Shown here: positions 1 to 64,000 of the stretch, piece by piece
Numbering within the stretch: position 1 is the first letter of the stretch
Layout of the letters: every line of letters begins with the position of its first letter
Sequence record: ON568341.1
Direction: 5' to 3' (one strand)
Origin: Escherichia phage UE-S1
DNA: 64,000 bases
Made by a program: the position numbers and the translations under genes
The notes under the pieces: model-generated
Told to the model about the DNA's origin: nothing
What the model saw: only the letters and a program-made list of their open reading frames with translations
Databases searched by the model: none

Positions 1-11
1 TTCAAGATACG

Positions 12-278
12 GTGATAGGCGTAGAGTTCGAGATTGATTATGAGCCTAATGGTGTGGAAAACTGGCAGATTGACAAACATTTACCAAGTGAAGATGAAAT
101 TTATGTTTATGCAAGAAAACAGACAACCTTCAGTTCAAGAATTGCTCTTAATAATTTAGATTCATTTATTATTTTCTATACACGTGTAGGTGTAGATAAA
201 ATGGTAACTAAACTCAATGAATTATCATTACAACAAAAACAGATTAATGCATACAAAGACATTACAGATTTATACTAA
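12..278 (+). CDS. hypothetical protein; GTG start in track, frame stays open to the window edge so may be 5'-truncated
   Basis: ORF track; no stop in frame upstream of position 12 within the window. Confidence 0.35.
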   Translation: MIGVEFEIDYEPNGVENWQIDKHLPSEDEIYVYARKQTTFSSRIALNNLDSFIIFYTRVGVDKMVTKLNELSLQQKQINAYKDITDLY

Positions 279-284
279 TGAGGA

Positions 285-806
285 TTGGATATGTTTTTTG
301 GACAGTTAAAAAAACCTAACAGTACTTTAATTTGGCATGAAATCATCTTTAAAATTATATCTAAAAGCTACTCACTAAAAGATATTATCAAAACAGATCA
401 TGATCGACATGTTCTGTTAGAAGCAAAATATAAATTGAGCAAACACCCGTTACTTTCGTTAATCATTGATTACGTTAATGATTATGAATCCAGTCGTTGG
501 CAGTGGGAAGACGGAGGTTTATTTCGTGGAAAAACATTCTACGGTGCCGAACGATATGTATTCAGTGATACAGCAAATGATGTTAAGTTTGCTATTAGAA
601 ACTTTAACTCCAAAGAAAATGATTATCTTGAAAGTGGAGTTAAGGTGTATATAGATAATAATAGCAATGTACTTACATATGACGAATCACTAATTATGTT
701 ACAAATAATGCGTGGAGTTGAAAGTGTAAGACACAATCTTACTAAGTTGAAAATCCAGCAAAATGATATACATAATAGACAGAAAATTAAGGGTTTATAT
801 AAATGA
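285..806 (+). CDS. hypothetical protein, tandem paralog of the next gene
   Basis: ORF track; shares an E-x-KY-x-LSK region and similar length with 803..1312. Confidence 0.5.
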   Translation: MDMFFGQLKKPNSTLIWHEIIFKIISKSYSLKDIIKTDHDRHVLLEAKYKLSKHPLLSLIIDYVNDYESSRWQWEDGGLFRGKTFYGAERYVFSDTANDVKFAIRNFNSKENDYLESGVKVYIDNNSNVLTYDESLIMLQIMRGVESVRHNLTKLKIQQNDIHNRQKIKGLYK

Positions 807-1312
807 TTTCATTTTTCAAAAAGAAAGAAAAAGTTGATGAAACTGGATTAGAATCGTTTCTATGGACTCTTATCATTAAAAAAAGTCCATTGATGAAAGA
901 ATATGCTATCAATGATGCTAATAGAAAAACTATCATTGAATACAAATATGAATTATCAAAATGTGATCCAATTGTTTATCACTTTGCGAAGTACTGTTCT
1001 AACAATTTATCGGATATCACTATTGAACACGAGTCAGTACCAATGAGTTTTCCTTATGGTGATTGGGTAGATACTTTTGATATTTTTGATGGTTCAAATG
1101 GTTTCAGTTTCTTTTACTCGTCAAATAAAGCAAATGTTCGTATTAAAACAGAGATAGGTTGGACACAGCATAGCTCAAATAAAGAAGATTATAATTTACT
1201 AGCTGACGTATACCGAAGTGTGAAGAATTCAAAGGATATTGATGAAAGAATTAAAAAGCAAAATCGTATTTCTTTATCACTTGAAACATACAAGTCAAAG
1301 TATGGTGGTTAA
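803..1312 (+). CDS. hypothetical protein, tandem paralog of the previous gene
   Basis: ORF track; 4-nt overlap with upstream gene; EYKYELSK motif parallels EAKYKLSK. Confidence 0.5.
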   Translation: MISFFKKKEKVDETGLESFLWTLIIKKSPLMKEYAINDANRKTIIEYKYELSKCDPIVYHFAKYCSNNLSDITIEHESVPMSFPYGDWVDTFDIFDGSNGFSFFYSSNKANVRIKTEIGWTQHSSNKEDYNLLADVYRSVKNSKDIDERIKKQNRISLSLETYKSKYGG

Positions 1313-1314
1313 CT

Positions 1315-1716
1315 ATGACTACAGTTGATGATATCTATAGTACTATACGAAATATGAGTACAGATAGAAAAGTATTTGGTGATAAAGAAAAATCTAAGTG
1401 TTATGGTATTGATTCTTTTGATATAATTTCGTATGAGTACAACACGAATGGAAATAGTTCACTGAATATCGTCTGCCCTCGTGACCCAGAAAATAATTTT
1501 ATGTATGTTGAAATTAATAATGATGGGATGTTTTTTACAAAAGTTTTCAAAGGTGGTATTAATTACGAACCTATTGAATGTATGAATGAAGAAACTTTCT
1601 TTCAAGAAGATACAATTATCAATTTAGGTTTTAGTTTTGCGGATTATAAAACATTAGAACATGACTTTAATCGTTATTATAACGGTTTCTTAAAGGAGTT
1701 AACAATTTATCTATGA
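1315..1716 (+). CDS. hypothetical protein
   Basis: ORF track; tightly packed with flanking genes. Confidence 0.5.
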   Translation: MTTVDDIYSTIRNMSTDRKVFGDKEKSKCYGIDSFDIISYEYNTNGNSSLNIVCPRDPENNFMYVEINNDGMFFTKVFKGGINYEPIECMNEETFFQEDTIINLGFSFADYKTLEHDFNRYYNGFLKELTIYL

Positions 1717-2945
1717 ATAACCAATATGTTGAACAAACAATAGTGAAACACTTGGCTGGGTCACAAGCCTACGGAACCAGTACGCCTGAAAGTGATACTG
1801 ATTATCGTGGTATTTTTCTTGCTAATAAAGAATTTATTCTTACGCCATTCTATAAGGTTAAAGAAGTAGCTGATAAAAATGAAGAAGATACCAAATTCTA
1901 TGAGTTAAATCAGTATTTAAAATTATACACTGAAGCCAACCCTAATATTCTGGAATCACTATGGGTTGAACCAGAACACATTGTAGAAAGTACTGAGATT
2001 TATGACTATCTTCGTTCATTTAACCAAAAACTTCTTAGTTCTAAGATTGCATTTTCATATACTGGATATGCATATAATCAGATTAAGCGTATGACAAATC
2101 ATCACGGTTGGATGGATAAAGAGCGAATTGCTGAAAAACGTTTAAATGAGATTTTAGAAGAACACCCTGTCGATGAGGTTCTTGCGTGGATGTATGATTC
2201 ATTCCCACAATATCTTGTTGAACGTTTAGATACATCTAACTTACATCCATTTAATACTAAAAAGATTGATTTTGAAAAATATATGCGTGATACGTCATTG
2301 CAGTTAGTTTCGAAAAATCCATTAAAGCAATATCATTTTGTAAGATTAGTGCATAACTACACTACTGACAAAATTCTAGATCGTGATTTCAATTTATTGA
2401 ATTTTAATAATGGCTATGAACTAATTCATTACGGAGAAAACATTTTTGCGATTATTAAAAATCCAAATGAAAGCACTATCAACGGTGATGGATCATTGCG
2501 TTATTTTTCTAAAGAGCGTAGTACTGAAGAATTGAAAACTAAACCAGAACTAATTGTCAAATTTAACGAAAAAGAATATCAGGAAAATAGTGAGAATAGA
2601 AAAAGTTATCATAAATGGAAAGAAAATCGTAATGCCAAACGTGCTATTTTAGAATCACAACACGGATACGATTGTAAACATGCTATGCACACAATCCGAC
2701 TTTTGAATAGTGCAGAAGAAGCATTACAAAGTGGAATTATTCAAGTTAAACGACCAGATGCACAAATGTTGATGGATATTCGTAATGGTAAATGGAAGTA
2801 TGAAGAAGTCTTAGAATATTTCGATGATAAAGTACAATACATTCGTGATGTTCTATATAAGAAATCAGTACTTCCCAAAAAACCTAACATCAAGTTAGCA
2901 TCGAAAATTATAATTGATATTCGAGAAATGCAATGGTATAAGTAA
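1713..2945 (+). CDS. Pol-beta superfamily nucleotidyltransferase-like protein
   Basis: N-terminal HLAGSQAYGTSTPESDTDYRGIF fits the minimal nucleotidyltransferase G[SG]...D-x-D signature; 410 aa. Confidence 0.55.
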   Translation: MNNQYVEQTIVKHLAGSQAYGTSTPESDTDYRGIFLANKEFILTPFYKVKEVADKNEEDTKFYELNQYLKLYTEANPNILESLWVEPEHIVESTEIYDYLRSFNQKLLSSKIAFSYTGYAYNQIKRMTNHHGWMDKERIAEKRLNEILEEHPVDEVLAWMYDSFPQYLVERLDTSNLHPFNTKKIDFEKYMRDTSLQLVSKNPLKQYHFVRLVHNYTTDKILDRDFNLLNFNNGYELIHYGENIFAIIKNPNESTINGDGSLRYFSKERSTEELKTKPELIVKFNEKEYQENSENRKSYHKWKENRNAKRAILESQHGYDCKHAMHTIRLLNSAEEALQSGIIQVKRPDAQMLMDIRNGKWKYEEVLEYFDDKVQYIRDVLYKKSVLPKKPNIKLASKIIIDIREMQWYK

Positions 2946-3007
2946 TATATGGGTGTAATAGTTATAAAAATTCCATTACACACCAAATCACTTCAGTGAT
3001 TTATAAC

Positions 3008-3035
3008 TTGACATTGAAAAATAATTATGTATAAT
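3008..3035 (+). promoter_or_regulatory. sigma70-like promoter (TTGACA, 16-nt spacer, TATAAT)
   Basis: TTGACA at 3008-3013 and TATAAT at 3030-3035 read directly; upstream of the ACP-like gene. Confidence 0.45.
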
Positions 3036-3036
3036 T

Positions 3037-3066
3037 AGAGAACTTCATATGGAGTTCTCTTTTTTA
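3037..3066 (+). terminator. intrinsic terminator-like hairpin plus T-run
   Basis: AGAGAACT / AGTTCTCT stem followed by TTTTTT; 90 nt after the stop of 1713..2945. Confidence 0.45.
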
Positions 3067-3079
3067 TAAGGGTGATAAA

Positions 3080-3481
3080 ATGTTAAATGAACGTATTAAA
3101 AATGCACTATATGTATTGAACCAAGAAGTTAATTCTATTCATAAAAGTACTGAGCGATATAAAGTATTACATGAAATTAGACAAGAATTGGAATCCATTA
3201 ATAAGGGAAAATGGGTTCTTGAACGCGAACGAACTATTGTTGAAAAAGCAATTGCAAAATTCATCTCGGAACGTTATGGTAAAATTTCAGAGGAAGATGT
3301 ACTAATGAACTTACATCTTTCACAAACGGAAGTGATGGAGAAATTTCATTTTGATTCATTAGACTGGTTAGAAATGATCATGGAATTGGAAGAAGAATTC
3401 AATGTAGAAGTAGATTTATATTATGAAAAACAAGAAACCAAACTATATGAACTAGCAGAACACATTAAACTAATGATGTAA
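3080..3481 (+). CDS. acyl carrier protein-like domain protein (N-terminal extension plus ACP-like C-terminus)
   Basis: C-terminal DSLDWLEMIMELEEEFNVEVD closely parallels the ACP phosphopantetheine-site region [20 protein letters not shown]. Confidence 0.55.
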   Translation: MLNERIKNALYVLNQEVNSIHKSTERYKVLHEIRQELESINKGKWVLERERTIVEKAIAKFISERYGKISEEDVLMNLHLSQTEVMEKFHFDSLDWLEMIMELEEEFNVEVDLYYEKQETKLYELAEHIKLMM

Positions 3482-3534
3482 ACATATACCATTATATACT
3501 CTAAATAATATCATCAACCACAGGAGATATTATT

Positions 3535-3909
3535 ATGAGTATACTAGAAATAATAGTTTCAAACATTCTTATTCCATATTGGAAACCAATTTCTTTTGCA
3601 TTATTAATTAGTGGTTCAGCAATTGCGGGTTGGAAAGCTAATACTTATTATACTGGTTATCAAGAAAGTATAGAGCAACAAATAGCCAAAAAAGTTGATA
3701 TAGCACTTGATAAAATGCAACAAGAAAATACAAAAAGCTATCTTGAAACAAAAAAAATTATGGAAGATAATACAAAAGTCATTGAAACAAAGGTTCCTTA
3801 TATAGTAGAACGTGAAGTTTATAAAAATGTTTGTTTAGATGAAGATGGTGTGAAAGTACTGAATGAACTTAAACAAAATTCTAAAGCGGCAAGGAATAAA
3901 TTCAAATGA
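3535..3909 (+). CDS. candidate i-spanin (N-terminal transmembrane segment, charged helical periplasmic part)
   Basis: Single N-terminal hydrophobic segment ISFALLISGSAIAGW; 4-nt overlap with the downstream lipoprotein gene. Confidence 0.4.
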   Translation: MSILEIIVSNILIPYWKPISFALLISGSAIAGWKANTYYTGYQESIEQQIAKKVDIALDKMQQENTKSYLETKKIMEDNTKVIETKVPYIVEREVYKNVCLDEDGVKVLNELKQNSKAARNKFK

Positions 3910-4214
3910 AAAAAATGTTAGTACCGTTTATTTCTTTTTTAATTATAAGTGGATGTGCAGAACAAGTAAAAGTACAATCCCCTGCACCAATTAAACAAGA
4001 AATTCTGTTAGAAAGATGTGATGATGACACACCACTACCACAAAAAATTATGATTGACCAAAACGGATTTAAAGGGTATAGTGGGAGTGAAATTCTCAAA
4101 GTTCTTACCCGTTGGGATGCAATCTATAACGAATGTGCATTGAAACATGATGCATTGATCAAAACCATTCGTGATTTACAAGGTAAAGATATTAAAATAA
4201 ATATCAAGGATTAA
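3906..4214 (+). CDS. candidate o-spanin (small lipoprotein)
   Basis: Signal peptide with lipobox LIISGC, proline-rich mature part with Cys residues, 102 aa. Confidence 0.45.
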   Translation: MKKMLVPFISFLIISGCAEQVKVQSPAPIKQEILLERCDDDTPLPQKIMIDQNGFKGYSGSEILKVLTRWDAIYNECALKHDALIKTIRDLQGKDIKINIKD

Positions 4215-4215
4215 A

Positions 4216-4827
4216 ATGAACAAATATCATGTTTATTATACAACAAAGTTATCCCTTCTTGATGAATTAAATCACCGAAGTACTAAGATGAAACGTTATA
4301 CTTTAAATGGTATTACTTTTCGATATTTCCCACAAAAAGTCCTTACTTTTGTCAAGAATCCAAAATGCGTGGCATGTGGGATTGAAGCCACTGAAGTACG
4401 CATTGAACGTACATTTAGTTCTGATCCAGTTTATGGTAAACCACATTTAAATGTATATGCGGTATGTGGTCTTTATGAAGTGTTGATGACAGTTGATCAC
4501 AACCATCTGGCATCGAAGGGTGGTTGTGATTTAGAGTCAAACTTTAATACTATGTGCTCCAAATGCAATCAACTACGTTCTAATAAAACCGAAACAGTTG
4601 ATGAGTTTCTTGAGAAAGTTAAAGATCGTAATCTTCTCCAAGAACATATGAATAAATTCTTTAACGTACAAAAAAAGAAAAATAACATTGACAAGTCGAA
4701 ACTACTAGAAGAACGTAGGTTACGTCAAGAATTATGGGAAACAGACCATCTATGGCATGTTCGAGAATTTGGTCGTCATATGAAAGCTTTGAAAAAAGAA
4801 CAGAAGAAATTGAATAAACATGATTGA
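4216..4827 (+). CDS. HNH family homing endonuclease
   Basis: DHNHLASKGGCDLESNFNTMCSKCNQ HNH motif with an upstream C-x-x-C pair. Confidence 0.8.
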   Translation: MNKYHVYYTTKLSLLDELNHRSTKMKRYTLNGITFRYFPQKVLTFVKNPKCVACGIEATEVRIERTFSSDPVYGKPHLNVYAVCGLYEVLMTVDHNHLASKGGCDLESNFNTMCSKCNQLRSNKTETVDEFLEKVKDRNLLQEHMNKFFNVQKKKNNIDKSKLLEERRLRQELWETDHLWHVREFGRHMKALKKEQKKLNKHD

Positions 4828-4840
4828 TATGATATTATAG

Positions 4841-4868
4841 GGACTTGAGTATTCAAGTCCTTTTTTTT
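4841..4868 (+). terminator. intrinsic terminator
   Basis: GGACTTGA GTAT TCAAGTCC hairpin followed by TTTTTTTT. Confidence 0.6.
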
Positions 4869-4879
4869 GGAGAAGATAA

Positions 4880-5236
4880 ATGAAATCTAAAATATTTTTA
4901 CCACAATTAATGTGGCATCTGGCAGAGTTAGATGAAGATGATGAATATACTGACTATGGTGCATGGGATGACAGTACTGAAACTTTTAAATCAGATGTAA
5001 AATATAAAATCATCTGCAATGAAAGCAAAGGGCACAGAAGGTGGACTGAAGAATTTGATCTCGTATTTCTTGACATGAGTACAAATAAGTTTTATCATTG
5101 TACTTATGAACGAGGTTTAACAGAAGATAGACCAGTACAACCATTCAGTAATGAAACGGATGGTGTTAAGTGCAATGAAGTTTCTGTAACCAGAGAAGAA
5201 ATTATTACTTATCGAACTTTGTGGAAATATTTGTAA
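4880..5236 (+). CDS. hypothetical protein
   Basis: ORF track; RBS GGAGAAG upstream. Confidence 0.5.
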   Translation: MKSKIFLPQLMWHLAELDEDDEYTDYGAWDDSTETFKSDVKYKIICNESKGHRRWTEEFDLVFLDMSTNKFYHCTYERGLTEDRPVQPFSNETDGVKCNEVSVTREEIITYRTLWKYL

Positions 5237-5237
5237 A

Positions 5238-5636
5238 ATGCTTAAAGAATTAGATTTTTCAAACTTAGAAATTATCAGTGCTGTAAAAAACATTTCCGAT
5301 ATGGGTGATGAGAAAGCAGTTCTTGTTACTATTACTTTTGTAAAAGAAAAAGATAGCTATAGCCATTTAACGGGTATTGAAGAACTAATTCATAAAACCA
5401 ATCTTGAGAATGATGGTAAACTCATCAAGCTTCAGGCTTCCTATACGCAAAAAACGTCAAATTTTATAGACCTAAATAATGTAGTCAAGGTGGTATACAA
5501 TCATCCTGAACACACATATAGGAATACGTCAAGAAATGAAAATGTTGCTAACGATTCGAATATTATCGAAGATGTTGAATTCATAAACACAATTTTTGAT
5601 CGTTGTTCTAAGGATTTAAAAAAAGTATACATGTAA
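5238..5636 (+). CDS. hypothetical protein
   Basis: ORF track. Confidence 0.45.
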   Translation: MLKELDFSNLEIISAVKNISDMGDEKAVLVTITFVKEKDSYSHLTGIEELIHKTNLENDGKLIKLQASYTQKTSNFIDLNNVVKVVYNHPEHTYRNTSRNENVANDSNIIEDVEFINTIFDRCSKDLKKVYM

Positions 5637-5941
5637 TGGGACATTATATGTTCCAATGATATAATGTATATAGAAAATGACAACGGACATTGAAAAATGG
5701 ACACTGAGAACCTACTTCTCTTGAAAATGTAAAGGATAGATGAGCTTTACCGTTGTAGCGAACAGCAGAAGAAACCTGTTAGAGTACTGGCATTCAAACA
5801 AACACGATATAAGACCACGAATCACGGCGACACGGCTGTATAAAGAACTCCGATAAGCATACAGAGAGTTCCTAGATAGATGTATAAGGTTCGCACCTTA
5901 CCAGATTTGCTAAGGGAGTTCAAGAATTGCGGACGCATTTT

Positions 5942-5971
5942 TACAAGAAAGTTGCGTCCAAAATTTGAGAA
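5942..5971 (+). repeat. 30-nt direct repeat, copy 1 (tacaagaaagTTGcgtccaaaatttgagaa)
   Basis: 27 of 30 identical to the copy at 6094..6123; overlaps hairpin GGACGCA/TGCGTCC at 5931-5959. Confidence 0.6.
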
Positions 5972-6093
5972 CAAGTACTACTTTGATCGAATAGAGTTAG
6001 TACTGAGTGCTGTTGATGAAAAGACCAGCGACCGTTGCATATGACTGCGATAGAGAGAAACCGAGCAACCCGCTTTCGCTCTCTAATTTTTGG

Positions 6094-6123
6094 TACAAGA
6101 AAGATCCGTCCAAAATTTGAGAA
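6094..6123 (+). repeat. 30-nt direct repeat, copy 2 (tacaagaaagATCcgtccaaaatttgagaa)
   Basis: 27 of 30 identical to the copy at 5942..5971. Confidence 0.6.
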
Positions 6124-6160
6124 ATTCGCAATTCGATAATATCCGATGCCATCATCGTCA

Positions 6161-6188
6161 AGAGAGACTTAATTGTCTCTTTTTTATT
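6161..6188 (+). terminator. intrinsic terminator-like hairpin plus T-run inside the ORF-free region
   Basis: AGAGAGAC ttaatt GTCTCT followed by TTTTT; could mark the 3' end of a small RNA. Confidence 0.45.
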
Positions 6189-6325
6189 ACCTTCATTCCC
6201 CTGCGGGGGGATGTAATAGTCCTCAACAAATCCCGTCAAGTTTTTAAAGTACATTATCATTTTTAGAAGGAACTAGTTTACGAAGTAAACGCAGTGACTT
6301 CTTGAGTTACGAGAGAACGAAGTGA

Positions 6326-6754
6326 ATGAGTAACACAACGAAAATATCCGATAAATCTGAATTAACACAAATGTTATTCAAAGAATATTTTGAGTTTCAG
6401 ATAAAAGACGAACATCAATTACCACAGCAATATTTGAAAAGAATTAAAGATCCGTCAATAATTACTAAAGAAACAAATTTTTATAATAGTATTTTTGATT
6501 TCGTTAAATCAGTTCATACAACAAGACCTATTGTAGTTTTGTTTTTTGATAAATCTATTCCTTTAGTAGTTCCTGAAAATGTATTTTTTATTTCAGAAAC
6601 TGATTTAAATAACCAAAGTACTGTAAGTAGATTAAGAAATTGCTTACTTGTAGTATGTGATTCTTCATTATATAATAACAGAATACTATGGGATAGAAGT
6701 AAACGCAATGCAATTGCAGAAATGAATCCTGAAGTTACATTTATTATTAACTAA
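6326..6754 (+). CDS. hypothetical protein
   Basis: ORF track; RBS-like GAGAGAACGAAG upstream. Confidence 0.5.
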   Translation: MSNTTKISDKSELTQMLFKEYFEFQIKDEHQLPQQYLKRIKDPSIITKETNFYNSIFDFVKSVHTTRPIVVLFFDKSIPLVVPENVFFISETDLNNQSTVSRLRNCLLVVCDSSLYNNRILWDRSKRNAIAEMNPEVTFIIN

Positions 6755-6785
6755 ATACCATATAATAACTCTAAGGAGAGATTTT

Positions 6786-7226
6786 ATGGAAAATATTGAA
6801 AATTTAAGACATGTTATGGATTTTATCATTGATACTGAAGAAGATAATGCTTATGATGAAATCTTACTAACTTTTATTGAAAATAGTTTGTTTTTAAGTT
6901 CTGCTGCACATAGCTGGCATTTACAAAGCCGTTTCTACACAAAGCATCTTCAATTGGATGAACTATACAAAGAGTTACCAGAGTACGTTGATGCATTTGT
7001 TGAGGGTATAATGAATACTCGTGGGGCATTACAGGTAGGTACTGGTAACAGTTATCGATTTACCCACATTGAGGATTGTGTTCCAATTCTTGAAGAGTAT
7101 TCTAGCCAATGTAAAGCAATTCATGCTATGCTCGAAGAGGCAGAAGACTATGGCAGTACTAACACACTAGAAGATATTATGAGTTTTGTTGATGGTGTGC
7201 TTTACAAACTTAAAGTTTTACAATAA
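6786..7226 (+). CDS. hypothetical protein, possibly ferritin/Dps-like
   Basis: AHSWHLQSRFYTKHLQLDELYKELPEYVD loosely resembles the Dps helix A motif (HWNV..F..LH..LD); size fits. Confidence 0.45.
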   Translation: MENIENLRHVMDFIIDTEEDNAYDEILLTFIENSLFLSSAAHSWHLQSRFYTKHLQLDELYKELPEYVDAFVEGIMNTRGALQVGTGNSYRFTHIEDCVPILEEYSSQCKAIHAMLEEAEDYGSTNTLEDIMSFVDGVLYKLKVLQ

Positions 7227-7233
7227 ACTATAT

Positions 7234-7263
7234 GGAGAGTCATAGTGACTCTCCTTTTCTTTT
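7234..7263 (+). terminator. intrinsic terminator
   Basis: GGAGAGTCA tag TGACTCTCC followed by TTTTCTTTT. Confidence 0.6.
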
Positions 7264-7272
7264 GGAGAATAT

Positions 7273-7626
7273 ATGAGTGACTACCGAGTAACATCTGGAC
7301 TAATGGCACGTCTTACTGAAGCAGTTCCTGAAGATGATTATGAAGCTATTTCAGATCGTCTTTTTGACGCAGATTCTAAACTCCATATTACATATGATGG
7401 TGCATTGATTTACAGTACTGATATTGATATCCCTAGCTATGAATTTGAGATTTCTTTTGGTAGTAAATTAACCACTGAAGAATTCGCTCGAAAATGTGAG
7501 CGTGAAGGGTTGTGTATTGATATTAGTTCAGTTCAGCCATATACATCACTGTGGTATGATGGTGCTGATAGTCCAATGTCTACTACATCTTTAAAGGATT
7601 TTCTAAATGCAAATCAAAAAGATTAA
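7273..7626 (+). CDS. hypothetical protein
   Basis: ORF track; RBS GGAGAA. Confidence 0.5.
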   Translation: MSDYRVTSGLMARLTEAVPEDDYEAISDRLFDADSKLHITYDGALIYSTDIDIPSYEFEISFGSKLTTEEFARKCEREGLCIDISSVQPYTSLWYDGADSPMSTTSLKDFLNANQKD

Positions 7627-7999
7627 ATTCCACCAGCATTGTTCTATACATGAATGTGATGATTGTGGTATGAACATGAGTAACATTTATACAGTTTCCT
7701 GTAAAGGATTTAAATTCACTCACGGTGAACCTGCTTATTGTTATGGCACAGAAGAAGGTGATATCGAGGTAGTTCTGAAAGAATTATTCCAATACTTGCA
7801 AAGTACTGGACATGATGTTACAATGCCCACATATTACGAAGATGATTATGACTCACATATAGAAGAAAATACATATTATAATCAATTCGTTCATGGTAAT
7901 GGTTTTATCACATACCTTCATGAGAATGGCATTGAGGTAAAAACTAAGTACACTAGTGATGATTATGAAGGTGATGACTCTATGGAGATTGAAGATTGA
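7607..7999 (+). CDS. hypothetical acidic protein (Cys-rich N-terminus)
   Basis: ORF track. Confidence 0.45.
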   Translation: MQIKKIKFHQHCSIHECDDCGMNMSNIYTVSCKGFKFTHGEPAYCYGTEEGDIEVVLKELFQYLQSTGHDVTMPTYYEDDYDSHIEENTYYNQFVHGNGFITYLHENGIEVKTKYTSDDYEGDDSMEIED

Positions 8000-8577
8000 A
8001 AGCAAAAGACTTAGCAGCACTGTTGATGCAGAATCCTGAAATGGAAGTGTATCATGAGCACATGCATATTAATGATATGTGTGAATCGTACTATTCACCA
8101 GAAAATGTGTCTGGAATTGAAATCACACCAAGTGGTGTATTCATCAGTACTGAATATATTGATTTCGATGACCGTCAAGAAATCAAAACTCCACACAATA
8201 AGCCCAGAATCGGAACTATCGATCTGGTATTCCATCAGGAACGTTTAGTTGAGTACGATGAAGACGATGGTTCTATGGTAACTGATGTTGAAAATGTCGT
8301 TTTTCCTTTTTATAACGCATATGAAGACCCAACTACTGGAGAAGATTTCTTCCGTGAGCTATTCGAGGATGGTCAAGTTTATGGTCAGGATGGTACTGTT
8401 TTTGTACTGGACCCTAACTATGTGCCAGATCACAATACATGGCAATTCTATACACCACAAGATGTAATGGAAGTTAAAGTACTTACGGACATTGACGAAA
8501 AATGGAATCCGGTATATACTACAATGACATATGAAGAGGCTAAAAAATACTTCATTTCTAAATTAAACATTACATAA
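7996..8577 (+). CDS. hypothetical protein
   Basis: ORF track; start overlaps upstream stop. Confidence 0.5.
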   Translation: MKAKDLAALLMQNPEMEVYHEHMHINDMCESYYSPENVSGIEITPSGVFISTEYIDFDDRQEIKTPHNKPRIGTIDLVFHQERLVEYDEDDGSMVTDVENVVFPFYNAYEDPTTGEDFFRELFEDGQVYGQDGTVFVLDPNYVPDHNTWQFYTPQDVMEVKVLTDIDEKWNPVYTTMTYEEAKKYFISKLNIT

Positions 8578-8597
8578 TAGTAAGGATTCATAAATTT

Positions 8598-8879
8598 ATG
8601 AAAATTGTTGCAAGTGCATGGATGAAACTGACAGATGGTACAACTGCTTTTGAAGATTATGGTTTTGTTGAAAGTGTTGATGATTTAAAGCGTTTTAAAC
8701 GTGATAACAGTGATAATGTATTTGAAATTGTATTTACATATCATCACATTTCAAACGATACTGATTATGAACATTATTACTATCATCCTGAGTTATTGGA
8801 AATCCTTGTATGTGATAATCATCATGAAATTGATGAAAATACAGCTTTGATTATGTTGAGTACCGTATCTCCGGTATAA
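8598..8879 (+). CDS. hypothetical protein
   Basis: ORF track. Confidence 0.45.
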   Translation: MKIVASAWMKLTDGTTAFEDYGFVESVDDLKRFKRDNSDNVFEIVFTYHHISNDTDYEHYYYHPELLEILVCDNHHEIDENTALIMLSTVSPV

Positions 8880-8887
8880 GGAGTAAT

Positions 8888-17422: not shown

Positions 17423-17664
17423 TGGATATTGAAAAAGTATCATCTCGTGCAAAACAACTAGCTGACACGTTGGGAGTAGAGTTCAAAATTCCTGATATCA
17501 CCATCGCTAAAGAAAAAGCACAGAATAAAATTAATAAGATGAAAGAATATCTATCTAAACAGGAGCAATATGATTCTGCTGTAGAATTTATTATGAAATC
17601 ATTTAGTAAAGATGATATTTTGGCATTCATCAAATATGTGAAGGTTTCTGGTAACCCTAAATAA
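17422..17664 (+). CDS. hypothetical protein
   Basis: ATG at 17422 overlaps the upstream stop (TAATG); track start is a TTG at 17413. Confidence 0.45.
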   Translation: MDIEKVSSRAKQLADTLGVEFKIPDITIAKEKAQNKINKMKEYLSKQEQYDSAVEFIMKSFSKDDILAFIKYVKVSGNPK

Positions 17665-17709
17665 CAATGAAGAACAAAAGTTCTTCTTAACAATTTGGGA
17701 GATACTATT

Positions 17710-17949
17710 ATGCTCAGTTTTCGTGAACAATTAGCAAAAGGTCAAATTAAGACTCAAGCTCAAACTAATATTCCTAAAAAATCTGCATTTTTGGGAACAA
17801 TTACGGAAGATGGATATTGTGACTATGATGCACCAGAAGATTCATGGTATATTACAAAAGACACAAAACGTAGTAATAGACTTCACAAAAGTACAATAGC
17901 TAGAAAGCATCGAAAAGAATTGAAAAAAATTCGTTTCGGTGAAGAATAA
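17710..17949 (+). CDS. hypothetical basic protein
   Basis: ATG at 17710 preceded by GGGAGA; track begins at a TTG 15 nt upstream. Confidence 0.45.
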   Translation: MLSFREQLAKGQIKTQAQTNIPKKSAFLGTITEDGYCDYDAPEDSWYITKDTKRSNRLHKSTIARKHRKELKKIRFGEE

Positions 17950-17964
17950 TAAAATATAAATTAA

Positions 17965-17992
17965 GGACTCTGTGTTTGGAGTCCTTTCTTTT
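17965..17992 (+). terminator. intrinsic terminator
   Basis: GGACTC tgtgttt GGAGTCC followed by TTTCTTTT. Confidence 0.55.
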
Positions 17993-18003
17993 CGGAGAAC
18001 ATA

Positions 18004-18480
18004 ATGATACATGAGCACCGAGGTAATCTGTTTGAATTGTTCAGTACTGTAACCGATGATGAAACTGCATTGCATATTATTGCACATGGTTGCAACGCCC
18101 AAGGTAAAATGGGTTCTGGTTTTGCAAAAGAACTAAGAAATCGTTACCCAATGGCATATGATGATTATAAAGCATATGAAAAGGAAATGGGATTTCTAAG
18201 AACTGGAAAAATTGCATATTCTTCGGTAAGTGATGATTTACTTATTGCAAACTGTATTACCCAACAATTCTACGGGAATGATGGTAAAAAATATGTAAGT
18301 TATGATGCAATTGATGATATTTTCAAAGAGATAAATTACTTATGTAATATTGAACGTAGTGTTTATGTACACTTTCCGAAAATTGGAGCCGATTTGGGTG
18401 GTGGTAACTGGAACGTTATCAAAGAAATTATTGATCACAGACTGGTCAATGCAGAAAAACACTTATATATTCTAAAATAA
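18004..18480 (+). CDS. macro domain-like (ADP-ribose binding/processing) protein
   Basis: LHIIAHGCNAQGKMGSGFAKELRNRYP matches the macro-domain spacing h-VNAAN-x-G-x-G-GV-x-A-x-x-x-x-W/YP; 158 aa. Confidence 0.5.
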   Translation: MIHEHRGNLFELFSTVTDDETALHIIAHGCNAQGKMGSGFAKELRNRYPMAYDDYKAYEKEMGFLRTGKIAYSSVSDDLLIANCITQQFYGNDGKKYVSYDAIDDIFKEINYLCNIERSVYVHFPKIGADLGGGNWNVIKEIIDHRLVNAEKHLYILK

Positions 18481-18500
18481 TCAAAAAGGACTTGACAAAA

Positions 18501-18809
18501 ATGACTATGACCGTTAAACTACTAAACATCAATAACATTGGCCCAGTACTAGCTGTTCTTCAAACTGATTCTGCTGAAGCAGTGGTAGTTAACTACCCAG
18601 CACAATTAGGTACTGATGAAAATGGTGAAATCATTCTTCGTGATTATCTAGAGTTTGTTAGTATGGAGAAAAATGTTATTTTTTATAAATCCAACATTAT
18701 TAGTGTTAGTGATGCAAACCCTGCATTAGTTGATGCTTATGTTGATGCTATTAAAGCAATCGAAGACACTCCAAAAGTTTTTGTTCCTGAGAATAAAATT
18801 ATTCTATAA
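18501..18809 (+). CDS. hypothetical protein
   Basis: ORF track (TTG at 18492); ATG at 18501 with AGGA upstream. Confidence 0.45.
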   Translation: MTMTVKLLNINNIGPVLAVLQTDSAEAVVVNYPAQLGTDENGEIILRDYLEFVSMEKNVIFYKSNIISVSDANPALVDAYVDAIKAIEDTPKVFVPENKIIL

Positions 18810-18823
18810 TAGAGGTATATAAA

Positions 18824-19201
18824 ATGGCTGTTAATGACGTTAAAGTAAAAACTATTCAAGCTATCGTAGTACTGAAAGATTCAACTCCATCTCCAAAAGA
18901 ATTGGTAATGGCTGGGATGACAATGCTTCATCAATACAATCCTGAATCACCAAATTATGTTCAAGAATACGAAGCAAAGCAGTTTAAAGAACATTGGCAG
19001 TCATGGATTAAAGATAATGAAATGGAGCAAGTTGTTTATGCTGCTGATGACATTTTCGAATTAGAACAAATTGAATATCTAGCAGGTCAACAATCTGTGC
19101 CGTTGAGTATCTTCGGTAATGGTGAAGAAGTCTTAGTTCTAGGACCATTCACTGCCGATGTAATTACACACTTACTAAGTAATTGTGAAAAAATTGGCTA
19201 A
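18824..19201 (+). CDS. hypothetical protein (weak, unverified resemblance to PTH2-type peptidyl-tRNA hydrolase C-terminus)
   Basis: ORF track; C-terminal VLVLGPFTADVITHLL vaguely resembles the PTH2 TVLGIGP..VTGHLKL region. Confidence 0.4.
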   Translation: MAVNDVKVKTIQAIVVLKDSTPSPKELVMAGMTMLHQYNPESPNYVQEYEAKQFKEHWQSWIKDNEMEQVVYAADDIFELEQIEYLAGQQSVPLSIFGNGEEVLVLGPFTADVITHLLSNCEKIG

Positions 19202-19412
19202 ATGCTTAAAATTATCAGGATACCGAAACAATACATTGATGTTAAATAATATAAAGTATTGGGTTGATCCATACTTTAATAATTCATTGTTAATGTACAG
19301 AGATAAAAGTCGAGATTTATACGGAATATATGTTACACAGTTAATATATGCTATAGATTCAGAACATTTTACTCCGTTGGTATACCTGTACTGTTTGTAT
19401 AATTCAGAATAA
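19185..19412 (+). CDS. hypothetical small protein (GTG start, weak)
   Basis: ORF track only; no clear RBS. Confidence 0.25.
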   Translation: MKKLAKCLKLSGYRNNTLMLNNIKYWVDPYFNNSLLMYRDKSRDLYGIYVTQLIYAIDSEHFTPLVYLYCLYNSE

Positions 19413-19464
19413 GTATTAGCACCTCTAAATAATGTATATATAAACATTAATGAGGTGCTTTTTT

Positions 19465-20256
19465 ATGTCTTACAATTATATGGGTGGAAATCCAGATGCT
19501 CCTAACTTTGATCATCGTGAAAAACTGAAAGATGTTATCACTCAAATGTTGGGAGCAGGTGCAGTTGAGGTAGAAATTACTGATGGTCAATTAGAAATTG
19601 CAATTGATAATGCTGTATCAAATTACAGAGCGTGGAGTTCTGCTTCTAAAGAAGAAGCTTTTTTAAATATGAAATTTTATGATTCACAATCTGTATATAT
19701 GCTCCCAACTGAAGTTGAAATAGTTAAAAAGATTTACCGCTATGGTAATGGTTATTTAAGTTCTGGGTCAGGTAACAGCGTAGACCCATTCTCATTGGCA
19801 TTCACGAATACATATCTATTGACGTCGGCTAGGAATGCAGGTGGATATGATCTAACAACTTATGATTTCAGCTTTCAATTTCAAGAATTGGTTGGTCGTA
19901 TGTTTGGACGTGAAATTATATTCCAATTTAACCCAATGACTAAGAAACTTATTATTGATCGTGATATTCGCGGTACAGAAGAAGTATTACTACATGTGTA
20001 TCATAATATTCCAGAACCATTATTGTTCCAACGTCAGCAAAGCTACCCGTGGCTTCGTGATTGGGCATTGTCTGAAGCAATGATTATGCTTGGTCGTAAC
20101 CGTGCTAAGTTTGCTAGTTTGCCTGGACCACAAGGGACATTTTCAATGGATGGTGATACATTAAGAAATGAAGGTATCCAATTACAAGAACAACTAAAAG
20201 AACAGTTGAAGCGATATAAAGATGGTGGAGAACCACTTGGAATGATTATCGGGTAA
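19465..20256 (+). CDS. hypothetical protein, possibly virion-associated
   Basis: ATG at 19465 after GAGGTG; sits just upstream of the structural block; no diagnostic motif. Confidence 0.45.
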   Translation: MSYNYMGGNPDAPNFDHREKLKDVITQMLGAGAVEVEITDGQLEIAIDNAVSNYRAWSSASKEEAFLNMKFYDSQSVYMLPTEVEIVKKIYRYGNGYLSSGSGNSVDPFSLAFTNTYLLTSARNAGGYDLTTYDFSFQFQELVGRMFGREIIFQFNPMTKKLIIDRDIRGTEEVLLHVYHNIPEPLLFQRQQSYPWLRDWALSEAMIMLGRNRAKFASLPGPQGTFSMDGDTLRNEGIQLQEQLKEQLKRYKDGGEPLGMIIG

Positions 20257-20284
20257 ATTTTAAACATTAAAAAAAGAGTACTAT

Positions 20285-22279
20285 ATGAATAATGAAGAAT
20301 TGAAAAAACTTTTGTTGTCAAAACATATTAATTCATGGGTACATTTATACAAAGGGGACTCTCATGTGAGAGATCTCCTTTCTGTTTTTGGAATAGAACC
20401 AAAAACTGATTTCGAAATATATAAAATTCTATATATGTTCATGAATGATATAACAACAGTTCCAACTGCATATTGTGGAAAAAAAGCAAGATACAAAAAT
20501 TTTCAAAAAGGATTTTATAAATTTTGTGATGATTATGTAATTAATAAGAAAAATACGTGTAATGTATGCCATGAGATGTATTATAAAAATCGAACTAATA
20601 AAACAAAATCAACATTAATGAATATGTATGGTGTATCTAATGTATCCCAGATCCAAGAAGTAAAACAAAAGAAAGAAAAAACTAACATTGAACGTTATGG
20701 TGTCTCTACTAATTTACAGACAACAGAATCTAAAGAGAAAATCAAACAAACTAATATAGAGCGATATGGATGTGAATATCCAAATCAAAACCCTGAAATA
20801 TTCAATAAAGTAAAAGAAACAAATTTAAAAAAGTATGGTGTTGAATTCCAAAGTAAAAGAAATGAAGTAAAAGAGAAAGCCAAAAATACAAATATATTAA
20901 GATACGGAACTGAGTATTCTTTATCATCACCGACTATTCGCGAAAAAATCAATAAAACAAATCTTGAACGATATGGTGGAAACCCACTATCAAATAAAAT
21001 TATCCAAGATAAAATAAAAAACACCAACACATTGAAGTATAATTCATTTTATCCAATGAGCAATATGAGTATTCAGGAAAAAGTTCATAATACCAATGTG
21101 GAACGATATGGTGTAAAATACCCAGCCCAAAATAATTCTATCATTGAAAAAATGAAAGAAACCACAAAAAATAGATATGGTTCAGAACACTACTCACAAA
21201 CAGATGAGTATAAAGATAAAATATCACTTGCCCGTCTAGACGAAAGATATAATATAATTGTTGCAAATATTGATAAAAACTATATTCCATTATTTGAAAA
21301 TACCGATCTGATTATGAAAGTTAATACAGACGAATACCCATTTTGGTGTGAGTATTGTGATGATTTGTTTTATAGTAAGTATAAAAATCATAAAGTGAAA
21401 TGTAAGTGTCAGAAAAATAATGGTCATTCCTTGAAAGAGAAAGATTTAGTTGATTATATAAAATCATTAATACCAAATACCGAAATCATAGAAAATGACC
21501 GTTCAGTACTGAAACCTAAAGAGTTGGATGTGTATATCCCTGACCGAAATCTAGCTATTGAATTTAATGGTGTGTATTGGCATAATGATGAAAATGTCAA
21601 TTCTACTAAACACCAAGATAAGGTATTGGATTGTTTAAAACATGGGGTGAATCTTATTCACATTTATGAAGATGAATGGGATAACCCATTAACAAATAAA
21701 ATAATCAAGGAACGTTTAAAGAATAAACTTCTAGTGTCAAATAGAATTTATGCTAGAAAATGTACTGTTAGAAATATAGACAAACAAGTAAGTAATATGT
21801 TTACTAAATCACACCATATTCAAGGTGTTGCACAAGCAAGTATTCACATTGGACTTTACTATGGAAGTGAGTTGGTTGCAGTTATGACCTTTGGTAAATC
21901 AAGGTTTGATAAAAACTATGAATATGAATTAATCAGATACTGTTCATCCGGTACAGTTGTTGGTGGTGCATCAAAATTACTAAAATATTTTGAAACAGTA
22001 TATAATCCACAATCATTATTGACATATGCGGATATGGATTGGAGTAGTGGTGATCTTTATACAGTTCTAGGCTTTGAGTTTGATAGTTATACAGAACCAG
22101 GATATTTTTATTATGACCCACAAACACATGAGAGGATTTCACGTCAGAAATGTCAAAAACATAAATTGGTCAAGAAAGGTTATGATATTAACTTAACCGA
22201 GAGACAAATTTGCTGTGATGTGTTGGGATATTATAAGATTTACAACTCTGGTAATATAAAATACACAAAAAAATATTAA
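20285..22279 (+). CDS. multidomain homing-endonuclease-like protein (tandem ~30 aa repeats, PD-(D/E)xK-like nuclease motif, C-terminal domain)
   Basis: About nine repeats of K-x-K-x-TN-x-ERYG; central LDVYIPDRNLAIEFNGVYWH resembles restriction-endonuclease-fold (DUF559/Vsr-like) motifs. Confidence 0.5.
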   Translation: MNNEELKKLLLSKHINSWVHLYKGDSHVRDLLSVFGIEPKTDFEIYKILYMFMNDITTVPTAYCGKKARYKNFQKGFYKFCDDYVINKKNTCNVCHEMYYKNRTNKTKSTLMNMYGVSNVSQIQEVKQKKEKTNIERYGVSTNLQTTESKEKIKQTNIERYGCEYPNQNPEIFNKVKETNLKKYGVEFQSKRNEVKEKAKNTNILRYGTEYSLSSPTIREKINKTNLERYGGNPLSNKIIQDKIKNTNTLKYNSFYPMSNMSIQEKVHNTNVERYGVKYPAQNNSIIEKMKETTKNRYGSEHYSQTDEYKDKISLARLDERYNIIVANIDKNYIPLFENTDLIMKVNTDEYPFWCEYCDDLFYSKYKNHKVKCKCQKNNGHSLKEKDLVDYIKSLIPNTEIIENDRSVLKPKELDVYIPDRNLAIEFNGVYWHNDENVNSTKHQDKVLDCLKHGVNLIHIYEDEWDNPLTNKIIKERLKNKLLVSNRIYARKCTVRNIDKQVSNMFTKSHHIQGVAQASIHIGLYYGSELVAVMTFGKSRFDKNYEYELIRYCSSGTVVGGASKLLKYFETVYNPQSLLTYADMDWSSGDLYTVLGFEFDSYTEPGYFYYDPQTHERISRQKCQKHKLVKKGYDINLTERQICCDVLGYYKIYNSGNIKYTKKY

Positions 22280-22285
22280 TAAAAA

Positions 22286-22309
22286 AGACTCCTATGTGGG
22301 GTCTTTTTT
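22286..22309 (+). terminator. intrinsic terminator
   Basis: AGACTCC tatg TGGGGTCT followed by TTTTTT. Confidence 0.6.
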
Positions 22310-22354
22310 CTTTATCTGTGATATAATGATAATATTAATAGAAGAGAATATAAC

Positions 22355-22624
22355 ATGAATGATAATATAAATGTAATGTATAACAGATATCGTTGCGGGA
22401 AACCAACGCTTGATTATGAATCTACGGAAAAGTATTGGAAATTTATAAAAGATTCAATTGTTGATGTATTCGGTCGAGATCGTATAAATGCGTGGGCCAG
22501 TATATATCGTGATGAGCATGGAGAAACATTTTTCATTACTTATGTTTCTGTTTATAATAGTAACGAATCAATAGTTAAATTGCTTCAATGTTTGGTGGGG
22601 AAGGATTTTGTTGTATTGGAATAA
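22355..22624 (+). CDS. hypothetical protein
   Basis: ORF track. Confidence 0.4.
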   Translation: MNDNINVMYNRYRCGKPTLDYESTEKYWKFIKDSIVDVFGRDRINAWASIYRDEHGETFFITYVSVYNSNESIVKLLQCLVGKDFVVLE

Positions 22625-22641
22625 TTTCATGGAGAAATATT

Positions 22642-23268
22642 ATGGAAAGACAAATAATCGCAATTAATGGAACAATAGGAAGTGGAAAAGATACTTTTGC
22701 AAAAACATTTATTGAAAATGGATATACAAAAATGTCATTTGCTACCAATTTAAAAGACTCAGTATCTTCTATTTTTGGGTGGGATCGTGAAATGCTTGAA
22801 GGAACGACTAAGGAAAGCCGCATGATTCGTGAAAAACCGGATAAGTACTGGTGTGAAAAATTGGGGCGTGATGATGTATCCCCTCGATGGGTATTACAAA
22901 ATTATGGTACTAATATACTACGTAAGTATTTTCATAATGATATTTGGGTATTCAGTTTAGAAAAATCTATGCAAGAAGTAAATGGAAATATCATCATCAC
23001 TGATTGTCGTTTTCCTAATGAATTAAAAATGATTAGATCTCAACATGGTACGATTATTGAAGTGCAACGTGTACTTCCACATTGGTATGGATTGGCTGCA
23101 TCTTATAATAAAGGAAATATTAAAATTAAACCAGTAGAACTTGAATCAGTACATGAATCAGAGTGGGCTTGGATTGGAATAAACAAACCTGATATAATTA
23201 TTCATAATAGCAGCACATTAGATGACTTACATCAAAAAGCAATGGCGATTATTTATTCTAATATGTAA
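22642..23268 (+). CDS. deoxynucleoside monophosphate kinase (T4 gene 1-like)
   Basis: ATG 22642 after GGAGAAA; P-loop GTIGSGKDT, NLKDSV, RWVLQNYGTNILR, TDCRFPNEL and IIHNSSTLDDL parallel T4 gp1 (SGKDT, IKDAL, RRLMQALGT, DTRQDHE, ITNDGSLEEL). Confidence 0.7.
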   Translation: MERQIIAINGTIGSGKDTFAKTFIENGYTKMSFATNLKDSVSSIFGWDREMLEGTTKESRMIREKPDKYWCEKLGRDDVSPRWVLQNYGTNILRKYFHNDIWVFSLEKSMQEVNGNIIITDCRFPNELKMIRSQHGTIIEVQRVLPHWYGLAASYNKGNIKIKPVELESVHESEWAWIGINKPDIIIHNSSTLDDLHQKAMAIIYSNM

Positions 23269-23304
23269 AATATAAACAATAAAGACTTGTCATTTAGATC
23301 CTTC

Positions 23305-23312
23305 AATAAATA
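23305..23312 (+). promoter_or_regulatory. candidate late-promoter-like motif AATAAATA (T4 late consensus TATAAATA)
   Basis: 54 nt upstream of the tail sheath ATG; AT-rich background makes chance matches likely. Confidence 0.25.
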
Positions 23313-23365
23313 AGATTATACGAATATATAATTCGAACAACCAATTATTTTTGGAGGATTTTAAT

Positions 23366-26029
23366 ATGGCAGGAGATCTACTCTCACCTGGCGTGTCTAT
23401 CTCAGTAACTGATAACAGTATGAGTACTGCTGCTGCTCCAGGCACAGTACCACTATTTGTAATTGCTACTGCTGAAGACAAACTTGTTCCTGGTAGCAAT
23501 GCAATTGCTGTAGGAACTACTAAAGCAAATGCTGGAAAACTACAGCTTTTGACATCACAAAAAAGCTCACTTGATACCTATGGTACACCAATTTTCCAAA
23601 CGAATAACGGTTCTGTTGTTCAGGGGGATGAACTAAACGAATATGGTCTACATGCAGTATATTCTTATCTAGGGATTACTAATCGTGCATATGTAATTCG
23701 TGCTGACATTGATCTAGCACAATTAGCACCAAGTGCACAAGCCCCAACTGGTCCAGTTTCAAATGGCACTTTGTGGTTTGATACTGCACAATCACAAGTT
23801 GAGGCATATGTAGCTAAGAAAGACAGCCCTAGTAGTTTTTATGATTGGCAGCTTAAACCAGTCACTATTGTAAGTGCAGAAGAAGTTGAGGATGTAAGTT
23901 TAGTTGGTTTGAATGTTGATGATTTGGTTCTACGTTATAAACCAAGTAATGGTCAGATGCTAATGTATAAACGTTCCGCTTCTGGTTTGGTGCAAATGGA
24001 AACTTACCTATCCCCTATCAACAAAGTTCCAGTAGGCTCCACTGTGGAGAAAGGAAACATTTGGATTCGTGATGGTTATACCCAAAATGGGTCAAACTAT
24101 TTTGGCACTCGTTTTGTTATTAAACGTTATGCATCTTTAACTCAAGTTTGGAATATTGTGCCAGCATTTACTGGTAATTCATTCCAAGAAATTGAAGCGA
24201 AAAGTGGTGTTCTAAATAATAGTTATATCGCATCTCGCTTTGATGATGATAGCAAAAGTTTCTCTTTTTATATTCAAAGTGCAAAACTATCAACAATTAG
24301 TGCTCCTGCTTTGCCATTAGGTGAAACCATTATTGAACAAGCAGGTGATGATAGTTATATGATTTTCACTTATTTGAACAAATCTGTTAAAGTTCTAGCA
24401 GTACCTAATGGTGGTGTTATCAATACACAAACTATCATCAATAATCTAAATTCTAATGCTGAAGTAATTAACGATGGTTTCAAATTCAAACGTGAAACTA
24501 ATGGAGGTTTGGTTATCACCAATACTAAAGGGTATAGTTTCAAAATTACCCAAAGTGGTGATGATATTTTTGCAGCAGATGAACTACAAAAACTAACTGT
24601 AAACAGTAACAACTACTCCCAAATCAATCTTAAAAACTTCCGTGTTAGTTATGAAGTACCACGTAATATCGCAAAAGATGGTACATTATGGTATAATTTT
24701 GGAAACTCTGATAATTTAAATGTTACTTTGTATGTAGCTGATGTAGCAAACGACAAATGGGAGCTTGTTCAAGACGAAAACAAATATGTACAAGTCGATG
24801 AGCCAGCAGCAGATCGTACAATTTGGGTATGCCCTCTTTCACAAGGTATCGATGGATACGAATTCTATCGTAATGTCGATGGTGAATGGGTTAAACTTGA
24901 CAATACAGATCAAAGCACATTAAATGGTATGGTTTTCCATGACTTTAATACTCCATCAAAAGTTCCCGCTGCTGCATTGTATCAAAATGGTATGTTGGCA
25001 GTAGACTTAGGCAATACTGAAGGTGTTGTTAAGAAAATGGTTAATGGAAAATGGGAAGTTGTTAGTGGTGTAAGTATTGATGGTGCTGGTTTGTTTGGTC
25101 GTGCTGCACAACGTCAACTTGTCGTCGAAGCACTGGCAGCAGTTATTGTTGGTAATGATGAAATTCGTTCCGAATTTATTGATTTCAATCTAATTTGTGT
25201 ACCTGGTTATGTTGAAACTCTAGCTGAATGTGTAACTTTAAATACAGATCGTAAAGAAACTGCATTTATCGTAACTGACGTTCCTGCACGATTGGACCCA
25301 ACTGGTAATGGTAGTGCTGTTCAGAAATGGGCTACTAATGCTAATAATGCACCAAGTAATGGCCCAGTTGGTAGAACAACTGCATATGATTATGCAGCCC
25401 AGTATATGGGGTGGTGTCTAAGTACAAACGTAGATGGTATGGAAGTTGCTGTACCAGGAAGCACTATTGCAATGCGTACTTATGCATATAGTGATAGCGT
25501 TAGTTATGTGTGGTATCCACCTGCTGGTACAACTCGTGGCGTTGTGACTAATGCTGCAAGTACTGGTTTCATTAATAGTGAAGGTGAATATCAACCAGTT
25601 GTATACAATCAAGGCCAACGTGATGTTATGTATACAAACAACATTAACCCAATTGCAATGCGTCCGAATCGTGGCTTACTTGTGTATGGAGATAAAACGC
25701 TATCTGCTAATCAAACATCAGCACTAAGCCGCGTTAACGTCGCACGTTTAGTTGTTTATATTCGTCGTCAACTTGAAATTATTTCTGAACCATTCCTATT
25801 CCGTTTGAATACCCCAAGTACTCGTCAGGAATTCAGTGGTGTAGTTAATAGTTTTTTGGCAGAAATTGTTCAACAACAAGGTCTATATAATTTCGCAGTA
25901 GTTTGTGACGAAAGTAACAACACTTCTGAACGTATTGACCGTAATGAACTTTGGATGGATATTGCAATCCAACCAACCAAGTCTATTAACTTCATATACG
26001 TACCAATTCGTATTGAAAAGACTCAATAA
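23366..26029 (+). CDS. tail sheath protein (T4 gp18-like)
   Basis: N-terminal MAGDLLSPGVSISVTDNSMSTAAAPG parallels T4 gp18 MTLLSPGIELKE...NNSTGTAALAG; C-terminal RNELWMDIAIQPTKSINFIYVPI parallels RNEFVATFYIQPARSINYITLNF; ATG after GGAGG. Confidence 0.85.
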   Translation: MAGDLLSPGVSISVTDNSMSTAAAPGTVPLFVIATAEDKLVPGSNAIAVGTTKANAGKLQLLTSQKSSLDTYGTPIFQTNNGSVVQGDELNEYGLHAVYSYLGITNRAYVIRADIDLAQLAPSAQAPTGPVSNGTLWFDTAQSQVEAYVAKKDSPSSFYDWQLKPVTIVSAEEVEDVSLVGLNVDDLVLRYKPSNGQMLMYKRSASGLVQMETYLSPINKVPVGSTVEKGNIWIRDGYTQNGSNYFGTRFVIKRYASLTQVWNIVPAFTGNSFQEIEAKSGVLNNSYIASRFDDDSKSFSFYIQSAKLSTISAPALPLGETIIEQAGDDSYMIFTYLNKSVKVLAVPNGGVINTQTIINNLNSNAEVINDGFKFKRETNGGLVITNTKGYSFKITQSGDDIFAADELQKLTVNSNNYSQINLKNFRVSYEVPRNIAKDGTLWYNFGNSDNLNVTLYVADVANDKWELVQDENKYVQVDEPAADRTIWVCPLSQGIDGYEFYRNVDGEWVKLDNTDQSTLNGMVFHDFNTPSKVPAAALYQNGMLAVDLGNTEGVVKKMVNGKWEVVSGVSIDGAGLFGRAAQRQLVVEALAAVIVGNDEIRSEFIDFNLICVPGYVETLAECVTLNTDRKETAFIVTDVPARLDPTGNGSAVQKWATNANNAPSNGPVGRTTAYDYAAQYMGWCLSTNVDGMEVAVPGSTIAMRTYAYSDSVSYVWYPPAGTTRGVVTNAASTGFINSEGEYQPVVYNQGQRDVMYTNNINPIAMRPNRGLLVYGDKTLSANQTSALSRVNVARLVVYIRRQLEIISEPFLFRLNTPSTRQEFSGVVNSFLAEIVQQQGLYNFAVVCDESNNTSERIDRNELWMDIAIQPTKSINFIYVPIRIEKTQ

Positions 26030-26037
26030 AACACAAA

Positions 26038-26061
26038 GGGAACCTCGTGGTTCCCTTTTTT
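26038..26061 (+). terminator. intrinsic terminator
   Basis: GGGAACC tcgt GGTTCCC followed by TTTTTT. Confidence 0.65.
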
Positions 26062-26375
26062 ATTATTTAAAATTAAATATATTATCTATTAATCACACTT
26101 TTTTGGATATATTATGGAAGAAATACTCAAAAAAACATTACAAGAAGTTAGTAACACCGTATCAACACAGGCTGAATCATTATTGATATTAAAAGCATTT
26201 ATGGAGAATTTAGAACATTGTCGGTATTATTCGTGGTTATACTGTATACACAAATGGTAAATGGTCTATTGGAATAAATTATATAGATTATAAACAAACT
26301 AAAAAATACTTGTATTGTGTTAATATAGATTGGTTCCCATGTTAATGACATACTTGAATAAAAGTATAAGTAATC

Positions 26376-26383
26376 GATAAATA
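26376..26383 (+). promoter_or_regulatory. candidate late-promoter-like motif GATAAATA
   Basis: 36 nt upstream of the first tail tube paralog ATG. Confidence 0.25.
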
Positions 26384-26418
26384 AAATAAAGATGTCATTC
26401 CATGATAGGAGAATATAA

Positions 26419-27105
26419 ATGGCTACAATGCTTGATCGATATGGCGTGCCGCTGGCAGGTGGTGGTCGTATCTCTATGAAACAACCGAAGGCAAAATATA
26501 AATTTCGTGTCATTTTCTTTGGTTTCGGTACTAATGATGATGGTAATATGATTACACTAGACACTAATACCGTAGGTGCAGTATCGGTATCACATGAAAA
26601 CGTTACTGTTCATAGTTATAACAGTTCTGCACACTATAAAGGTAAGTACACATGGGATACTATTGAAATTGCTTTCCGTGATTCAGTTGGTAATGCTTCT
26701 GCTAAAGCACTATATAACCAAATGCGTAAAGAATTTAACTATTATAGTCAAGAATCACGTATGACCGATTCTCAATTCAAGTTCGAAATGTGGATTCAAG
26801 AACTTGATGGCTCTAATAGTGAAAATACGTCAAACCTGTTTGAAGGTACATTAAGTACTTGGGTATGTCAAGGTTGCTTTATTGAATCTAGTAACTTTGG
26901 TGATTGGGACTATTCTTCAAGTGATGCACAAGTCATTTCTATGACAGTACAACCTGATGGGTGTGCCAAGTTGGGTCCAAACGGTGAAGCATTTGGTGAT
27001 GAAGTTAGTGGTTTCGGTAATCCATCAACAGCTACTTCTATTTCTGGTGCACAAACTAATATTAGTAGCACTACACTACCAGATAGTAATTTCTATGAAA
27101 AATAA
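26419..27105 (+). CDS. putative tail tube protein, paralog 1
   Basis: Immediately downstream of sheath (synteny); N-terminus MATMLDRYGVPLAGGGRISMKQPKAKYKFRVIFFGFGT shared with next gene; no direct match to T4 gp19 recognised. Confidence 0.5.
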   Translation: MATMLDRYGVPLAGGGRISMKQPKAKYKFRVIFFGFGTNDDGNMITLDTNTVGAVSVSHENVTVHSYNSSAHYKGKYTWDTIEIAFRDSVGNASAKALYNQMRKEFNYYSQESRMTDSQFKFEMWIQELDGSNSENTSNLFEGTLSTWVCQGCFIESSNFGDWDYSSSDAQVISMTVQPDGCAKLGPNGEAFGDEVSGFGNPSTATSISGAQTNISSTTLPDSNFYEK

Positions 27106-27125
27106 TTTCATTTAAACTTAATATA

Positions 27126-27152
27126 GCCTCGAATCATTTCGAGGCTTTTTTT
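27126..27152 (+). terminator. intrinsic terminator
   Basis: GCCTCGAA tcat TTCGAGGC followed by TTTTTTT. Confidence 0.65.
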
Positions 27153-27197
27153 ATGCTAAATAAAGTATAATACCTTATAAAATAAAAAGAGGTTGCT

Positions 27198-27974
27198 ATG
27201 GCAAATAACATGATTAATAAATATGGGGTTCCTTTACCATCAGGGCGTAATAGATCTATGCTACAACCAAAAGCAAAATACAAGTTTCGTGTTATTGTAT
27301 ATAATTTCGGTACTGAAATAAATGAACGAGATCACATTGCACTTGATGTGGATAAAATAGATAGACCTACTGTCACATTTAGTACACATAAACTGTATCA
27401 ATTTACTACAAATACATCATATATTGGTAGTTATGATTGGGAACCAATCACATTATCGATCCGTGATTCGGTTGGTAACGCTTCTGCAAAAGCATTATCT
27501 AGACAGTTACAAAAACAACTTGACTTTCAGCGTAGAATAACATCAAGAAGAGTTCATGACTATGGTTCATATAAATTTGGATTAGTTATACAAATGCTTA
27601 GTGGACGTAACTCTGATGATACATTAGATAATTTGGGTAGAGATACATTAGTTGATGCATCCACCGCAGCAACAAATAATACTGGATTGGTTAATGCTGT
27701 CGATCAATTTATAGGTGGTTCGTCTTATAATAGTGCTGGTGTCATGGAATACTTTGTTTTAACGGGATGTGTTATACAAAACATAACATATGACTCTCTT
27801 GATTATAGTTCAAGTTCACCAGTTGAAATGGTAGTAACAATAAAACCAGATAACTGTATACAATTTGATAACATTGAAGAAATGTATAGTACCAGAATAA
27901 ATTCTCTTTTACCTGAAAATGTCAATCAAGGATTAGATATCATTGATCGTGTTTTTGGTAATGTTGGATTTTAA
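27198..27974 (+). CDS. putative tail tube protein, paralog 2
   Basis: MANNMINKYGVPLPSGRNRSMLQPKAKYKFRVIVYNFGT and internal RDSVGNASAKAL block shared with 26419..27105. Confidence 0.5.
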   Translation: MANNMINKYGVPLPSGRNRSMLQPKAKYKFRVIVYNFGTEINERDHIALDVDKIDRPTVTFSTHKLYQFTTNTSYIGSYDWEPITLSIRDSVGNASAKALSRQLQKQLDFQRRITSRRVHDYGSYKFGLVIQMLSGRNSDDTLDNLGRDTLVDASTAATNNTGLVNAVDQFIGGSSYNSAGVMEYFVLTGCVIQNITYDSLDYSSSSPVEMVVTIKPDNCIQFDNIEEMYSTRINSLLPENVNQGLDIIDRVFGNVGF

Positions 27975-27985
27975 GGAGATGATGG

Positions 27986-29080
27986 ATGAGTGATTTTTTT
28001 GATTCATTTGTCAGTACTGGCACAAGTATTGTAAATGGGGTTGTTGATAATATAGAAATAGTAAAAGACCCTGCATTCAAAAACTATAATGCTGCTCAAC
28101 GTGTTTTTGGAACAGCAGGTGAAATGGGTTTTTCATTTTATAATTTACCTAAATTTAAAAATAGTTTTATAATTGAATTTGTGTTAACTCCTTTTGCAAA
28201 AAACTTTATTAAAACTCAATTACCAGACACACATACTGGTTTTGACGTTAATAATGTATCATGTTTTGTTAAAGATGTTACATTACCAAGCTTTTCATTT
28301 AATATTGAAACAGTCAATCAATATAATAAAAAACGATTAGTTACTGGAGACATAGTTTATAAACCAAGTAATGTGGTTTTTTATGATACTGTTGATGGTG
28401 CTGGGTACTTATTATTGGATGCATATAGAAAGTTTTATTATGGTGATTTCTTTGATAAAAATCCCCAATCGTACCGTAATGATGTTCTAAGTACACCTGA
28501 TAACTTTAATGGTTTGGGGGGTAACTGGGGTCGTTCCGTTATGAACAACGGTAATTATGATAACCAATACTTTTTTAAATCAATTAATATATATGAAATT
28601 GATAATGAAACATACACAGTACATAATATGATAAACGTATTCATCGAAGATGTACAGTTAGAAACTAAATCTATGGAAAGTGAAGCAGAACCGTCTGTTA
28701 TTTCTTTAACTATGAGATACGAAGCATGTAACAACTTTGGACCTGATGGATATTTGAGTATTAGTGTACCTTCAATGGAGATTGCACATTTGATTACAAA
28801 CACAGAAGGACTTGGTGTTAGTGGTTTCTTCAAATATTTTGGTGAATTGGATGATAAAACAACAGGAATAGAGACAGTTGGCAAAATTATCCGAGCAGGT
28901 ACGTCAGTTAGTGATATAATCAGTAGTGTTGATGATATATTGCGTGGGGACACTACACCTGACACTATTAGAAACATCGGGGCGGCTGTAACCAGAGGTT
29001 CTAATGCTATTGGATTTGGTAGTGTTGTGTCTGAAGCAAGTTCTAAATTTGGACTTGGTAATATACTAGGAGATTTCTAA
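27986..29080 (+). CDS. hypothetical protein, likely tail-associated
   Basis: ORF track; RBS AAGGAG; position after tube genes. Confidence 0.45.
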   Translation: MSDFFDSFVSTGTSIVNGVVDNIEIVKDPAFKNYNAAQRVFGTAGEMGFSFYNLPKFKNSFIIEFVLTPFAKNFIKTQLPDTHTGFDVNNVSCFVKDVTLPSFSFNIETVNQYNKKRLVTGDIVYKPSNVVFYDTVDGAGYLLLDAYRKFYYGDFFDKNPQSYRNDVLSTPDNFNGLGGNWGRSVMNNGNYDNQYFFKSINIYEIDNETYTVHNMINVFIEDVQLETKSMESEAEPSVISLTMRYEACNNFGPDGYLSISVPSMEIAHLITNTEGLGVSGFFKYFGELDDKTTGIETVGKIIRAGTSVSDIISSVDDILRGDTTPDTIRNIGAAVTRGSNAIGFGSVVSEASSKFGLGNILGDF

Positions 29081-29152
29081 CACACATTTCGTGGAATATT
29101 GAAATGTTTAGAATTAAATATTGTTAAATTAATAAAATCAAAAGGTATATAA

Positions 29153-30163
<1,011 letters not shown>

Positions 30164-30192
30164 CTAAAACATCTATTTAATGGAGTTATTAA

Positions 30193-30729
30193 ATGAACAA
30201 GCTACAACAAATTCTAACACAAAATAAGCCTGTATATGAATATCGTGTCAAATTTGCATTTGAGCCTAGTGCTGAACAATTGAGTAAAGTAACGCAACGT
30301 CTTGTTGATCGTTATGATGCTTTTGAAGTTGGTGCGTTAAAGAAAACAATTTTTATGGAAAAACCACTAGATTTTTATGAACTTGATTGTGGTGAAATTT
30401 GGATGTTTGATTTTAAATGCAATCGTGGTGTACAGTCTAATGTACTAATGTATGAAATTGGAAACCTTCTATCTGTCACCGAAGCACTTATTCGTGTTCG
30501 TAATAAAGATGAACCTCGTCAAATTGAAATGACTGATTTGGAAGATGATATTGATTTTGATGATATCGATGAACCAATTATCGGGGTGGATTTTGGGAAA
30601 CCAGAAGACAGTTATGATTTAGCAGGACAAGAACGTGCTGATACAGCAGTTTCTGATGCAATTGATGCATTTAAAAAAGACAATAAATACTCTCAATATA
30701 TGAGTGCTGGTTTTGGTAAAAAGGATTAA
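30193..30729 (+). CDS. hypothetical protein
   Basis: ORF track; RBS GGAG. Confidence 0.5.
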   Translation: MNKLQQILTQNKPVYEYRVKFAFEPSAEQLSKVTQRLVDRYDAFEVGALKKTIFMEKPLDFYELDCGEIWMFDFKCNRGVQSNVLMYEIGNLLSVTEALIRVRNKDEPRQIEMTDLEDDIDFDDIDEPIIGVDFGKPEDSYDLAGQERADTAVSDAIDAFKKDNKYSQYMSAGFGKKD

Positions 30730-30732
30730 CAC

Positions 30733-31284
30733 ATGAGTATACTTAATGAAATGTTAGACTATGATGACAAAGAGTTAAACGAGGCTCGCCCATATAGTCG
30801 TTCACAAAGTGCTATTGATAGTGCTAAAGGTAAAGTGAAAGGTTTTTTTGGTAGTGGGCAAATTGAACAAGGTGCACAAGAAGTTGGTGCTGAAGCGAAC
30901 AAGTTGTGGGCTGAGTTTAAACGATATGTAGGCCGCAAATATGGAAAAGCACAGCCAACCGTACCTTATGCTGATGTTGCACAGTTTTTTAAAGGGAACA
31001 ATCTTGATATTAAATACTTGGGTAATAATACACGTCGTTCTTTTACACCAAAAGATGTAGGTACTGCTTTATTAAACGCTGCTCGTGATCTAATGAATGA
31101 CTATCGTGACCAACAAGGCGAGGAAGAACGTTCTGAACCACAACAGTCACAGCGTACTGCACCAGAACAGCAAGAACAGCCAGCACAACAAGAACAACCA
31201 AAAGCACAAGGTTCCAGTATCCCTGATGCTCTACAAAAATTAAGTCCAGAGCAACGCGACCAACTGTTACGTATGCTTTCTTAA
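30733..31284 (+). CDS. hypothetical protein with Gln/Glu-rich low-complexity C-terminal region
   Basis: ORF track; EQQEQPAQQEQPKAQ tract. Confidence 0.5.
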   Translation: MSILNEMLDYDDKELNEARPYSRSQSAIDSAKGKVKGFFGSGQIEQGAQEVGAEANKLWAEFKRYVGRKYGKAQPTVPYADVAQFFKGNNLDIKYLGNNTRRSFTPKDVGTALLNAARDLMNDYRDQQGEEERSEPQQSQRTAPEQQEQPAQQEQPKAQGSSIPDALQKLSPEQRDQLLRMLS

Positions 31285-31297
31285 GGAGAATCAACGC

Positions 31298-32803
31298 ATG
31301 GATAATTTTTTCAGTACTGAAACTGTCACCGTTCCTAATGGTTATGTATATACGTCACATACTGGTGCAAAATATGTATTTCTTGAAGGATTCTGGTTTA
31401 ATGACAGCAACATGTTAATGGTAGACCCTAGAAAATACCCATCCATGTACGCAAGTGCTCGTCAACAAATTGTCGAGCATAATCTAGCCTCAAATGAATA
31501 TAAGATTGGTAAAAAATATATTGTTGAAGGTAAAGAGTGTACATTTATTGGTGAAAACCGTTTCAAAACAAAAGATGGAATTCTGCTGTCTGAAAGTGAA
31601 ATCATCACAGAATTAATGGCAGATGATCATCGTGTATATAACGTTTCAAAAGAAACACTCCAAAAAGAATGGAATGCATTAAAATTTTACATTCTTCCTC
31701 CCTATGCTGATGATATATCAATTCCAGCAGGTATGGAAATTAGTGGTTTTAAGTTTGTTCCAAAGAATCACCGTTTTGTCGATATGAAATCAGGCAGACC
31801 AGTTGATCCAGCAATGACCCGCAAGCTATCCGATGAAGGCATACGTATTGCTCGTCAGTTAGCTTCAAAAAACAAACTAATTCCAATCAAATCAACTTTA
31901 GTTCAAGGTAATACACGTTGTGAGTGGAATGGTAAAGACTTTTGCGATAACGATGGTAATGTGGTAATTCCAGAACAAAATGCACATGCAATTATTAAGG
32001 CATATCAGCAATTTGTTAATGATAACCCAAGTGATTTTCCTACATTGACGGGCGAACAAGACCACAGTGAACAACGTTTTGGTTCAGGTGAAAAGCCACA
32101 ACAATCAACACAACCTGTTAAACAGCCTGTATTTGCAACCAAAGAATCAATCAATGAAGCAGACGAAGAAATTGAAGAATTTGAAAGTATTACAGTACCT
32201 GATGGTTATAGAATGACTTCTTCTAAAGGAAAAACATACACTAAGAAAAACAACTTGTGGTATGATATTGACAGCAAAAAGCAACTTAACACTAGTGCTT
32301 CTAAAAGTGTTGAAAGAGCAGCCCAACGTGATATTTTCCGTCATAACAACTCTGGTGCTATGAAAATTGGAACAAAAGTTAAATCCAAACAAGGTAAAGA
32401 ATATTCTTATGTTGGTGGTGACCGATTCATTAGTGCTGATGGTAAATTTATTCCGAAAGCAACCGCAGCTAAATTACTTGCTAAGTACAATGACGAGAAA
32501 GAAGATGTAAAACCAGATAATTCTAGTACTGATCAAATTCAATCAAAAGAAGAACCTAGGAAAGAACCAGAATCTGAACAAAAACCAGACGAAGTTTCTG
32601 GTTCAGAAACTAAATCTGAAACAATTGCTGGTGATGACGTACAATCATTAGCTTCTAAAATCAAAGAGTCACCTTATGCTAAAAAAATCACAGTTCTTTT
32701 AACTCGTGGTGATGAGGTTTCTCTACTTGCTGCTGATATTCTACTTTCAGGCAAAAAGGATGAAACAGTGCAAATTTTAAAATCATTAAATAATAATGAT
32801 TGA
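31298..32803 (+). CDS. hypothetical protein with internally duplicated ~95 aa module
   Basis: TVPNGYVYTSHTGAKY...KIGKKYIVEGKE...DGIL near the N-terminus repeats as TVPDGYRMTSSKGKTY...KIGTKVKSKQGKE...DGKF near residue 300. Confidence 0.5.
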   Translation: MDNFFSTETVTVPNGYVYTSHTGAKYVFLEGFWFNDSNMLMVDPRKYPSMYASARQQIVEHNLASNEYKIGKKYIVEGKECTFIGENRFKTKDGILLSESEIITELMADDHRVYNVSKETLQKEWNALKFYILPPYADDISIPAGMEISGFKFVPKNHRFVDMKSGRPVDPAMTRKLSDEGIRIARQLASKNKLIPIKSTLVQGNTRCEWNGKDFCDNDGNVVIPEQNAHAIIKAYQQFVNDNPSDFPTLTGEQDHSEQRFGSGEKPQQSTQPVKQPVFATKESINEADEEIEEFESITVPDGYRMTSSKGKTYTKKNNLWYDIDSKKQLNTSASKSVERAAQRDIFRHNNSGAMKIGTKVKSKQGKEYSYVGGDRFISADGKFIPKATAAKLLAKYNDEKEDVKPDNSSTDQIQSKEEPRKEPESEQKPDEVSGSETKSETIAGDDVQSLASKIKESPYAKKITVLLTRGDEVSLLAADILLSGKKDETVQILKSLNNND

Positions 32804-32825
32804 TAACTAAAAGGATTTATTTAAA

Positions 32826-33806
32826 ATGGCTAAAAAAATTAATGAAGCACAAGTTAAAATCGATATCGCAGGTTTAGAATCTGATGATTTGGAAACACTA
32901 TCCCGTATGTTAGCTCTTGCTGGTCAAGCTGAACGTCAAGACCCTGTGGTTGCTGCTCCAGTATCATCTATTGGGTCTATGGCTCCATCTCTACCACCTA
33001 TTGCACCACTAGATCTTGATTCTATTAGTGCCGAAAAAGAAATTGGTGGAATTGAAACTTCAGTTGAAGATCCATTGGCAGCAGCAGTTGATGGTCTTTC
33101 CGCTGATGATGGTGATTTTGGTGCTGACACCGATGAAGTTGGTATTGATGCTGAATTTTCAGAACCAGGCGTAGAAGGTGAAGAAGATTTTTCTCTTGAC
33201 CTTAGTGGTCAACCTCAACTAGAATCAGTTGAAGAAGACGACGATGAGGAAGAAGAAATCATCGAAGAAGAATTCGATTTTAGTCGTATGCTATCTCTTG
33301 CTGGTATTAACGAAGAAGAAGACGACGATTTTTCCGTAGAGGGTAATACTGCTACTGATAGAGAAATGAAAGATACTCAATTTCTACCAGATCTAAGTAT
33401 CTCTGAAGATGAAGAACCATCTGACAGTACTGATTATGGTCCATATAATACTGAAGCTGATGCAGTTCGTGATGGTCAACTTAAGACTAATGGTGTTGAA
33501 GGTGATCATTTTGTTGTAATTGCGAAAGGGAACCAGTTTTATTGGAGACGTGTTGTAGATGAAGATGTTGACAATCGTCCAGAACCAGAGTATTATGACA
33601 ATGAAGGAAACGAAAATCGCGTTCATAAATTTGAACCAAAATCTCCAGGTACTGCATTAGGAGATAACCCACTCAATGTTAATGAAAGTGAAGAAGATGA
33701 TTCACCAGAAGGTAACACTGACTTGGAAGATGACTCTGATGAAGAAGTAGAAGATATTTTCGAAAGTCTCCAAGAAAAATATAAAAAATTTTTAGGAGAC
33801 AAATAA
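32826..33806 (+). CDS. highly acidic hypothetical protein with repeated SRML-x-LAG motif
   Basis: Long Asp/Glu runs (EEDDDEEEEIIEEEFD); LSRMLALAGQ and FSRMLSLAGI repeats. Confidence 0.5.
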   Translation: MAKKINEAQVKIDIAGLESDDLETLSRMLALAGQAERQDPVVAAPVSSIGSMAPSLPPIAPLDLDSISAEKEIGGIETSVEDPLAAAVDGLSADDGDFGADTDEVGIDAEFSEPGVEGEEDFSLDLSGQPQLESVEEDDDEEEEIIEEEFDFSRMLSLAGINEEEDDDFSVEGNTATDREMKDTQFLPDLSISEDEEPSDSTDYGPYNTEADAVRDGQLKTNGVEGDHFVVIAKGNQFYWRRVVDEDVDNRPEPEYYDNEGNENRVHKFEPKSPGTALGDNPLNVNESEEDDSPEGNTDLEDDSDEEVEDIFESLQEKYKKFLGDK

Positions 33807-33807
33807 T

Positions 33808-34203
33808 ATGCAATATAATTATCGTGAACTAGTTGAAGCGTTGGACGAAATCACCGGACGAGATGAAGAAGGAAGTTTTTCCGTTGAAGTTGATTCCGAT
33901 GTTGTAGCAATTGATGTTCTTAAAGATATTACCAAATGTCTCGTTGATATTGTTGATAAGATTAAATCTGGTGAAGATCAAAAAGAAATCGTTGATAAAC
34001 TACAAAAAGCATGTGACATTTTGTCTGACATTCGATATAATGATGAAAGTACTGAAGTCGATGATGATGAAGTGATGGAAGCTATTGCTGGATGTTTTGG
34101 AACTGAAGGTATGGGTCCAACGATTGACAAAGATGGCGTACAGCACTATAATGAACCAGATGCACCATCTTATGCTGCACGCCAAGGTTATGTTGGAGAC
34201 TAA
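33808..34203 (+). CDS. acidic hypothetical protein
   Basis: ORF track; RBS GGAGA. Confidence 0.5.
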   Translation: MQYNYRELVEALDEITGRDEEGSFSVEVDSDVVAIDVLKDITKCLVDIVDKIKSGEDQKEIVDKLQKACDILSDIRYNDESTEVDDDEVMEAIAGCFGTEGMGPTIDKDGVQHYNEPDAPSYAARQGYVGD

Positions 34204-34208
34204 AATAT

Positions 34209-34589
34209 ATGTTTCCTGTACCATCACATAACAGTACTGAATATCAAAATGATGTACTTTCCAAAGTTAGGGAAGTACATGAATCAGATTCAGAAATAAC
34301 AGACCGTATGCTTCTGATGTCAATTTTTGAAAATTTCAGAACTGGCGGTGGTTTACGTCTTAGCAAGTTTGGGTATGGAATTTGTAAAGAAAATAATCTT
34401 TATGAATTTACAAAAATCCCCTTGCAAAGAGAATTTAAAAGTTCTATAATGTTTACATCACTTGACAGAATATGTACTTCACCTTATTATGTTGAAGGTC
34501 AGTACATATATCTGACAGATGCAATGATAATAACTGAATTAACATTGTGTTGTGATGATTTTAAACAATTATTTTCTATTCATATGTAA
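34209..34589 (+). CDS. hypothetical protein
   Basis: ORF track; RBS GGAGA. Confidence 0.45.
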   Translation: MFPVPSHNSTEYQNDVLSKVREVHESDSEITDRMLLMSIFENFRTGGGLRLSKFGYGICKENNLYEFTKIPLQREFKSSIMFTSLDRICTSPYYVEGQYIYLTDAMIITELTLCCDDFKQLFSIHM

Positions 34590-34601
34590 GAAAAATAAAT
34601 G

Positions 34602-34629
34602 TTGACAAGATAGAATGATGTGATATAAT
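34602..34629 (+). promoter_or_regulatory. sigma70-like promoter P1 (TTGACA, 16 nt, TGaTATAAT)
   Basis: Read directly; nearly identical element repeats 93 bp downstream. Confidence 0.5.
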
Positions 34630-34694
34630 AAGCATCAGACATAAAGTTTTCAAGCGGCACAAGATGTGAGTTTGAAAAAAATAAAAAAAAGTGA

Positions 34695-34722
34695 TTGACA
34701 AGTTGAAACGATGTGATATAAT
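34695..34722 (+). promoter_or_regulatory. sigma70-like promoter P2 (TTGACA, 16 nt, TGaTATAAT)
   Basis: Near-duplicate of P1, including the ATGTGATATAAT block. Confidence 0.5.
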
Positions 34723-34822
34723 GTTCACATCAAGGCAGCAAAGAGATTTACCTTTTTAAACACACGGATGATTCATGAAGTAATAAAGGAACTGATAAGT
34801 TAAATTATTTTAACACAGTTCC

Positions 34823-34851
34823 TTTACTTTTGCCCACGGATTGGCTATAAT
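34823..34851 (+). promoter_or_regulatory. possible third promoter (TTTACT, 17 nt, TATAAT)
   Basis: Read directly; 42 nt upstream of the MoxR-like ATG. Confidence 0.3.
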
Positions 34852-34892
34852 AGAAACTTAAACGATTTTATCCAACAAAAGGAAATATATAC

Positions 34893-36218
34893 ATGACTAC
34901 TCAAAACGATATCCTGAATGTTAAACTGACTCCAAAGAAAGCTAAAGAAGCAATGGCACTAGCTGACATGATTCAAGATAGCCTGATGATTTGGGGTAGC
35001 CCAGGTATCGGTAAGTCTGCAATTGCTCGTCAATACGCTGATGAAAATTACCCTCTGCGTAAAGATAACGAAGCTAAAATCGAGTTCATGAAACAACAAA
35101 TTGAAGCTGACCCTGAAAATGCTGATCAGCTACGCCGTGAACTGGCTGCATTTGAAGCTAAACTAATCGACCAAGATACTAACTTCATCGATTTCCGTTT
35201 GTCTCAAATTGAACCAAGTGACCTCCGTGGTATCCCTGTACCAGAGAAGCTTTTCCGTAAAACTGACGGTTCTCTTCTCAAAGAATCTGAGCTTGCTGAA
35301 GCAAAAGATTATGTTGCTGAAACTGCTGTAGTTTGGGCTGCACCTAAAGTGCTGAAATTGCCAGAAGATTGGAAAGGGGTTATTCTGTTTGACGAAATTA
35401 ACTCTGCAATGCCAATTGTTCAGGCAGCGTCTTATCAGCTAATCCTCGACCGTTGTGTTGGTGAGATGAAGCTACCTAAAACTGCACTGATTCTTGCAGC
35501 AGGTAACCGTGAAACTGATGGCGGTGTAACGTTCTCACTGGCTACACCACTACGTGACCGTATGACACACATTGAGATGATTCCTTATCATCAAGATTGG
35601 ATTAACGATTATGCAATTGGTAAACGTTTGAACCCAGCAACTGTTGCGTTCATCAACAACACAGGTTCTAAGTACTTTAACACTCTTAGCCCACAAGATC
35701 CTTCTCACAGTGGTGGTACTTCTCCACGTTCATGGGAAGCTGTAGCACGCTACGAAGATCTCAAGAAAACTAAGACAATTGATAAAGAAGTGTTCCGTGC
35801 AATGATTGCTGGGCGTGTAGGTGAAGGTGTAGCAACTGAATACATTGAGTACGTTGATAACGTTGCTAAACTACCAGATACTATGTCTATTCTGTCTGGT
35901 GAAATCAAAGATATCGATGCAACTCTTGATATTTCTGCGAATTATTTTATTACTTTGAACTTGGTTTATAAAATTATCGACCTGTTCAATGAGAAGCAAG
36001 AACAACGTCTACCAGTGGAAGAATGGGGTAAACTGTGCAACAACTTCATTACCTTCCTTGACCATAACTTCTCTGCAACTCAAGCAGAACTGGCAGTTCT
36101 GGCAATTCGCACCATTACGCTTCATAAGGTTGCGATTTCCATTAAAGATGTACCAGCGTTTAAAGATTTTATCGCTAAGTACTCTGAACTAGTTCGTAAA
36201 GCACGCTCTCTTGGGTAA
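34893..36218 (+). CDS. MoxR-like AAA+ ATPase (AAA_5/CbbQ/CobS-like)
   Basis: Walker A WGSPGIGKSAIARQYA, Walker B VILFDEINSA, downstream AAGNRE; 441 aa single-AAA architecture. Confidence 0.7.
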   Translation: MTTQNDILNVKLTPKKAKEAMALADMIQDSLMIWGSPGIGKSAIARQYADENYPLRKDNEAKIEFMKQQIEADPENADQLRRELAAFEAKLIDQDTNFIDFRLSQIEPSDLRGIPVPEKLFRKTDGSLLKESELAEAKDYVAETAVVWAAPKVLKLPEDWKGVILFDEINSAMPIVQAASYQLILDRCVGEMKLPKTALILAAGNRETDGGVTFSLATPLRDRMTHIEMIPYHQDWINDYAIGKRLNPATVAFINNTGSKYFNTLSPQDPSHSGGTSPRSWEAVARYEDLKKTKTIDKEVFRAMIAGRVGEGVATEYIEYVDNVAKLPDTMSILSGEIKDIDATLDISANYFITLNLVYKIIDLFNEKQEQRLPVEEWGKLCNNFITFLDHNFSATQAELAVLAIRTITLHKVAISIKDVPAFKDFIAKYSELVRKARSLG

Positions 36219-36239
36219 TTAACAAAGAGTGGTTGACAA

Positions 36240-36268
36240 GAAGGATACGATATAGTATCCTTCTTTTA
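36240..36268 (+). terminator. hairpin plus T-run (weak terminator or attenuator between the two module genes)
   Basis: GAAGGATAC gatata GTATCCTTC followed by TTTTATC. Confidence 0.45.
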
Positions 36269-36292
36269 TCTTAACTAAACGAGGAAATATAC

Positions 36293-37717
36293 ATGTCGGA
36301 TAACAAATCTTCATCTAAGTTTAATGAAGTATCACCAGAACTCCAAAAGGAATGTCAAGATCGATTGGTTCTGGCTCGTACATCTTTGATGTTAACTGCT
36401 CCGTTCTTTGGTGTTTTGGCTTCGCGTTTACGTCCTGTTCCTAATAATACATGGTGTCGTACACTAGCAGTTGATGGGAAACATTTATTCTACAATGTAG
36501 AATTTGTTATGGGCATCCAAGATCAATCTAAAAAGAAAGAGTACGAAGATGCTATTCGTGAAAAACACCCAGAGGTTACTGATGAACAATTAAAAGAAAT
36601 GACAGAAGGTCTGACAGATGAAAACCTCATTGCAGTGATTTGTCATGAAATTTTGCATTGTGCTTACGACCACTTCCTTCGTCGTGGAATGCGTGATCCA
36701 CAACGATACAATCGTGCAGCAGATTATGCAATTAACCAAATTATTGTCCGTGAGAAAATTGGAAAAATCCAAAGCTCATGGTTATATGATAAAAAATATG
36801 AAGGAATGACCGCTGAAGAGATTTATATTCTTCTGGAAGATGAAGAACAAAAAGAAGAAGGTGAAGGGAACGGTCAACCACAAAGCGGTGGTGGTGAAGG
36901 TGAAGGTAAAAATCGCGGAACTTTTGGTGATATCAAAGATGGTAAGGGTAAACCAAAAGGTACAACAATTGACCAACATGACGTTCCACAAGAAGGCCAA
37001 GACGGTGGTTCAAGTGAACAGCAAAAACGCGATTATATGGATGATTTCAAAACAGCAATGATGAATGCTGCACGTGCTGGTGGCACACCAGCAGAAATCG
37101 CTCGTATGATTAATAACTTCAAAGAACCAAAGATTGATTGGCGTTCTAAACTTCAACGCACTCTTCGTAGCTGGTTGAAGTCTGATGCAACTTATCAAAA
37201 TCCAGCACGTCGTTCATGGGGTGCAGGTTTTGGTTCTAATGGTTCATTTTATGGTAATCCAATTTATCCAGGGATGAAACCAGATGATGATATTGATATT
37301 GCAATTGCACTCGATGCTTCTGGTTCTATTTCCGAAGACATGCTTCGTGATTTTATTAGTGAAGTTCTTGGTATCACTAAACAATTTAAACAGTTTAAAA
37401 TTCGTATCATGACATTTGATACTGAAGTTTATACTGTAAAAGATTACAAAACTGGTGAAGAACGTAAGATTCTGGAATATCCAGTAAAAGGTGGTGGTGG
37501 TACTGACTTTGAAGCAGTATGGGTTCATATGAAGAATGACAACTATAAGCCTAAACAGCTTGTAATGTTTACTGATGGTGAACCGTGGCAGTCATGGGGT
37601 GATCCTAACTACTGTAAAACACTGTTTGTGATTCACAGTAACCCAAATAAAGTTGCACCATTTGGTGAAACAGTACACTACGAGTATGAAGCAGACAAAA
37701 AACGTCAACGTAGTTAA
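36293..37717 (+). CDS. VWA-domain protein with N-terminal HExxH metallopeptidase-like motif (DUF2201-like partner of MoxR ATPases)
   Basis: HEILHCAYDH zinc-binding-like motif; Gly-rich acidic linker; C-terminal MIDAS-like DASGS followed by FTDGEPW. Confidence 0.65.
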   Translation: MSDNKSSSKFNEVSPELQKECQDRLVLARTSLMLTAPFFGVLASRLRPVPNNTWCRTLAVDGKHLFYNVEFVMGIQDQSKKKEYEDAIREKHPEVTDEQLKEMTEGLTDENLIAVICHEILHCAYDHFLRRGMRDPQRYNRAADYAINQIIVREKIGKIQSSWLYDKKYEGMTAEEIYILLEDEEQKEEGEGNGQPQSGGGEGEGKNRGTFGDIKDGKGKPKGTTIDQHDVPQEGQDGGSSEQQKRDYMDDFKTAMMNAARAGGTPAEIARMINNFKEPKIDWRSKLQRTLRSWLKSDATYQNPARRSWGAGFGSNGSFYGNPIYPGMKPDDDIDIAIALDASGSISEDMLRDFISEVLGITKQFKQFKIRIMTFDTEVYTVKDYKTGEERKILEYPVKGGGGTDFEAVWVHMKNDNYKPKQLVMFTDGEPWQSWGDPNYCKTLFVIHSNPNKVAPFGETVHYEYEADKKRQRS

Positions 37718-37729
37718 GTACTAAATAAT

Positions 37730-37759
37730 GAGAACGGAAATTTTCCGTTCTCTTCTTTT
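37730..37759 (+). terminator. intrinsic terminator
   Basis: GAGAACGGAAA / TTTTCCGTTCTC hairpin followed by TTCTTTT. Confidence 0.6.
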
Positions 37760-37765
37760 ATAAGT

Positions 37766-37793
37766 GAGACAACTCACAAAAATATGATATAAT
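37766..37793 (+). promoter_or_regulatory. possible promoter with extended -10 (TGaTATAAT) and weak -35 (GAGACA)
   Basis: Shares the ATGATATAAT block with P1, P2 and the ClpA-like promoter. Confidence 0.3.
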
Positions 37794-37828
37794 AGTTATT
37801 GTACCAATATACATGGAGAGTATTAAAA

Positions 37829-38074
37829 ATGGAACAAGAAAATAATCAAATTCAACTAACCCTTCTAGACCTAATCAATGCAGCAAAAATCATGGAAGCT
37901 GCTGTTGCCCGAAATACATTTAAAGTTGAAGAACTCGTGGATGTTTCCCCAGTTGTCGCCAAATTTGTTTCTTTTGCAAATGAAGCACTTGAAGATATTA
38001 AAGCTCAAGAAGACGCTGCTAAAGAAGAATCTGAATCACAAGATATTAAAGCTCAAGAAGATAAAGGAGAATAA
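37829..38074 (+). CDS. small acidic hypothetical protein
   Basis: ATG at 37829 after GGAGAG; track start 37799 lacks an RBS. Confidence 0.45.
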   Translation: MEQENNQIQLTLLDLINAAKIMEAAVARNTFKVEELVDVSPVVAKFVSFANEALEDIKAQEDAAKEESESQDIKAQEDKGE

Positions 38075-38076
38075 TT

Positions 38077-38733
38077 ATGGCAGCTATTCGTCATGTTGGT
38101 GTAATGCGTAATACAGGTTCACGTGTTTTTGTTGTTTGGCGTTCACTACCAGATGATCCTGACCACTGCCTTATTGTTTATCGTGATTCCTTACCAGAAG
38201 CATATGTTCATGCAGTAACTGATATTGTGATGGGTCATGGTCAATCAAACATTGATTTGTGGGAAGTAATGCATAAAATTGGTTACCTGGATGGTCGTAA
38301 AATGCTAGATGTACTACACAATATGCAACATTTACGTCGAGTTCGCACTTGTGATATTGATATGCATACTGGTGGTAATAATAAAATTTCTCTTGATGTT
38401 CTAAACAAAGCATTAGATGAAAATCAAGCGAAAGTACAAGAAGATGGTAAAGTAAAAGACTTTAACCCATTTAACCCACAAGAAGTAGACACAAAAGTTG
38501 AAGAAGCAACTATTGTTGAACAACTTATTTCTGACGCTAAAAAATATGAAAAACTTGCTCAAGAACACTATGAACGTGCATACAATTTAGAGCCAAGTTT
38601 GCGTCCACAAACACAAGTTGTTGAACAACCAAAAGATAGTAAAACAATTTATCTAGAAATTCCTGAAGGTATTTCACAGACTAAAGCTATTGAGAAAGTA
38701 AAACAACTATTCGCAGAACGCAAAGCAAAATAA
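38077..38733 (+). CDS. hypothetical protein
   Basis: ORF track; RBS AAGGAG. Confidence 0.5.
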   Translation: MAAIRHVGVMRNTGSRVFVVWRSLPDDPDHCLIVYRDSLPEAYVHAVTDIVMGHGQSNIDLWEVMHKIGYLDGRKMLDVLHNMQHLRRVRTCDIDMHTGGNNKISLDVLNKALDENQAKVQEDGKVKDFNPFNPQEVDTKVEEATIVEQLISDAKKYEKLAQEHYERAYNLEPSLRPQTQVVEQPKDSKTIYLEIPEGISQTKAIEKVKQLFAERKAK

Positions 38734-38736
38734 AAT

Positions 38737-39330
38737 ATGAAAAAGAATGAATTAGATGAAGCAATTAAAGGTTTATCTAATGTATGTTTTAGTGGCGGGG
38801 CAGCAGGTGCTGACCGCCTTTTTTCAATCTATGCAAAAAATAATGGATTTGAAGTTATTAATTTTTCATTCAAAGGTCATGTGCATAGTGTAGATGAAAG
38901 CACCATATTAGAAATACCATCCAATATTTTATCTGATATTTCTATATTAAATCAACTAAACATTGCATGTTATTCGTTGCAGCGAAAAGTACCAAAGCCT
39001 GGTTCATATGTTTACAACTTACTTGCAAGGAATAGTTATCAGATACTTAATACAGAAAGAATATATTGTATTGCAAATATTACATCGCCAACTAAGGTAA
39101 GTGGTGGTACTGCATGGGCAGTACAGATGTACATTGATTCAGTTGAAAATCCAGAAATTTATTGTTATGATATGAATTCACGTTCTGTGTTTTACTTCGA
39201 TACAGAACTGAAAGAGTTCAAACAATCATTCGTGGTTCCACCACCACATGGTAACTGGACTGGTATTGGTTCACGCAATGCAACAGAAAAACATATGGAA
39301 CATTTTATTACATTTTTCAAGGAAGAATAA
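38737..39330 (+). CDS. hypothetical protein with Rossmann-like GGAAGAD motif (possible SLOG/DprA-like fold)
   Basis: VCFSGGAAGADRLFSIYA near the N-terminus; assignment is tentative. Confidence 0.4.
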   Translation: MKKNELDEAIKGLSNVCFSGGAAGADRLFSIYAKNNGFEVINFSFKGHVHSVDESTILEIPSNILSDISILNQLNIACYSLQRKVPKPGSYVYNLLARNSYQILNTERIYCIANITSPTKVSGGTAWAVQMYIDSVENPEIYCYDMNSRSVFYFDTELKEFKQSFVVPPPHGNWTGIGSRNATEKHMEHFITFFKEE

Positions 39331-40883
39331 TGAAGCAACTACAAGAACTATATCAAAAAATTCTAGATGAAGGCGTAGAAAGCGTTGACCGTACTGGCGT
39401 TGGCACAATCAAACTTATCGGTCAACAAATGCGTTTCGACCTTAAAGATGGTTTCCCAGCAGTGACGACAAAACGTCTAGCTTGGAAATCAATGACTTCA
39501 GAATTACTATGGTTTATTGAAGGCTCCCATGATGAACGTCGCCTTTGTGAAATTTTACATGGAACTCGTGATACAGAAAAGAAAACTATTTGGACAGATA
39601 ATTGTTTAGATCGTGCAAAAAACGATCCCAATCGATTTAATGGGGAAACGGTCGGTAATATGTATGGCATGAATTGGCGTTATCAACCATCTGAACCACA
39701 TAGCTATCAATATATTGAGAGGAAAACATATATTGATGATTATGTTGAAAATCATATTTGTCCAGAAATTACTGATACATTTAATGGAGTTAAAATTCAC
39801 AAATCTGCCAAATGTGGGGATTATGAAGTTATTGGTAAACATCATAATAATATAGTAATTCGTTTCATTAACACCGGTTCATATAAAATTGTACCAAGAA
39901 CTGCGAAAAATATTAAAGATTTTTTCCAACCATCAATTGAAGGGATTGGATATTTGGGTGGTGTAATTCCTGATACATTAACTGCAAAAAAATTATATCA
40001 AATTTGGAAAGATATGATTATTAGAGTGTATAACCCTAGAAAAAATCATTTATCATATGAAAATATAACTGTATGCAAACGTTGGCATAATTTTATGAAT
40101 TTTTACAATGATGCTTTTTCATTATGGGGATTTCAAGAATTTGTTGACAGTGGGTATTCTCATCAACTTGATAAAGATTATTACGGTTCAAACATTTATT
40201 CACCTGATACTTGTATTTTTATATCAGCATCATTAAATAAAACATTAAATGGTGGTGGACATGGGTTTAAAATTTATCTTTATAAAGGTAATGTATTTTA
40301 TTCTAGAACCGATTTACAAGAATCACGTGGTTTAACAAGAAAGGCCAATTTACCAGATGATGTAACAATATTAGAAGATAATGAAACACACGTAGTAAGA
40401 CCAAAAATATACATTGATCAACTACAGCGTTGTATTGATTTAATAAAGAACGATCCAGATTCAAGACGAATTGTTATTACATCATGGAATTCTAGAGATA
40501 TTGAAAATGCAGCATTAGGTATGTGTCACCCATTAGTACAATGGTTTGTTATTAATGGTAAGTTGTCATGTTCATTTTATATGCGTAGTTCTGATAGCTT
40601 CTTAGGCTTACCATTCAACATAGCATCATATGCACTACTTACCCACATGATAGCACAAATATGTTCTCTAGAGGTTGGAGAATTGATTTATACAGGTGGT
40701 GATTGTCACATTTATAAAAACCACGTTGAACAAGTAAAAGAACAACTACAGCGAAAACCACGTGAATTACCTGAATTGTGGCTTGATCCTACCATTACTA
40801 ATATTGAAGATTTCACAATGGATTCTTTCAAATTAGTAAATTACAACCCAATGCCAACAATTAAAGCACCGATGGCTGTATAA
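39330..40883 (+). CDS. td: thymidylate synthase (ThyA type) with ~240 aa in-frame insertion
   Basis: N-terminal 118 aa and C-terminal 156 aa align along bacterial ThyA (DRTGVGT, ELLWF, DPDSRRI, GLPFNIASYALL, active-site CHP region); the insert sits at the variable loop after the W-R motif. Confidence 0.85.
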   Translation: MKQLQELYQKILDEGVESVDRTGVGTIKLIGQQMRFDLKDGFPAVTTKRLAWKSMTSELLWFIEGSHDERRLCEILHGTRDTEKKTIWTDNCLDRAKNDPNRFNGETVGNMYGMNWRYQPSEPHSYQYIERKTYIDDYVENHICPEITDTFNGVKIHKSAKCGDYEVIGKHHNNIVIRFINTGSYKIVPRTAKNIKDFFQPSIEGIGYLGGVIPDTLTAKKLYQIWKDMIIRVYNPRKNHLSYENITVCKRWHNFMNFYNDAFSLWGFQEFVDSGYSHQLDKDYYGSNIYSPDTCIFISASLNKTLNGGGHGFKIYLYKGNVFYSRTDLQESRGLTRKANLPDDVTILEDNETHVVRPKIYIDQLQRCIDLIKNDPDSRRIVITSWNSRDIENAALGMCHPLVQWFVINGKLSCSFYMRSSDSFLGLPFNIASYALLTHMIAQICSLEVGELIYTGGDCHIYKNHVEQVKEQLQRKPRELPELWLDPTITNIEDFTMDSFKLVNYNPMPTIKAPMAV

Positions 40884-40890
40884 ACGAAAA

Positions 40891-40916
40891 GGGAGAACAT
40901 CAGTTCTCCCTTTTTT
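40891..40916. terminator. bidirectional intrinsic terminator between convergent genes
   Basis: GGGAGAAC atca GTTCTCCC flanked by an A-run upstream and TTTTTT downstream. Confidence 0.6.
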
Positions 40917-40917
40917 A

Positions 40918-43188
40918 TTATCTAATTGTTACCAACGTTCTTCCGTCGAAACGTACATCAGGAGTTGAAGGTATACTGAACACTACGTTAGTGCCGTTAA
41001 ACGTCACGCTATCGACCTCAACACGAGTATAGACACCTGGACTAACCTGTTCCTGTATCTCTGCTGTGACGATGTTTGAGGCTGTTACAGTAAGGGTGTA
41101 GTAGTTACCACTTAATACCCAAGATGAAATGGTAAATGCATCGGTTCTTACTGAACCTGAACCAATTGGAACCCATTGACCTTGAACTTTTTGCATTGAA
41201 GTACGCTCGGTATTGGAGTATGCAATCATACCATCAACACCAACAGAGTTATCAATAGTAGCTAGTACTGGTAATTGAATACCATATCTATTGAAACGTG
41301 TTCTAATAATTCCATTATCATAGATACTTACATCAGCATAATTCCCCATTGAAAGTTTCAAATCTGAATCAACTAATTGCATTGTACTTTGGTTAGTAGG
41401 GCTTTCTAAAGTAATTATTCCATTTGGTAATAAGCTTAAGTTTTTAAATTTATTCGAATTACCATTAAAATTTGTATTAGCGTTGAAAGTACTAGTTCCA
41501 TTAACTACTATTGTGTTTTCTGCGGCATCACCTAATATTGTATTTCGTTGAACAATCAAGTTACCATTAGCAGTAATATTAGTCGCTGTAGTATCACCAT
41601 TTAATTTTGTATTAGCGTTGAAAGTACTAGTAGCATTAACTACCAATGTGTTTGTTGCGTTGTCACCTAATATAGTATCACTTTGAACATTCAAATTACC
41701 ACTAGCAGTAATATTAGTCGCTGTGGTATCGCCATTTAATTTACTTGTACCATCAACTACGATATTACTATTAAATTTCGTATTAGATTTAAAAGTACTA
41801 GTAGCATTAACTACCAATGTGTTTGCTGCGGTGTCACCTAATATTGTATTGCTTTGAACATTCAAATTACCACTAGCAGTAATATTACTAGCTGAAGTAT
41901 CACCAATTAATCTACTTGTACCATCAACTACGATATTACCATGAAAATCGCTTTCACCGTTTTTAAATTCCACTTGTACCGAATACATAGAACTAAATGA
42001 AATTATATTACTACTTGCACTTATACCAACATTAGTATTAGTTGGGTTATCGAAGTGTAATATTGGAGTTAATGCTGGTGTTGTTGTTGTTTGATAGAGC
42101 GTTAATGATGAGTTGTTAATTCGCACACGTTCTGTTCCGGCAGTACTAAATCCAATAGCATCATCAGCAGGATGAAAAATACCAGTATTAGTATCAGACC
42201 ATTTTTCAGGATCATTACCAGGATTACTTGTTGGGTCGAATGGTTTATTATTAAATGCTATCGCTGGTGCGGAAGCACTCCCATATACAACACCAAAACG
42301 ACCAGACCCTATTGTACCATCATCATACATTGAATCGCCTGTTCTACGTAAACATTCAATTACAACATTATCTATGGAAGTTTGAACTGTACCAGCATTA
42401 GTTCTGAATTGACGATTATTTGCAATCATAATAGTGTTATCATATAACACAGAAGCTGCTGAAATACTTGTTCTTGATTGACGAAGGCGTATGTTTTTAT
42501 CTTCAGTAATAATAATCCAATCACCATCAGATAGTGCTGTTTGATTCATTGGCACACCGGAAGCAAACGGCTTAGTTAAATCATCATCAGTTGCTAAATT
42601 AACAAGTCCACTATGCCCAGTACTAGGGATGGAAGTTGAAATAATTCTTGCAAAAGCGTTTGTTACGAGCTTTGCACCAGATATATTTGGATTAGAATCA
42701 ACATAATATAAAATTTCAACCCAATTCCCCTGTCCAGTTGGGTTAGTTGGAGTAAATGTTACTGGGCTGGTTTTTGGTTTATTCGCTTCAAAATGTGCTT
42801 GGGCGGCATCCATAATACCACGCACAACATAATAATCACCACTAAGTGATGATGAGGGTGCAGGTAGTGGGCTTTGGGCTAACGGTGGGTCAATATCATC
42901 TGGAATCGGATTATATGTACCAACAAACTGTAAACCACTAGTTACTGAATCTGGTAATTGAGATGTAAGAAGTTTACCATTTGCATCTAAGTTAGCGAAA
43001 CGCCTGTATGCCATTGAACCATCTTCAAAATCCAGAACACCCTCGAACGATTTCCATGCTTTATTGTATCTAATCATCCCTGATCTTATTACATCAGCGG
43101 TTTCTTTTGATGGTGCTTTTGGTAATTCTAAAAAAGATTTACTATCAATAATTACACCACCATCACCTCTAATTCGATTTATACTCAT
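40918..43188 (-). CDS. tail fiber protein with tandem ~40 aa repeats
   Basis: 756 aa, Asn/Thr/Ser/Gly-rich; repeats NTLVVNATSTF-x-NTK-x-NGDTTATNITASGNLNVQ. Confidence 0.65.
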   Translation of the reverse strand: MSINRIRGDGGVIIDSKSFLELPKAPSKETADVIRSGMIRYNKAWKSFEGVLDFEDGSMAYRRFANLDANGKLLTSQLPDSVTSGLQFVGTYNPIPDDIDPPLAQSPLPAPSSSLSGDYYVVRGIMDAAQAHFEANKPKTSPVTFTPTNPTGQGNWVEILYYVDSNPNISGAKLVTNAFARIISTSIPSTGHSGLVNLATDDDLTKPFASGVPMNQTALSDGDWIIITEDKNIRLRQSRTSISAASVLYDNTIMIANNRQFRTNAGTVQTSIDNVVIECLRRTGDSMYDDGTIGSGRFGVVYGSASAPAIAFNNKPFDPTSNPGNDPEKWSDTNTGIFHPADDAIGFSTAGTERVRINNSSLTLYQTTTTPALTPILHFDNPTNTNVGISASSNIISFSSMYSVQVEFKNGESDFHGNIVVDGTSRLIGDTSASNITASGNLNVQSNTILGDTAANTLVVNATSTFKSNTKFNSNIVVDGTSKLNGDTTATNITASGNLNVQSDTILGDNATNTLVVNATSTFNANTKLNGDTTATNITANGNLIVQRNTILGDAAENTIVVNGTSTFNANTNFNGNSNKFKNLSLLPNGIITLESPTNQSTMQLVDSDLKLSMGNYADVSIYDNGIIRTRFNRYGIQLPVLATIDNSVGVDGMIAYSNTERTSMQKVQGQWVPIGSGSVRTDAFTISSWVLSGNYYTLTVTASNIVTAEIQEQVSPGVYTRVEVDSVTFNGTNVVFSIPSTPDVRFDGRTLVTIR
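41460..41940 (-). repeat. tandem ~120-bp coding repeats inside the tail fiber gene (approximate bounds)
   Basis: Near-identical DNA units visible around 41.46-41.94 kb matching the protein repeats. Confidence 0.5.
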
Positions 43189-43231
43189 TTAAATATTTCC
43201 TCAGAATAGATTATATATGATGTATTTATTT

Positions 43232-43267
43232 TAGATAAAAGAAAAGGCCAAGTATAGACTTGGCCTT
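43232..43267 (-). terminator. intrinsic terminator (minus strand)
   Basis: On the minus strand AGGCCAAGT ctat ACTTGGCCT followed by TTTTCTTTT, downstream of gene 43273..44052. Confidence 0.5.
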
Positions 43268-43272
43268 GAAAA

Positions 43273-44052
43273 TTATTTAGTACGTTCAGGTATATCAATA
43301 CCTTCATATACCCAACTCGCAGCTTGTTGTGCTTTATAAATTGCGTTCGGGTCGGAATCATCAACTGCATCAATTGCTTCACATTGTTTATCACAATCAG
43401 AAAATAGTTTTTCAACCATTGCTAATGATTCAGTATATAGCTGTGTCATTTCTTCTGCTGTTAGTTTTACTATAGCATCATCAAGAATAATAGTAACTTC
43501 ATGAGCACCAGACACAACTTGTGTATAATAATTAAGGAGCATTTGGCGACCAGCAAGATCTGTATTATAACGATGTTCTTTGAATACATAACCAGCATTA
43601 ATTCGATTAGTACGTTCTGATAAAGTTCGTTCTTTCAAATCTTTTTTCACATCAGAAATTGGTACATCGACATAATTGTATGTTTTAAGAACAGTCAATG
43701 CTTTATATTCATCAGTTGCATCTTCTAAAAATTCAACTACTGGTTGTTTTTCATCTTTTAATCGAACATATTCCAATGGTTGATCATTCTTATTTACATT
43801 ACCTACATTTTTATATTCTAACCACCAAAAACCTTCTTCTTTTCTTACCTCATCATTTGGTTCTACTGGAGAACCATCATAACTGGAAATACCATACAAA
43901 GTTCTAATATCGCTATAAAGATAGCGATAGGTCTGTGAATCATCAGGAATTGCACCTGGGCGTTCTTTAAGACCTTTAACACCGATTGGGTTTGAGATGA
44001 TACTACCCAATTCATAGTTTTCCTTTGAATTACCTTTCACATATGTGAACAT
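43273..44052 (-). CDS. hypothetical protein within the fiber cluster (possible fiber assembly or accessory protein)
   Basis: ORF track; position between two fiber genes. Confidence 0.45.
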   Translation of the reverse strand: MFTYVKGNSKENYELGSIISNPIGVKGLKERPGAIPDDSQTYRYLYSDIRTLYGISSYDGSPVEPNDEVRKEEGFWWLEYKNVGNVNKNDQPLEYVRLKDEKQPVVEFLEDATDEYKALTVLKTYNYVDVPISDVKKDLKERTLSERTNRINAGYVFKEHRYNTDLAGRQMLLNYYTQVVSGAHEVTIILDDAIVKLTAEEMTQLYTESLAMVEKLFSDCDKQCEAIDAVDDSDPNAIYKAQQAASWVYEGIDIPERTK

Positions 44053-44117
44053 ATAACTACCTCACTTGTTACGATGGTGTCACCCAAGTAAGGTGACACC
44101 TTTTATTATAATTATTA

Positions 44118-47100
44118 TTAAGCAGTACGTTGAGCAATAAACATATCTGCTACTGAACTTACACCATCATAAATTACTTGATAGATAGTTACAGAGTTTG
44201 CAGTTTTGTTAAGTGTTCCATCAACTACAGCATATGTACCATCGGTAGTAAAGTTTCTATTACCTGTTGTATCTTGTTTAACATAAATGTATACTGAAGA
44301 TGCTTTACCACCACCAATTAGACCAGTGATAGGTGCTAGTGTTGTATCTTGATCAAGTGTGATGAAGTATACGTTGCTAGTTCCGTCAGGTGTCCAAGTT
44401 CCAGAAGGTGCAATAACAGAAGAAGTTACTTGATTTGGTATAACATCATATTTTTTGGTAGTTACTTTTGTTGTAGTGAAGTCTGCGTTGGTTGTAGATA
44501 AATGACCTGTGACAGTTACACCCTTGTCAAATACTGCATTTTCTTTGAAAGAAGATGTTGCATTAACAGTTAATGTATCAGAATCAGAATCACCTAACAC
44601 AACACTACCATTTGCTGTCATTAAACCAGTAACAGTTAGTGTACCGCCGATTGTAGCTTCACCAGTTACAGATGCACTAGCAAGTGTAGCTGCACCAGAT
44701 GTTGTAATGGTGGTAACAGTAGCGTCTTCAAGTGTAATACTTGATGCAGTTAATTTTCCATCAACCGTTAGGCTACCAGTAACATTCGCACCAGCCGACA
44801 TAGTTACTGCTCCACCAAATGAACCAGTGGTCATGACTTCAAGGGTATTTCCTTTAAGTAATTTAGTTGCAGTTATATTTTCACCAGCAGTAATACTAGT
44901 ACCAGCAGCAACACCATTGGTTGCAGTTAATGATTTAACAGCCACGTCAGAGTTTGATTGGTTTAGTGTTGCGTTTAGAATGCCAGTTACAGTGAAGTCA
45001 CCGTTGTTAACTACGTTACCGTTGATTGTTAAGTTATTGTTTTTAGAACCAACATCACCGATGGTTGCTGATTTAGAAATCAATTCTGCACCAGATGTAA
45101 TGTTACCTGCGGCACTAATAGTGTTAGCTGCCTTAACTGCATAAGGTTCAATAGTTTGACCACTAACATCGATATCAGCATTAATACCACCATCAACACG
45201 TAAAGAACCAGCAATGTAAGTATTAGGGAAAATTTGAACAGTTTCTGAGTGTTCACCAACCTGTGTACCAATAATAACAGATGAACCAGTTTTTATTGAA
45301 CCTTCAGATGTTAGTGCTCCCACTGTTGCTGTGCCAGTAACGTTTAGTTTGCCACCAACTTTAGCGTTATTAGTTACTGTTAACGCTATATCATCACCAT
45401 TAAGAGTCATTGATGATGCAGATGCGTTTCCAGTAACATCGAGTGTACCACCAATAGTTGCATTGCCATCAGAATGTAGAGTTTGTGCAACAGAAAGACT
45501 GTTTGCAACCACATCAGTACTGGTCAAATCCAATGCACCCGGTGTTAATGTACCAGTAATGTTAACATTATTACCAAATGTTGCTGCCCCAGTAACATCT
45601 AGGGTAGAGCTAAATGTACCAGAAGTTGCAGAGATTGAACCAGATTCTAGTGAACCAACAGTAGTTTTTCCAGTTACACCTAGTGTACCACCAACTGTTC
45701 CATTTGTTGTAACTTCTAATGTTCCAGTACTTAGATCTTTCGCTGTAACTTTGTCAGATGCGTTAATAGTTGTTGTTGTAACACCACCACTTAGGGTGCT
45801 TGCACCAGTAACACTGAGTGTTTTAGCTGCACTAACGCTGTTTACGTTAAGATCTGCACCAGATAGGTCTAAACCACCTTCAGGAATAAATTTACCCTTA
45901 ACGGTTAGTTGTTGAACAGAACTGTCACCAGTAACATCCAGTGTAGAAGCAGTTAGACCACCATTCAGGCTTGCTTCCCCAGTAACATCTAGGGTAGTTG
46001 TTACAGTCGCACTGTTAAGAGTGGAGTTACCGGAAATATTAGCACTTGGTGCAGTGATTGAACCTTTATCAACTTGTACATCACCAGAAACAACTTTAAT
46101 ACCACCAGCATCAACTGTTAGTTTTTCGGCAGTGTTCAAAGTACTTGAAATTGTTGTTGCACCAGTTAAGGTTGTGGTTCCTGCAACACTCATGTTTCCA
46201 GAGATAGATGGATTACCTGTAATGTTACCAGTAGTTAGAACCAAGTCAGTACCTACAGTAGTGGAACCAGTACTTTCTAATGTTACACCGACAATATTTG
46301 CAGATTTAAGGTCAATGGAGCCATCAACAGTCAAGTTACCATGTACTGTTGCATCACCGAGTGAATTTAATGATTTCACAGAAACATCAGTTTTACTAAG
46401 GTCAATTACACCAGCAGTAAGTGTTCCAGATACTGCCAAATCACCAGTAATTGCTGTATTTTTAGTAATAGATACAGTTTCTGATGCTGACGTAATTGAG
46501 CCAACAGTAAGTGCACCACCAATGGTTGCATTGTTAGTTACAGTTAACGCTGTTTCTTCACCAGATAGTGTTAAAGAAATACCATTCATTTCACCAGTAA
46601 TATTTGCAGATGCCGCAGAAATATCGCCAGCAACTACCGCATTTGTTGCGTTTAGAGTTGTTGTAGTAATTTCAGTACTTTTTACTTTAGGAAGTGCGTT
46701 GATACCATCTTTACTATTAACTGTAATAATACCAGAACTTGTTAGCGATTTAACAGAAACATCTGCACCACTTAAGTTAACTGTTCCAGAAACAACTAGA
46801 TCGCCACCAATATTAGCACCTTCTGTTGTAGTGATTGATTTTGCATTAACTTCAGTTTGGCTCAAATCAATTGTACCAGGTGATACAGTTCCAGAAACAG
46901 TAAGATTACCAGTAATGGTGGTATCATTAGAAATAGATACACCATCATCATTACTAATTGTTGGGGTTTCAATAGTAACAGCTTTAACTTTACCTGAAGA
47001 AGTCATATCAGCAACAGTTGATGTACCAGTAACCTTTAGATTAGTAATATTTGCAGTAGTTGAACCAAGTGTAGTAATAGTACCATCAGTACTTTCTAGT

Positions 47101-49601
47101 TTAGGAAGAACACTAGCAATAGAAGATTCTTTACTAACAATTGCACCAGTGCTGGTTAGTGATTTTGCAGTTACATCAGCATTAGTAAGGTCAACTGTTC
47201 CATTAACGGTTAGATCTCCCCCAACTGTTGCACCAGCAGTAGTAGTAATTGAATTAGCATTAACATCTGCTTTAGTTAGATCAATTGAACCTGGAATGAT
47301 TGCACCAGAGACAGTTAGATCACCAGTTACTTTTGTATTATTAGCAATTGTAATTCCATGTTCATTGGAAATATTAGGAGTTACTAATGAAGGAGTAGTA
47401 GTTACGCCAGATACATTTAATGTTGTACCAACTAATACACTTGATAGATTAGATTGTCCAGTTACGTGAAGTTCATCTGCATTAACAGTTGTGATAGTTG
47501 CAGTTGTACTTTTAAGTACTGGGAGTACGTTTTCGGACACACTATCATTGCTTTTAATAACACCAGAAGTAGTAAGTGATTTAACATTAAGTTCGGCTTC
47601 TGATAAATCAAAAGAACCTTTAACTACGAGGTCACCACCTACTGTTGCACCAGCAGTAGTAGTAATAGATTTTGCATTAAGTTCGGCTGCACTTAAATCT
47701 AGTGAACCAACAGTTAAGCTACCAGTGATATCAACATTTTCAGTAAAGGTAGTCTCCCCACTAATCGTTGGGGCAGTTAAACTCGTCGCAGTGATATTAG
47801 TACCTTTGATTGTTTCACCACTTAATGTACCACTAGCAGTAATAGTCGGTGCGGTAACTTCTGTAGATGCACTAATTGTTGGTGCGGAAACCGAAGTTGT
47901 ACCAGTAATAACACCAGAACTTACTGATCCAGCAGATAATGCACCAGAAAGAGTTGCAGTTGTACCAGTAATATCACCAGTGACAGTTAGTGCTCCACCA
48001 ACAGTAGTATCACCTGTACTTTCCAAAGTTGCACCTTTGACATGTTCGGCTGCCACAACTGATTTTGGTGTTAAATCTTGTCCACTAACGTCAACGGTTA
48101 AACCAGTTACTTTACCAGTGAAATCAACATCATTAAGAATTGCCTTACCACCAACTTGTAGGAATGGTGTACTTGGGTCTTGTGTTTCGTTACCTGTAAT
48201 TGTTAGATAATCTAATTTGTTTAGACCATTACCAGTAATACCATATGTTGATAGTGATGCATTGCCAAATGTTGCAGTTTTAAGAACTTTCAATGTAGCT
48301 GGAGAAACCAACTCAGATTGAACTTCATTCGGTAAAATAACAGTTGGTCGTTGTTCTGGTGTAGTATATGCAAAACCGAGTTTAACCGCTGGGTCTTGAC
48401 TATTTTTACCTAAACTGATAGATTTGAAAGTTGCAGTACCGTTTAAACCAGTAATATTAGAACCTAGTGTAACACCACCCACCAATGAAGTAGTTCCTGA
48501 TACATTCAATGTGGTTGCATTAATATCATCCAACTGGAATTCGCCACCAAGAAGACCAGAAACATTAATGTTATTAAAATTAGCTGTGCCAGTACTTTCA
48601 ATATTTGGGATAGTTGCAGTACCAGTAACTTCAAAATCAGCAACTTTAGTTTTACCTTTTTTTACTTCTAGAAGTGGTGTGTCTGGTGATTGAGTATCGT
48701 TACCAGAAACAGTTAGATAATCTAATTTGTTTAGACCATTACCAGTAATGCCATAGGTTGGCAATGATGCATTACCAAATGTTGCAGATGTCAAAACAGT
48801 CAATTTTGCTGGTGACATTAGTTCAGATTGAATTTCGTTTTGTAGAATTACAGTAGGACGCTTATCTGGGGCACTGTAAGGAAAGCTTAGTCTAAAGGTT
48901 TGTGATTCAGAGTTAGAGCCAATACGGATGTCTTTAAATGTAGCAGTACTATTAATACCTGTTACATTAGCACCAAAAGTTACAGCACCTTTTTGGTTAG
49001 ATGCACCAGTGACGTTCAATGTTTCAGCATTCAAATCAGAAAGATTAAACTCACCGCCTAGTGTACCATTAATGTTTACATCGTTGAATTCAGCAGTACC
49101 AGTGCTTGTAATATCAGTTGTAGACATAGTTGTGATTTCTGCGGAATTAGCAGTAATTTTATCAAAAGCAGCAGTTGTACCAACATCAGCAGTTAAGTTA
49201 CCTTTAAGTGTTGTTACTTCATCAACTTCTAAGCTTTTTACTTTAGTTTCTTGTAGTGCTGTTGACCCAGCAGTTTGTGTAAAATCACCACCAACTGACA
49301 CAACACCGTTAAATGTAGCATTTGCATTGATTGTTGCTGTATCAGAACCACCATCTTCACTACCGATAGTAGTGTTACCTTTAACATCAAGACCACCACT
49401 TAGTGTTGCTTTTCCAGCAACATCTAATGTAGATGTAATATTGGCAGTTTCTGTTTCAATGGCAGTAAAAGATGCATTTGCAAAAGATATACTACCATTT
49501 ACAGTTAGGTTATTCTTGAATACAGCATTCCCTTTGACTAAAAGATCCTTACCAACCGTGCCAGCACCAGTAATATCTAAGTCAGTTTTTATTGAGTACA
49601 T
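44118..49601 (-). CDS. giant repeat-rich tail fiber / adhesin-like protein (1827 aa)
   Basis: Very long Thr/Gly/Ser/Asn/Val-rich ORF with recurring blocks such as GSIDLTKADVNANSITTTAGATVGGDL; RBS GGAGGG before the ATG. Confidence 0.65.
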   Translation of the reverse strand: MYSIKTDLDITGAGTVGKDLLVKGNAVFKNNLTVNGSISFANASFTAIETETANITSTLDVAGKATLSGGLDVKGNTTIGSEDGGSDTATINANATFNGVVSVGGDFTQTAGSTALQETKVKSLEVDEVTTLKGNLTADVGTTAAFDKITANSAEITTMSTTDITSTGTAEFNDVNINGTLGGEFNLSDLNAETLNVTGASNQKGAVTFGANVTGINSTATFKDIRIGSNSESQTFRLSFPYSAPDKRPTVILQNEIQSELMSPAKLTVLTSATFGNASLPTYGITGNGLNKLDYLTVSGNDTQSPDTPLLEVKKGKTKVADFEVTGTATIPNIESTGTANFNNINVSGLLGGEFQLDDINATTLNVSGTTSLVGGVTLGSNITGLNGTATFKSISLGKNSQDPAVKLGFAYTTPEQRPTVILPNEVQSELVSPATLKVLKTATFGNASLSTYGITGNGLNKLDYLTITGNETQDPSTPFLQVGGKAILNDVDFTGKVTGLTVDVSGQDLTPKSVVAAEHVKGATLESTGDTTVGGALTVTGDITGTTATLSGALSAGSVSSGVITGTTSVSAPTISASTEVTAPTITASGTLSGETIKGTNITATSLTAPTISGETTFTENVDITGSLTVGSLDLSAAELNAKSITTTAGATVGGDLVVKGSFDLSEAELNVKSLTTSGVIKSNDSVSENVLPVLKSTTATITTVNADELHVTGQSNLSSVLVGTTLNVSGVTTTPSLVTPNISNEHGITIANNTKVTGDLTVSGAIIPGSIDLTKADVNANSITTTAGATVGGDLTVNGTVDLTNADVTAKSLTSTGAIVSKESSIASVLPKLESTDGTITTLGSTTANITNLKVTGTSTVADMTSSGKVKAVTIETPTISNDDGVSISNDTTITGNLTVSGTVSPGTIDLSQTEVNAKSITTTEGANIGGDLVVSGTVNLSGADVSVKSLTSSGIITVNSKDGINALPKVKSTEITTTTLNATNAVVAGDISAASANITGEMNGISLTLSGEETALTVTNNATIGGALTVGSITSASETVSITKNTAITGDLAVSGTLTAGVIDLSKTDVSVKSLNSLGDATVHGNLTVDGSIDLKSANIVGVTLESTGSTTVGTDLVLTTGNITGNPSISGNMSVAGTTTLTGATTISSTLNTAEKLTVDAGGIKVVSGDVQVDKGSITAPSANISGNSTLNSATVTTTLDVTGEASLNGGLTASTLDVTGDSSVQQLTVKGKFIPEGGLDLSGADLNVNSVSAAKTLSVTGASTLSGGVTTTTINASDKVTAKDLSTGTLEVTTNGTVGGTLGVTGKTTVGSLESGSISATSGTFSSTLDVTGAATFGNNVNITGTLTPGALDLTSTDVVANSLSVAQTLHSDGNATIGGTLDVTGNASASSMTLNGDDIALTVTNNAKVGGKLNVTGTATVGALTSEGSIKTGSSVIIGTQVGEHSETVQIFPNTYIAGSLRVDGGINADIDVSGQTIEPYAVKAANTISAAGNITSGAELISKSATIGDVGSKNNNLTINGNVVNNGDFTVTGILNATLNQSNSDVAVKSLTATNGVAAGTSITAGENITATKLLKGNTLEVMTTGSFGGAVTMSAGANVTGSLTVDGKLTASSITLEDATVTTITTSGAATLASASVTGEATIGGTLTVTGLMTANGSVVLGDSDSDTLTVNATSSFKENAVFDKGVTVTGHLSTTNADFTTTKVTTKKYDVIPNQVTSSVIAPSGTWTPDGTSNVYFITLDQDTTLAPITGLIGGGKASSVYIYVKQDTTGNRNFTTDGTYAVVDGTLNKTANSVTIYQVIYDGVSSVADMFIAQRTA

Positions 49602-49673
49602 TTATACCCTCCATGATAACCTTGTTAATATGTATATATTTAGTTTTATTCTTCTGTTAACTAATAATTTGTC

Positions 49674-49709
49674 AAAATAAAAAACCAGACTTATTGATAA
49701 CAAGTCTGG
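49674..49709 (-). terminator. intrinsic terminator (minus strand)
   Basis: On the minus strand CCAGACTT guuaucaau AAGTCTGG followed by TTTTTTATTTT, downstream of gene 49718..50617. Confidence 0.55.
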
Positions 49710-49717
49710 ATTCATTT

Positions 49718-50617
49718 TTACTTACCAGAGATAACAATCTTCCCACTGAATGTAACATCAGAAGTAAAGATTACGTCACCAGTATTGCTAATTTGTGTGC
49801 CAGTTACTACCAATTCAAATGGTGATGTCGAAACACTACCAGGTGTCTTATTTGCATAAATCGAAACATACAAATTTTCTGGTGATTGTTTGTGTTCAGA
49901 TGCTGGAATTGTGATGGTGAACTCATCTTTATTAGAAATCCAATCATCTTGGTTTATCAATTTACTATAAGGTACTGTCATTGTTGTTGCTCCTATAATG
50001 TTTACTATAACATTTATATAATCCGTAATTTTGCCAATTGCATCTATTGTAATATCACCAGCACCGTTCACTACTACAGATGTTTGAAATACTGAATCCA
50101 ATGTCCTACTACCAGGAGAATCACCATGTAGTTGTATCATGATATCAGGCCCACGCCCATGTACAGATGCTGGAATGGTGTATGTATAATGGTCGGTAGT
50201 ATCTGGTACTAATGTAAATGCAGATACTGGTACAGTTTCAGTTGTTACATATGAACTATCAGTTTCATGTGAACTACCTTTGAATGATTTCCAAATACCA
50301 AGGTCTTTAATATAAATTTGAAGAACATTAGTTTCATCAACTAAAAAATACACATCACCATCTGACCCAATAGATTCATCCGGGGCACTGGTCCCACGCA
50401 AAATACCAGAACTACCAGTGCCACTATGTGCGTTTAGATATCCTAACGTAACTAGATGTGTGTTAGCGGTCGGGTCACCTGCTGAAATTGGAAGAAGTTT
50501 TGTTCCTGAGTAGTTTTGTATTTGCACGACACTACCATTTGTGGTAATCTGTGCACCATTCTTCCCAAGAATGAAGGATTTCTTCATTGTTCCTTCTAAA
50601 TTAGAAAAAACTGCCAT
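49718..50617 (-). CDS. tail fiber/spike protein sharing an N-terminal module with the upstream gene
   Basis: N-terminus MAVFSNLEGTMKKSFILGKNGAQ nearly identical to that of gene 50634..52775; RBS AAGGAG. Confidence 0.55.
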   Translation of the reverse strand: MAVFSNLEGTMKKSFILGKNGAQITTNGSVVQIQNYSGTKLLPISAGDPTANTHLVTLGYLNAHSGTGSSGILRGTSAPDESIGSDGDVYFLVDETNVLQIYIKDLGIWKSFKGSSHETDSSYVTTETVPVSAFTLVPDTTDHYTYTIPASVHGRGPDIMIQLHGDSPGSRTLDSVFQTSVVVNGAGDITIDAIGKITDYINVIVNIIGATTMTVPYSKLINQDDWISNKDEFTITIPASEHKQSPENLYVSIYANKTPGSVSTSPFELVVTGTQISNTGDVIFTSDVTFSGKIVISGK

Positions 50618-50633
50618 TTTAATTTAATCTCCT

Positions 50634-52775
50634 TTATGGTAGGGTTATATACGTTACTGGCTGGGCAGCTTTTAATGATGCACCAGCGGCAGTTGCTGTT
50701 ATGATGGGATCTGCAATATCAATTCTATATACATTATTAACAACATATACTGCACGAGTTATATACGTTTTCAAATCATCACCATTTTCCCCAGCACCAG
50801 ATATAATGATCTCAGTACCAGCCGCTTTTGCATATTGGTTATCACCCCATGACACACCCAATGCTTCTATATACGTTTGTCCTACTGTCGTTTGTCTAAT
50901 TGTGTCATATTTTCCAAAAAATGAACCACCCACTGTTACAATATATTTTCCACCAGATTTTTTATGTATAATCGTCCCTTCTGGGAAGTATCTTCCTCCA
51001 GGAAAAGTATCATATGGAATATAATATTGCTCAACTACAGGTATTAGTACTGGACCACGGTGACCAGTACCGTCAATTGCAGTTGTTACTTTGAAATTAT
51101 TAGATGATTGATCGATTCTATCTACGTACATTTTAGAAAAACTATATTTTGAAACATTACAATCATCTTGAACAACACAGTTAGTCCAATTAGTATAAGT
51201 ATATTTAGAGCGAGTATACATACCCCCACCTTCACCTTCAGTGGAAAGGTGTTGTCCTATGACATCTAATTCTTTTGTTCTGATATCACTAAATTTAGAT
51301 GAAGATGGTAGACCACGCCAAAGAATTTTAGAACAAGTAATATTACTTAATTCTGTACTATTCAACCAATTATCCGATCCAGAAGTATAAACGATTACGG
51401 AAGACTCTGGTATATAGAGATTGGATATTTTAAAGTTTCTAGGTGGACCAGCAAATCGACCACCAGTTACACCCCAGTTAATAGATACCATACGGTTTGT
51501 GACTGTAGGATCATTAAGTAAATGTCCGGTTAAACCATCAATTACAAACTCTTTTGAACCATAAGTTATTACACCAGCAGTTGTTAACCCAGTACCAACG
51601 GAAATTAAAGATGATGGGTACACCTCATTATCAAGTATTTTGAAATCCATTCCCAATTCGACATGGATACATTGTCTAACATTATAAAGTCTATTATTCT
51701 TAATAACAAAGTTTCTAACATATTGTGTATCAGGGGCATCCAAATCATAAGGACCAGACCCAGCAACACCAATACCAATACCCCAGTTTGAAAGCGGGAT
51801 TGGTGCATCAGAACCATCAACATTTTCAATTATATTACCTTCAATTACAAAACCATCAGGATAATGTGAGTTAATAACGTTCAATTCAATTGCATCCCCG
51901 TAGATATCATGAATGTGGTTGTATGAATAACGACCAACCTTCATTTTCTCACCAGTTCCTTGTTGGAGAACGCCATATTTACATTTAGTCATTTCATTAA
52001 AGCAAAAATCTATTGTGCCAGATTGGGTCATACCTTGCATTAAGAACGCAGCAGTACTGGTAATGTTAATAAATTTATTAAAATAAAATTTACCATCCCC
52101 GCCAAAGAATTTCAAATAACAGCCAGTAAGTGTGGTGAATTGAATTTGTGAATTAATAACGGATATCATAGTTCCACCATTACCCGTAATAGTGCCACCA
52201 AACCAAGTTACATCTTCCAAATATACTGCTTTTTTGATACGATAATTACCACCTGCTTGAATTTGTATTTTATTTTCTTTTGCATAAGTTGCACACAAAT
52301 TTACAGCTTCAGTGTCATCGGTTTCCCCATCACCTTTCGCACCAAATTCTTCTGGTGTTATATAGAACTGTGCTTGTTGAACTGTACCGCCAGTAACAAG
52401 GCCAATGAAATCACCACCATTTTTACTTGATAGTGCTTTTTTATTAATGTAGAGTGATTTAATCCAAGTACCATTAGTTTTTACGAAGATATCAACAATA
52501 CCATCTTCATCAATTTGAAAATAAGTATTATTATTTTTTCCAATATCATCTGACGGTGATTGAACACCAAATAATGCATTTGGATTATCTTCAAGGTATC
52601 TAATATTAACTGCTGAATCTTGGTCTGATGGTGTTCCTACTTTTAGTGGTAGAAACTTTTCACCTAGATAATCTTTTATCGATACGGAATCATTGACGAA
52701 ATTTATCGAAGCACCATTTTTACCCAATATCATTTTTGGTTTCATGGTCCCTTCAAAATTAGAAAATACTGCCAT
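50634..52775 (-). CDS. tailspike/fiber protein with shared N-terminal module and large divergent C-terminal domain
   Basis: Start reassigned to internal Met (MAVFSNFEGTMK) preceded by AGGGGGG; the track's 44 aa N-terminal extension lacks an RBS; ~713 aa. Confidence 0.55.
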   Translation of the reverse strand: MAVFSNFEGTMKPKMILGKNGASINFVNDSVSIKDYLGEKFLPLKVGTPSDQDSAVNIRYLEDNPNALFGVQSPSDDIGKNNNTYFQIDEDGIVDIFVKTNGTWIKSLYINKKALSSKNGGDFIGLVTGGTVQQAQFYITPEEFGAKGDGETDDTEAVNLCATYAKENKIQIQAGGNYRIKKAVYLEDVTWFGGTITGNGGTMISVINSQIQFTTLTGCYLKFFGGDGKFYFNKFINITSTAAFLMQGMTQSGTIDFCFNEMTKCKYGVLQQGTGEKMKVGRYSYNHIHDIYGDAIELNVINSHYPDGFVIEGNIIENVDGSDAPIPLSNWGIGIGVAGSGPYDLDAPDTQYVRNFVIKNNRLYNVRQCIHVELGMDFKILDNEVYPSSLISVGTGLTTAGVITYGSKEFVIDGLTGHLLNDPTVTNRMVSINWGVTGGRFAGPPRNFKISNLYIPESSVIVYTSGSDNWLNSTELSNITCSKILWRGLPSSSKFSDIRTKELDVIGQHLSTEGEGGGMYTRSKYTYTNWTNCVVQDDCNVSKYSFSKMYVDRIDQSSNNFKVTTAIDGTGHRGPVLIPVVEQYYIPYDTFPGGRYFPEGTIIHKKSGGKYIVTVGGSFFGKYDTIRQTTVGQTYIEALGVSWGDNQYAKAAGTEIIISGAGENGDDLKTYITRAVYVVNNVYRIDIADPIITATAAGASLKAAQPVTYITLP

Positions 52776-52788
52776 TATGACACCCCCC

Positions 52789-53916
52789 TTAAATATTATC
52801 TTGAATAGGTTGGACCGGAGCTTGCCATGAAAGAGTACAAATAATTTCCATTTTACCATAAGGACTATTATTAACTGAATCATTGAATACACATGAAATA
52901 ATTTCATCTACATCTGAAACTTCATGATTTGTTTCATTAACAATAAAACGCATCTGGTGATTAATATCAAAGTAGGATGTTGGTGCAATGACAGTACCAC
53001 CAATATTTTCGTTTGCTTCACCACCGAAACGAACAAACATATCGGTTACTGGAATGGAGTAAGGTTGAAGAATATTTACATCAATATTTGAAACCACATA
53101 ACCAGCAGGACAAGTTCCTATAACCAATAGTGCGTTTGTCCATGAATGGTCAATGATATTTCTTATAGAAATTGTATCTTTACCTGGTGCACCCGGTTCA
53201 CCTTGCTTACCTTGAATACCTTGTGGACCTTCTTTACCACGGAATAAAATACCACTACTCCATTCTTTTGATGGTGGGGTGGTAGTTGTTACTTCATCTA
53301 CATAATAAAGTTTACCATCAGTGTTGTTATAGAAACAATAATCAACTGGGAGGTTTTCTATGCTTGGAAATTGATCACCACTACCGTCAATATGGAAACG
53401 ACCACGTGGACCTTGCTCGCCACGGAAAGGAATACCATCACTCCATGTTGCTGTTACTTTTTGATAAAAATATAATTTACCATCTTGTGTATTGTAAAAT
53501 GTATAGTTATCAAAAAGACCAGAACTTGGAAAATTAGTTCCCGCACTATCGATATGAAAAGGCTTACCAGCTTCACCAGTATCACCTTTACCAAATTCTA
53601 CACTAATCCATGTACTGGTTTGTTCTTGTGCATCATTTGATTTAAAATACAAAGTACTTGTGTTATTTGCCAAGCTAAGGTAGCACCAACCAAGTGGTTC
53701 ACCAACTTTGAATTTATCAGACGGAACTTCAAAACCAATCTCGTTTGGATAAAAGTTCTTACCGTTTTCACCATTTTGTCCTACAACAAGACCTAAATCT
53801 TGAATTGTATTATCGGTATAGGTTACAATTAAATGACCAGCAGCATTAATAACTAGACTTTTGATGCCGGAGTTATTACATGAACCACTGGACCCATTGT
53901 TAAATGAAATTGTCAT
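52789..53916 (-). CDS. fiber-like protein with collagen-like Gly-X-Y repeats
   Basis: GEQGPRGRF and GKEGPQGIQGKQGEPGAPGKD triplet runs. Confidence 0.55.
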   Translation of the reverse strand: MTISFNNGSSGSCNNSGIKSLVINAAGHLIVTYTDNTIQDLGLVVGQNGENGKNFYPNEIGFEVPSDKFKVGEPLGWCYLSLANNTSTLYFKSNDAQEQTSTWISVEFGKGDTGEAGKPFHIDSAGTNFPSSGLFDNYTFYNTQDGKLYFYQKVTATWSDGIPFRGEQGPRGRFHIDGSGDQFPSIENLPVDYCFYNNTDGKLYYVDEVTTTTPPSKEWSSGILFRGKEGPQGIQGKQGEPGAPGKDTISIRNIIDHSWTNALLVIGTCPAGYVVSNIDVNILQPYSIPVTDMFVRFGGEANENIGGTVIAPTSYFDINHQMRFIVNETNHEVSDVDEIISCVFNDSVNNSPYGKMEIICTLSWQAPVQPIQDNI

Positions 53917-53953
53917 ATTATTTCCCTTTTATGAGTTAATGTCATATACCAAT

Positions 53954-53961
53954 ATTTATCA
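53954..53961 (-). promoter_or_regulatory. candidate late-promoter-like motif GATAAATA (minus strand)
   Basis: 38 nt upstream of the minus-strand ATG at 53916 in the divergent intergenic region. Confidence 0.25.
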
Positions 53962-53986
53962 GTACAAAATACATTTCGTCGCCATT

Positions 53987-53994
53987 AATAAATA
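53987..53994 (+). promoter_or_regulatory. candidate late-promoter-like motif AATAAATA
   Basis: 32 nt upstream of the plus-strand ATG at 54026. Confidence 0.25.
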
Positions 53995-54025
53995 AATGAA
54001 AGTTCACTACTAAAAGGGCTTAACA

Positions 54026-54523
54026 ATGGCATTAAGATCAAAAAACTTTCTTTTTAAAAGAAAAACAAAAGATGGTTCATGGCAAGATTTTCCTGAATCC
54101 GATAGTTGGTATCCAGCTAATTTGGATTATCTTTGGAATGAACAAACATTACCACTGGCAAGTGGTGGCTACTATGGTAGCACTACTGGGTTGCATACCA
54201 TTTCATTTACACTACGTAATTTTATTGGTAGAATTTATGTATTAGCAACATTAGCTAGTAATCCGACTGACGATGATTGGTTCCCAATTAAATTCACTGA
54301 AAGTTGTAAATATTATCTTGAATTTACTGATATGGTTATTTTAAATCCAAACGGCGGTGATTTAATTAGACAACAAGGAACTACCGGAACATTTGCAGAA
54401 ACAGTGACAGGCAACTTTACATATATTAAAGTTGGTATTGATCGTGATTATATTAGTAAGTACCCGTCTGATGTACAAAAAAGTTTAGCGGGTAAGTTAG
54501 AACAAATTTTAATTAACTACTAA
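54026..54523 (+). CDS. hypothetical protein (likely virion-associated)
   Basis: ORF track; inside the structural block. Confidence 0.5.
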   Translation: MALRSKNFLFKRKTKDGSWQDFPESDSWYPANLDYLWNEQTLPLASGGYYGSTTGLHTISFTLRNFIGRIYVLATLASNPTDDDWFPIKFTESCKYYLEFTDMVILNPNGGDLIRQQGTTGTFAETVTGNFTYIKVGIDRDYISKYPSDVQKSLAGKLEQILINY

Positions 54524-54532
54524 GGATTAGAA

Positions 54533-55141
54533 ATGAAATTAGAAGCAGAACAACCAAAACTATTCGTTAAAGGTCATGTACTAATTACCGACGTTACTGA
54601 TCCATCAAATCAAAAGGTCGTTTTAGATAAATCTAACGCTATTCACCCAGAAAATATGAGTACTGCAATTGCTAATGCGTTAGCATATAATCAAGATAGC
54701 ACAAGTATTCCTATTGGTTCGATTAGCGAGATGCGTTTTGGTAATGGTGGTACGGTAGTGTTAAGTACTGGTCGTGTCACTTACAAAAAACCACGTGTCA
54801 CTTCATTTGGTGGTTTGTATTCACAAACATATTTGAAAAAAATTAACCCTAGAATCACCGCTGGCATTGATTCACAATATAATAATATAACAACCGTGCA
54901 TATCCCAGGACAATCATATACGGACATTGTGTGCATTTGTACTCTTGGTTTAGGTGAACCATCAGACCAAGGTGTAAGTTCAGGTACAAGTATGGATGGA
55001 ACTTATGTATTTGACGAATTGGGTCTATATACTGATGGTGATAGCGGTATTCCGTTGACACATATCATTTTTCACCCAGTTGAGAAAAGTGCAAATCGTG
55101 TGTTGCAAATTAAATACACAGTTCGTGTACAACTACAATAA
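54533..55141 (+). CDS. hypothetical protein (likely virion-associated)
   Basis: ORF track. Confidence 0.5.
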   Translation: MKLEAEQPKLFVKGHVLITDVTDPSNQKVVLDKSNAIHPENMSTAIANALAYNQDSTSIPIGSISEMRFGNGGTVVLSTGRVTYKKPRVTSFGGLYSQTYLKKINPRITAGIDSQYNNITTVHIPGQSYTDIVCICTLGLGEPSDQGVSSGTSMDGTYVFDELGLYTDGDSGIPLTHIIFHPVEKSANRVLQIKYTVRVQLQ

Positions 55142-55153
55142 TGGGGTCAAATA

Positions 55154-56254
55154 ATGAGTGTAAGTTATACAATTTATAGAAGTAATGGTAGTGTTTATGC
55201 TACTATTCCAAATAATGTTATTCTGGGACCAAATCAACCAGGAAGCAACCCAGTTCCGTTAAATTTCGTTGGTAGGAATAAAGTAAGTTATGGACAAGCA
55301 TGGAATGAAAACTTTTTACATTTAGTTGAGAATTTCAGTTCAGCTTCTGCTCCACGCGGGAACGTCAATGGACAACTTTGGTACAGAAATGCTGGCAGTA
55401 CTGGCGAATTGTTGATATCATTGGTAGATAATGCCAGACAACCATCAGATATTGTAAGTGAAGCTGAGTGGGCTTCTATTCCCATGATTACAGTGTTCAA
55501 TACTGTACCTGACGGTGAAAATAGCGTCATGGGTCGCATGGTATTAACTAGTAATGGTGATTCACTTCGTGTATTAATGAAAAATAAAGAATGGCGTGAA
55601 ATTCAAACATCACGCCCAGAGAACAAAGAATATACATCATTATTGGATATTAACTATGACGATGGAAAAAAATACATTGAGTTCACACAAAATAATAGTA
55701 CCAAACCCATCGCATATTTTAACTTAGGTGGTACTTCACAAGTAGATACCAATAACTGGACAACCTTAACTAATGGTACTGGTGTATTTGAATTCGGTAG
55801 TAACTATTTTTATGAATTGAAAATTATGATTAGAGAGGTAAACGATTCATCTGGTGAAATTGTCTCAGTTCCATACAACTCAAAAACATTTTTTATTAAA
55901 GGACAATTTTATGTAGATAATCAAGGAACTTTTGTTCCTGGTTCAGTGGGGGCAAGCCAAATGCCAGATCCACGTAGAATTACTCAGCTAGAATCAATCA
56001 AGGACGTTATCACCAGTAGTCGTCAAAACTGGGATGTGAATATTGTTATTAATGGTGTAGATCCATCTCTACCTAATCCTAATGGTACATCCAAAGCAGA
56101 CTATGAAAGCTGGGTTATCAACTCACTAAACTCAAATAAAAACTTAGGTTTTCGAGTAGATGGAAGCATTGGTAATCTTTCTCCAGGTGAATCTGTGAAG
56201 CTACAAGCATCAGTACTATTAAATATTACAGGTATTCCAATTATTGGTGTATAA
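55154..56254 (+). CDS. hypothetical protein (likely virion-associated)
   Basis: ORF track. Confidence 0.5.
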   Translation: MSVSYTIYRSNGSVYATIPNNVILGPNQPGSNPVPLNFVGRNKVSYGQAWNENFLHLVENFSSASAPRGNVNGQLWYRNAGSTGELLISLVDNARQPSDIVSEAEWASIPMITVFNTVPDGENSVMGRMVLTSNGDSLRVLMKNKEWREIQTSRPENKEYTSLLDINYDDGKKYIEFTQNNSTKPIAYFNLGGTSQVDTNNWTTLTNGTGVFEFGSNYFYELKIMIREVNDSSGEIVSVPYNSKTFFIKGQFYVDNQGTFVPGSVGASQMPDPRRITQLESIKDVITSSRQNWDVNIVINGVDPSLPNPNGTSKADYESWVINSLNSNKNLGFRVDGSIGNLSPGESVKLQASVLLNITGIPIIGV

Positions 56255-56261
56255 AAAAAAA

Positions 56262-56283
56262 GGAGCCAAGTGGCTCCTTTTTT
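56262..56283. terminator. bidirectional intrinsic terminator
   Basis: A-run, GGAGCC aag tGGCTCC, T-run between convergent genes. Confidence 0.6.
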
Positions 56284-56746
56284 AATATCTATATGGTAAA
56301 CTATTGACAAACTGAGTACCTTCACGTATACTTTCCCATAATGAGTAAAAATCTTTCATTAAGTTGGTGTTAAGTAATGTGTTTTTAGCTCCTGGGTGTA
56401 ATGGTTTAGGCCACGAACCAATTTTAACCCATGCATAACCAGAGCTTTCATGATTTAAAATTGGTATAAATTCATTTTCAACCACAATAACAAATGAATA
56501 ATATTTAAATTTTCCATTTTTTGTGCAAAATACATCAAACGGTATAATATCAATAATATCTGGTATTGAGTCACCTAACTCTTCTTTAATTTCTCTCATC
56601 AAACCTTGTAATGGTGTTTCGTTATGTTCAAGCTTTCCACCAACAAATGCCCAGTTGTTAGAATAGGTACTTCTTTCAGAACGCAAGTTTAACATCATAT
56701 GTCCAGTACTTTTTGATAAAAAAATAGCACCAACAGCTTCATTCAT
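56282..56746 (-). CDS. NUDIX hydrolase (intact)
   Basis: GGKLEHNETPLQGLMREIKEELG Nudix box preceded by the N-terminal strand AVGAIFLSKSTGHMMLNLRSE. Confidence 0.75.
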   Translation of the reverse strand: MNEAVGAIFLSKSTGHMMLNLRSERSTYSNNWAFVGGKLEHNETPLQGLMREIKEELGDSIPDIIDIIPFDVFCTKNGKFKYYSFVIVVENEFIPILNHESSGYAWVKIGSWPKPLHPGAKNTLLNTNLMKDFYSLWESIREGTQFVNSLPYRY

Positions 56747-56758
56747 AACAACACCTCC

Positions 56759-64000: not shown

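Follow-up and report, generated by a model that had tools for sequence, protein, structure and literature searches.

A terminator-shaped hairpin between two minus-strand genes

The window analyzed in this study comprises 64,000 nucleotides of Escherichia phage UE-S1 (record ON568341.1) and contains, between two minus-strand genes, a stable hairpin that reads as an intrinsic terminator on the plus strand. The question raised by this locus is which of the two possible transcripts the hairpin serves. The region is 85-87% identical to 121Q, PBECO4 and ph0011, and the phage is an Asteriusvirus-like (121Q/PBECO4) E. coli jumbo phage. The hairpin occupies most of the 65-nt gap between the two genes, and the features at this junction, listed in the direction of minus-strand transcription, are as follows.

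44118 to 49601, minus strand: gene for a 1827-aa long tail fiber protein (proximal subunit-like; PHROG 4549, tail fiber), with its stop codon at 44118-44120
44101 to 44117, minus strand: A/U-rich spacer from the fiber stop codon to the hairpin, sense UAAUAAUUAUAAUAAAA, with more in-frame UAA codons and an AAUUA motif
44076 to 44100, minus strand: stem-loop, sense RNA GGUGUCACCU-UACUU-GGGUGACACC, 10 bp including one U·G pair, 5-nt loop, -17.1 kcal/mol
44053 to 44075, minus strand: conserved 23-nt leader (AUCGUAACAAGUGAGGUAGUUAU) from the hairpin to the start codon, with 2 variable positions only among the closest relatives (group 1, defined below)
43273 to 44052, minus strand: gene for a 259-aa virion protein (DUF4376, PHROG 17968), without an ATAAATA late promoter of its own

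Homologs of the 1827-aa reading frame carry the annotation 'long tail fiber proximal subunit', and homologs of the 259-aa DUF4376 protein are labelled 'virion structural protein' and sometimes tail fiber. The first-pass annotation had placed the element between two fiber genes, both on the minus strand. The shared orientation was borne out by the coordinates of the two genes (44118..49601 and 43273..44052), and the upstream 1827-aa product is clearly a fiber protein; the downstream 259-aa product is more accurately described as a fiber-associated virion protein. A Shine-Dalgarno (SD) sequence, GAGGU at 44059-44063, lies 6 nt ahead of the AUG (44050-44052) of the 259-aa gene, and 12 nt separate it from the end of the hairpin.

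Read on the plus strand, the element is a perfect 9-bp GC-rich inverted repeat at 44076-44100, GGTGTCACC caagtaa GGTGACACC, followed by TTTTATTAT at 44101-44109. The corresponding plus-strand RNA folds through arms at 44076-44084 and 44092-44100 (9 bp, 6 GC pairs) around a 7-nt loop at -14.8 kcal/mol, and each arm is a near-palindrome by itself. The plus-strand 'T-run' is the complement of the A/U-rich sense spacer. In the minus-strand reading, AAAA stands before the hairpin and AUCGUAAC after it, and a U-run is absent. The earlier description of a hairpin plus T-run shaped like a terminator on the plus strand (44076-44109), with an A-run before and no U-run after it on the minus strand, consequently agrees with the sequence, apart from a start coordinate (44075) that was off by one base.

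A search for perfect hairpins with a stem of at least 9 bp and at least 5 GC pairs recovered 10 in the window as compared to 0.15 +/- 0.36 in 40 dinucleotide shuffles, and the fold z-scores of the hairpin are -2.9 (plus strand) and -3.3 (minus strand). The hairpin at 44076-44100 exceeds chance by far. It is unannotated in all 31 records that carry it. The covariance models of Rfam 15 gave no gathering-score match in the window, with chance-level matches only (E 0.67-8.6) around the site, and no tRNA was found.

Orientation of the hairpin relative to other intergenic hairpins

Intergenic perfect hairpins with a stem of at least 8 bp and at least 4 GC pairs were collected from the window (n=15). 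Eleven of the 15 lie between co-directional genes and carry a T-tail on the sense side, and three lie between convergent genes and carry tails on both sides. The hairpin at 44076-44100 is the only one with a T-tail on the antisense side alone (tail score 4.07 versus 0.72 on the sense side). A classical terminator discriminant scored the plus orientation at +14.3, the fourth best of 17 in the window, and the minus orientation at -37.7. The census was repeated on the whole 348.5-kb genome of 121Q, which contains 72 perfect hairpins, 46 of them intergenic; a tail is present on the sense side alone in 17 of these, on both sides in 16, on neither side in 11 and on the antisense side alone in two. 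One of these two antisense-only cases, the hairpin at 116409, was rejected as a second example because it is explained as the delayed terminator of a convergent minus-strand block, and the remaining one is the orthologue of the 44076-44100 element. These results confirmed that the orientation anomaly is real and that the hairpin is a singleton, not part of a genome-wide class of antisense terminators.

Predicted transcription units of the fiber block

The 121Q genome is transcribed almost wholly on the plus strand, and the fiber block forms a minus-strand island within it. The signals that divide this block into transcription units in the window are listed below in the direction of minus-strand transcription.

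49685 to 49709, minus strand: canonical sense terminator, a hairpin with UUUUUUAUUUU, at the end of the unit that precedes the fiber gene
49637 to 49643, minus strand: CTAAATA, which differs from the late promoter motif at one position, starts 42 nt upstream of the fiber start codon and is conserved in 121Q
43244 to 43267, minus strand: canonical sense terminator, a hairpin with UUCUUUUAUC, at the end of the fiber/259-aa unit, conserved with its tail in all lineages including A4 and JNE01
43223 to 43229, minus strand: late promoter motif ATAAATA, located 41 nt ahead of the 756-aa gene that comes next
40886 to 40915, both strands: bidirectional terminator of 12-13 bp at the convergent boundary between the plus-strand thymidylate synthase gene and the minus-strand fiber block

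The block thus starts with a late promoter (53959), three genes and the terminator at 49709-49685, continues with CTAAATA, the fiber gene, the hairpin, the 259-aa gene and the terminator at 43267-43244, and ends with ATAAATA (43229-43223), the 756-aa gene and the bidirectional terminator at 40915-40886. ATAAATA has been predicted as the late promoter motif in CBB and GAP32, related phages that also code for a gp55-like sigma factor (PMC5259590). Twelve copies are present in the window, eight of which lie 19-50 nt upstream of a start codon on the same strand (seven at 37-50 nt). The motif is approximately 4-fold depleted in the 121Q genome (35 + 20 copies versus 133 + 97 expected), as expected of a functional signal. 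No copy precedes the 259-aa gene, though in the window the motif is found ahead of the genes on either side of the fiber/259-aa unit and, as the CTAAATA variant, ahead of the fiber gene itself. CTAAATA at 49637-49643 is presumed to be the promoter of the fiber/259-aa unit.

Conservation of the stem, the loop and the A/T run

The 20 sequences in which the junction was read came from the window, 18 public phage records and a single metagenome contig, and the spacer of the window recurs unchanged in two Logan contigs. Seventeen of the 20 have the common stem GGTGTCA...TGACACC and are referred to here as group 1. Four hairpin lineages make up this group: the window, ph0011, the 121Q/PBECO4 type and the vB_Ec-M-J type, the latter including Turkey3 and BF17. 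Of the four-fold degenerate sites of the adjacent gene, 34-58% differ between the lineages, yet no difference among the 17 sequences falls on any of the 14 basal stem bases, and the loop is almost wholly different from lineage to lineage. An invariant stem base set against this level of neutral divergence, together with a scrambled loop, indicates that the stem is under ongoing purifying selection. Further variants were sought in IMG/VR and in metagenomes through protein and DNA-pattern scans, which returned 121Q-type copies only.

Substitutions in the group-1 stem are limited to two independent C-to-U changes in the sense 5' arm. Both give U·G pairs in the sense RNA but C·A mismatches in the plus-strand RNA. 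The sense hairpins are uninterrupted in all 5 variants (9-11 bp, -14.0 to -17.1 kcal/mol), while the plus-strand hairpins of the 121Q-type and vB_Ec-M-J-type lineages are weakened yet foldable (-12.4 and -10.8 kcal/mol, respectively). Comparison of the two strands therefore favors a hairpin that matters in the minus-strand transcript, with the asymmetry counted over two substitution events only. No compensatory double change was found in the stem among the group-1 sequences, and a sequence-specific instead of a structural constraint on the stem is possible on this alignment. The adjacent sense terminator, which served as a positive control, displays the same sense U·G signature and one compensatory pair.

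The A/T run beside the stem behaves differently from the tail of this genuine terminator. The terminator tail UUUUCUUUU and the promoter that follows it do not vary, not even in phages as distant as A4 and JNE01, whereas close relatives differ in the A/T run beside the hairpin, which ranges from 3 to 9 bases and is never lost. Its length variation arises by slippage. This comparison suggests that the plus-strand 'T-run' is less constrained than a real terminator tail. The run is longest (T6-T9) where the plus-strand stem is weakest, an arrangement that selection for plus-strand termination would fit too. A sense U-tract is absent from all group-1 relatives.

Outside group 1 the same junction carries other hairpins. 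In JNE01 and Turkey5 the hairpin is an unrelated one, CCAGTACTG...CAGTACTGG, with a sense-side T5 and a loop that is inverted between these two phages, and phage A4 has a third hairpin type with a weak sense tail. In Erwinia phage Kaldavass, AAAA-hairpin-TTTTTT and then an ATAAATA promoter precede the homologous gene. Xanthomonas phage XaC1 has a 14-nt gap and no hairpin. Every Asteriusvirus lineage examined has a hairpin at the junction, with three unrelated stem sequences among them, which indicates that the position of the hairpin is conserved within Asteriusvirus while its sequence turns over. Judging from these lineages, the ancestral state of the junction was probably a sense or bidirectional terminator; in group 1, where the spacer is shorter, the sense T-tract seems to have disappeared together with any promoter that followed it. 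The sense T-run of the other lineages may also mean that the ancestral role of the hairpin was termination rather than stabilization.

A candidate intercistronic stem-loop of the fiber mRNA

Our favored reading, at a little less than even confidence, is that the hairpin is a non-terminating intercistronic stem-loop of a bicistronic late fiber mRNA, where it would act as a barrier to decay or processing. In this proposal a late minus-strand mRNA would run from CTAAATA through the 1827-aa fiber gene, the hairpin and the 259-aa DUF4376 gene to the terminator at 43267-43244. Because the sense RNA has no U-tract after the stem, sense transcription by host RNA polymerase is expected to continue past the hairpin. 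A sense-strand terminator is correspondingly poor at this position, with AUCGUAACAAG in place of a U-tract, a tail score of 0.72 and the discriminant of -37.7 given above. The 259-aa gene has no late promoter motif and therefore probably depends on read-through from the fiber gene. From the sequences examined, we infer the co-transcription of the two genes, the effect on RNA decay and any cleavage by RNase E.

The 9-11 bp stem would be kept in the message, where it would halt 3'-to-5' exonucleases entering from the downstream cistron and so shield the 5.5-kb fiber cistron. An AU-rich tract with an AAUUA motif is the type of site that RNase E prefers, and an endonucleolytic cut in the A/U-rich spacer could leave a protective 5' stem-loop ahead of the 259-aa leader and SD. 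The terminator shape on the plus strand would then be largely a by-product, in that a stop-codon-rich A/U spacer chances to adjoin the 5' side of the stem. Such an element would nevertheless be directional, with sense transcription passing and antisense transcription halted.

The properties of the locus that bear on this proposal are a sense RNA without a U-tract, the lack of a late promoter between the cistrons, canonical terminators that bracket the pair, and a stable, conserved sense stem (9-11 bp in 5 variants) whose two substitutions are G·U-compatible. The first-pass annotation had offered, as one of two options, that the hairpin is an mRNA processing or stability element. That option appears to fit the comparative data better than its alternative, given the conserved stem, the sense-only G·U pairs and the lack of a promoter or a U-tract. 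No transcriptome or RNA data for Asteriusvirus were found in the literature searched.

Intercistronic stem-loops that stabilize mRNA include the malE-malF REP hairpin and the hairpins of the Rhodobacter puf operon. The hairpin described here resembles them in being stable, GC-rich, free of a U-tract and located between cistrons near a stop codon, and an element of that type would be expected to block 3'-to-5' exonucleases and to let the two cistrons differ in stability. It differs from them in being a single-copy element of a phage late operon, with a T-run on the opposite strand. A second likeness, which counts in favor of the proposal, is found within 121Q, in the early 5' UTR cassettes at 145-153 kb, which consist of TTGACA-17-TATAAT, a 12-nt spacer, GGGGAGAA-tag-TTCTCCCC, a leader and an SD. 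In both settings a short A/C-rich leader separates a non-terminator hairpin from an SD and an AUG. The early hairpins follow consensus promoters at primary 5' ends, whereas any 5' end at the fiber junction would need processing.

Possible termination of plus-strand transcription

The other option of the first-pass annotation was that the hairpin stops antisense transcription into the fiber operon. A selected plus-strand intrinsic terminator would act as a one-way valve or insulator that spares the fiber gene from antisense transcripts and lets sense transcripts pass. Polymerases that escape the boundary terminator could make such antisense transcripts, as could spurious or early initiation within the 756-aa and 259-aa genes, which are AT-rich; stopping them would be comparable to limiting T4 'anti-late' RNA. 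We consider this reading possible but doubtful. Its strength is the plus-strand signature, which has all canonical features (9 bp in the stem, 6 of them GC pairs, a loop of 7 nt and TTTTATTAT directly 3' of the stem, with tail score 4.07 and discriminant +14.3) and is as strong as the phage's own terminators. A plus-strand polymerase that reached the hairpin would almost certainly be terminated, judging by these features. The T-run adjoins the stem in every group-1 variant, including the T6-T9 runs at the weakest plus-strand stems. Furthermore, with 121Q transcribed mostly on the plus strand around its minus-strand fiber island, plus-strand polymerases are likely intruders, and the 5.5-kb repetitive tail fiber gene carries long antisense ORFs. 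Antisense-oriented terminators have been mapped experimentally and make up 9% of the termination sites in six Pseudomonas phages (PMC10914365).

The terminator shape in this claim is supported; for the plus-strand transcription that would have to arrive there, neither a gene nor a conserved promoter was predicted. The 3.1 kb upstream of the hairpin on the plus strand contain no gene and no promoter scoring above 9/12, promoter-like matches are fewer than in shuffled sequence (39 versus 50.6), and the block contains no ATAAATA on the plus strand. The strong bidirectional terminator at 40886-40915 already stands at the boundary of the block, where it is the first barrier to plus-strand read-through. 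An antisense-side device of this kind is absent from the other minus-strand islands and from the other junctions represented by the 46 intergenic hairpins of 121Q. In addition, two group-1 lineages carry C·A mismatches in the plus-strand RNA, and the T-run drifts in length from 3 to 9 as compared to the invariant tail of the adjacent genuine terminator. Unlike the antisense terminators of the Pseudomonas phages, the hairpin has no predicted transcription unit on the strand that it would terminate, and its stem is better kept in the RNA of the opposite strand. The stem-loop role and the one-way antisense terminator role are not mutually exclusive. That the element was selected as a 'transcriptional diode' shielding the fiber gene, or as the end of a short antisense RNA over the ribosome-binding site (RBS) of the DUF4376 gene, is in our judgment unlikely.

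Translational, relic and other explanations

A translational role was considered. The hairpin might insulate or present the RBS of the 259-aa gene, for instance by preventing structure in the leader, or it might clamp a helix between the fiber end and the SD-AUG region that couples translation of the two cistrons. T4 gene 38 is a tail fiber assembly gene that follows fiber gene 37. Hairpins have been described in the initiation regions of T4 genes 38 and 25 (PMC3014915). The resemblance to the present case is that a hairpin stands at a junction, ahead of a gene whose predecessor is a structural gene. In the window a conserved SD lies 12 nt past the hairpin, the 23-nt leader is almost invariant, and RNAalifold predicted a 12-bp outer helix that pairs the last fiber codons with the SD and AUG. 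This outer helix (-8.8 kcal/mol) is, however, equalled or bettered by 11.5% of random 18-nt windows of fiber mRNA paired against the same RBS; it is missing from most single-sequence minimum-energy folds and is broken by synonymous changes in two of seven sequences. Moreover, the hairpin of T4 genes 38 and 25 separates the SD from the AUG and brings the two closer together (PMC3014915), whereas here both the SD and the AUG are 3' of the hairpin, and the SD is at normal spacing, so that a split-SD arrangement is excluded. On balance a translational role seems improbable.

The hairpin could also be a relic, the remaining half of a former bidirectional or sense terminator that lost its sense T-tract and downstream promoter as the spacer went from approximately 85 to 65 nt, and that now has little function. 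The sense T-run in other lineages, namely the T5 of JNE01 and Turkey5 and the AAAA-hairpin-TTTTTT with ATAAATA of Kaldavass, in longer spacers, would agree with such a history, as would the evolutionary plasticity of a junction with three unrelated hairpins, one of them with a loop inverted between two phages. Bidirectional terminators (40886-40915, 56256-56283 and 61996-62026 in the window, and that of Kaldavass) likewise have, when read in the sense direction, an A-run ahead of a GC-rich hairpin; the hairpin at the fiber junction differs from them in missing the sense T-tract and in being flanked by co-directional, not convergent, genes. Against a relic with little function stand the 14 invariant stem bases at 34-58% neutral divergence, which amount to ongoing purifying selection. 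The group-1 stem is also unrelated in sequence to the other hairpins, hence direct descent is not demonstrable. We regard this explanation as quite improbable.

The cis-antisense RNAs P22 sar and lambda oop have their own terminators between co-directional phage genes, and a small RNA of this type would have to start in the 5' end of the 259-aa gene, cross its RBS and end at the hairpin. As with sar and oop, an opposite-strand terminator lies beside the RBS of the downstream gene, in this case 24-48 nt beyond the 259-aa start codon, and the candidate promoter TTAACA-17-GATACT at 43976-44004 would yield an RNA of approximately 95 nt complementary to the SD and AUG. Unlike sar and oop, no credible or conserved antisense promoter was found at this site. 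The candidate matches at 9/12 only, which is the background level, and its -10 is AATGTT or GATGTT in relatives; conservation of its -35 is accounted for by coding sequence, and the real sigma-70 promoters of the phage are near-consensus. Rfam gave no match. A small antisense RNA is accordingly a highly improbable explanation.

Very little credence is given to a DNA-level site, either GGTGNCACC as a site of protein binding or recombination or a TATAAT promoter in the spacer whose transcript would carry a 5'-terminal stem-loop. The arms are near-palindromic, the stem shows sequence conservation but no covariation, a distance of 4-10 nt separates AATTATAATT from the stem downstream of it, and three Salmonella phage assemblies break exactly at the hairpin spacer. 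However, GGTGNCACC is unenriched in 121Q (2 sites versus approximately 1.6 expected), the hairpin element is single-copy per genome (31 phage records), and no recombination breakpoint was found at the hairpin, which is spanned by a single 8.3-kb block of 83% identity to 121Q. The TATAAT in the spacer has no usable -35, TG extension or ATAAATA, is TAAAAT in Turkey3 and BF17, and lies 4-10 nt from the stem.

Four further candidates were rejected. A repeated (REP-like) element is contradicted by the hairpin and its arms being unrepeated in the window, in 121Q and in 50,697 phage records beyond the orthologous site. A MotA-box-like TGCTTAA at the fiber stop, judged by eye, has the wrong spacing to any -10, and its bases are the last codons of the gene. 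The 9-11 bp stem is shorter than a typical RNase III substrate, and a stimulator of frameshifting or read-through does not agree with five in-frame UAA codons ahead of the stem and with other frames that close within 18 codons.

Implications for Asteriusvirus fiber operons

The hairpin is an ordinary kind of element in a previously unannotated instance. Its shape calls for caution, as terminator predictors will assign it to the wrong strand, and the comparison of G·U pairs with C·A mismatches on the two strands is an inexpensive means of deciding which transcript a hairpin serves. If the hairpin does act as a selected terminator of antisense transcription, it would be a natural unidirectional insulator within a late operon and a hint that antisense transcription into long fiber genes is costly, which would be of modest interest for phage transcription and for synthetic-biology parts. 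If it is instead the intercistronic stem-loop that we tentatively favor, it would add one more hairpin that tunes the relative stability or expression of a fiber gene and its partner, an unsurprising outcome that would help the annotation of operons in 121Q/PBECO4-type jumbo phages.

Putative promoters and leaders

The motif ATAAATA behaves as the late promoter motif, with copies at these positions:

window 23306, 26377, 30156, 30683 and 53988, plus strand, ATAAATA motif match
window 43229 and 53959, minus strand, ATAAATA motif match

A same-strand start codon lies 19-50 nt downstream of the motif in 8 of 12 copies in the window, and the 121Q genome carries 55 copies against about 230 expected, an approximately 4-fold depletion. 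The same motif has been predicted in phages CBB and GAP32 (PMC5259590).

Near-consensus sigma-70 promoters and composite terminator/promoter units were located as follows:

window 34590-34892 and 12510-12673, near-consensus sigma-70 promoters (TTGACA-17-TATAAT)
window 3015-3060 and 36230-36270, composite terminator/promoter units
121Q 109271, 144918, 148612, 151910 and 153834, composite terminator/promoter units

Two of the near-consensus promoters stand in tandem at window 34600-34740. In both promoter intervals (34590-34892 and 12510-12673) the promoter is followed by 100-150 nt of apparently structured non-coding sequence and then by the next gene; neither interval gave an Rfam match at gathering score, and the non-coding stretches are candidate leaders or small RNAs. 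Some composite units place the -35 element TTGAC within the terminator hairpin, in the order AAAGGGATTGACTCCGGTCAGTCCCTTT, GC and TATTAT; in others the hairpin and the promoter overlap.

Hairpins and non-coding sequence

A repeated early-gene cassette was found in 121Q (pieces L022 and L023):

121Q 145532, 147653, 147926, 149172 and 152388, early-gene cassette

Each cassette is ordered as TTGACA-17-TATAAT, a 12-nt spacer, the hairpin GGGGAGAA-tag-TTCTCCCC, an A/C-rich leader, a Shine-Dalgarno sequence and AUG. The hairpin lacks a T-run, and these hairpins are probably 5' UTR stabilisers.

The 689-nt gap at window 5637-6325, which holds no ORF of at least 100 aa, is visibly higher in GC than its surroundings and ends in a hairpin plus T-run. 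It contains no tRNA and, with the threshold relaxed to E<=1, nothing from Rfam; a non-coding RNA or a decayed gene is possible.

At the fibre/259-aa junction, the relatives JNE01 (L003, 3453-3481) and Turkey5 (L010) share the stem CCAGTACTG/CAGTACTGG, while their 11-nt loops, ATCATTGTGAC versus GTCACAATGAT, are exact reverse complements. This difference is a hairpin-loop 'flip' inversion. Similar hairpins, CCAGTACT...AGTACTGG, recur at 121Q 116409 and 121957.

Gene-level differences and the fibre region

window 39330-40883, plus strand, thymidylate synthase ORF, 517 aa

The thymidylate synthase measures 517 aa here versus 309 aa in 121Q. At about residues 118-352 it carries an in-frame insertion, roughly 210-235 aa in length, that has no Pfam match and is flanked by approximately 40 unusually diverged residues. 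The insertion could be intein-like or a homing element. Compared with its 121Q homologue (gene 569, 1965 nt), the 756-aa gene (40918-43188) has about 300 nt more. An internal tandem duplication seems to account for the extra length, given that window 41597-41775 and 41770 onward both align to 121Q locus positions 5168-5346.

Position 1 of the Salmonella phage records SD-6_S16 (OR699182), SD-1_S14 (OR699183) and SD-15_S21 (OR699188) is exactly the fibre/259-aa spacer. These assemblies (310-326 kb) are shorter than their relatives and lack the adjacent fibre gene, and their shared start looks like an assembly break rather than a biological end.

ORF calls placed long ORFs of 194-482 aa antisense to the 1827-aa fibre gene:

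window 44509-45144, 45331-45915, 46021-47469, 47491-48210 and 48928-49680, plus strand, antisense ORFs

The fibre gene is repetitive and compositionally periodic, and these reading frames are probably its shadow ORFs. A plus-strand terminator at 44076 would shield the sequence that holds them.

Follow-up and report, generated by a model that had tools for sequence, protein, structure and literature searches.

The fiber gene and its neighborhood

The window, a 64,000-nt stretch of DNA from Escherichia phage UE-S1 (ON568341.1), derives from an Asteriusvirus-type jumbo coliphage of the 121Q/PBECO4/phAPEC6 group. Its minus strand carries an ATG-initiated ORF of 5484 nt (44118..49601) encoding a fiber protein of 1827 aa, a CDS assignment backed by ortholog matches and dN/dS. 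A Shine-Dalgarno sequence, GGAGGG, is located at 49607..49612 on the same strand, 5 nt upstream of the ATG at 49601. Further upstream (49648..49709, minus strand), a terminator-like hairpin (49709-49685) stands after the preceding 299-aa gene and is followed by a promoter-like TTGACA-16-AAGAAT element (49675-49648), both being identified as consensus matches only.

The gene is embedded in a host-recognition block. On its upstream side, a depolymerase of 713 aa resembling WcaM and pectate lyases (its true start is likely at 52775) and a virion protein of 299 aa occupy 49718..52775 on the minus strand, as judged from domain and PHROG matches; the two products have a common N-terminal adaptor (MAVFSN.EGTMK...), and the depolymerase is a gene separate from the adjacent fiber gene. 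The block continues downstream on this strand with the genes of a DUF4376 protein (259 aa) and of a beta-repeat protein of 756 aa (40918..44052).

The fiber protein is rich in Thr (17.8%), Gly (11.3%), Ser (10.8%), Val (9.4%), Ala (8.6%), Leu (8.2%), and Asn (7.1%), while Tyr (0.9%), His (0.4%), and Gln (1.6%) are scarce. It matches PHROG 4549, "tail fiber protein", with an E-value of 1.5e-223. Mass spectrometry of virions identified two orthologous products, namely phAPEC6 gp256 (180.4 kDa, 15 peptides; PMC7247149) and CBB_226 (10 peptides; PMC5259590). The preliminary description of the locus as a giant, repeat-rich fiber gene with a Thr/Gly/Ser/Asn/Val-rich product is therefore borne out by the ORF, its composition, the PHROG match, virion proteomics of orthologs, and the homology, presented below, to the fiber of Pectobacterium phage phiTE, which cryo-EM has located on the particle. 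Its list of possible roles (whisker, long tail fiber, or capsule-penetrating adhesin) holds as far as a fiber is concerned; a capsule-penetrating enzymatic role does not, since Pfam and NCBIfam searches found no catalytic domain in the protein. NCBIfam returned no match, and Pfam searches with the whole protein and seven segments gave only sub-threshold Bactofilin hits and noise.

The gene is an ordinary one and has been described in related phages before; orthologs labelled tail fiber or long tail fiber are present in more than 30 genomes of jumbo phages. Colinear orthologs of 1834, 1841, and 2129 aa are 88, 84, and 84% identical to the fiber protein, respectively, and the family includes phAPEC6 gp256, 121Q gp571, and ph0011 WAE77162; the ortholog of the closest isolate diverges by 12%. 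Comparison with orthologs gave a sense-frame dN/dS of 0.15-0.17, with 160, 83, and 514 substitutions at codon positions 1, 2, and 3, a pattern that demonstrates purifying selection on a conserved gene.

Modular organization and length variation of the fiber protein

Internal protein repeats were detected by BLAST of protein chunks against the protein itself. The N-terminal region conserved across the family (residues 1-160; 49122..49601, minus strand) carries the invariant MYSIKTDL... and is beta-rich according to its invariant columns, an AF2 model, and the phiTE alignment. It is followed by two copies of a 170-aa module (residues 163-502; 48096..49115, minus strand), which BLAST and DNA comparison place at 64% amino acid and 71% nucleotide identity (residues 163-300 versus 333-470, E = 2.5e-59). 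The shaft continues with three to four ~138-aa modules, each with an internal 30-aa sub-repeat (residues 651-1103; 46293..47651, minus strand); here, residues 651-799 and 790-937 are 49% identical (E = 1e-35), and residues 801-948 match 939-1103 at E = 1e-17. Two ~113-aa modules (residues 1207-1436; 45294..45983, minus strand) complete the set, with residues 1207-1323 matching 1320-1436 at E = 3e-11. A strand period of 6 residues runs through the shaft repeats. The C-terminal PF26209 (Phage_phiTE_241_C) region, presumably the distal tip, spans residues ~1645-1827 (44121..44669, minus strand), as delimited by the phiTE alignment and the AF2 model.

Self-comparison, which had been proposed as a check for repeats, thus yielded highly significant matches (E from 2.5e-59 to 3e-11), and the recurring blocks of ~50 aa reported earlier proved to be units of ~170, ~138, and ~113 aa plus the 30-aa sub-repeat. 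The copy number of these units varies among relatives. The 170-aa module is present twice in the fiber protein, three times in its CRJP21 ortholog, and once in the phiTE long tail fiber (LTF; chain residues 181-352), and the ~113-aa module occurs twice in the fiber protein and three times in CRJP21. Accordingly, the insertions of 170 and 112 aa that distinguish the CRJP21 ortholog correspond to whole modules. Across the family, length ranges from 1049 to 2129 aa, with both termini conserved throughout. The protein comparisons show a shaft built from duplicated modules whose number differs between relatives, and module gain and loss offers a simple picture of fiber-length evolution. Separately, we considered the 170-aa module as a docking site, with one copy for each protein carrying the MAVFSN adaptor; this idea is unsupported, as the CRJP21 locus encodes no more than two such proteins although its fiber has three modules.

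At the DNA level, the repeat copies are about 60-80% identical, with a maximum of roughly 76%. The ~138-aa modules form a DNA repeat family with a spacing of 90/324; the best module pair reaches 71% over 326 nt, and other pairs are almost devoid of DNA similarity. Exact internal repeats do not exceed 38 nt, and TRF found no tandem arrays in the gene. The expectation that the gene would be prone to recombination and length variation consequently stands in part: length does vary on an evolutionary scale (CRJP21 modules; 1049-2129 aa), but the DNA copies are too diverged for an active recombination hot spot. The same divergence, together with the short longest exact repeat, makes repeat collapse in the assembly unlikely. 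Repeat richness and the different module numbers of relatives could be taken as signs that the assembly misrepresents the length or repeat number, with repeats collapsed or expanded. Against this, the gene is colinear with that of the independently sequenced ph0011 (indels of only 6 + 1 aa) and with that of phAPEC6 (indels of 6 + 7 + 1 aa), and a near-identical 1827-aa copy (P0001) resides on an independent 344-kb ENA scaffold. We consider such an artefact very improbable.

Antisense reading frames

Six ORFs of 89-482 aa are found on the plus strand opposite the fiber gene (44509-45144, 45331-45915, 46021-47469, 47491-48210, 48424-48693, and 48928-49680; overall 44509..49680). All of them lie in one frame, whose third codon positions coincide with those of the sense frame; it contains stop-free runs of up to 518 codons and has 23 stops compared with 135-240 in the other frames. 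A stop in this frame requires a sense Tyr codon, or a His or Gln codon preceded by a codon ending in T. Indeed, 22 of the 23 stops fall in the coding part, each arising from a sense Tyr, His, or Gln codon, and the remaining one arises from the gene's own stop codon. The openness of the frame is thus explained by the scarcity of these three residues in the fiber protein.

The preliminary description regarded these ORFs as antisense artefacts caused by the codon structure of the repeats. The first part of this statement is upheld. Shuffles of the sequence predict 29.2 ± 3.6 and 26.4 ± 3.2 antisense stops, so the observed number corresponds to the expectation from composition; every ORF is broken in at least one ortholog, with 1-8 extra stops in one or more of them (2, 5, and 6 for the longest); and none of the ORFs matches a PHROG. 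The proposed cause, by contrast, has to be replaced by amino acid composition, because codon-order shuffling destroys the repeats and yet retains the same paucity of antisense stops.

That one or more of the plus-strand ORFs, for example 46021-47469 (482 aa), represents a real overlapping Pro/Val/Thr-rich gene is extremely unlikely. The idea draws on the sheer length of the ORFs, on a dN/dS of 0.28-0.30 in their frame, i.e., below 1, and on the GenBank record of PBECO4, where three such antisense ORFs are annotated as CDSs. However, the ratio is ~1.8-fold above that of the sense frame, and a value below 1 is expected when third positions are shared with the sense frame; the ORFs are confined to the very frame that composition predicts to be open; and the PBECO4 calls were made only where the real sense gene runs off the end of the record and is unannotated. 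Fiber genes poor in Tyr, His, and Gln codons give rise to kilobase-long antisense ORFs in a predictable frame, an annotation hazard exemplified by at least one GenBank record, that of PBECO4. The "FliK" CDSs of phage CMSTMSU were also considered as antisense artefacts of this type and rejected, since they lie on the sense strand and are pieces of the fiber gene, in a record marked UNVERIFIED.

Relationship to the phiTE long tail fiber

The only relative of the fiber protein in the PDB is chain 9cuy_g, the phiTE LTF (gp241), which the single sequence matched at E = 4.5e-29 and profiles matched at 4.1e-63 and 3.1e-38. HMMER aligned the two proteins in four stretches. At the C-terminus, residues 1645-1824 align with chain residues 614-792, reaching the last residue (profile E = 4.1e-63), and a profile of residues 1-520 matches chain residues 181-352 (E = 3.1e-38). 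In agreement with this, PF26209 (Phage_phiTE_241_C) is on record for the near-identical P0001 protein. The sequence evidence assigns the fiber gene to the phiTE gp241 fiber family.

The phiTE LTF is a trimer with an extended beta-helix (793 aa, predicted length 512 Å), in which residues 14-171 form a helical-bundle/globular baseplate anchor, engaging in a "rip-cord" bundle with the sheath initiator (PMC11972413). HMMER with the profile of residues 1-520 gave no alignment before chain residue ~181, i.e., no similarity to this anchor. AF2 monomer modeling of residues 1-520 was poor (mean pLDDT 50); within residues 1-160, short beta-strands and no helix were predicted (pLDDT 60-77). The last ~110 residues formed a confident beta-domain (pLDDT 85-94), whereas the shaft part of the C-terminal model reached only 50-70. 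Many phage tail fibers end in the same fold as this C-terminal domain (105 BFVD matches at E ≤ 0.001).

Some database records carry the labels "YadA domain protein" and "autotransporter". YadA head, stalk, and anchor Pfam domains were absent from the whole protein and its segments at E ≤ 1, and Bactofilin (PF04519) scored at best 26.3, 24.8, and 18.0 bits on three shaft segments, below its gathering threshold of 27.9. A weak match (E = 2.8e-7) to one bacterial protein carrying YadA/autotransporter domains was also recorded.

Proposed architecture and attachment of the fiber

Taken as a whole, the locus most probably encodes a very long virion fiber of the Asteriusvirus type, an enlarged version of the phiTE gp241-type LTF, with the plus-strand ORFs being non-genes. 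We propose that the protein would form a homotrimeric beta-helical rod attached to the particle by its family-conserved N-terminal ~160 residues. The number of modules would set its reach, which may amount to ~120 nm at the rise per residue of the phiTE trimer (793 aa and 512 Å translate into ~118 nm for 1827 aa) or to ~50 nm if each chain formed its own solenoid. Initial, reversible binding to the cell surface may then be the task of the C-terminal beta-domain, at the distal end of the rod, alongside the neighboring depolymerase. As for the site of attachment, the baseplate periphery is favored, given the location of the gene among baseplate, depolymerase, and fiber genes and the baseplate-bound position of the solved relative. 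Still, the N-terminus is not homologous to the phiTE anchor, so the mode of attachment is not transferable from phiTE and baseplate attachment does not follow from that homology. Moreover, a ~120-nm baseplate fiber fits poorly with micrographs of relatives, which show only short (~29 nm) baseplate fibers.

In a rival reading, the protein is not a baseplate fiber but would form the ~120-nm hairs (whiskers) found on the tail sheath, and perhaps also on the capsid, of hairy RaK2-like phages, with its own N-terminal domain bound to sheath or collar decoration proteins. In CBB, the tail hairs measure 119 ± 10 nm, compared with just 28.6 nm for the baseplate fibers, and no gene product is assigned to the hairs (PMC5259590); phAPEC6 (PMC7247149) and fEgEco12, both described as hairy with short baseplate fibers, carry the gene. 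The length scaled from phiTE is in line with such hairs, as is an N-terminus unlike the phiTE baseplate anchor. The full-length gene is, furthermore, absent among the Klebsiella RaK2-type matches listed, the CBB paper states that there is no homolog in RaK2 (PMC5259590), and the phiKp24 paper makes no mention of whiskers. On the other hand, GAP32 carries the gene and is not reported to be hairy, and the CBB authors expected hair genes to be absent from GAP32 (PMC5259590). The CBB ortholog, at only ~1400 aa, scales to ~91 nm, and a solenoid per chain, to which both the monomer model and the matches of bactofilin type point, would shorten the fiber of UE-S1 to ~50 nm. Other big virion proteins equally lack an assignment, e.g., the 382-kDa phAPEC6 gp245 (PMC7247149), and the gene is placed in a baseplate/receptor-binding block. 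Our search found no post-2020 literature assigning a whisker protein in Asteriusvirus or CBB-like phages. We rate the hair assignment as possible but doubtful, and the same holds for its extension, according to which the fiber would be the hair protein of CBB, phAPEC6, and fEgEco12, with module number setting hair length and the phiTE_241_C tip serving long-range reversible cell capture. The protein can reasonably be put forward as a candidate for the unassigned hairs of these jumbo phages, and the question is a modest one.

A further interpretation is suggested by the label "long tail fiber proximal subunit", found in many records. The protein would then be a proximal half-fiber like T4 gp34, its C-terminus joined via a hinge protein to a distal half-fiber encoded downstream (259-aa and 756-aa genes); a big fiber gene, a small gene, and a second fiber-like gene on one strand do loosely recall T4 genes 34-37. 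Although T4 fiber chains are present in the PDB, no similarity to gp34, gp37, or any other of them emerged with the single sequence (E ≤ 10) or with profiles (E ≤ 1), and no Tequatrovirus appeared among the 71 tblastn records listed, a tally confined to genera with jumbo and ~145-kb phages. Pfam, PHROG, and NCBIfam searches gave no gp35/36/37 signal in the two downstream genes, and the 259-aa protein carries DUF4376, a domain that accompanies tail-fiber assembly proteins. The phiTE fiber, which consists of a single protein, and many short phage fibers end in the same C-terminal domain, and this points to a free tip and not to a joint. A gp34-like role is consequently improbable. Since the searches revealed no resemblance to the T4 gp34 sequence, the label itself is unsupported; it spreads through jumbo-phage records, whereas the gene is a member of the phiTE gp241 fiber family.

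Comparison with known fibers

The closest counterparts of the UE-S1 fiber are the Asteriusvirus orthologs, representing the same gene at the same locus with 84-88% identity. Orthologs of CBB, GAP32, and Serratia phage BF, named "long tail fiber proximal subunit", retain 31-35% identity, the same locus, and conserved termini. Among RaK2-like jumbo phages, modules gained or lost account for the different shaft lengths of the orthologs (~1400-2129 aa).

T4 gp34 is likewise a very large myovirus fiber protein and the source of the common annotation, but no sequence similarity is detectable, and the C-terminus of the UE-S1 protein looks like a terminal tip domain and not like an end that binds a hinge. 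The likeness to single-chain beta-solenoid adhesins and bactofilin (tapirins, EtpA, autotransporter passengers, BacA) comes from the part of the monomer model with pLDDT 50-70, in a protein that is probably a trimer. The helical-bundle anchor of phiTE gp241 (PDB 9CUY/9MJN, chain g) is unrelated to the all-beta N-terminus of the UE-S1 protein. Beyond the anchor, the two fibers have in common the C-terminal domain, a 170-aa module, and a beta-repeat shaft, the UE-S1 protein being 2.3 times longer, with two such modules and many more shaft modules.

A conserved giant gene in Asteriusvirus phages

The 1827-aa ORF of the preliminary description was recovered with exactly the same coordinates and length at 44118..49601, on the minus strand of the window. 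It starts with ATG and is preceded on the same strand by a Shine–Dalgarno sequence (GGAGGG) 5 nt upstream and, further upstream, by a terminator-like hairpin and a promoter-like site. The product is rich in Thr, Gly, Ser, Val, Ala, Leu and Asn and very low in Tyr (16 residues), His (7) and Gln (29). Megablast matched the gene to 33 phage records, all ~320–385-kb Escherichia or Salmonella jumbo phages of Asteriusvirus, including 121Q, PBECO4, phAPEC6 and ph0011; the full gene was covered in 15 of them, at 82–86% nucleotide identity. The locus is syntenic between the window and ph0011, phAPEC6 and CRJP21, and a 344-kb ENA metagenome scaffold carries a near-identical protein (P0001) of 1827 aa with the same neighbours and two mismatches in the last 188 residues. 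With a sense-frame dN/dS of 0.15–0.17 against orthologs, the gene is conserved and under purifying selection.

Homology to the phiTE long tail fiber

Reading the gene as a fiber or adhesin proved essentially right: it is an ortholog of a jumbo-phage fiber gene already annotated and confirmed by proteomics. The protein matches PHROG 4549 ‘tail fiber protein’ (E = 1.5e-223); its phAPEC6 ortholog, gp256 (180.4 kDa), yielded 15 unique peptides from purified virions (PMC7247149), and the CBB ortholog CBB_226 yielded 10 peptides by virion proteomics (PMC5259590). Only one relative was found among all PDB sequences, with E = 4.5e-29 for the single sequence: chain g of 9CUY/9MJN, a protein of 793 aa from the flagellotropic myophage phiTE that is named ‘putative tail fiber protein’. 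Homolog profiles aligned the C-terminal 388 residues with chain g 457–793 (E = 4.1e-63) and the N-terminal 520 residues with 181–352 (E = 3.1e-38). From the beta-repeat sequence in this alignment, we infer that chain g is the phiTE long tail fiber and not the coiled-coil short fiber. The phiTE long tail fiber is described as a trimer, in which an N-terminal helical bundle and globular domain (residues 14–171) bind the baseplate wedge and sheath initiator and are followed by a highly extended β-helix; the whole fiber is predicted to be 512 Å long (PMC11972413). In the gene table of the ENA copy, Pfam PF26209 ‘Phage_phiTE_241_C’ is entered for P0001, so the family is already curated.

Among PDB sequences, neither the single sequence nor profiles revealed similarity to T4 gp34 or other T4 fiber chains, and no T4-like phages are among the tblastn matches listed for the protein. 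The label ‘long tail fiber proximal subunit’ is unsupported, given this lack of T4 fiber similarity and a C-terminus that resembles the end of a fiber and not a joint. Nor did Pfam searches with the whole protein and its segments bear out the YadA and autotransporter names given in some records.

Conserved ends and a modular shaft

Chunked self-BLAST resolved a 170-aa module in two copies (residues 163–300 vs 333–470, 64% identity, E = 2.5e-59), a ~138-aa module in three to four copies (651–1103) and a ~113-aa module in two (1207–1436), with fainter repeat echoes throughout residues 480–1700. The sequence also shows a sub-repeat of 30 aa and a hydrophobic period of 6/12/18 residues. Among 30 database homologs, total lengths span 1049–2120 aa, yet ~150 residues at the start and ~190 at the end are conserved; the protein thus combines conserved ends with a modular shaft of variable length. 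In an AlphaFold2 monomer built on a 20-sequence alignment, the last ~110 residues are confident (pLDDT 85–94), residues ~1460–1550 reach about 80, and the shaft is weakly modelled, as a solenoid (pLDDT 50–70); the N-terminal model was too poor for use. Foldseek returned no significant neighbour of the C-terminal fold in the PDB. Many predicted viral tail fibers end C-terminally in this fold, with 105 BFVD matches at E ≤ 0.001; among them are fibers of phiTE, KpS8 and Ro1 and, from uncultured phages, collagen-like fibers. By this comparison the C-terminal part resembles the tip of a fiber.

The ph0011 (1834 aa, 88% identity) and phAPEC6 (1841 aa, 84%) orthologs align colinearly. The CRJP21 protein (2129 aa) carries two inserts, one after residue 475 that is exactly 170 aa long and one of 112 aa after residue 1303, amounting to one additional copy each of two different modules; module gain and loss has therefore shaped the gene during evolution. 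Of the proposed proneness to recombination and length variation, the latter holds at the level of modules. Frequent homologous recombination is unlikely, as is the collapse or misassembly of repeats raised in the preliminary description, because the DNA copies have diverged, TRF found nothing relevant in the gene and exact internal repeats reach 38 nt at most. The DNA repeat families are 60–80% identical; the 170-aa module pair retains 71% identity over 326 nt, and the remaining pairs are barely alignable.

Antisense ORFs reflect amino-acid composition

Six plus-strand ORFs (89–482 aa; 44509–49680) were found by ORF scan opposite the fiber gene, all in a single frame, offset 1 from 44118. Each codon in this frame is the complement of sense position 2, position 1 and the preceding codon’s position 3, such that a stop requires a sense TAY (Tyr) after a T- or C-ending codon, or CAN (His/Gln) after a T-ending codon. 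Accordingly, 22 of its 23 stops derive from sense Tyr, His or Gln codons and one from the fiber gene’s own stop codon; the other four alternative frames contain 135–240. By the genetic code, Thr maps to Val, Gly to Pro, Val to Thr and Ala to Ala, the first three explaining the Pro/Val/Thr-rich translations. The expected number of stops was 29.2 ± 3.6 after codon-order shuffling, which keeps composition and destroys repeats, and 26.4 ± 3.2 after synonymous-codon resampling; the frame shows no additional stop avoidance. Since shuffles without repeats are equally stop-poor, the ORFs are artefacts, as had been suspected, but of composition and not of the repeats to which they had been attributed.

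Every antisense ORF is broken in at least one of three compared orthologs (46021–47469, for example, contains 2 stops in ph0011, 5 in phAPEC6 and 6 in CRJP21), and none of the six matches a PHROG. The ORF-bearing frame, whose third positions coincide with sense third positions, has a dN/dS of 0.28–0.30, compared with 0.15–0.17 for the sense frame and 1.5–2.4 for the other two antisense frames. In PBECO4 (KC295538.1), the fiber gene is unannotated because it continues past the end of the linear record, with 1641 codons open up to that point, and three annotated ‘hypothetical proteins’, AGC35229–31 (2931–3674, 5955–6245 and 6561–7607 of locus L004, minus in locus orientation), are artefacts in the same antisense frame. 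The fiber region of Escherichia phage CMSTMSU (L005; MH494197.1, UNVERIFIED_ORG) is split into many sense-strand CDSs, all named ‘flagellar hook-length control protein FliK’, which looks like low-complexity mis-annotation on a frameshifted assembly.

Neighbouring genes and sequence features

Near the fiber gene, real tandem DNA repetition is confined to three 171-nt (57-aa) units (79–89% identity; 41457–41933, minus) inside a 756-aa gene (40918–43188); these units are a more plausible site of copy-number change than the fiber gene itself. The 756-aa protein matches PHROG 14293 (unknown function), with a Bactofilin match below threshold. In CRJP21 (L003 13289–16708) this downstream cassette is swapped: gp301 (654 aa) has the same N-terminus (MSINRIRGDGG...) and a different C-terminal part, and gp302 (455 aa) starts with MYNIRTDI..., an echo of the giant fiber N-terminus. 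By sequence, this suggests receptor-binding domains exchangeable on conserved adaptors.

The 757-aa ORF (50634–52907, minus) probably starts at 52775 (MAVFSNFEGTM...), giving 713 aa as annotated in relatives; the product is WcaM/pectate-lyase-like (‘colanic acid-degrading’). Over its first ~60 residues it shares 51% identity with the N-terminus of the adjoining 299-aa virion protein (49718–50617, minus), so the two have a common adaptor. In a 375-aa protein (52789–53916, minus) there is a short collagen-like Gly-X-Y run (GPQGIQGKQGEPGAPGKD). MS coverage of the phAPEC6 ortholog, gp253, was high (65.6%), so this protein may be fibrous and abundant in the virion.

Terminator-like hairpins are enriched at 40700–54200 (18 vs 6.2 ± 2.7 in shuffles), several exactly intergenic (49709–49685, 43267–43244, 40886–40915). 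The gap separating the fiber stop codon from the following gene holds a perfect 9-bp GC-rich hairpin (44076–44100) without a sense-direction T-run. Across the window (1–64000), GC skew stays positive until ~40 kb and is mostly negative between 40 and 54 kb, a change coinciding with the coding-strand switch at the fiber/receptor-binding block.

Proposed role and relation to known tail appendages

With orthologs present in virions and homology to a structurally located long tail fiber, the protein is envisaged as a homotrimeric β-helical rod, whose N-terminal ~160 residues would fix it to the particle and whose C-terminal phiTE_241_C domain would form the distal tip contacting the host. It may work with the adjacent WcaM/pectate-lyase-like depolymerase and other fiber-like proteins of the block. 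Scaled from the phiTE model at 0.65 Å per residue, the fiber would measure ~118 nm, or ~49 nm if each chain formed its own solenoid of 18 residues per turn, the rise of a β-helix being 4.8 Å per turn.

A reasonable though less likely alternative is that the protein builds the whisker-like tail hairs of hairy jumbo phages. The only baseplate fibers visible in micrographs of relatives are short ones; those of CBB measure 28.6 nm, and its tail ‘hairs’, whose gene products were never assigned, ~119 nm (PMC5259590), close to the ~118 nm scaled here, although this length argument hinges on the model and there are further giant virion proteins that equally lack an assignment. The full-length gene occurs in ~350-kb Escherichia, Salmonella, Serratia, Erwinia, Yersinia, Cronobacter, Pectobacterium and Xanthomonas jumbo phages. 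RaK2 is stated to be without a homolog (PMC5259590), and the Klebsiella phages among the matches listed are of ~145 kb and have only half a module in common with the gene, which would fit the hair assignment; against it, GAP32 has the gene and hairs are not reported for it. The giant protein is homologous to the phiTE long tail fiber, but by alignment and profile its N-terminus is unrelated to that fiber’s baseplate anchor, which would also fit the hair assignment.

Follow-up and report, generated by a model that had tools for sequence, protein, structure and literature searches.

An Asteriusvirus tail locus in which a colanidase and a conserved virion protein share an N-terminal module

The tail locus and its gene starts

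By its sequence, the window (the whole stretch of 64,000 nt of Escherichia phage UE-S1, ON568341.1, that was analysed) belongs to an Asteriusvirus, a jumbo coliphage of the 121Q/PBECO4 type, with nucleotide identities of 92.6% to ph0011 and 86.6% to 121Q. The two genes described here, which we call A and B, form a tail unit together with the gene of a 375-aa tail protein; the three genes are tightly spaced, in the order 375-aa tail protein, B, A (Table 1). We confirmed the open reading frames of A and B at their stated positions; the product of A is 100% identical to UES1_521 (UE-S1 protein 521). A hairpin past A, a putative terminator, would close the unit ahead of the long tail fibre gene; terminator-like hairpins were found by the consensus scan at 15 sites, against 5.3 expected. 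Base composition across B showed no anomaly. The 375-aa protein is Rak2-like and matches phrog_13565 ('tail protein', E 1e-218), with orthologues at the equivalent position in RaK2, GAP32, BF, CBB and XaC1, and the CBB orthologue, CBB_228, was seen in virions by mass spectrometry (CBB paper). It also contains short collagen-like G-X-Y runs.

The open reading frame of B could be read as 757 aa long, but the first-pass annotation had judged its N-terminal extension to be probably untranslated, and this proved right. Indeed, the 44 extra codons would run into the upstream 375-aa gene, whose stop codon lies at 52789-52791, and a stop in the same frame occurs seven codons 5' of the ATG in 121Q, PBECO4 and phAPEC6. 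B is annotated as a 2142-nt gene in the 121Q and PBECO4 records, and the homologues of its N-terminal module, distant ones included, all begin at residue 1. Together these observations are decisive for the ATG at 52775.

Table 1. Features of the tail locus (window coordinates)
Feature	Position	Strand	Remarks
Gene A	49718-50617	minus	299 aa
A module (adaptor + repeat unit), residues 1-112	50282-50617	minus	ancestral copy; most conserved part of A family
A d2, beta-sandwich domain, residues 118-207	49997-50266	minus	most variable part of A family
A d3, beta-sandwich domain, residues 208-299 + stop	49718-49996	minus	tandem duplicate of d2
A Shine-Dalgarno, AAGGAG	50629-50634	minus	11 nt before A ATG
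Gene B	50634-52775	minus	713 aa, read from ATG at 52775
B sub-module 1 (adaptor), residues 1-67, starts MAVFSNFEGTMK...	52575-52775	minus	profile positions 1-67 + structure model
B sub-module 2, residues 68-106	52458-52574	minus	copy of widespread ~45-aa repeat
B colanidase cassette, residues ~107-713 + stop	50634-52457	minus	neck, right-handed beta-helix, C-terminal domains; PDB 6E0V match
B Shine-Dalgarno, AAGGGGGGTG / GGGGGGTG	52781-52788	minus	5 nt before B ATG; read directly from sequence
375-aa tail protein gene, first of the three-gene unit	52789-53916	minus	counterparts 121Q gp574, RaK2 ORF062w, CBB_228
Intrinsic-terminator-like hairpin	49685-49709	minus	11-bp stem, then TTTTTTATTT; begins 9 nt past A stop; consensus scan only
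Promoter-like site for next gene after A	49648-49675		consensus scan; promoter-like class not enriched
Promoter-like site upstream of the three-gene unit	53917-53945		consensus scan; promoter-like class not enriched

One module, two different bodies

The first-pass annotation held that the products of A and B start with a common N-terminal module before parting ways, and it proposed a pairwise alignment as the check. When we compared the two proteins by BLASTP with compositional adjustment, reading B from its corrected start, we found 54 identities in 147 positions (37%, E 2e-22), which in both proteins span residues 1 to about 110, while the remaining segments beyond the module were noise. 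The similarity is thus significant. The module is about 106-112 aa long, with 37-40% identity between A and B. A tblastn search of the whole window with either N-terminus found the other copy as its sole match (40% over 109 aa, E 2.6e-23), and of all the ORFs in the window, a module profile HMM matched A and B alone. An alignment of 21-22 module sequences that includes both types has 16 invariant columns (18 across 21), and the profile search recovers A-type and B-type copies alike. Each Asteriusvirus genome has exactly two copies, a state seen in Asteriusvirus-type records only. With the single copy of other Rak2-like genera, the A module shares 58-67% identity and the B module 35-41%; judging from these identities, A carries the ancestral copy and B a diverged one. 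With no more than about 40% identity between them, the A and B copies may bind different partners.

The module consists of two parts, an adaptor (residues 1-67) and a collagen-associated repeat (about 68-110), and the same order of secondary-structure elements is predicted in the A and B models. In B, residues 1-67 are predicted to form three beta-strands and a short helix (pLDDT 74-92). The corresponding profile positions always match at residue 1, in proteins of 99-1366 aa whose cargo varies (beta-helix, Peptidase_S74 domain, BNR/sialidase-like); on one unrelated contig, this adaptor is present in two spike genes. Its first 21 residues are nearly invariant, and it is also found on other spikes without the repeat. 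Stand-alone modules are RaK2 ORF061w (115 aa) and P0120 (113 aa). This pattern in the sequences suggests a docking or anchoring role. The second half is a repeat also known from many non-phage proteins, where it alternates with collagen G-X-Y runs, and its sole structural resemblance is to the trimerisation domains of collagen XV/XVIII and to phage head-fibre trimers. It is probably a trimerisation unit; we assume a trimeric module, the models themselves being monomers. The predicted fold of the module matched none of the solved adaptor domains, and no Pfam or NCBIfam model in the copies scanned matched the module or A. Two distant adaptor-bearing spikes bear the precomputed label PF27114 'Phage_tail_beta', which is not mapped to residues. 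A homologue search with the first 140 residues of B yielded one protein from 4 word-index candidates, and the full profile search was used instead. Repeats in the 375-aa tail protein, suspected by eye to be homologous to the second half of the module, found no support in BLAST or HMM comparisons.

A swappable receptor-binding part, which the first-pass annotation had expected in both proteins, was not borne out for A. Its 71 homologues (39-100% identity, 203-309 aa), from phages of Cronobacter, Serratia, Yersinia, Erwinia, Salmonella and other hosts, align end to end; all but one are 284-309 aa long at 100% coverage, the exception being P0071 (203 aa, 72% coverage). The module is the most conserved part of this family, at 60-68% mean identity. 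A matches phrog_10468, a Rak2-like 'virion structural protein' (E 7e-87) whose members include GAP32_221, CBB_227 and 121Q gp572, and it belongs there both by full-length homology and by its conserved place, flanked by the genes of the 375-aa tail protein and the long fibre. CBB_227, its orthologue, was seen in virions by mass spectrometry (CBB paper). Structure prediction of the C-terminal part, another check proposed at the outset, gave two duplicated beta-sandwich domains (pLDDT 75-96 for d3) and no enzymatic or recognised receptor-binding fold; d2 and d3 are 29% identical (E 2e-7), and the d2 HMM matches d3 at E 2.6e-4. We also considered a long-tail-fibre connector like T4 gp9, but homology to gp9 was not found, nor was its fold of N-terminal coiled coil, beta-sandwich and C-terminal beta-barrel. 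A d3-type domain closes a hybrid protein, P0078 (E 9e-14; 2e-24), which consists of the module, a colanidase in place of d2 and the last domain of A. By eye, d3 had seemed to have a homologue in the C-terminal end of the 756-aa distal protein, which neither BLAST nor HMM supported.

The body of B is an enzymatic beta-helix, as had been suggested, and more precisely a colanidase of the phi92 gp150 type: PDB 6E0V matches residues 101-712 at E 1.3e-235, and a solved, characterised family member thus covers the whole catalytic body. B further matches phrog_6117 ('colanic acid degradation', E 3e-258), is 93.3% identical to PBECO4 AGC35227.1, the 547th CDS of its record (ORF547/gp547), and falls in the WcaM family (Pfam PF27800, WcaM-like); WcaM models score E 1e-25, short of the NCBIfam equivalog cut-off, which is what one would expect of a phage relative. 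The conserved motif H-D-I-x-G-D-x-I-E-L-N and about 100 further invariant columns are intact. Invariant in the 17-sequence colanidase alignment, and hence in B by definition, are N286, I291, G293, D294, I296, E297, L298, N299, W331-G336 and R367-Q368-C369, while H289 and D290 come close to this (≥90%). The conserved acidic residues of this body are candidate catalytic residues. In the literature, hydrolysis of the Glc-Fuc beta-1,4 bond is reported for phi92 gp150, and the colanidase is called a hydrolase (citing Xu et al. 2025); a paper citing Kim et al. 2015 links PBECO4 gp547 to colanic acid degradation. By analogy with these orthologues, B would degrade colanic acid.

Cassette and module meet at about residues 100-107 of B, beside a short S-x-Y-[VI] motif. 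Elsewhere the colanidase core follows N-terminal adaptors of five or more further kinds (PF26208, PF18668, PF12571, PF09008, PF03906), and the cassette circulates on other adaptors in unrelated E. coli phages as well. In GAP32, BF, CBB and XaC1 the tail protein gene is followed by the A orthologue and then by the long fibre gene, and a colanidase is absent; by this comparison, B is an Asteriusvirus-specific insertion between the 375-aa tail protein and A. The notion of an anchor with swappable cargo therefore holds at the family level, since the colanidase core occurs on other N-termini and the adaptor occurs with other enzymes, but it is not supported for A, which is conserved over its full length. 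Within Asteriusvirus itself there is no sign of continuing depolymerase exchange or of the dual receptor specificity once proposed, since the cargo of B is constant at 86-98% identity.

Origin and role of the two proteins

We consider it likely that this Asteriusvirus tail unit gained B as a copy of the A module fused to a mobile phi92 gp150-type colanidase, and that B docks as A does. A, present in all Rak2-like phages, consists of the adaptor (about 1-67), the probable trimerising repeat (about 68-112) and the two duplicated beta-sandwich domains, and B would have arisen in the Asteriusvirus lineage when a diverged copy of that module was joined to the horizontally mobile cassette. The adaptor would plug the B trimer into the baseplate periphery, in the same kind of socket as A; the beta-helix would then hydrolyse colanic acid and make the receptor reachable on mucoid, capsule-overproducing cells. 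A would keep its conserved structural role, possibly tied to the long tail fibre. That B is a virion-borne tailspike is suggested by its tail-operon context and by the module it has in common with a protein detected in virions. Neither A nor B is in the phAPEC6 mass-spectrometry table, an absence that is uninformative because the GenBank record annotates neither gene, skipping gp254/255 though both ORFs are intact.

Several other explanations were weighed. A chance or compositional origin of the N-terminal similarity, for which nothing was found in favour, can be regarded as refuted by the E value obtained with compositional adjustment, the invariant columns and the recovery of both types by one profile. 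A different doubt concerns A, which could serve the long tail fibre as a connector or accessory rather than be an independent spike, its module anchoring and its beta-sandwiches holding the 1827-aa fibre. In each genus examined, the long fibre gene comes immediately downstream of A; a homologue of that fibre is missing from RaK2 (CBB paper), whose syntenic site holds only the 115-aa module followed by the orthologue of the 756-aa distal protein. Since RaK2 thus retains the bare module and no fibre homologue, it seems that the fibre and the beta-sandwich domains disappeared jointly. We still think this connector role unlikely; if it were true, B would compete for the same sockets or ride on the fibre base, which would refine the main explanation for A.

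It is improbable that the module is a mere folding or trimerisation nucleus without docking, with any attachment made through other surfaces. The resemblance of its second half to collagen trimerisation domains and head-fibre trimers would fit such a nucleus, but residues 1-67 are a separate unit, always at the extreme N-terminus and almost unchanging at their start, a pattern typical of particle-binding domains, and this adaptor occurs without the repeat on other spikes and survives in the stand-alone RaK2 protein. Still more improbable is a soluble B, released at lysis as an auxiliary 'moron' that clears colanic acid or biofilm for progeny phage. PHROGs does file its family under 'moron, auxiliary metabolic gene and host takeover', not under 'tail', and no virion proteomics for B was found in the literature; moreover, Kim and co-workers (2015) are said to have restored T7 infection of mucoid cells with purified enzyme alone. 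Against this, B sits inside a tail-gene operon with a module common to a protein proven in virions, and homologous colanidases in phi92-like phages and podoviruses are annotated as tailspikes, with particle-binding N-termini of the P22 head-binding or T7 fibre type.

The docked-colanidase explanation can be extended, with slightly less than even confidence, to a general one: residues 1-67 (MA[VI]FSN.EGT...GK.G) may be a portable baseplate 'plug' of Rak2-like jumbo phages and at least one unrelated large phage lineage, mounting colanidase, other beta-helix depolymerases and BNR/sialidase-like domains, with the RaK2 115-aa protein as a stand-alone socket filler after fibre loss. If so, cargo exchange at the S-x-Y-[VI] junction could retarget jumbo phages, and P0078 would show that an exchange of this kind has already occurred in nature, within the A scaffold.

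The observation at this locus is correct, but as a case of modularity in phage tail proteins it is ordinary. Nothing new follows from the colanidase itself, since it is already annotated, has a homologue of solved structure and is biochemically characterised. The added value is modest and anatomical: the Asteriusvirus colanidase graft is placed at about residues 100-107, the N-terminus in front of it is recognised as that of a conserved virion protein put to a second use, and this N-terminus is resolved into a portable adaptor and a collagen-type repeat unit. For engineering, the result offers a rational site at which depolymerase cargo could be joined in jumbo coliphages, and a candidate docking element to seek in future Asteriusvirus or Rak2-like baseplate structures.

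Comparison with known systems

In the branched receptor-binding systems of CBA120 (TSP1-4) and RaK2 (gp526-534) and in the KP32-type RBP1/RBP2 pair, several tail proteins of a single phage likewise carry a common conserved N-terminal module on different bodies, with cargo exchanged between phages at the boundary. In our module, neither the TSP D1 beta-sandwich nor the T4 gp10-like XD fold of the CBA120/RaK2-type assembly domains was found. Within the Rak2-like virion protein family, A is a full-length member with no difference of substance. In RaK2 the relative is ORF061w, 59-60% identical to A residues 1-110 and likewise placed after the orthologue of the 375-aa tail protein; gp098 (Alcyoneusvirus paper) was rejected as a relative of A or B. 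ORF061w differs in ending after the module, without beta-sandwich domains, colanidase or an adjacent long fibre gene.

The body of phi92 gp150 (PDB 6E0V/6E0W) aligns end to end with B residues 101-712, whereas the gp150-type N-terminus (about 190 aa, PF26208) has no similarity to the first 100 residues of B. B and the phi92 group share about 56-57% identity, with no match seen at the nucleotide level, which points to an old transfer of the colanidase. Another known counterpart is the colanic-acid-degrading enzyme ORF547 of PBECO4, of which B is the 93%-identical orthologue.

The N-terminal module shared by genes A and B

When we aligned the products of gene A (299 aa) and gene B (713 aa) by BLASTP, we found a single significant segment, running from residue 1 to about 110 in both proteins with 37% identity (E 2e-22), which confirms the common N-terminal module proposed for these adjacent genes in the first-pass annotation. 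Neither a tblastn search of the whole window with either N-terminus nor a search of all window ORFs with the module profile HMM revealed any copy beyond A and B, and Asteriusvirus genomes each have exactly two module-matching places. The ORF of B carries a 44-codon extension that runs over the 3′ end of the upstream gene; the corresponding frame of 121Q, PBECO4 and phAPEC6 is shut by a stop seven codons ahead of the B ATG. The long N-terminal extension of the 757-aa ORF is thus an accident of the UE-S1 genome, and the start correction, with the extension left untranslated, is decisively upheld.

Coordinates of the genes and segments discussed
Feature	Record	Coordinates	Strand	Remark
375-aa gene	UE-S1	53916-52789	-	ORF map; first in minus-strand order
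Gene B	UE-S1	52775-50634	-	ORF map; ORF open from 52907
Second module half, B	UE-S1	52458-52580		
Gene A	UE-S1	50617-49718	-	ORF map
Second module half, A	UE-S1	50282-50425		
1827-aa fibre gene	UE-S1	49601-44118	-	ORF map; comes after A
756-aa fibre-like protein	UE-S1	40918-43188	-	
Gap between convergent td and 756-aa genes	UE-S1	40826-40923		sraA (+) and MicX (-) matches
Thymidylate synthase (td)	UE-S1	39330-40883	+	
RaK2 ORF061w	L002	6001-6348		115 aa
RaK2 ORF060w	L002	6513-8045		
P0078	L007 (Logan SRR31729320 contig)	6320-8698		792 aa, metagenomic
P0142 and P0154-type genes	L011	8001-10343, 16571-18343		6 kb apart

The 5-kb region shows 92.6% DNA identity with Escherichia phage ph0011 and 86-87% with 121Q, PBECO4, phAPEC6 and other Asteriusvirus jumbo phages. 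In 121Q the counterparts of the 375-aa gene and A, gp574 and gp572, are annotated as structural proteins, that of B (gp573, 2142 nt) as a colanic acid-degrading protein and that of the fibre gene (gp571) as the proximal subunit of the long tail fibre. Protein A is identical (100%) to UES1_521 of phage UE-S1. The 375-aa gene, B and A are tightly spaced (gaps of 13 and 16 nt), with a Shine-Dalgarno sequence ahead of the ATGs of both A and B. A hairpin with an 11-bp stem and a T-run begins 9 nt past the A stop codon and a promoter-like site lies ahead of the 1827-aa fibre gene, both as consensus matches only. In phAPEC6 (MK817115.1, L013) the genes for the colanidase (713 aa) and A (298 aa) are intact between gp253 and gp256 but have no CDS in GenBank, where the numbering jumps over gp254 and gp255; this explains why both are missing from the published virion proteome table.

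Elsewhere in the window, the thymidylate synthase ORF encodes 517 aa, versus 309 aa in 121Q, with an in-frame insertion of ~230 aa between td residues ~118 and ~352; its flanks are diverged (about 70% identity), the gene ends are identical, and the inserted segment, in which neither Pfam nor Rfam models (group I introns included) gave a match, may be an intein-like element, a domain insertion or a mosaic. The 756-aa protein is ~100 aa longer than 121Q gp569 through extra copies of a ~30-aa repeat (GDT.A.NITASGNLN.Q..T.LGD), with both ends 89-100% identical, and the difference between these distal tail proteins is one of repeat number. The sub-threshold sraA and MicX matches between the two genes (E about 0.006) most likely represent a bidirectional terminator hairpin.

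A colanidase and a conserved structural protein

The central region of B had been suspected of being an enzymatic beta-helix, and it is: residues 101-712 match the crystallised phi92 gp150 (PDB 6E0V/6E0W) without large gaps (E 1.3e-235). In the literature gp150 is named a tailspike colanidase and is reported to hydrolyse colanic acid at its beta-1,4 Glc-Fuc bond. B is also 93.3% identical to PBECO4 AGC35227.1, which, with AGC34681.1 taken as the first CDS, comes 547th by accession number in that record and so corresponds to gp547 of the BF17 paper; a passage there connects gp547 with the enzyme of Kim et al. 2015 that degrades colanic acid. The PHROGs, Pfam (a weak pectate-lyase-like match) and WcaM models are all in line with this assignment. 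In the 2015 study, purified ORF547 reportedly broke down colanic acid and opened mucoid mutants to infection by T7. The identity of B as a beta-helix enzyme is thus already established knowledge.

For A, the first-pass annotation had suggested a second, variable receptor binder, and with it dual specificity or current depolymerase exchange; we judge all of these wrong. Among 71 homologues, which include GAP32_221, a fHe-Yen9-04 protein and Erwinia phage proteins, 70 are 284-309 aa long with 100% query coverage and 39-100% identity, the exception being P0071 (203 aa, 72% coverage), and a replaced C-terminus was seen in no family member. The AlphaFold model of A (mean pLDDT 76.6) places two beta-sandwich domains behind the module, and these are tandem duplicates (E 2e-7, with an HMM cross-match). 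Mean identity within the family is highest in the module (60-68%), lowest in the first of these domains, d2 (about 40%), and intermediate in the second, d3 (52-55%). The orthologues in GAP32, Serratia phage BF, CBB and Xanthomonas phage XaC1 are flanked by the 375-aa tail protein on one side and the long fibre gene on the other, and virion mass spectrometry has detected the CBB orthologue, CBB_227, along with CBB_228 and CBB_226. A is a conserved structural protein and not a swappable receptor-binding protein.

Adaptor, repeat and the origin of the pair

A module profile built from 21 sequences, searched against 1.84 billion representative proteins (E 1e-3 or better), matched 590 proteins in two classes. 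The first class matches profile positions 1 to about 67-73 alone, always from residue 1 (once from residue 6), in proteins that range from 99 to 1366 aa and whose bodies are unrelated, such as P0142 (pectate-lyase-like beta-helix plus Peptidase_S74 chaperone), P0154 (Beta_helix) and the BNR/sialidase-like P0146, P0156 and P0186. P0142 and a P0154-type gene occur on one ~120-kb contig with NrdD/NrdG, where each product begins with the 67-residue adaptor (MAIFS[NS]L.GTM.KIFKLGK.GA) and continues into a different beta-helix body; a pair of spikes built on this adaptor thus occurs in an unrelated phage as well. These spikes are labelled PF27114 'Phage_tail_beta' in the collection. In the second class, positions about 65-112 match 2-15 times in long proteins, where these tandemly dispersed repeats are interleaved with collagen G-X-Y runs. 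This half of the module (residues ~65-112) belongs to a very widespread ~45-aa repeat (G..P....G.DGD.Y.D..TG.lY.K..G.W). Bacterial surface proteins and giant-virus collagen-like proteins (e.g. P0124 and the LPXTG-anchored P0121) have it in between stretches of collagen triple helix, and no model in the Pfam copy searched covers it.

Stand-alone modules and one hybrid hint that the adaptor may be a docking element. In RaK2 and relatives the module occurs alone at the syntenic site: ORF061w is 59-60% identical to the module of A, and the next gene, ORF060w, is orthologous to the one for the 756-aa protein of the window (121Q gp569). The RaK2 locus lacks the long fibre gene, gp570 and the beta-sandwich domains of A, and RaK2 has no long fibre homologue, so these domains and the fibre seemingly disappeared jointly, whereas the plug was retained. 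P0120 (113 aa) is another stand-alone module, from a different lineage. P0078, encoded in a distant Rak2-like phage after the long-fibre genes and beside the gene for thymidylate synthase, joins the module, a colanidase and the last beta-sandwich domain of A, and looks like an A-like scaffold with the colanidase in place of d2.

Other Rak2-like genera have a single module copy, carried by the A orthologue, and lack a colanidase at the locus. Since these single copies are 58-67% identical to the module of A but only 35-41% to that of B, we regard B as a derived paralogue that, in the Asteriusvirus lineage, was inserted between A and the tail protein. In a more distant relative, an A-type protein (60% identical) is accompanied by a B-type protein (63%), probably on one contig (the longest contig reported for both is 38,492 bp). 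Non-Rak2 phages match B from about residue 96 onward only, and the junction with the colanidase falls at residues ~100-107, right after the invariant Trp104 of the module, at an S-x-Y-[VI] motif also present in gp150 and behind the module of A. We found neither nucleotide-level similarity to non-Rak2 phages nor a compositional anomaly, which argues that the fusion is old.

Elsewhere the colanidase core follows many other N-termini: PF26208 (phi92-like phages), PF18668 and PF12571, as well as those of the P22 head-binding (PF09008) and T7 fibre (PF03906) types. The proposed anchor with an exchangeable distal part therefore stands in outline, with a beta-helix depolymerase cargo exchangeable over evolutionary time, though not for A and not as ongoing exchange. 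The architecture is of a well-known type, built on an adaptor that is lineage-specific and has a putative docking role.
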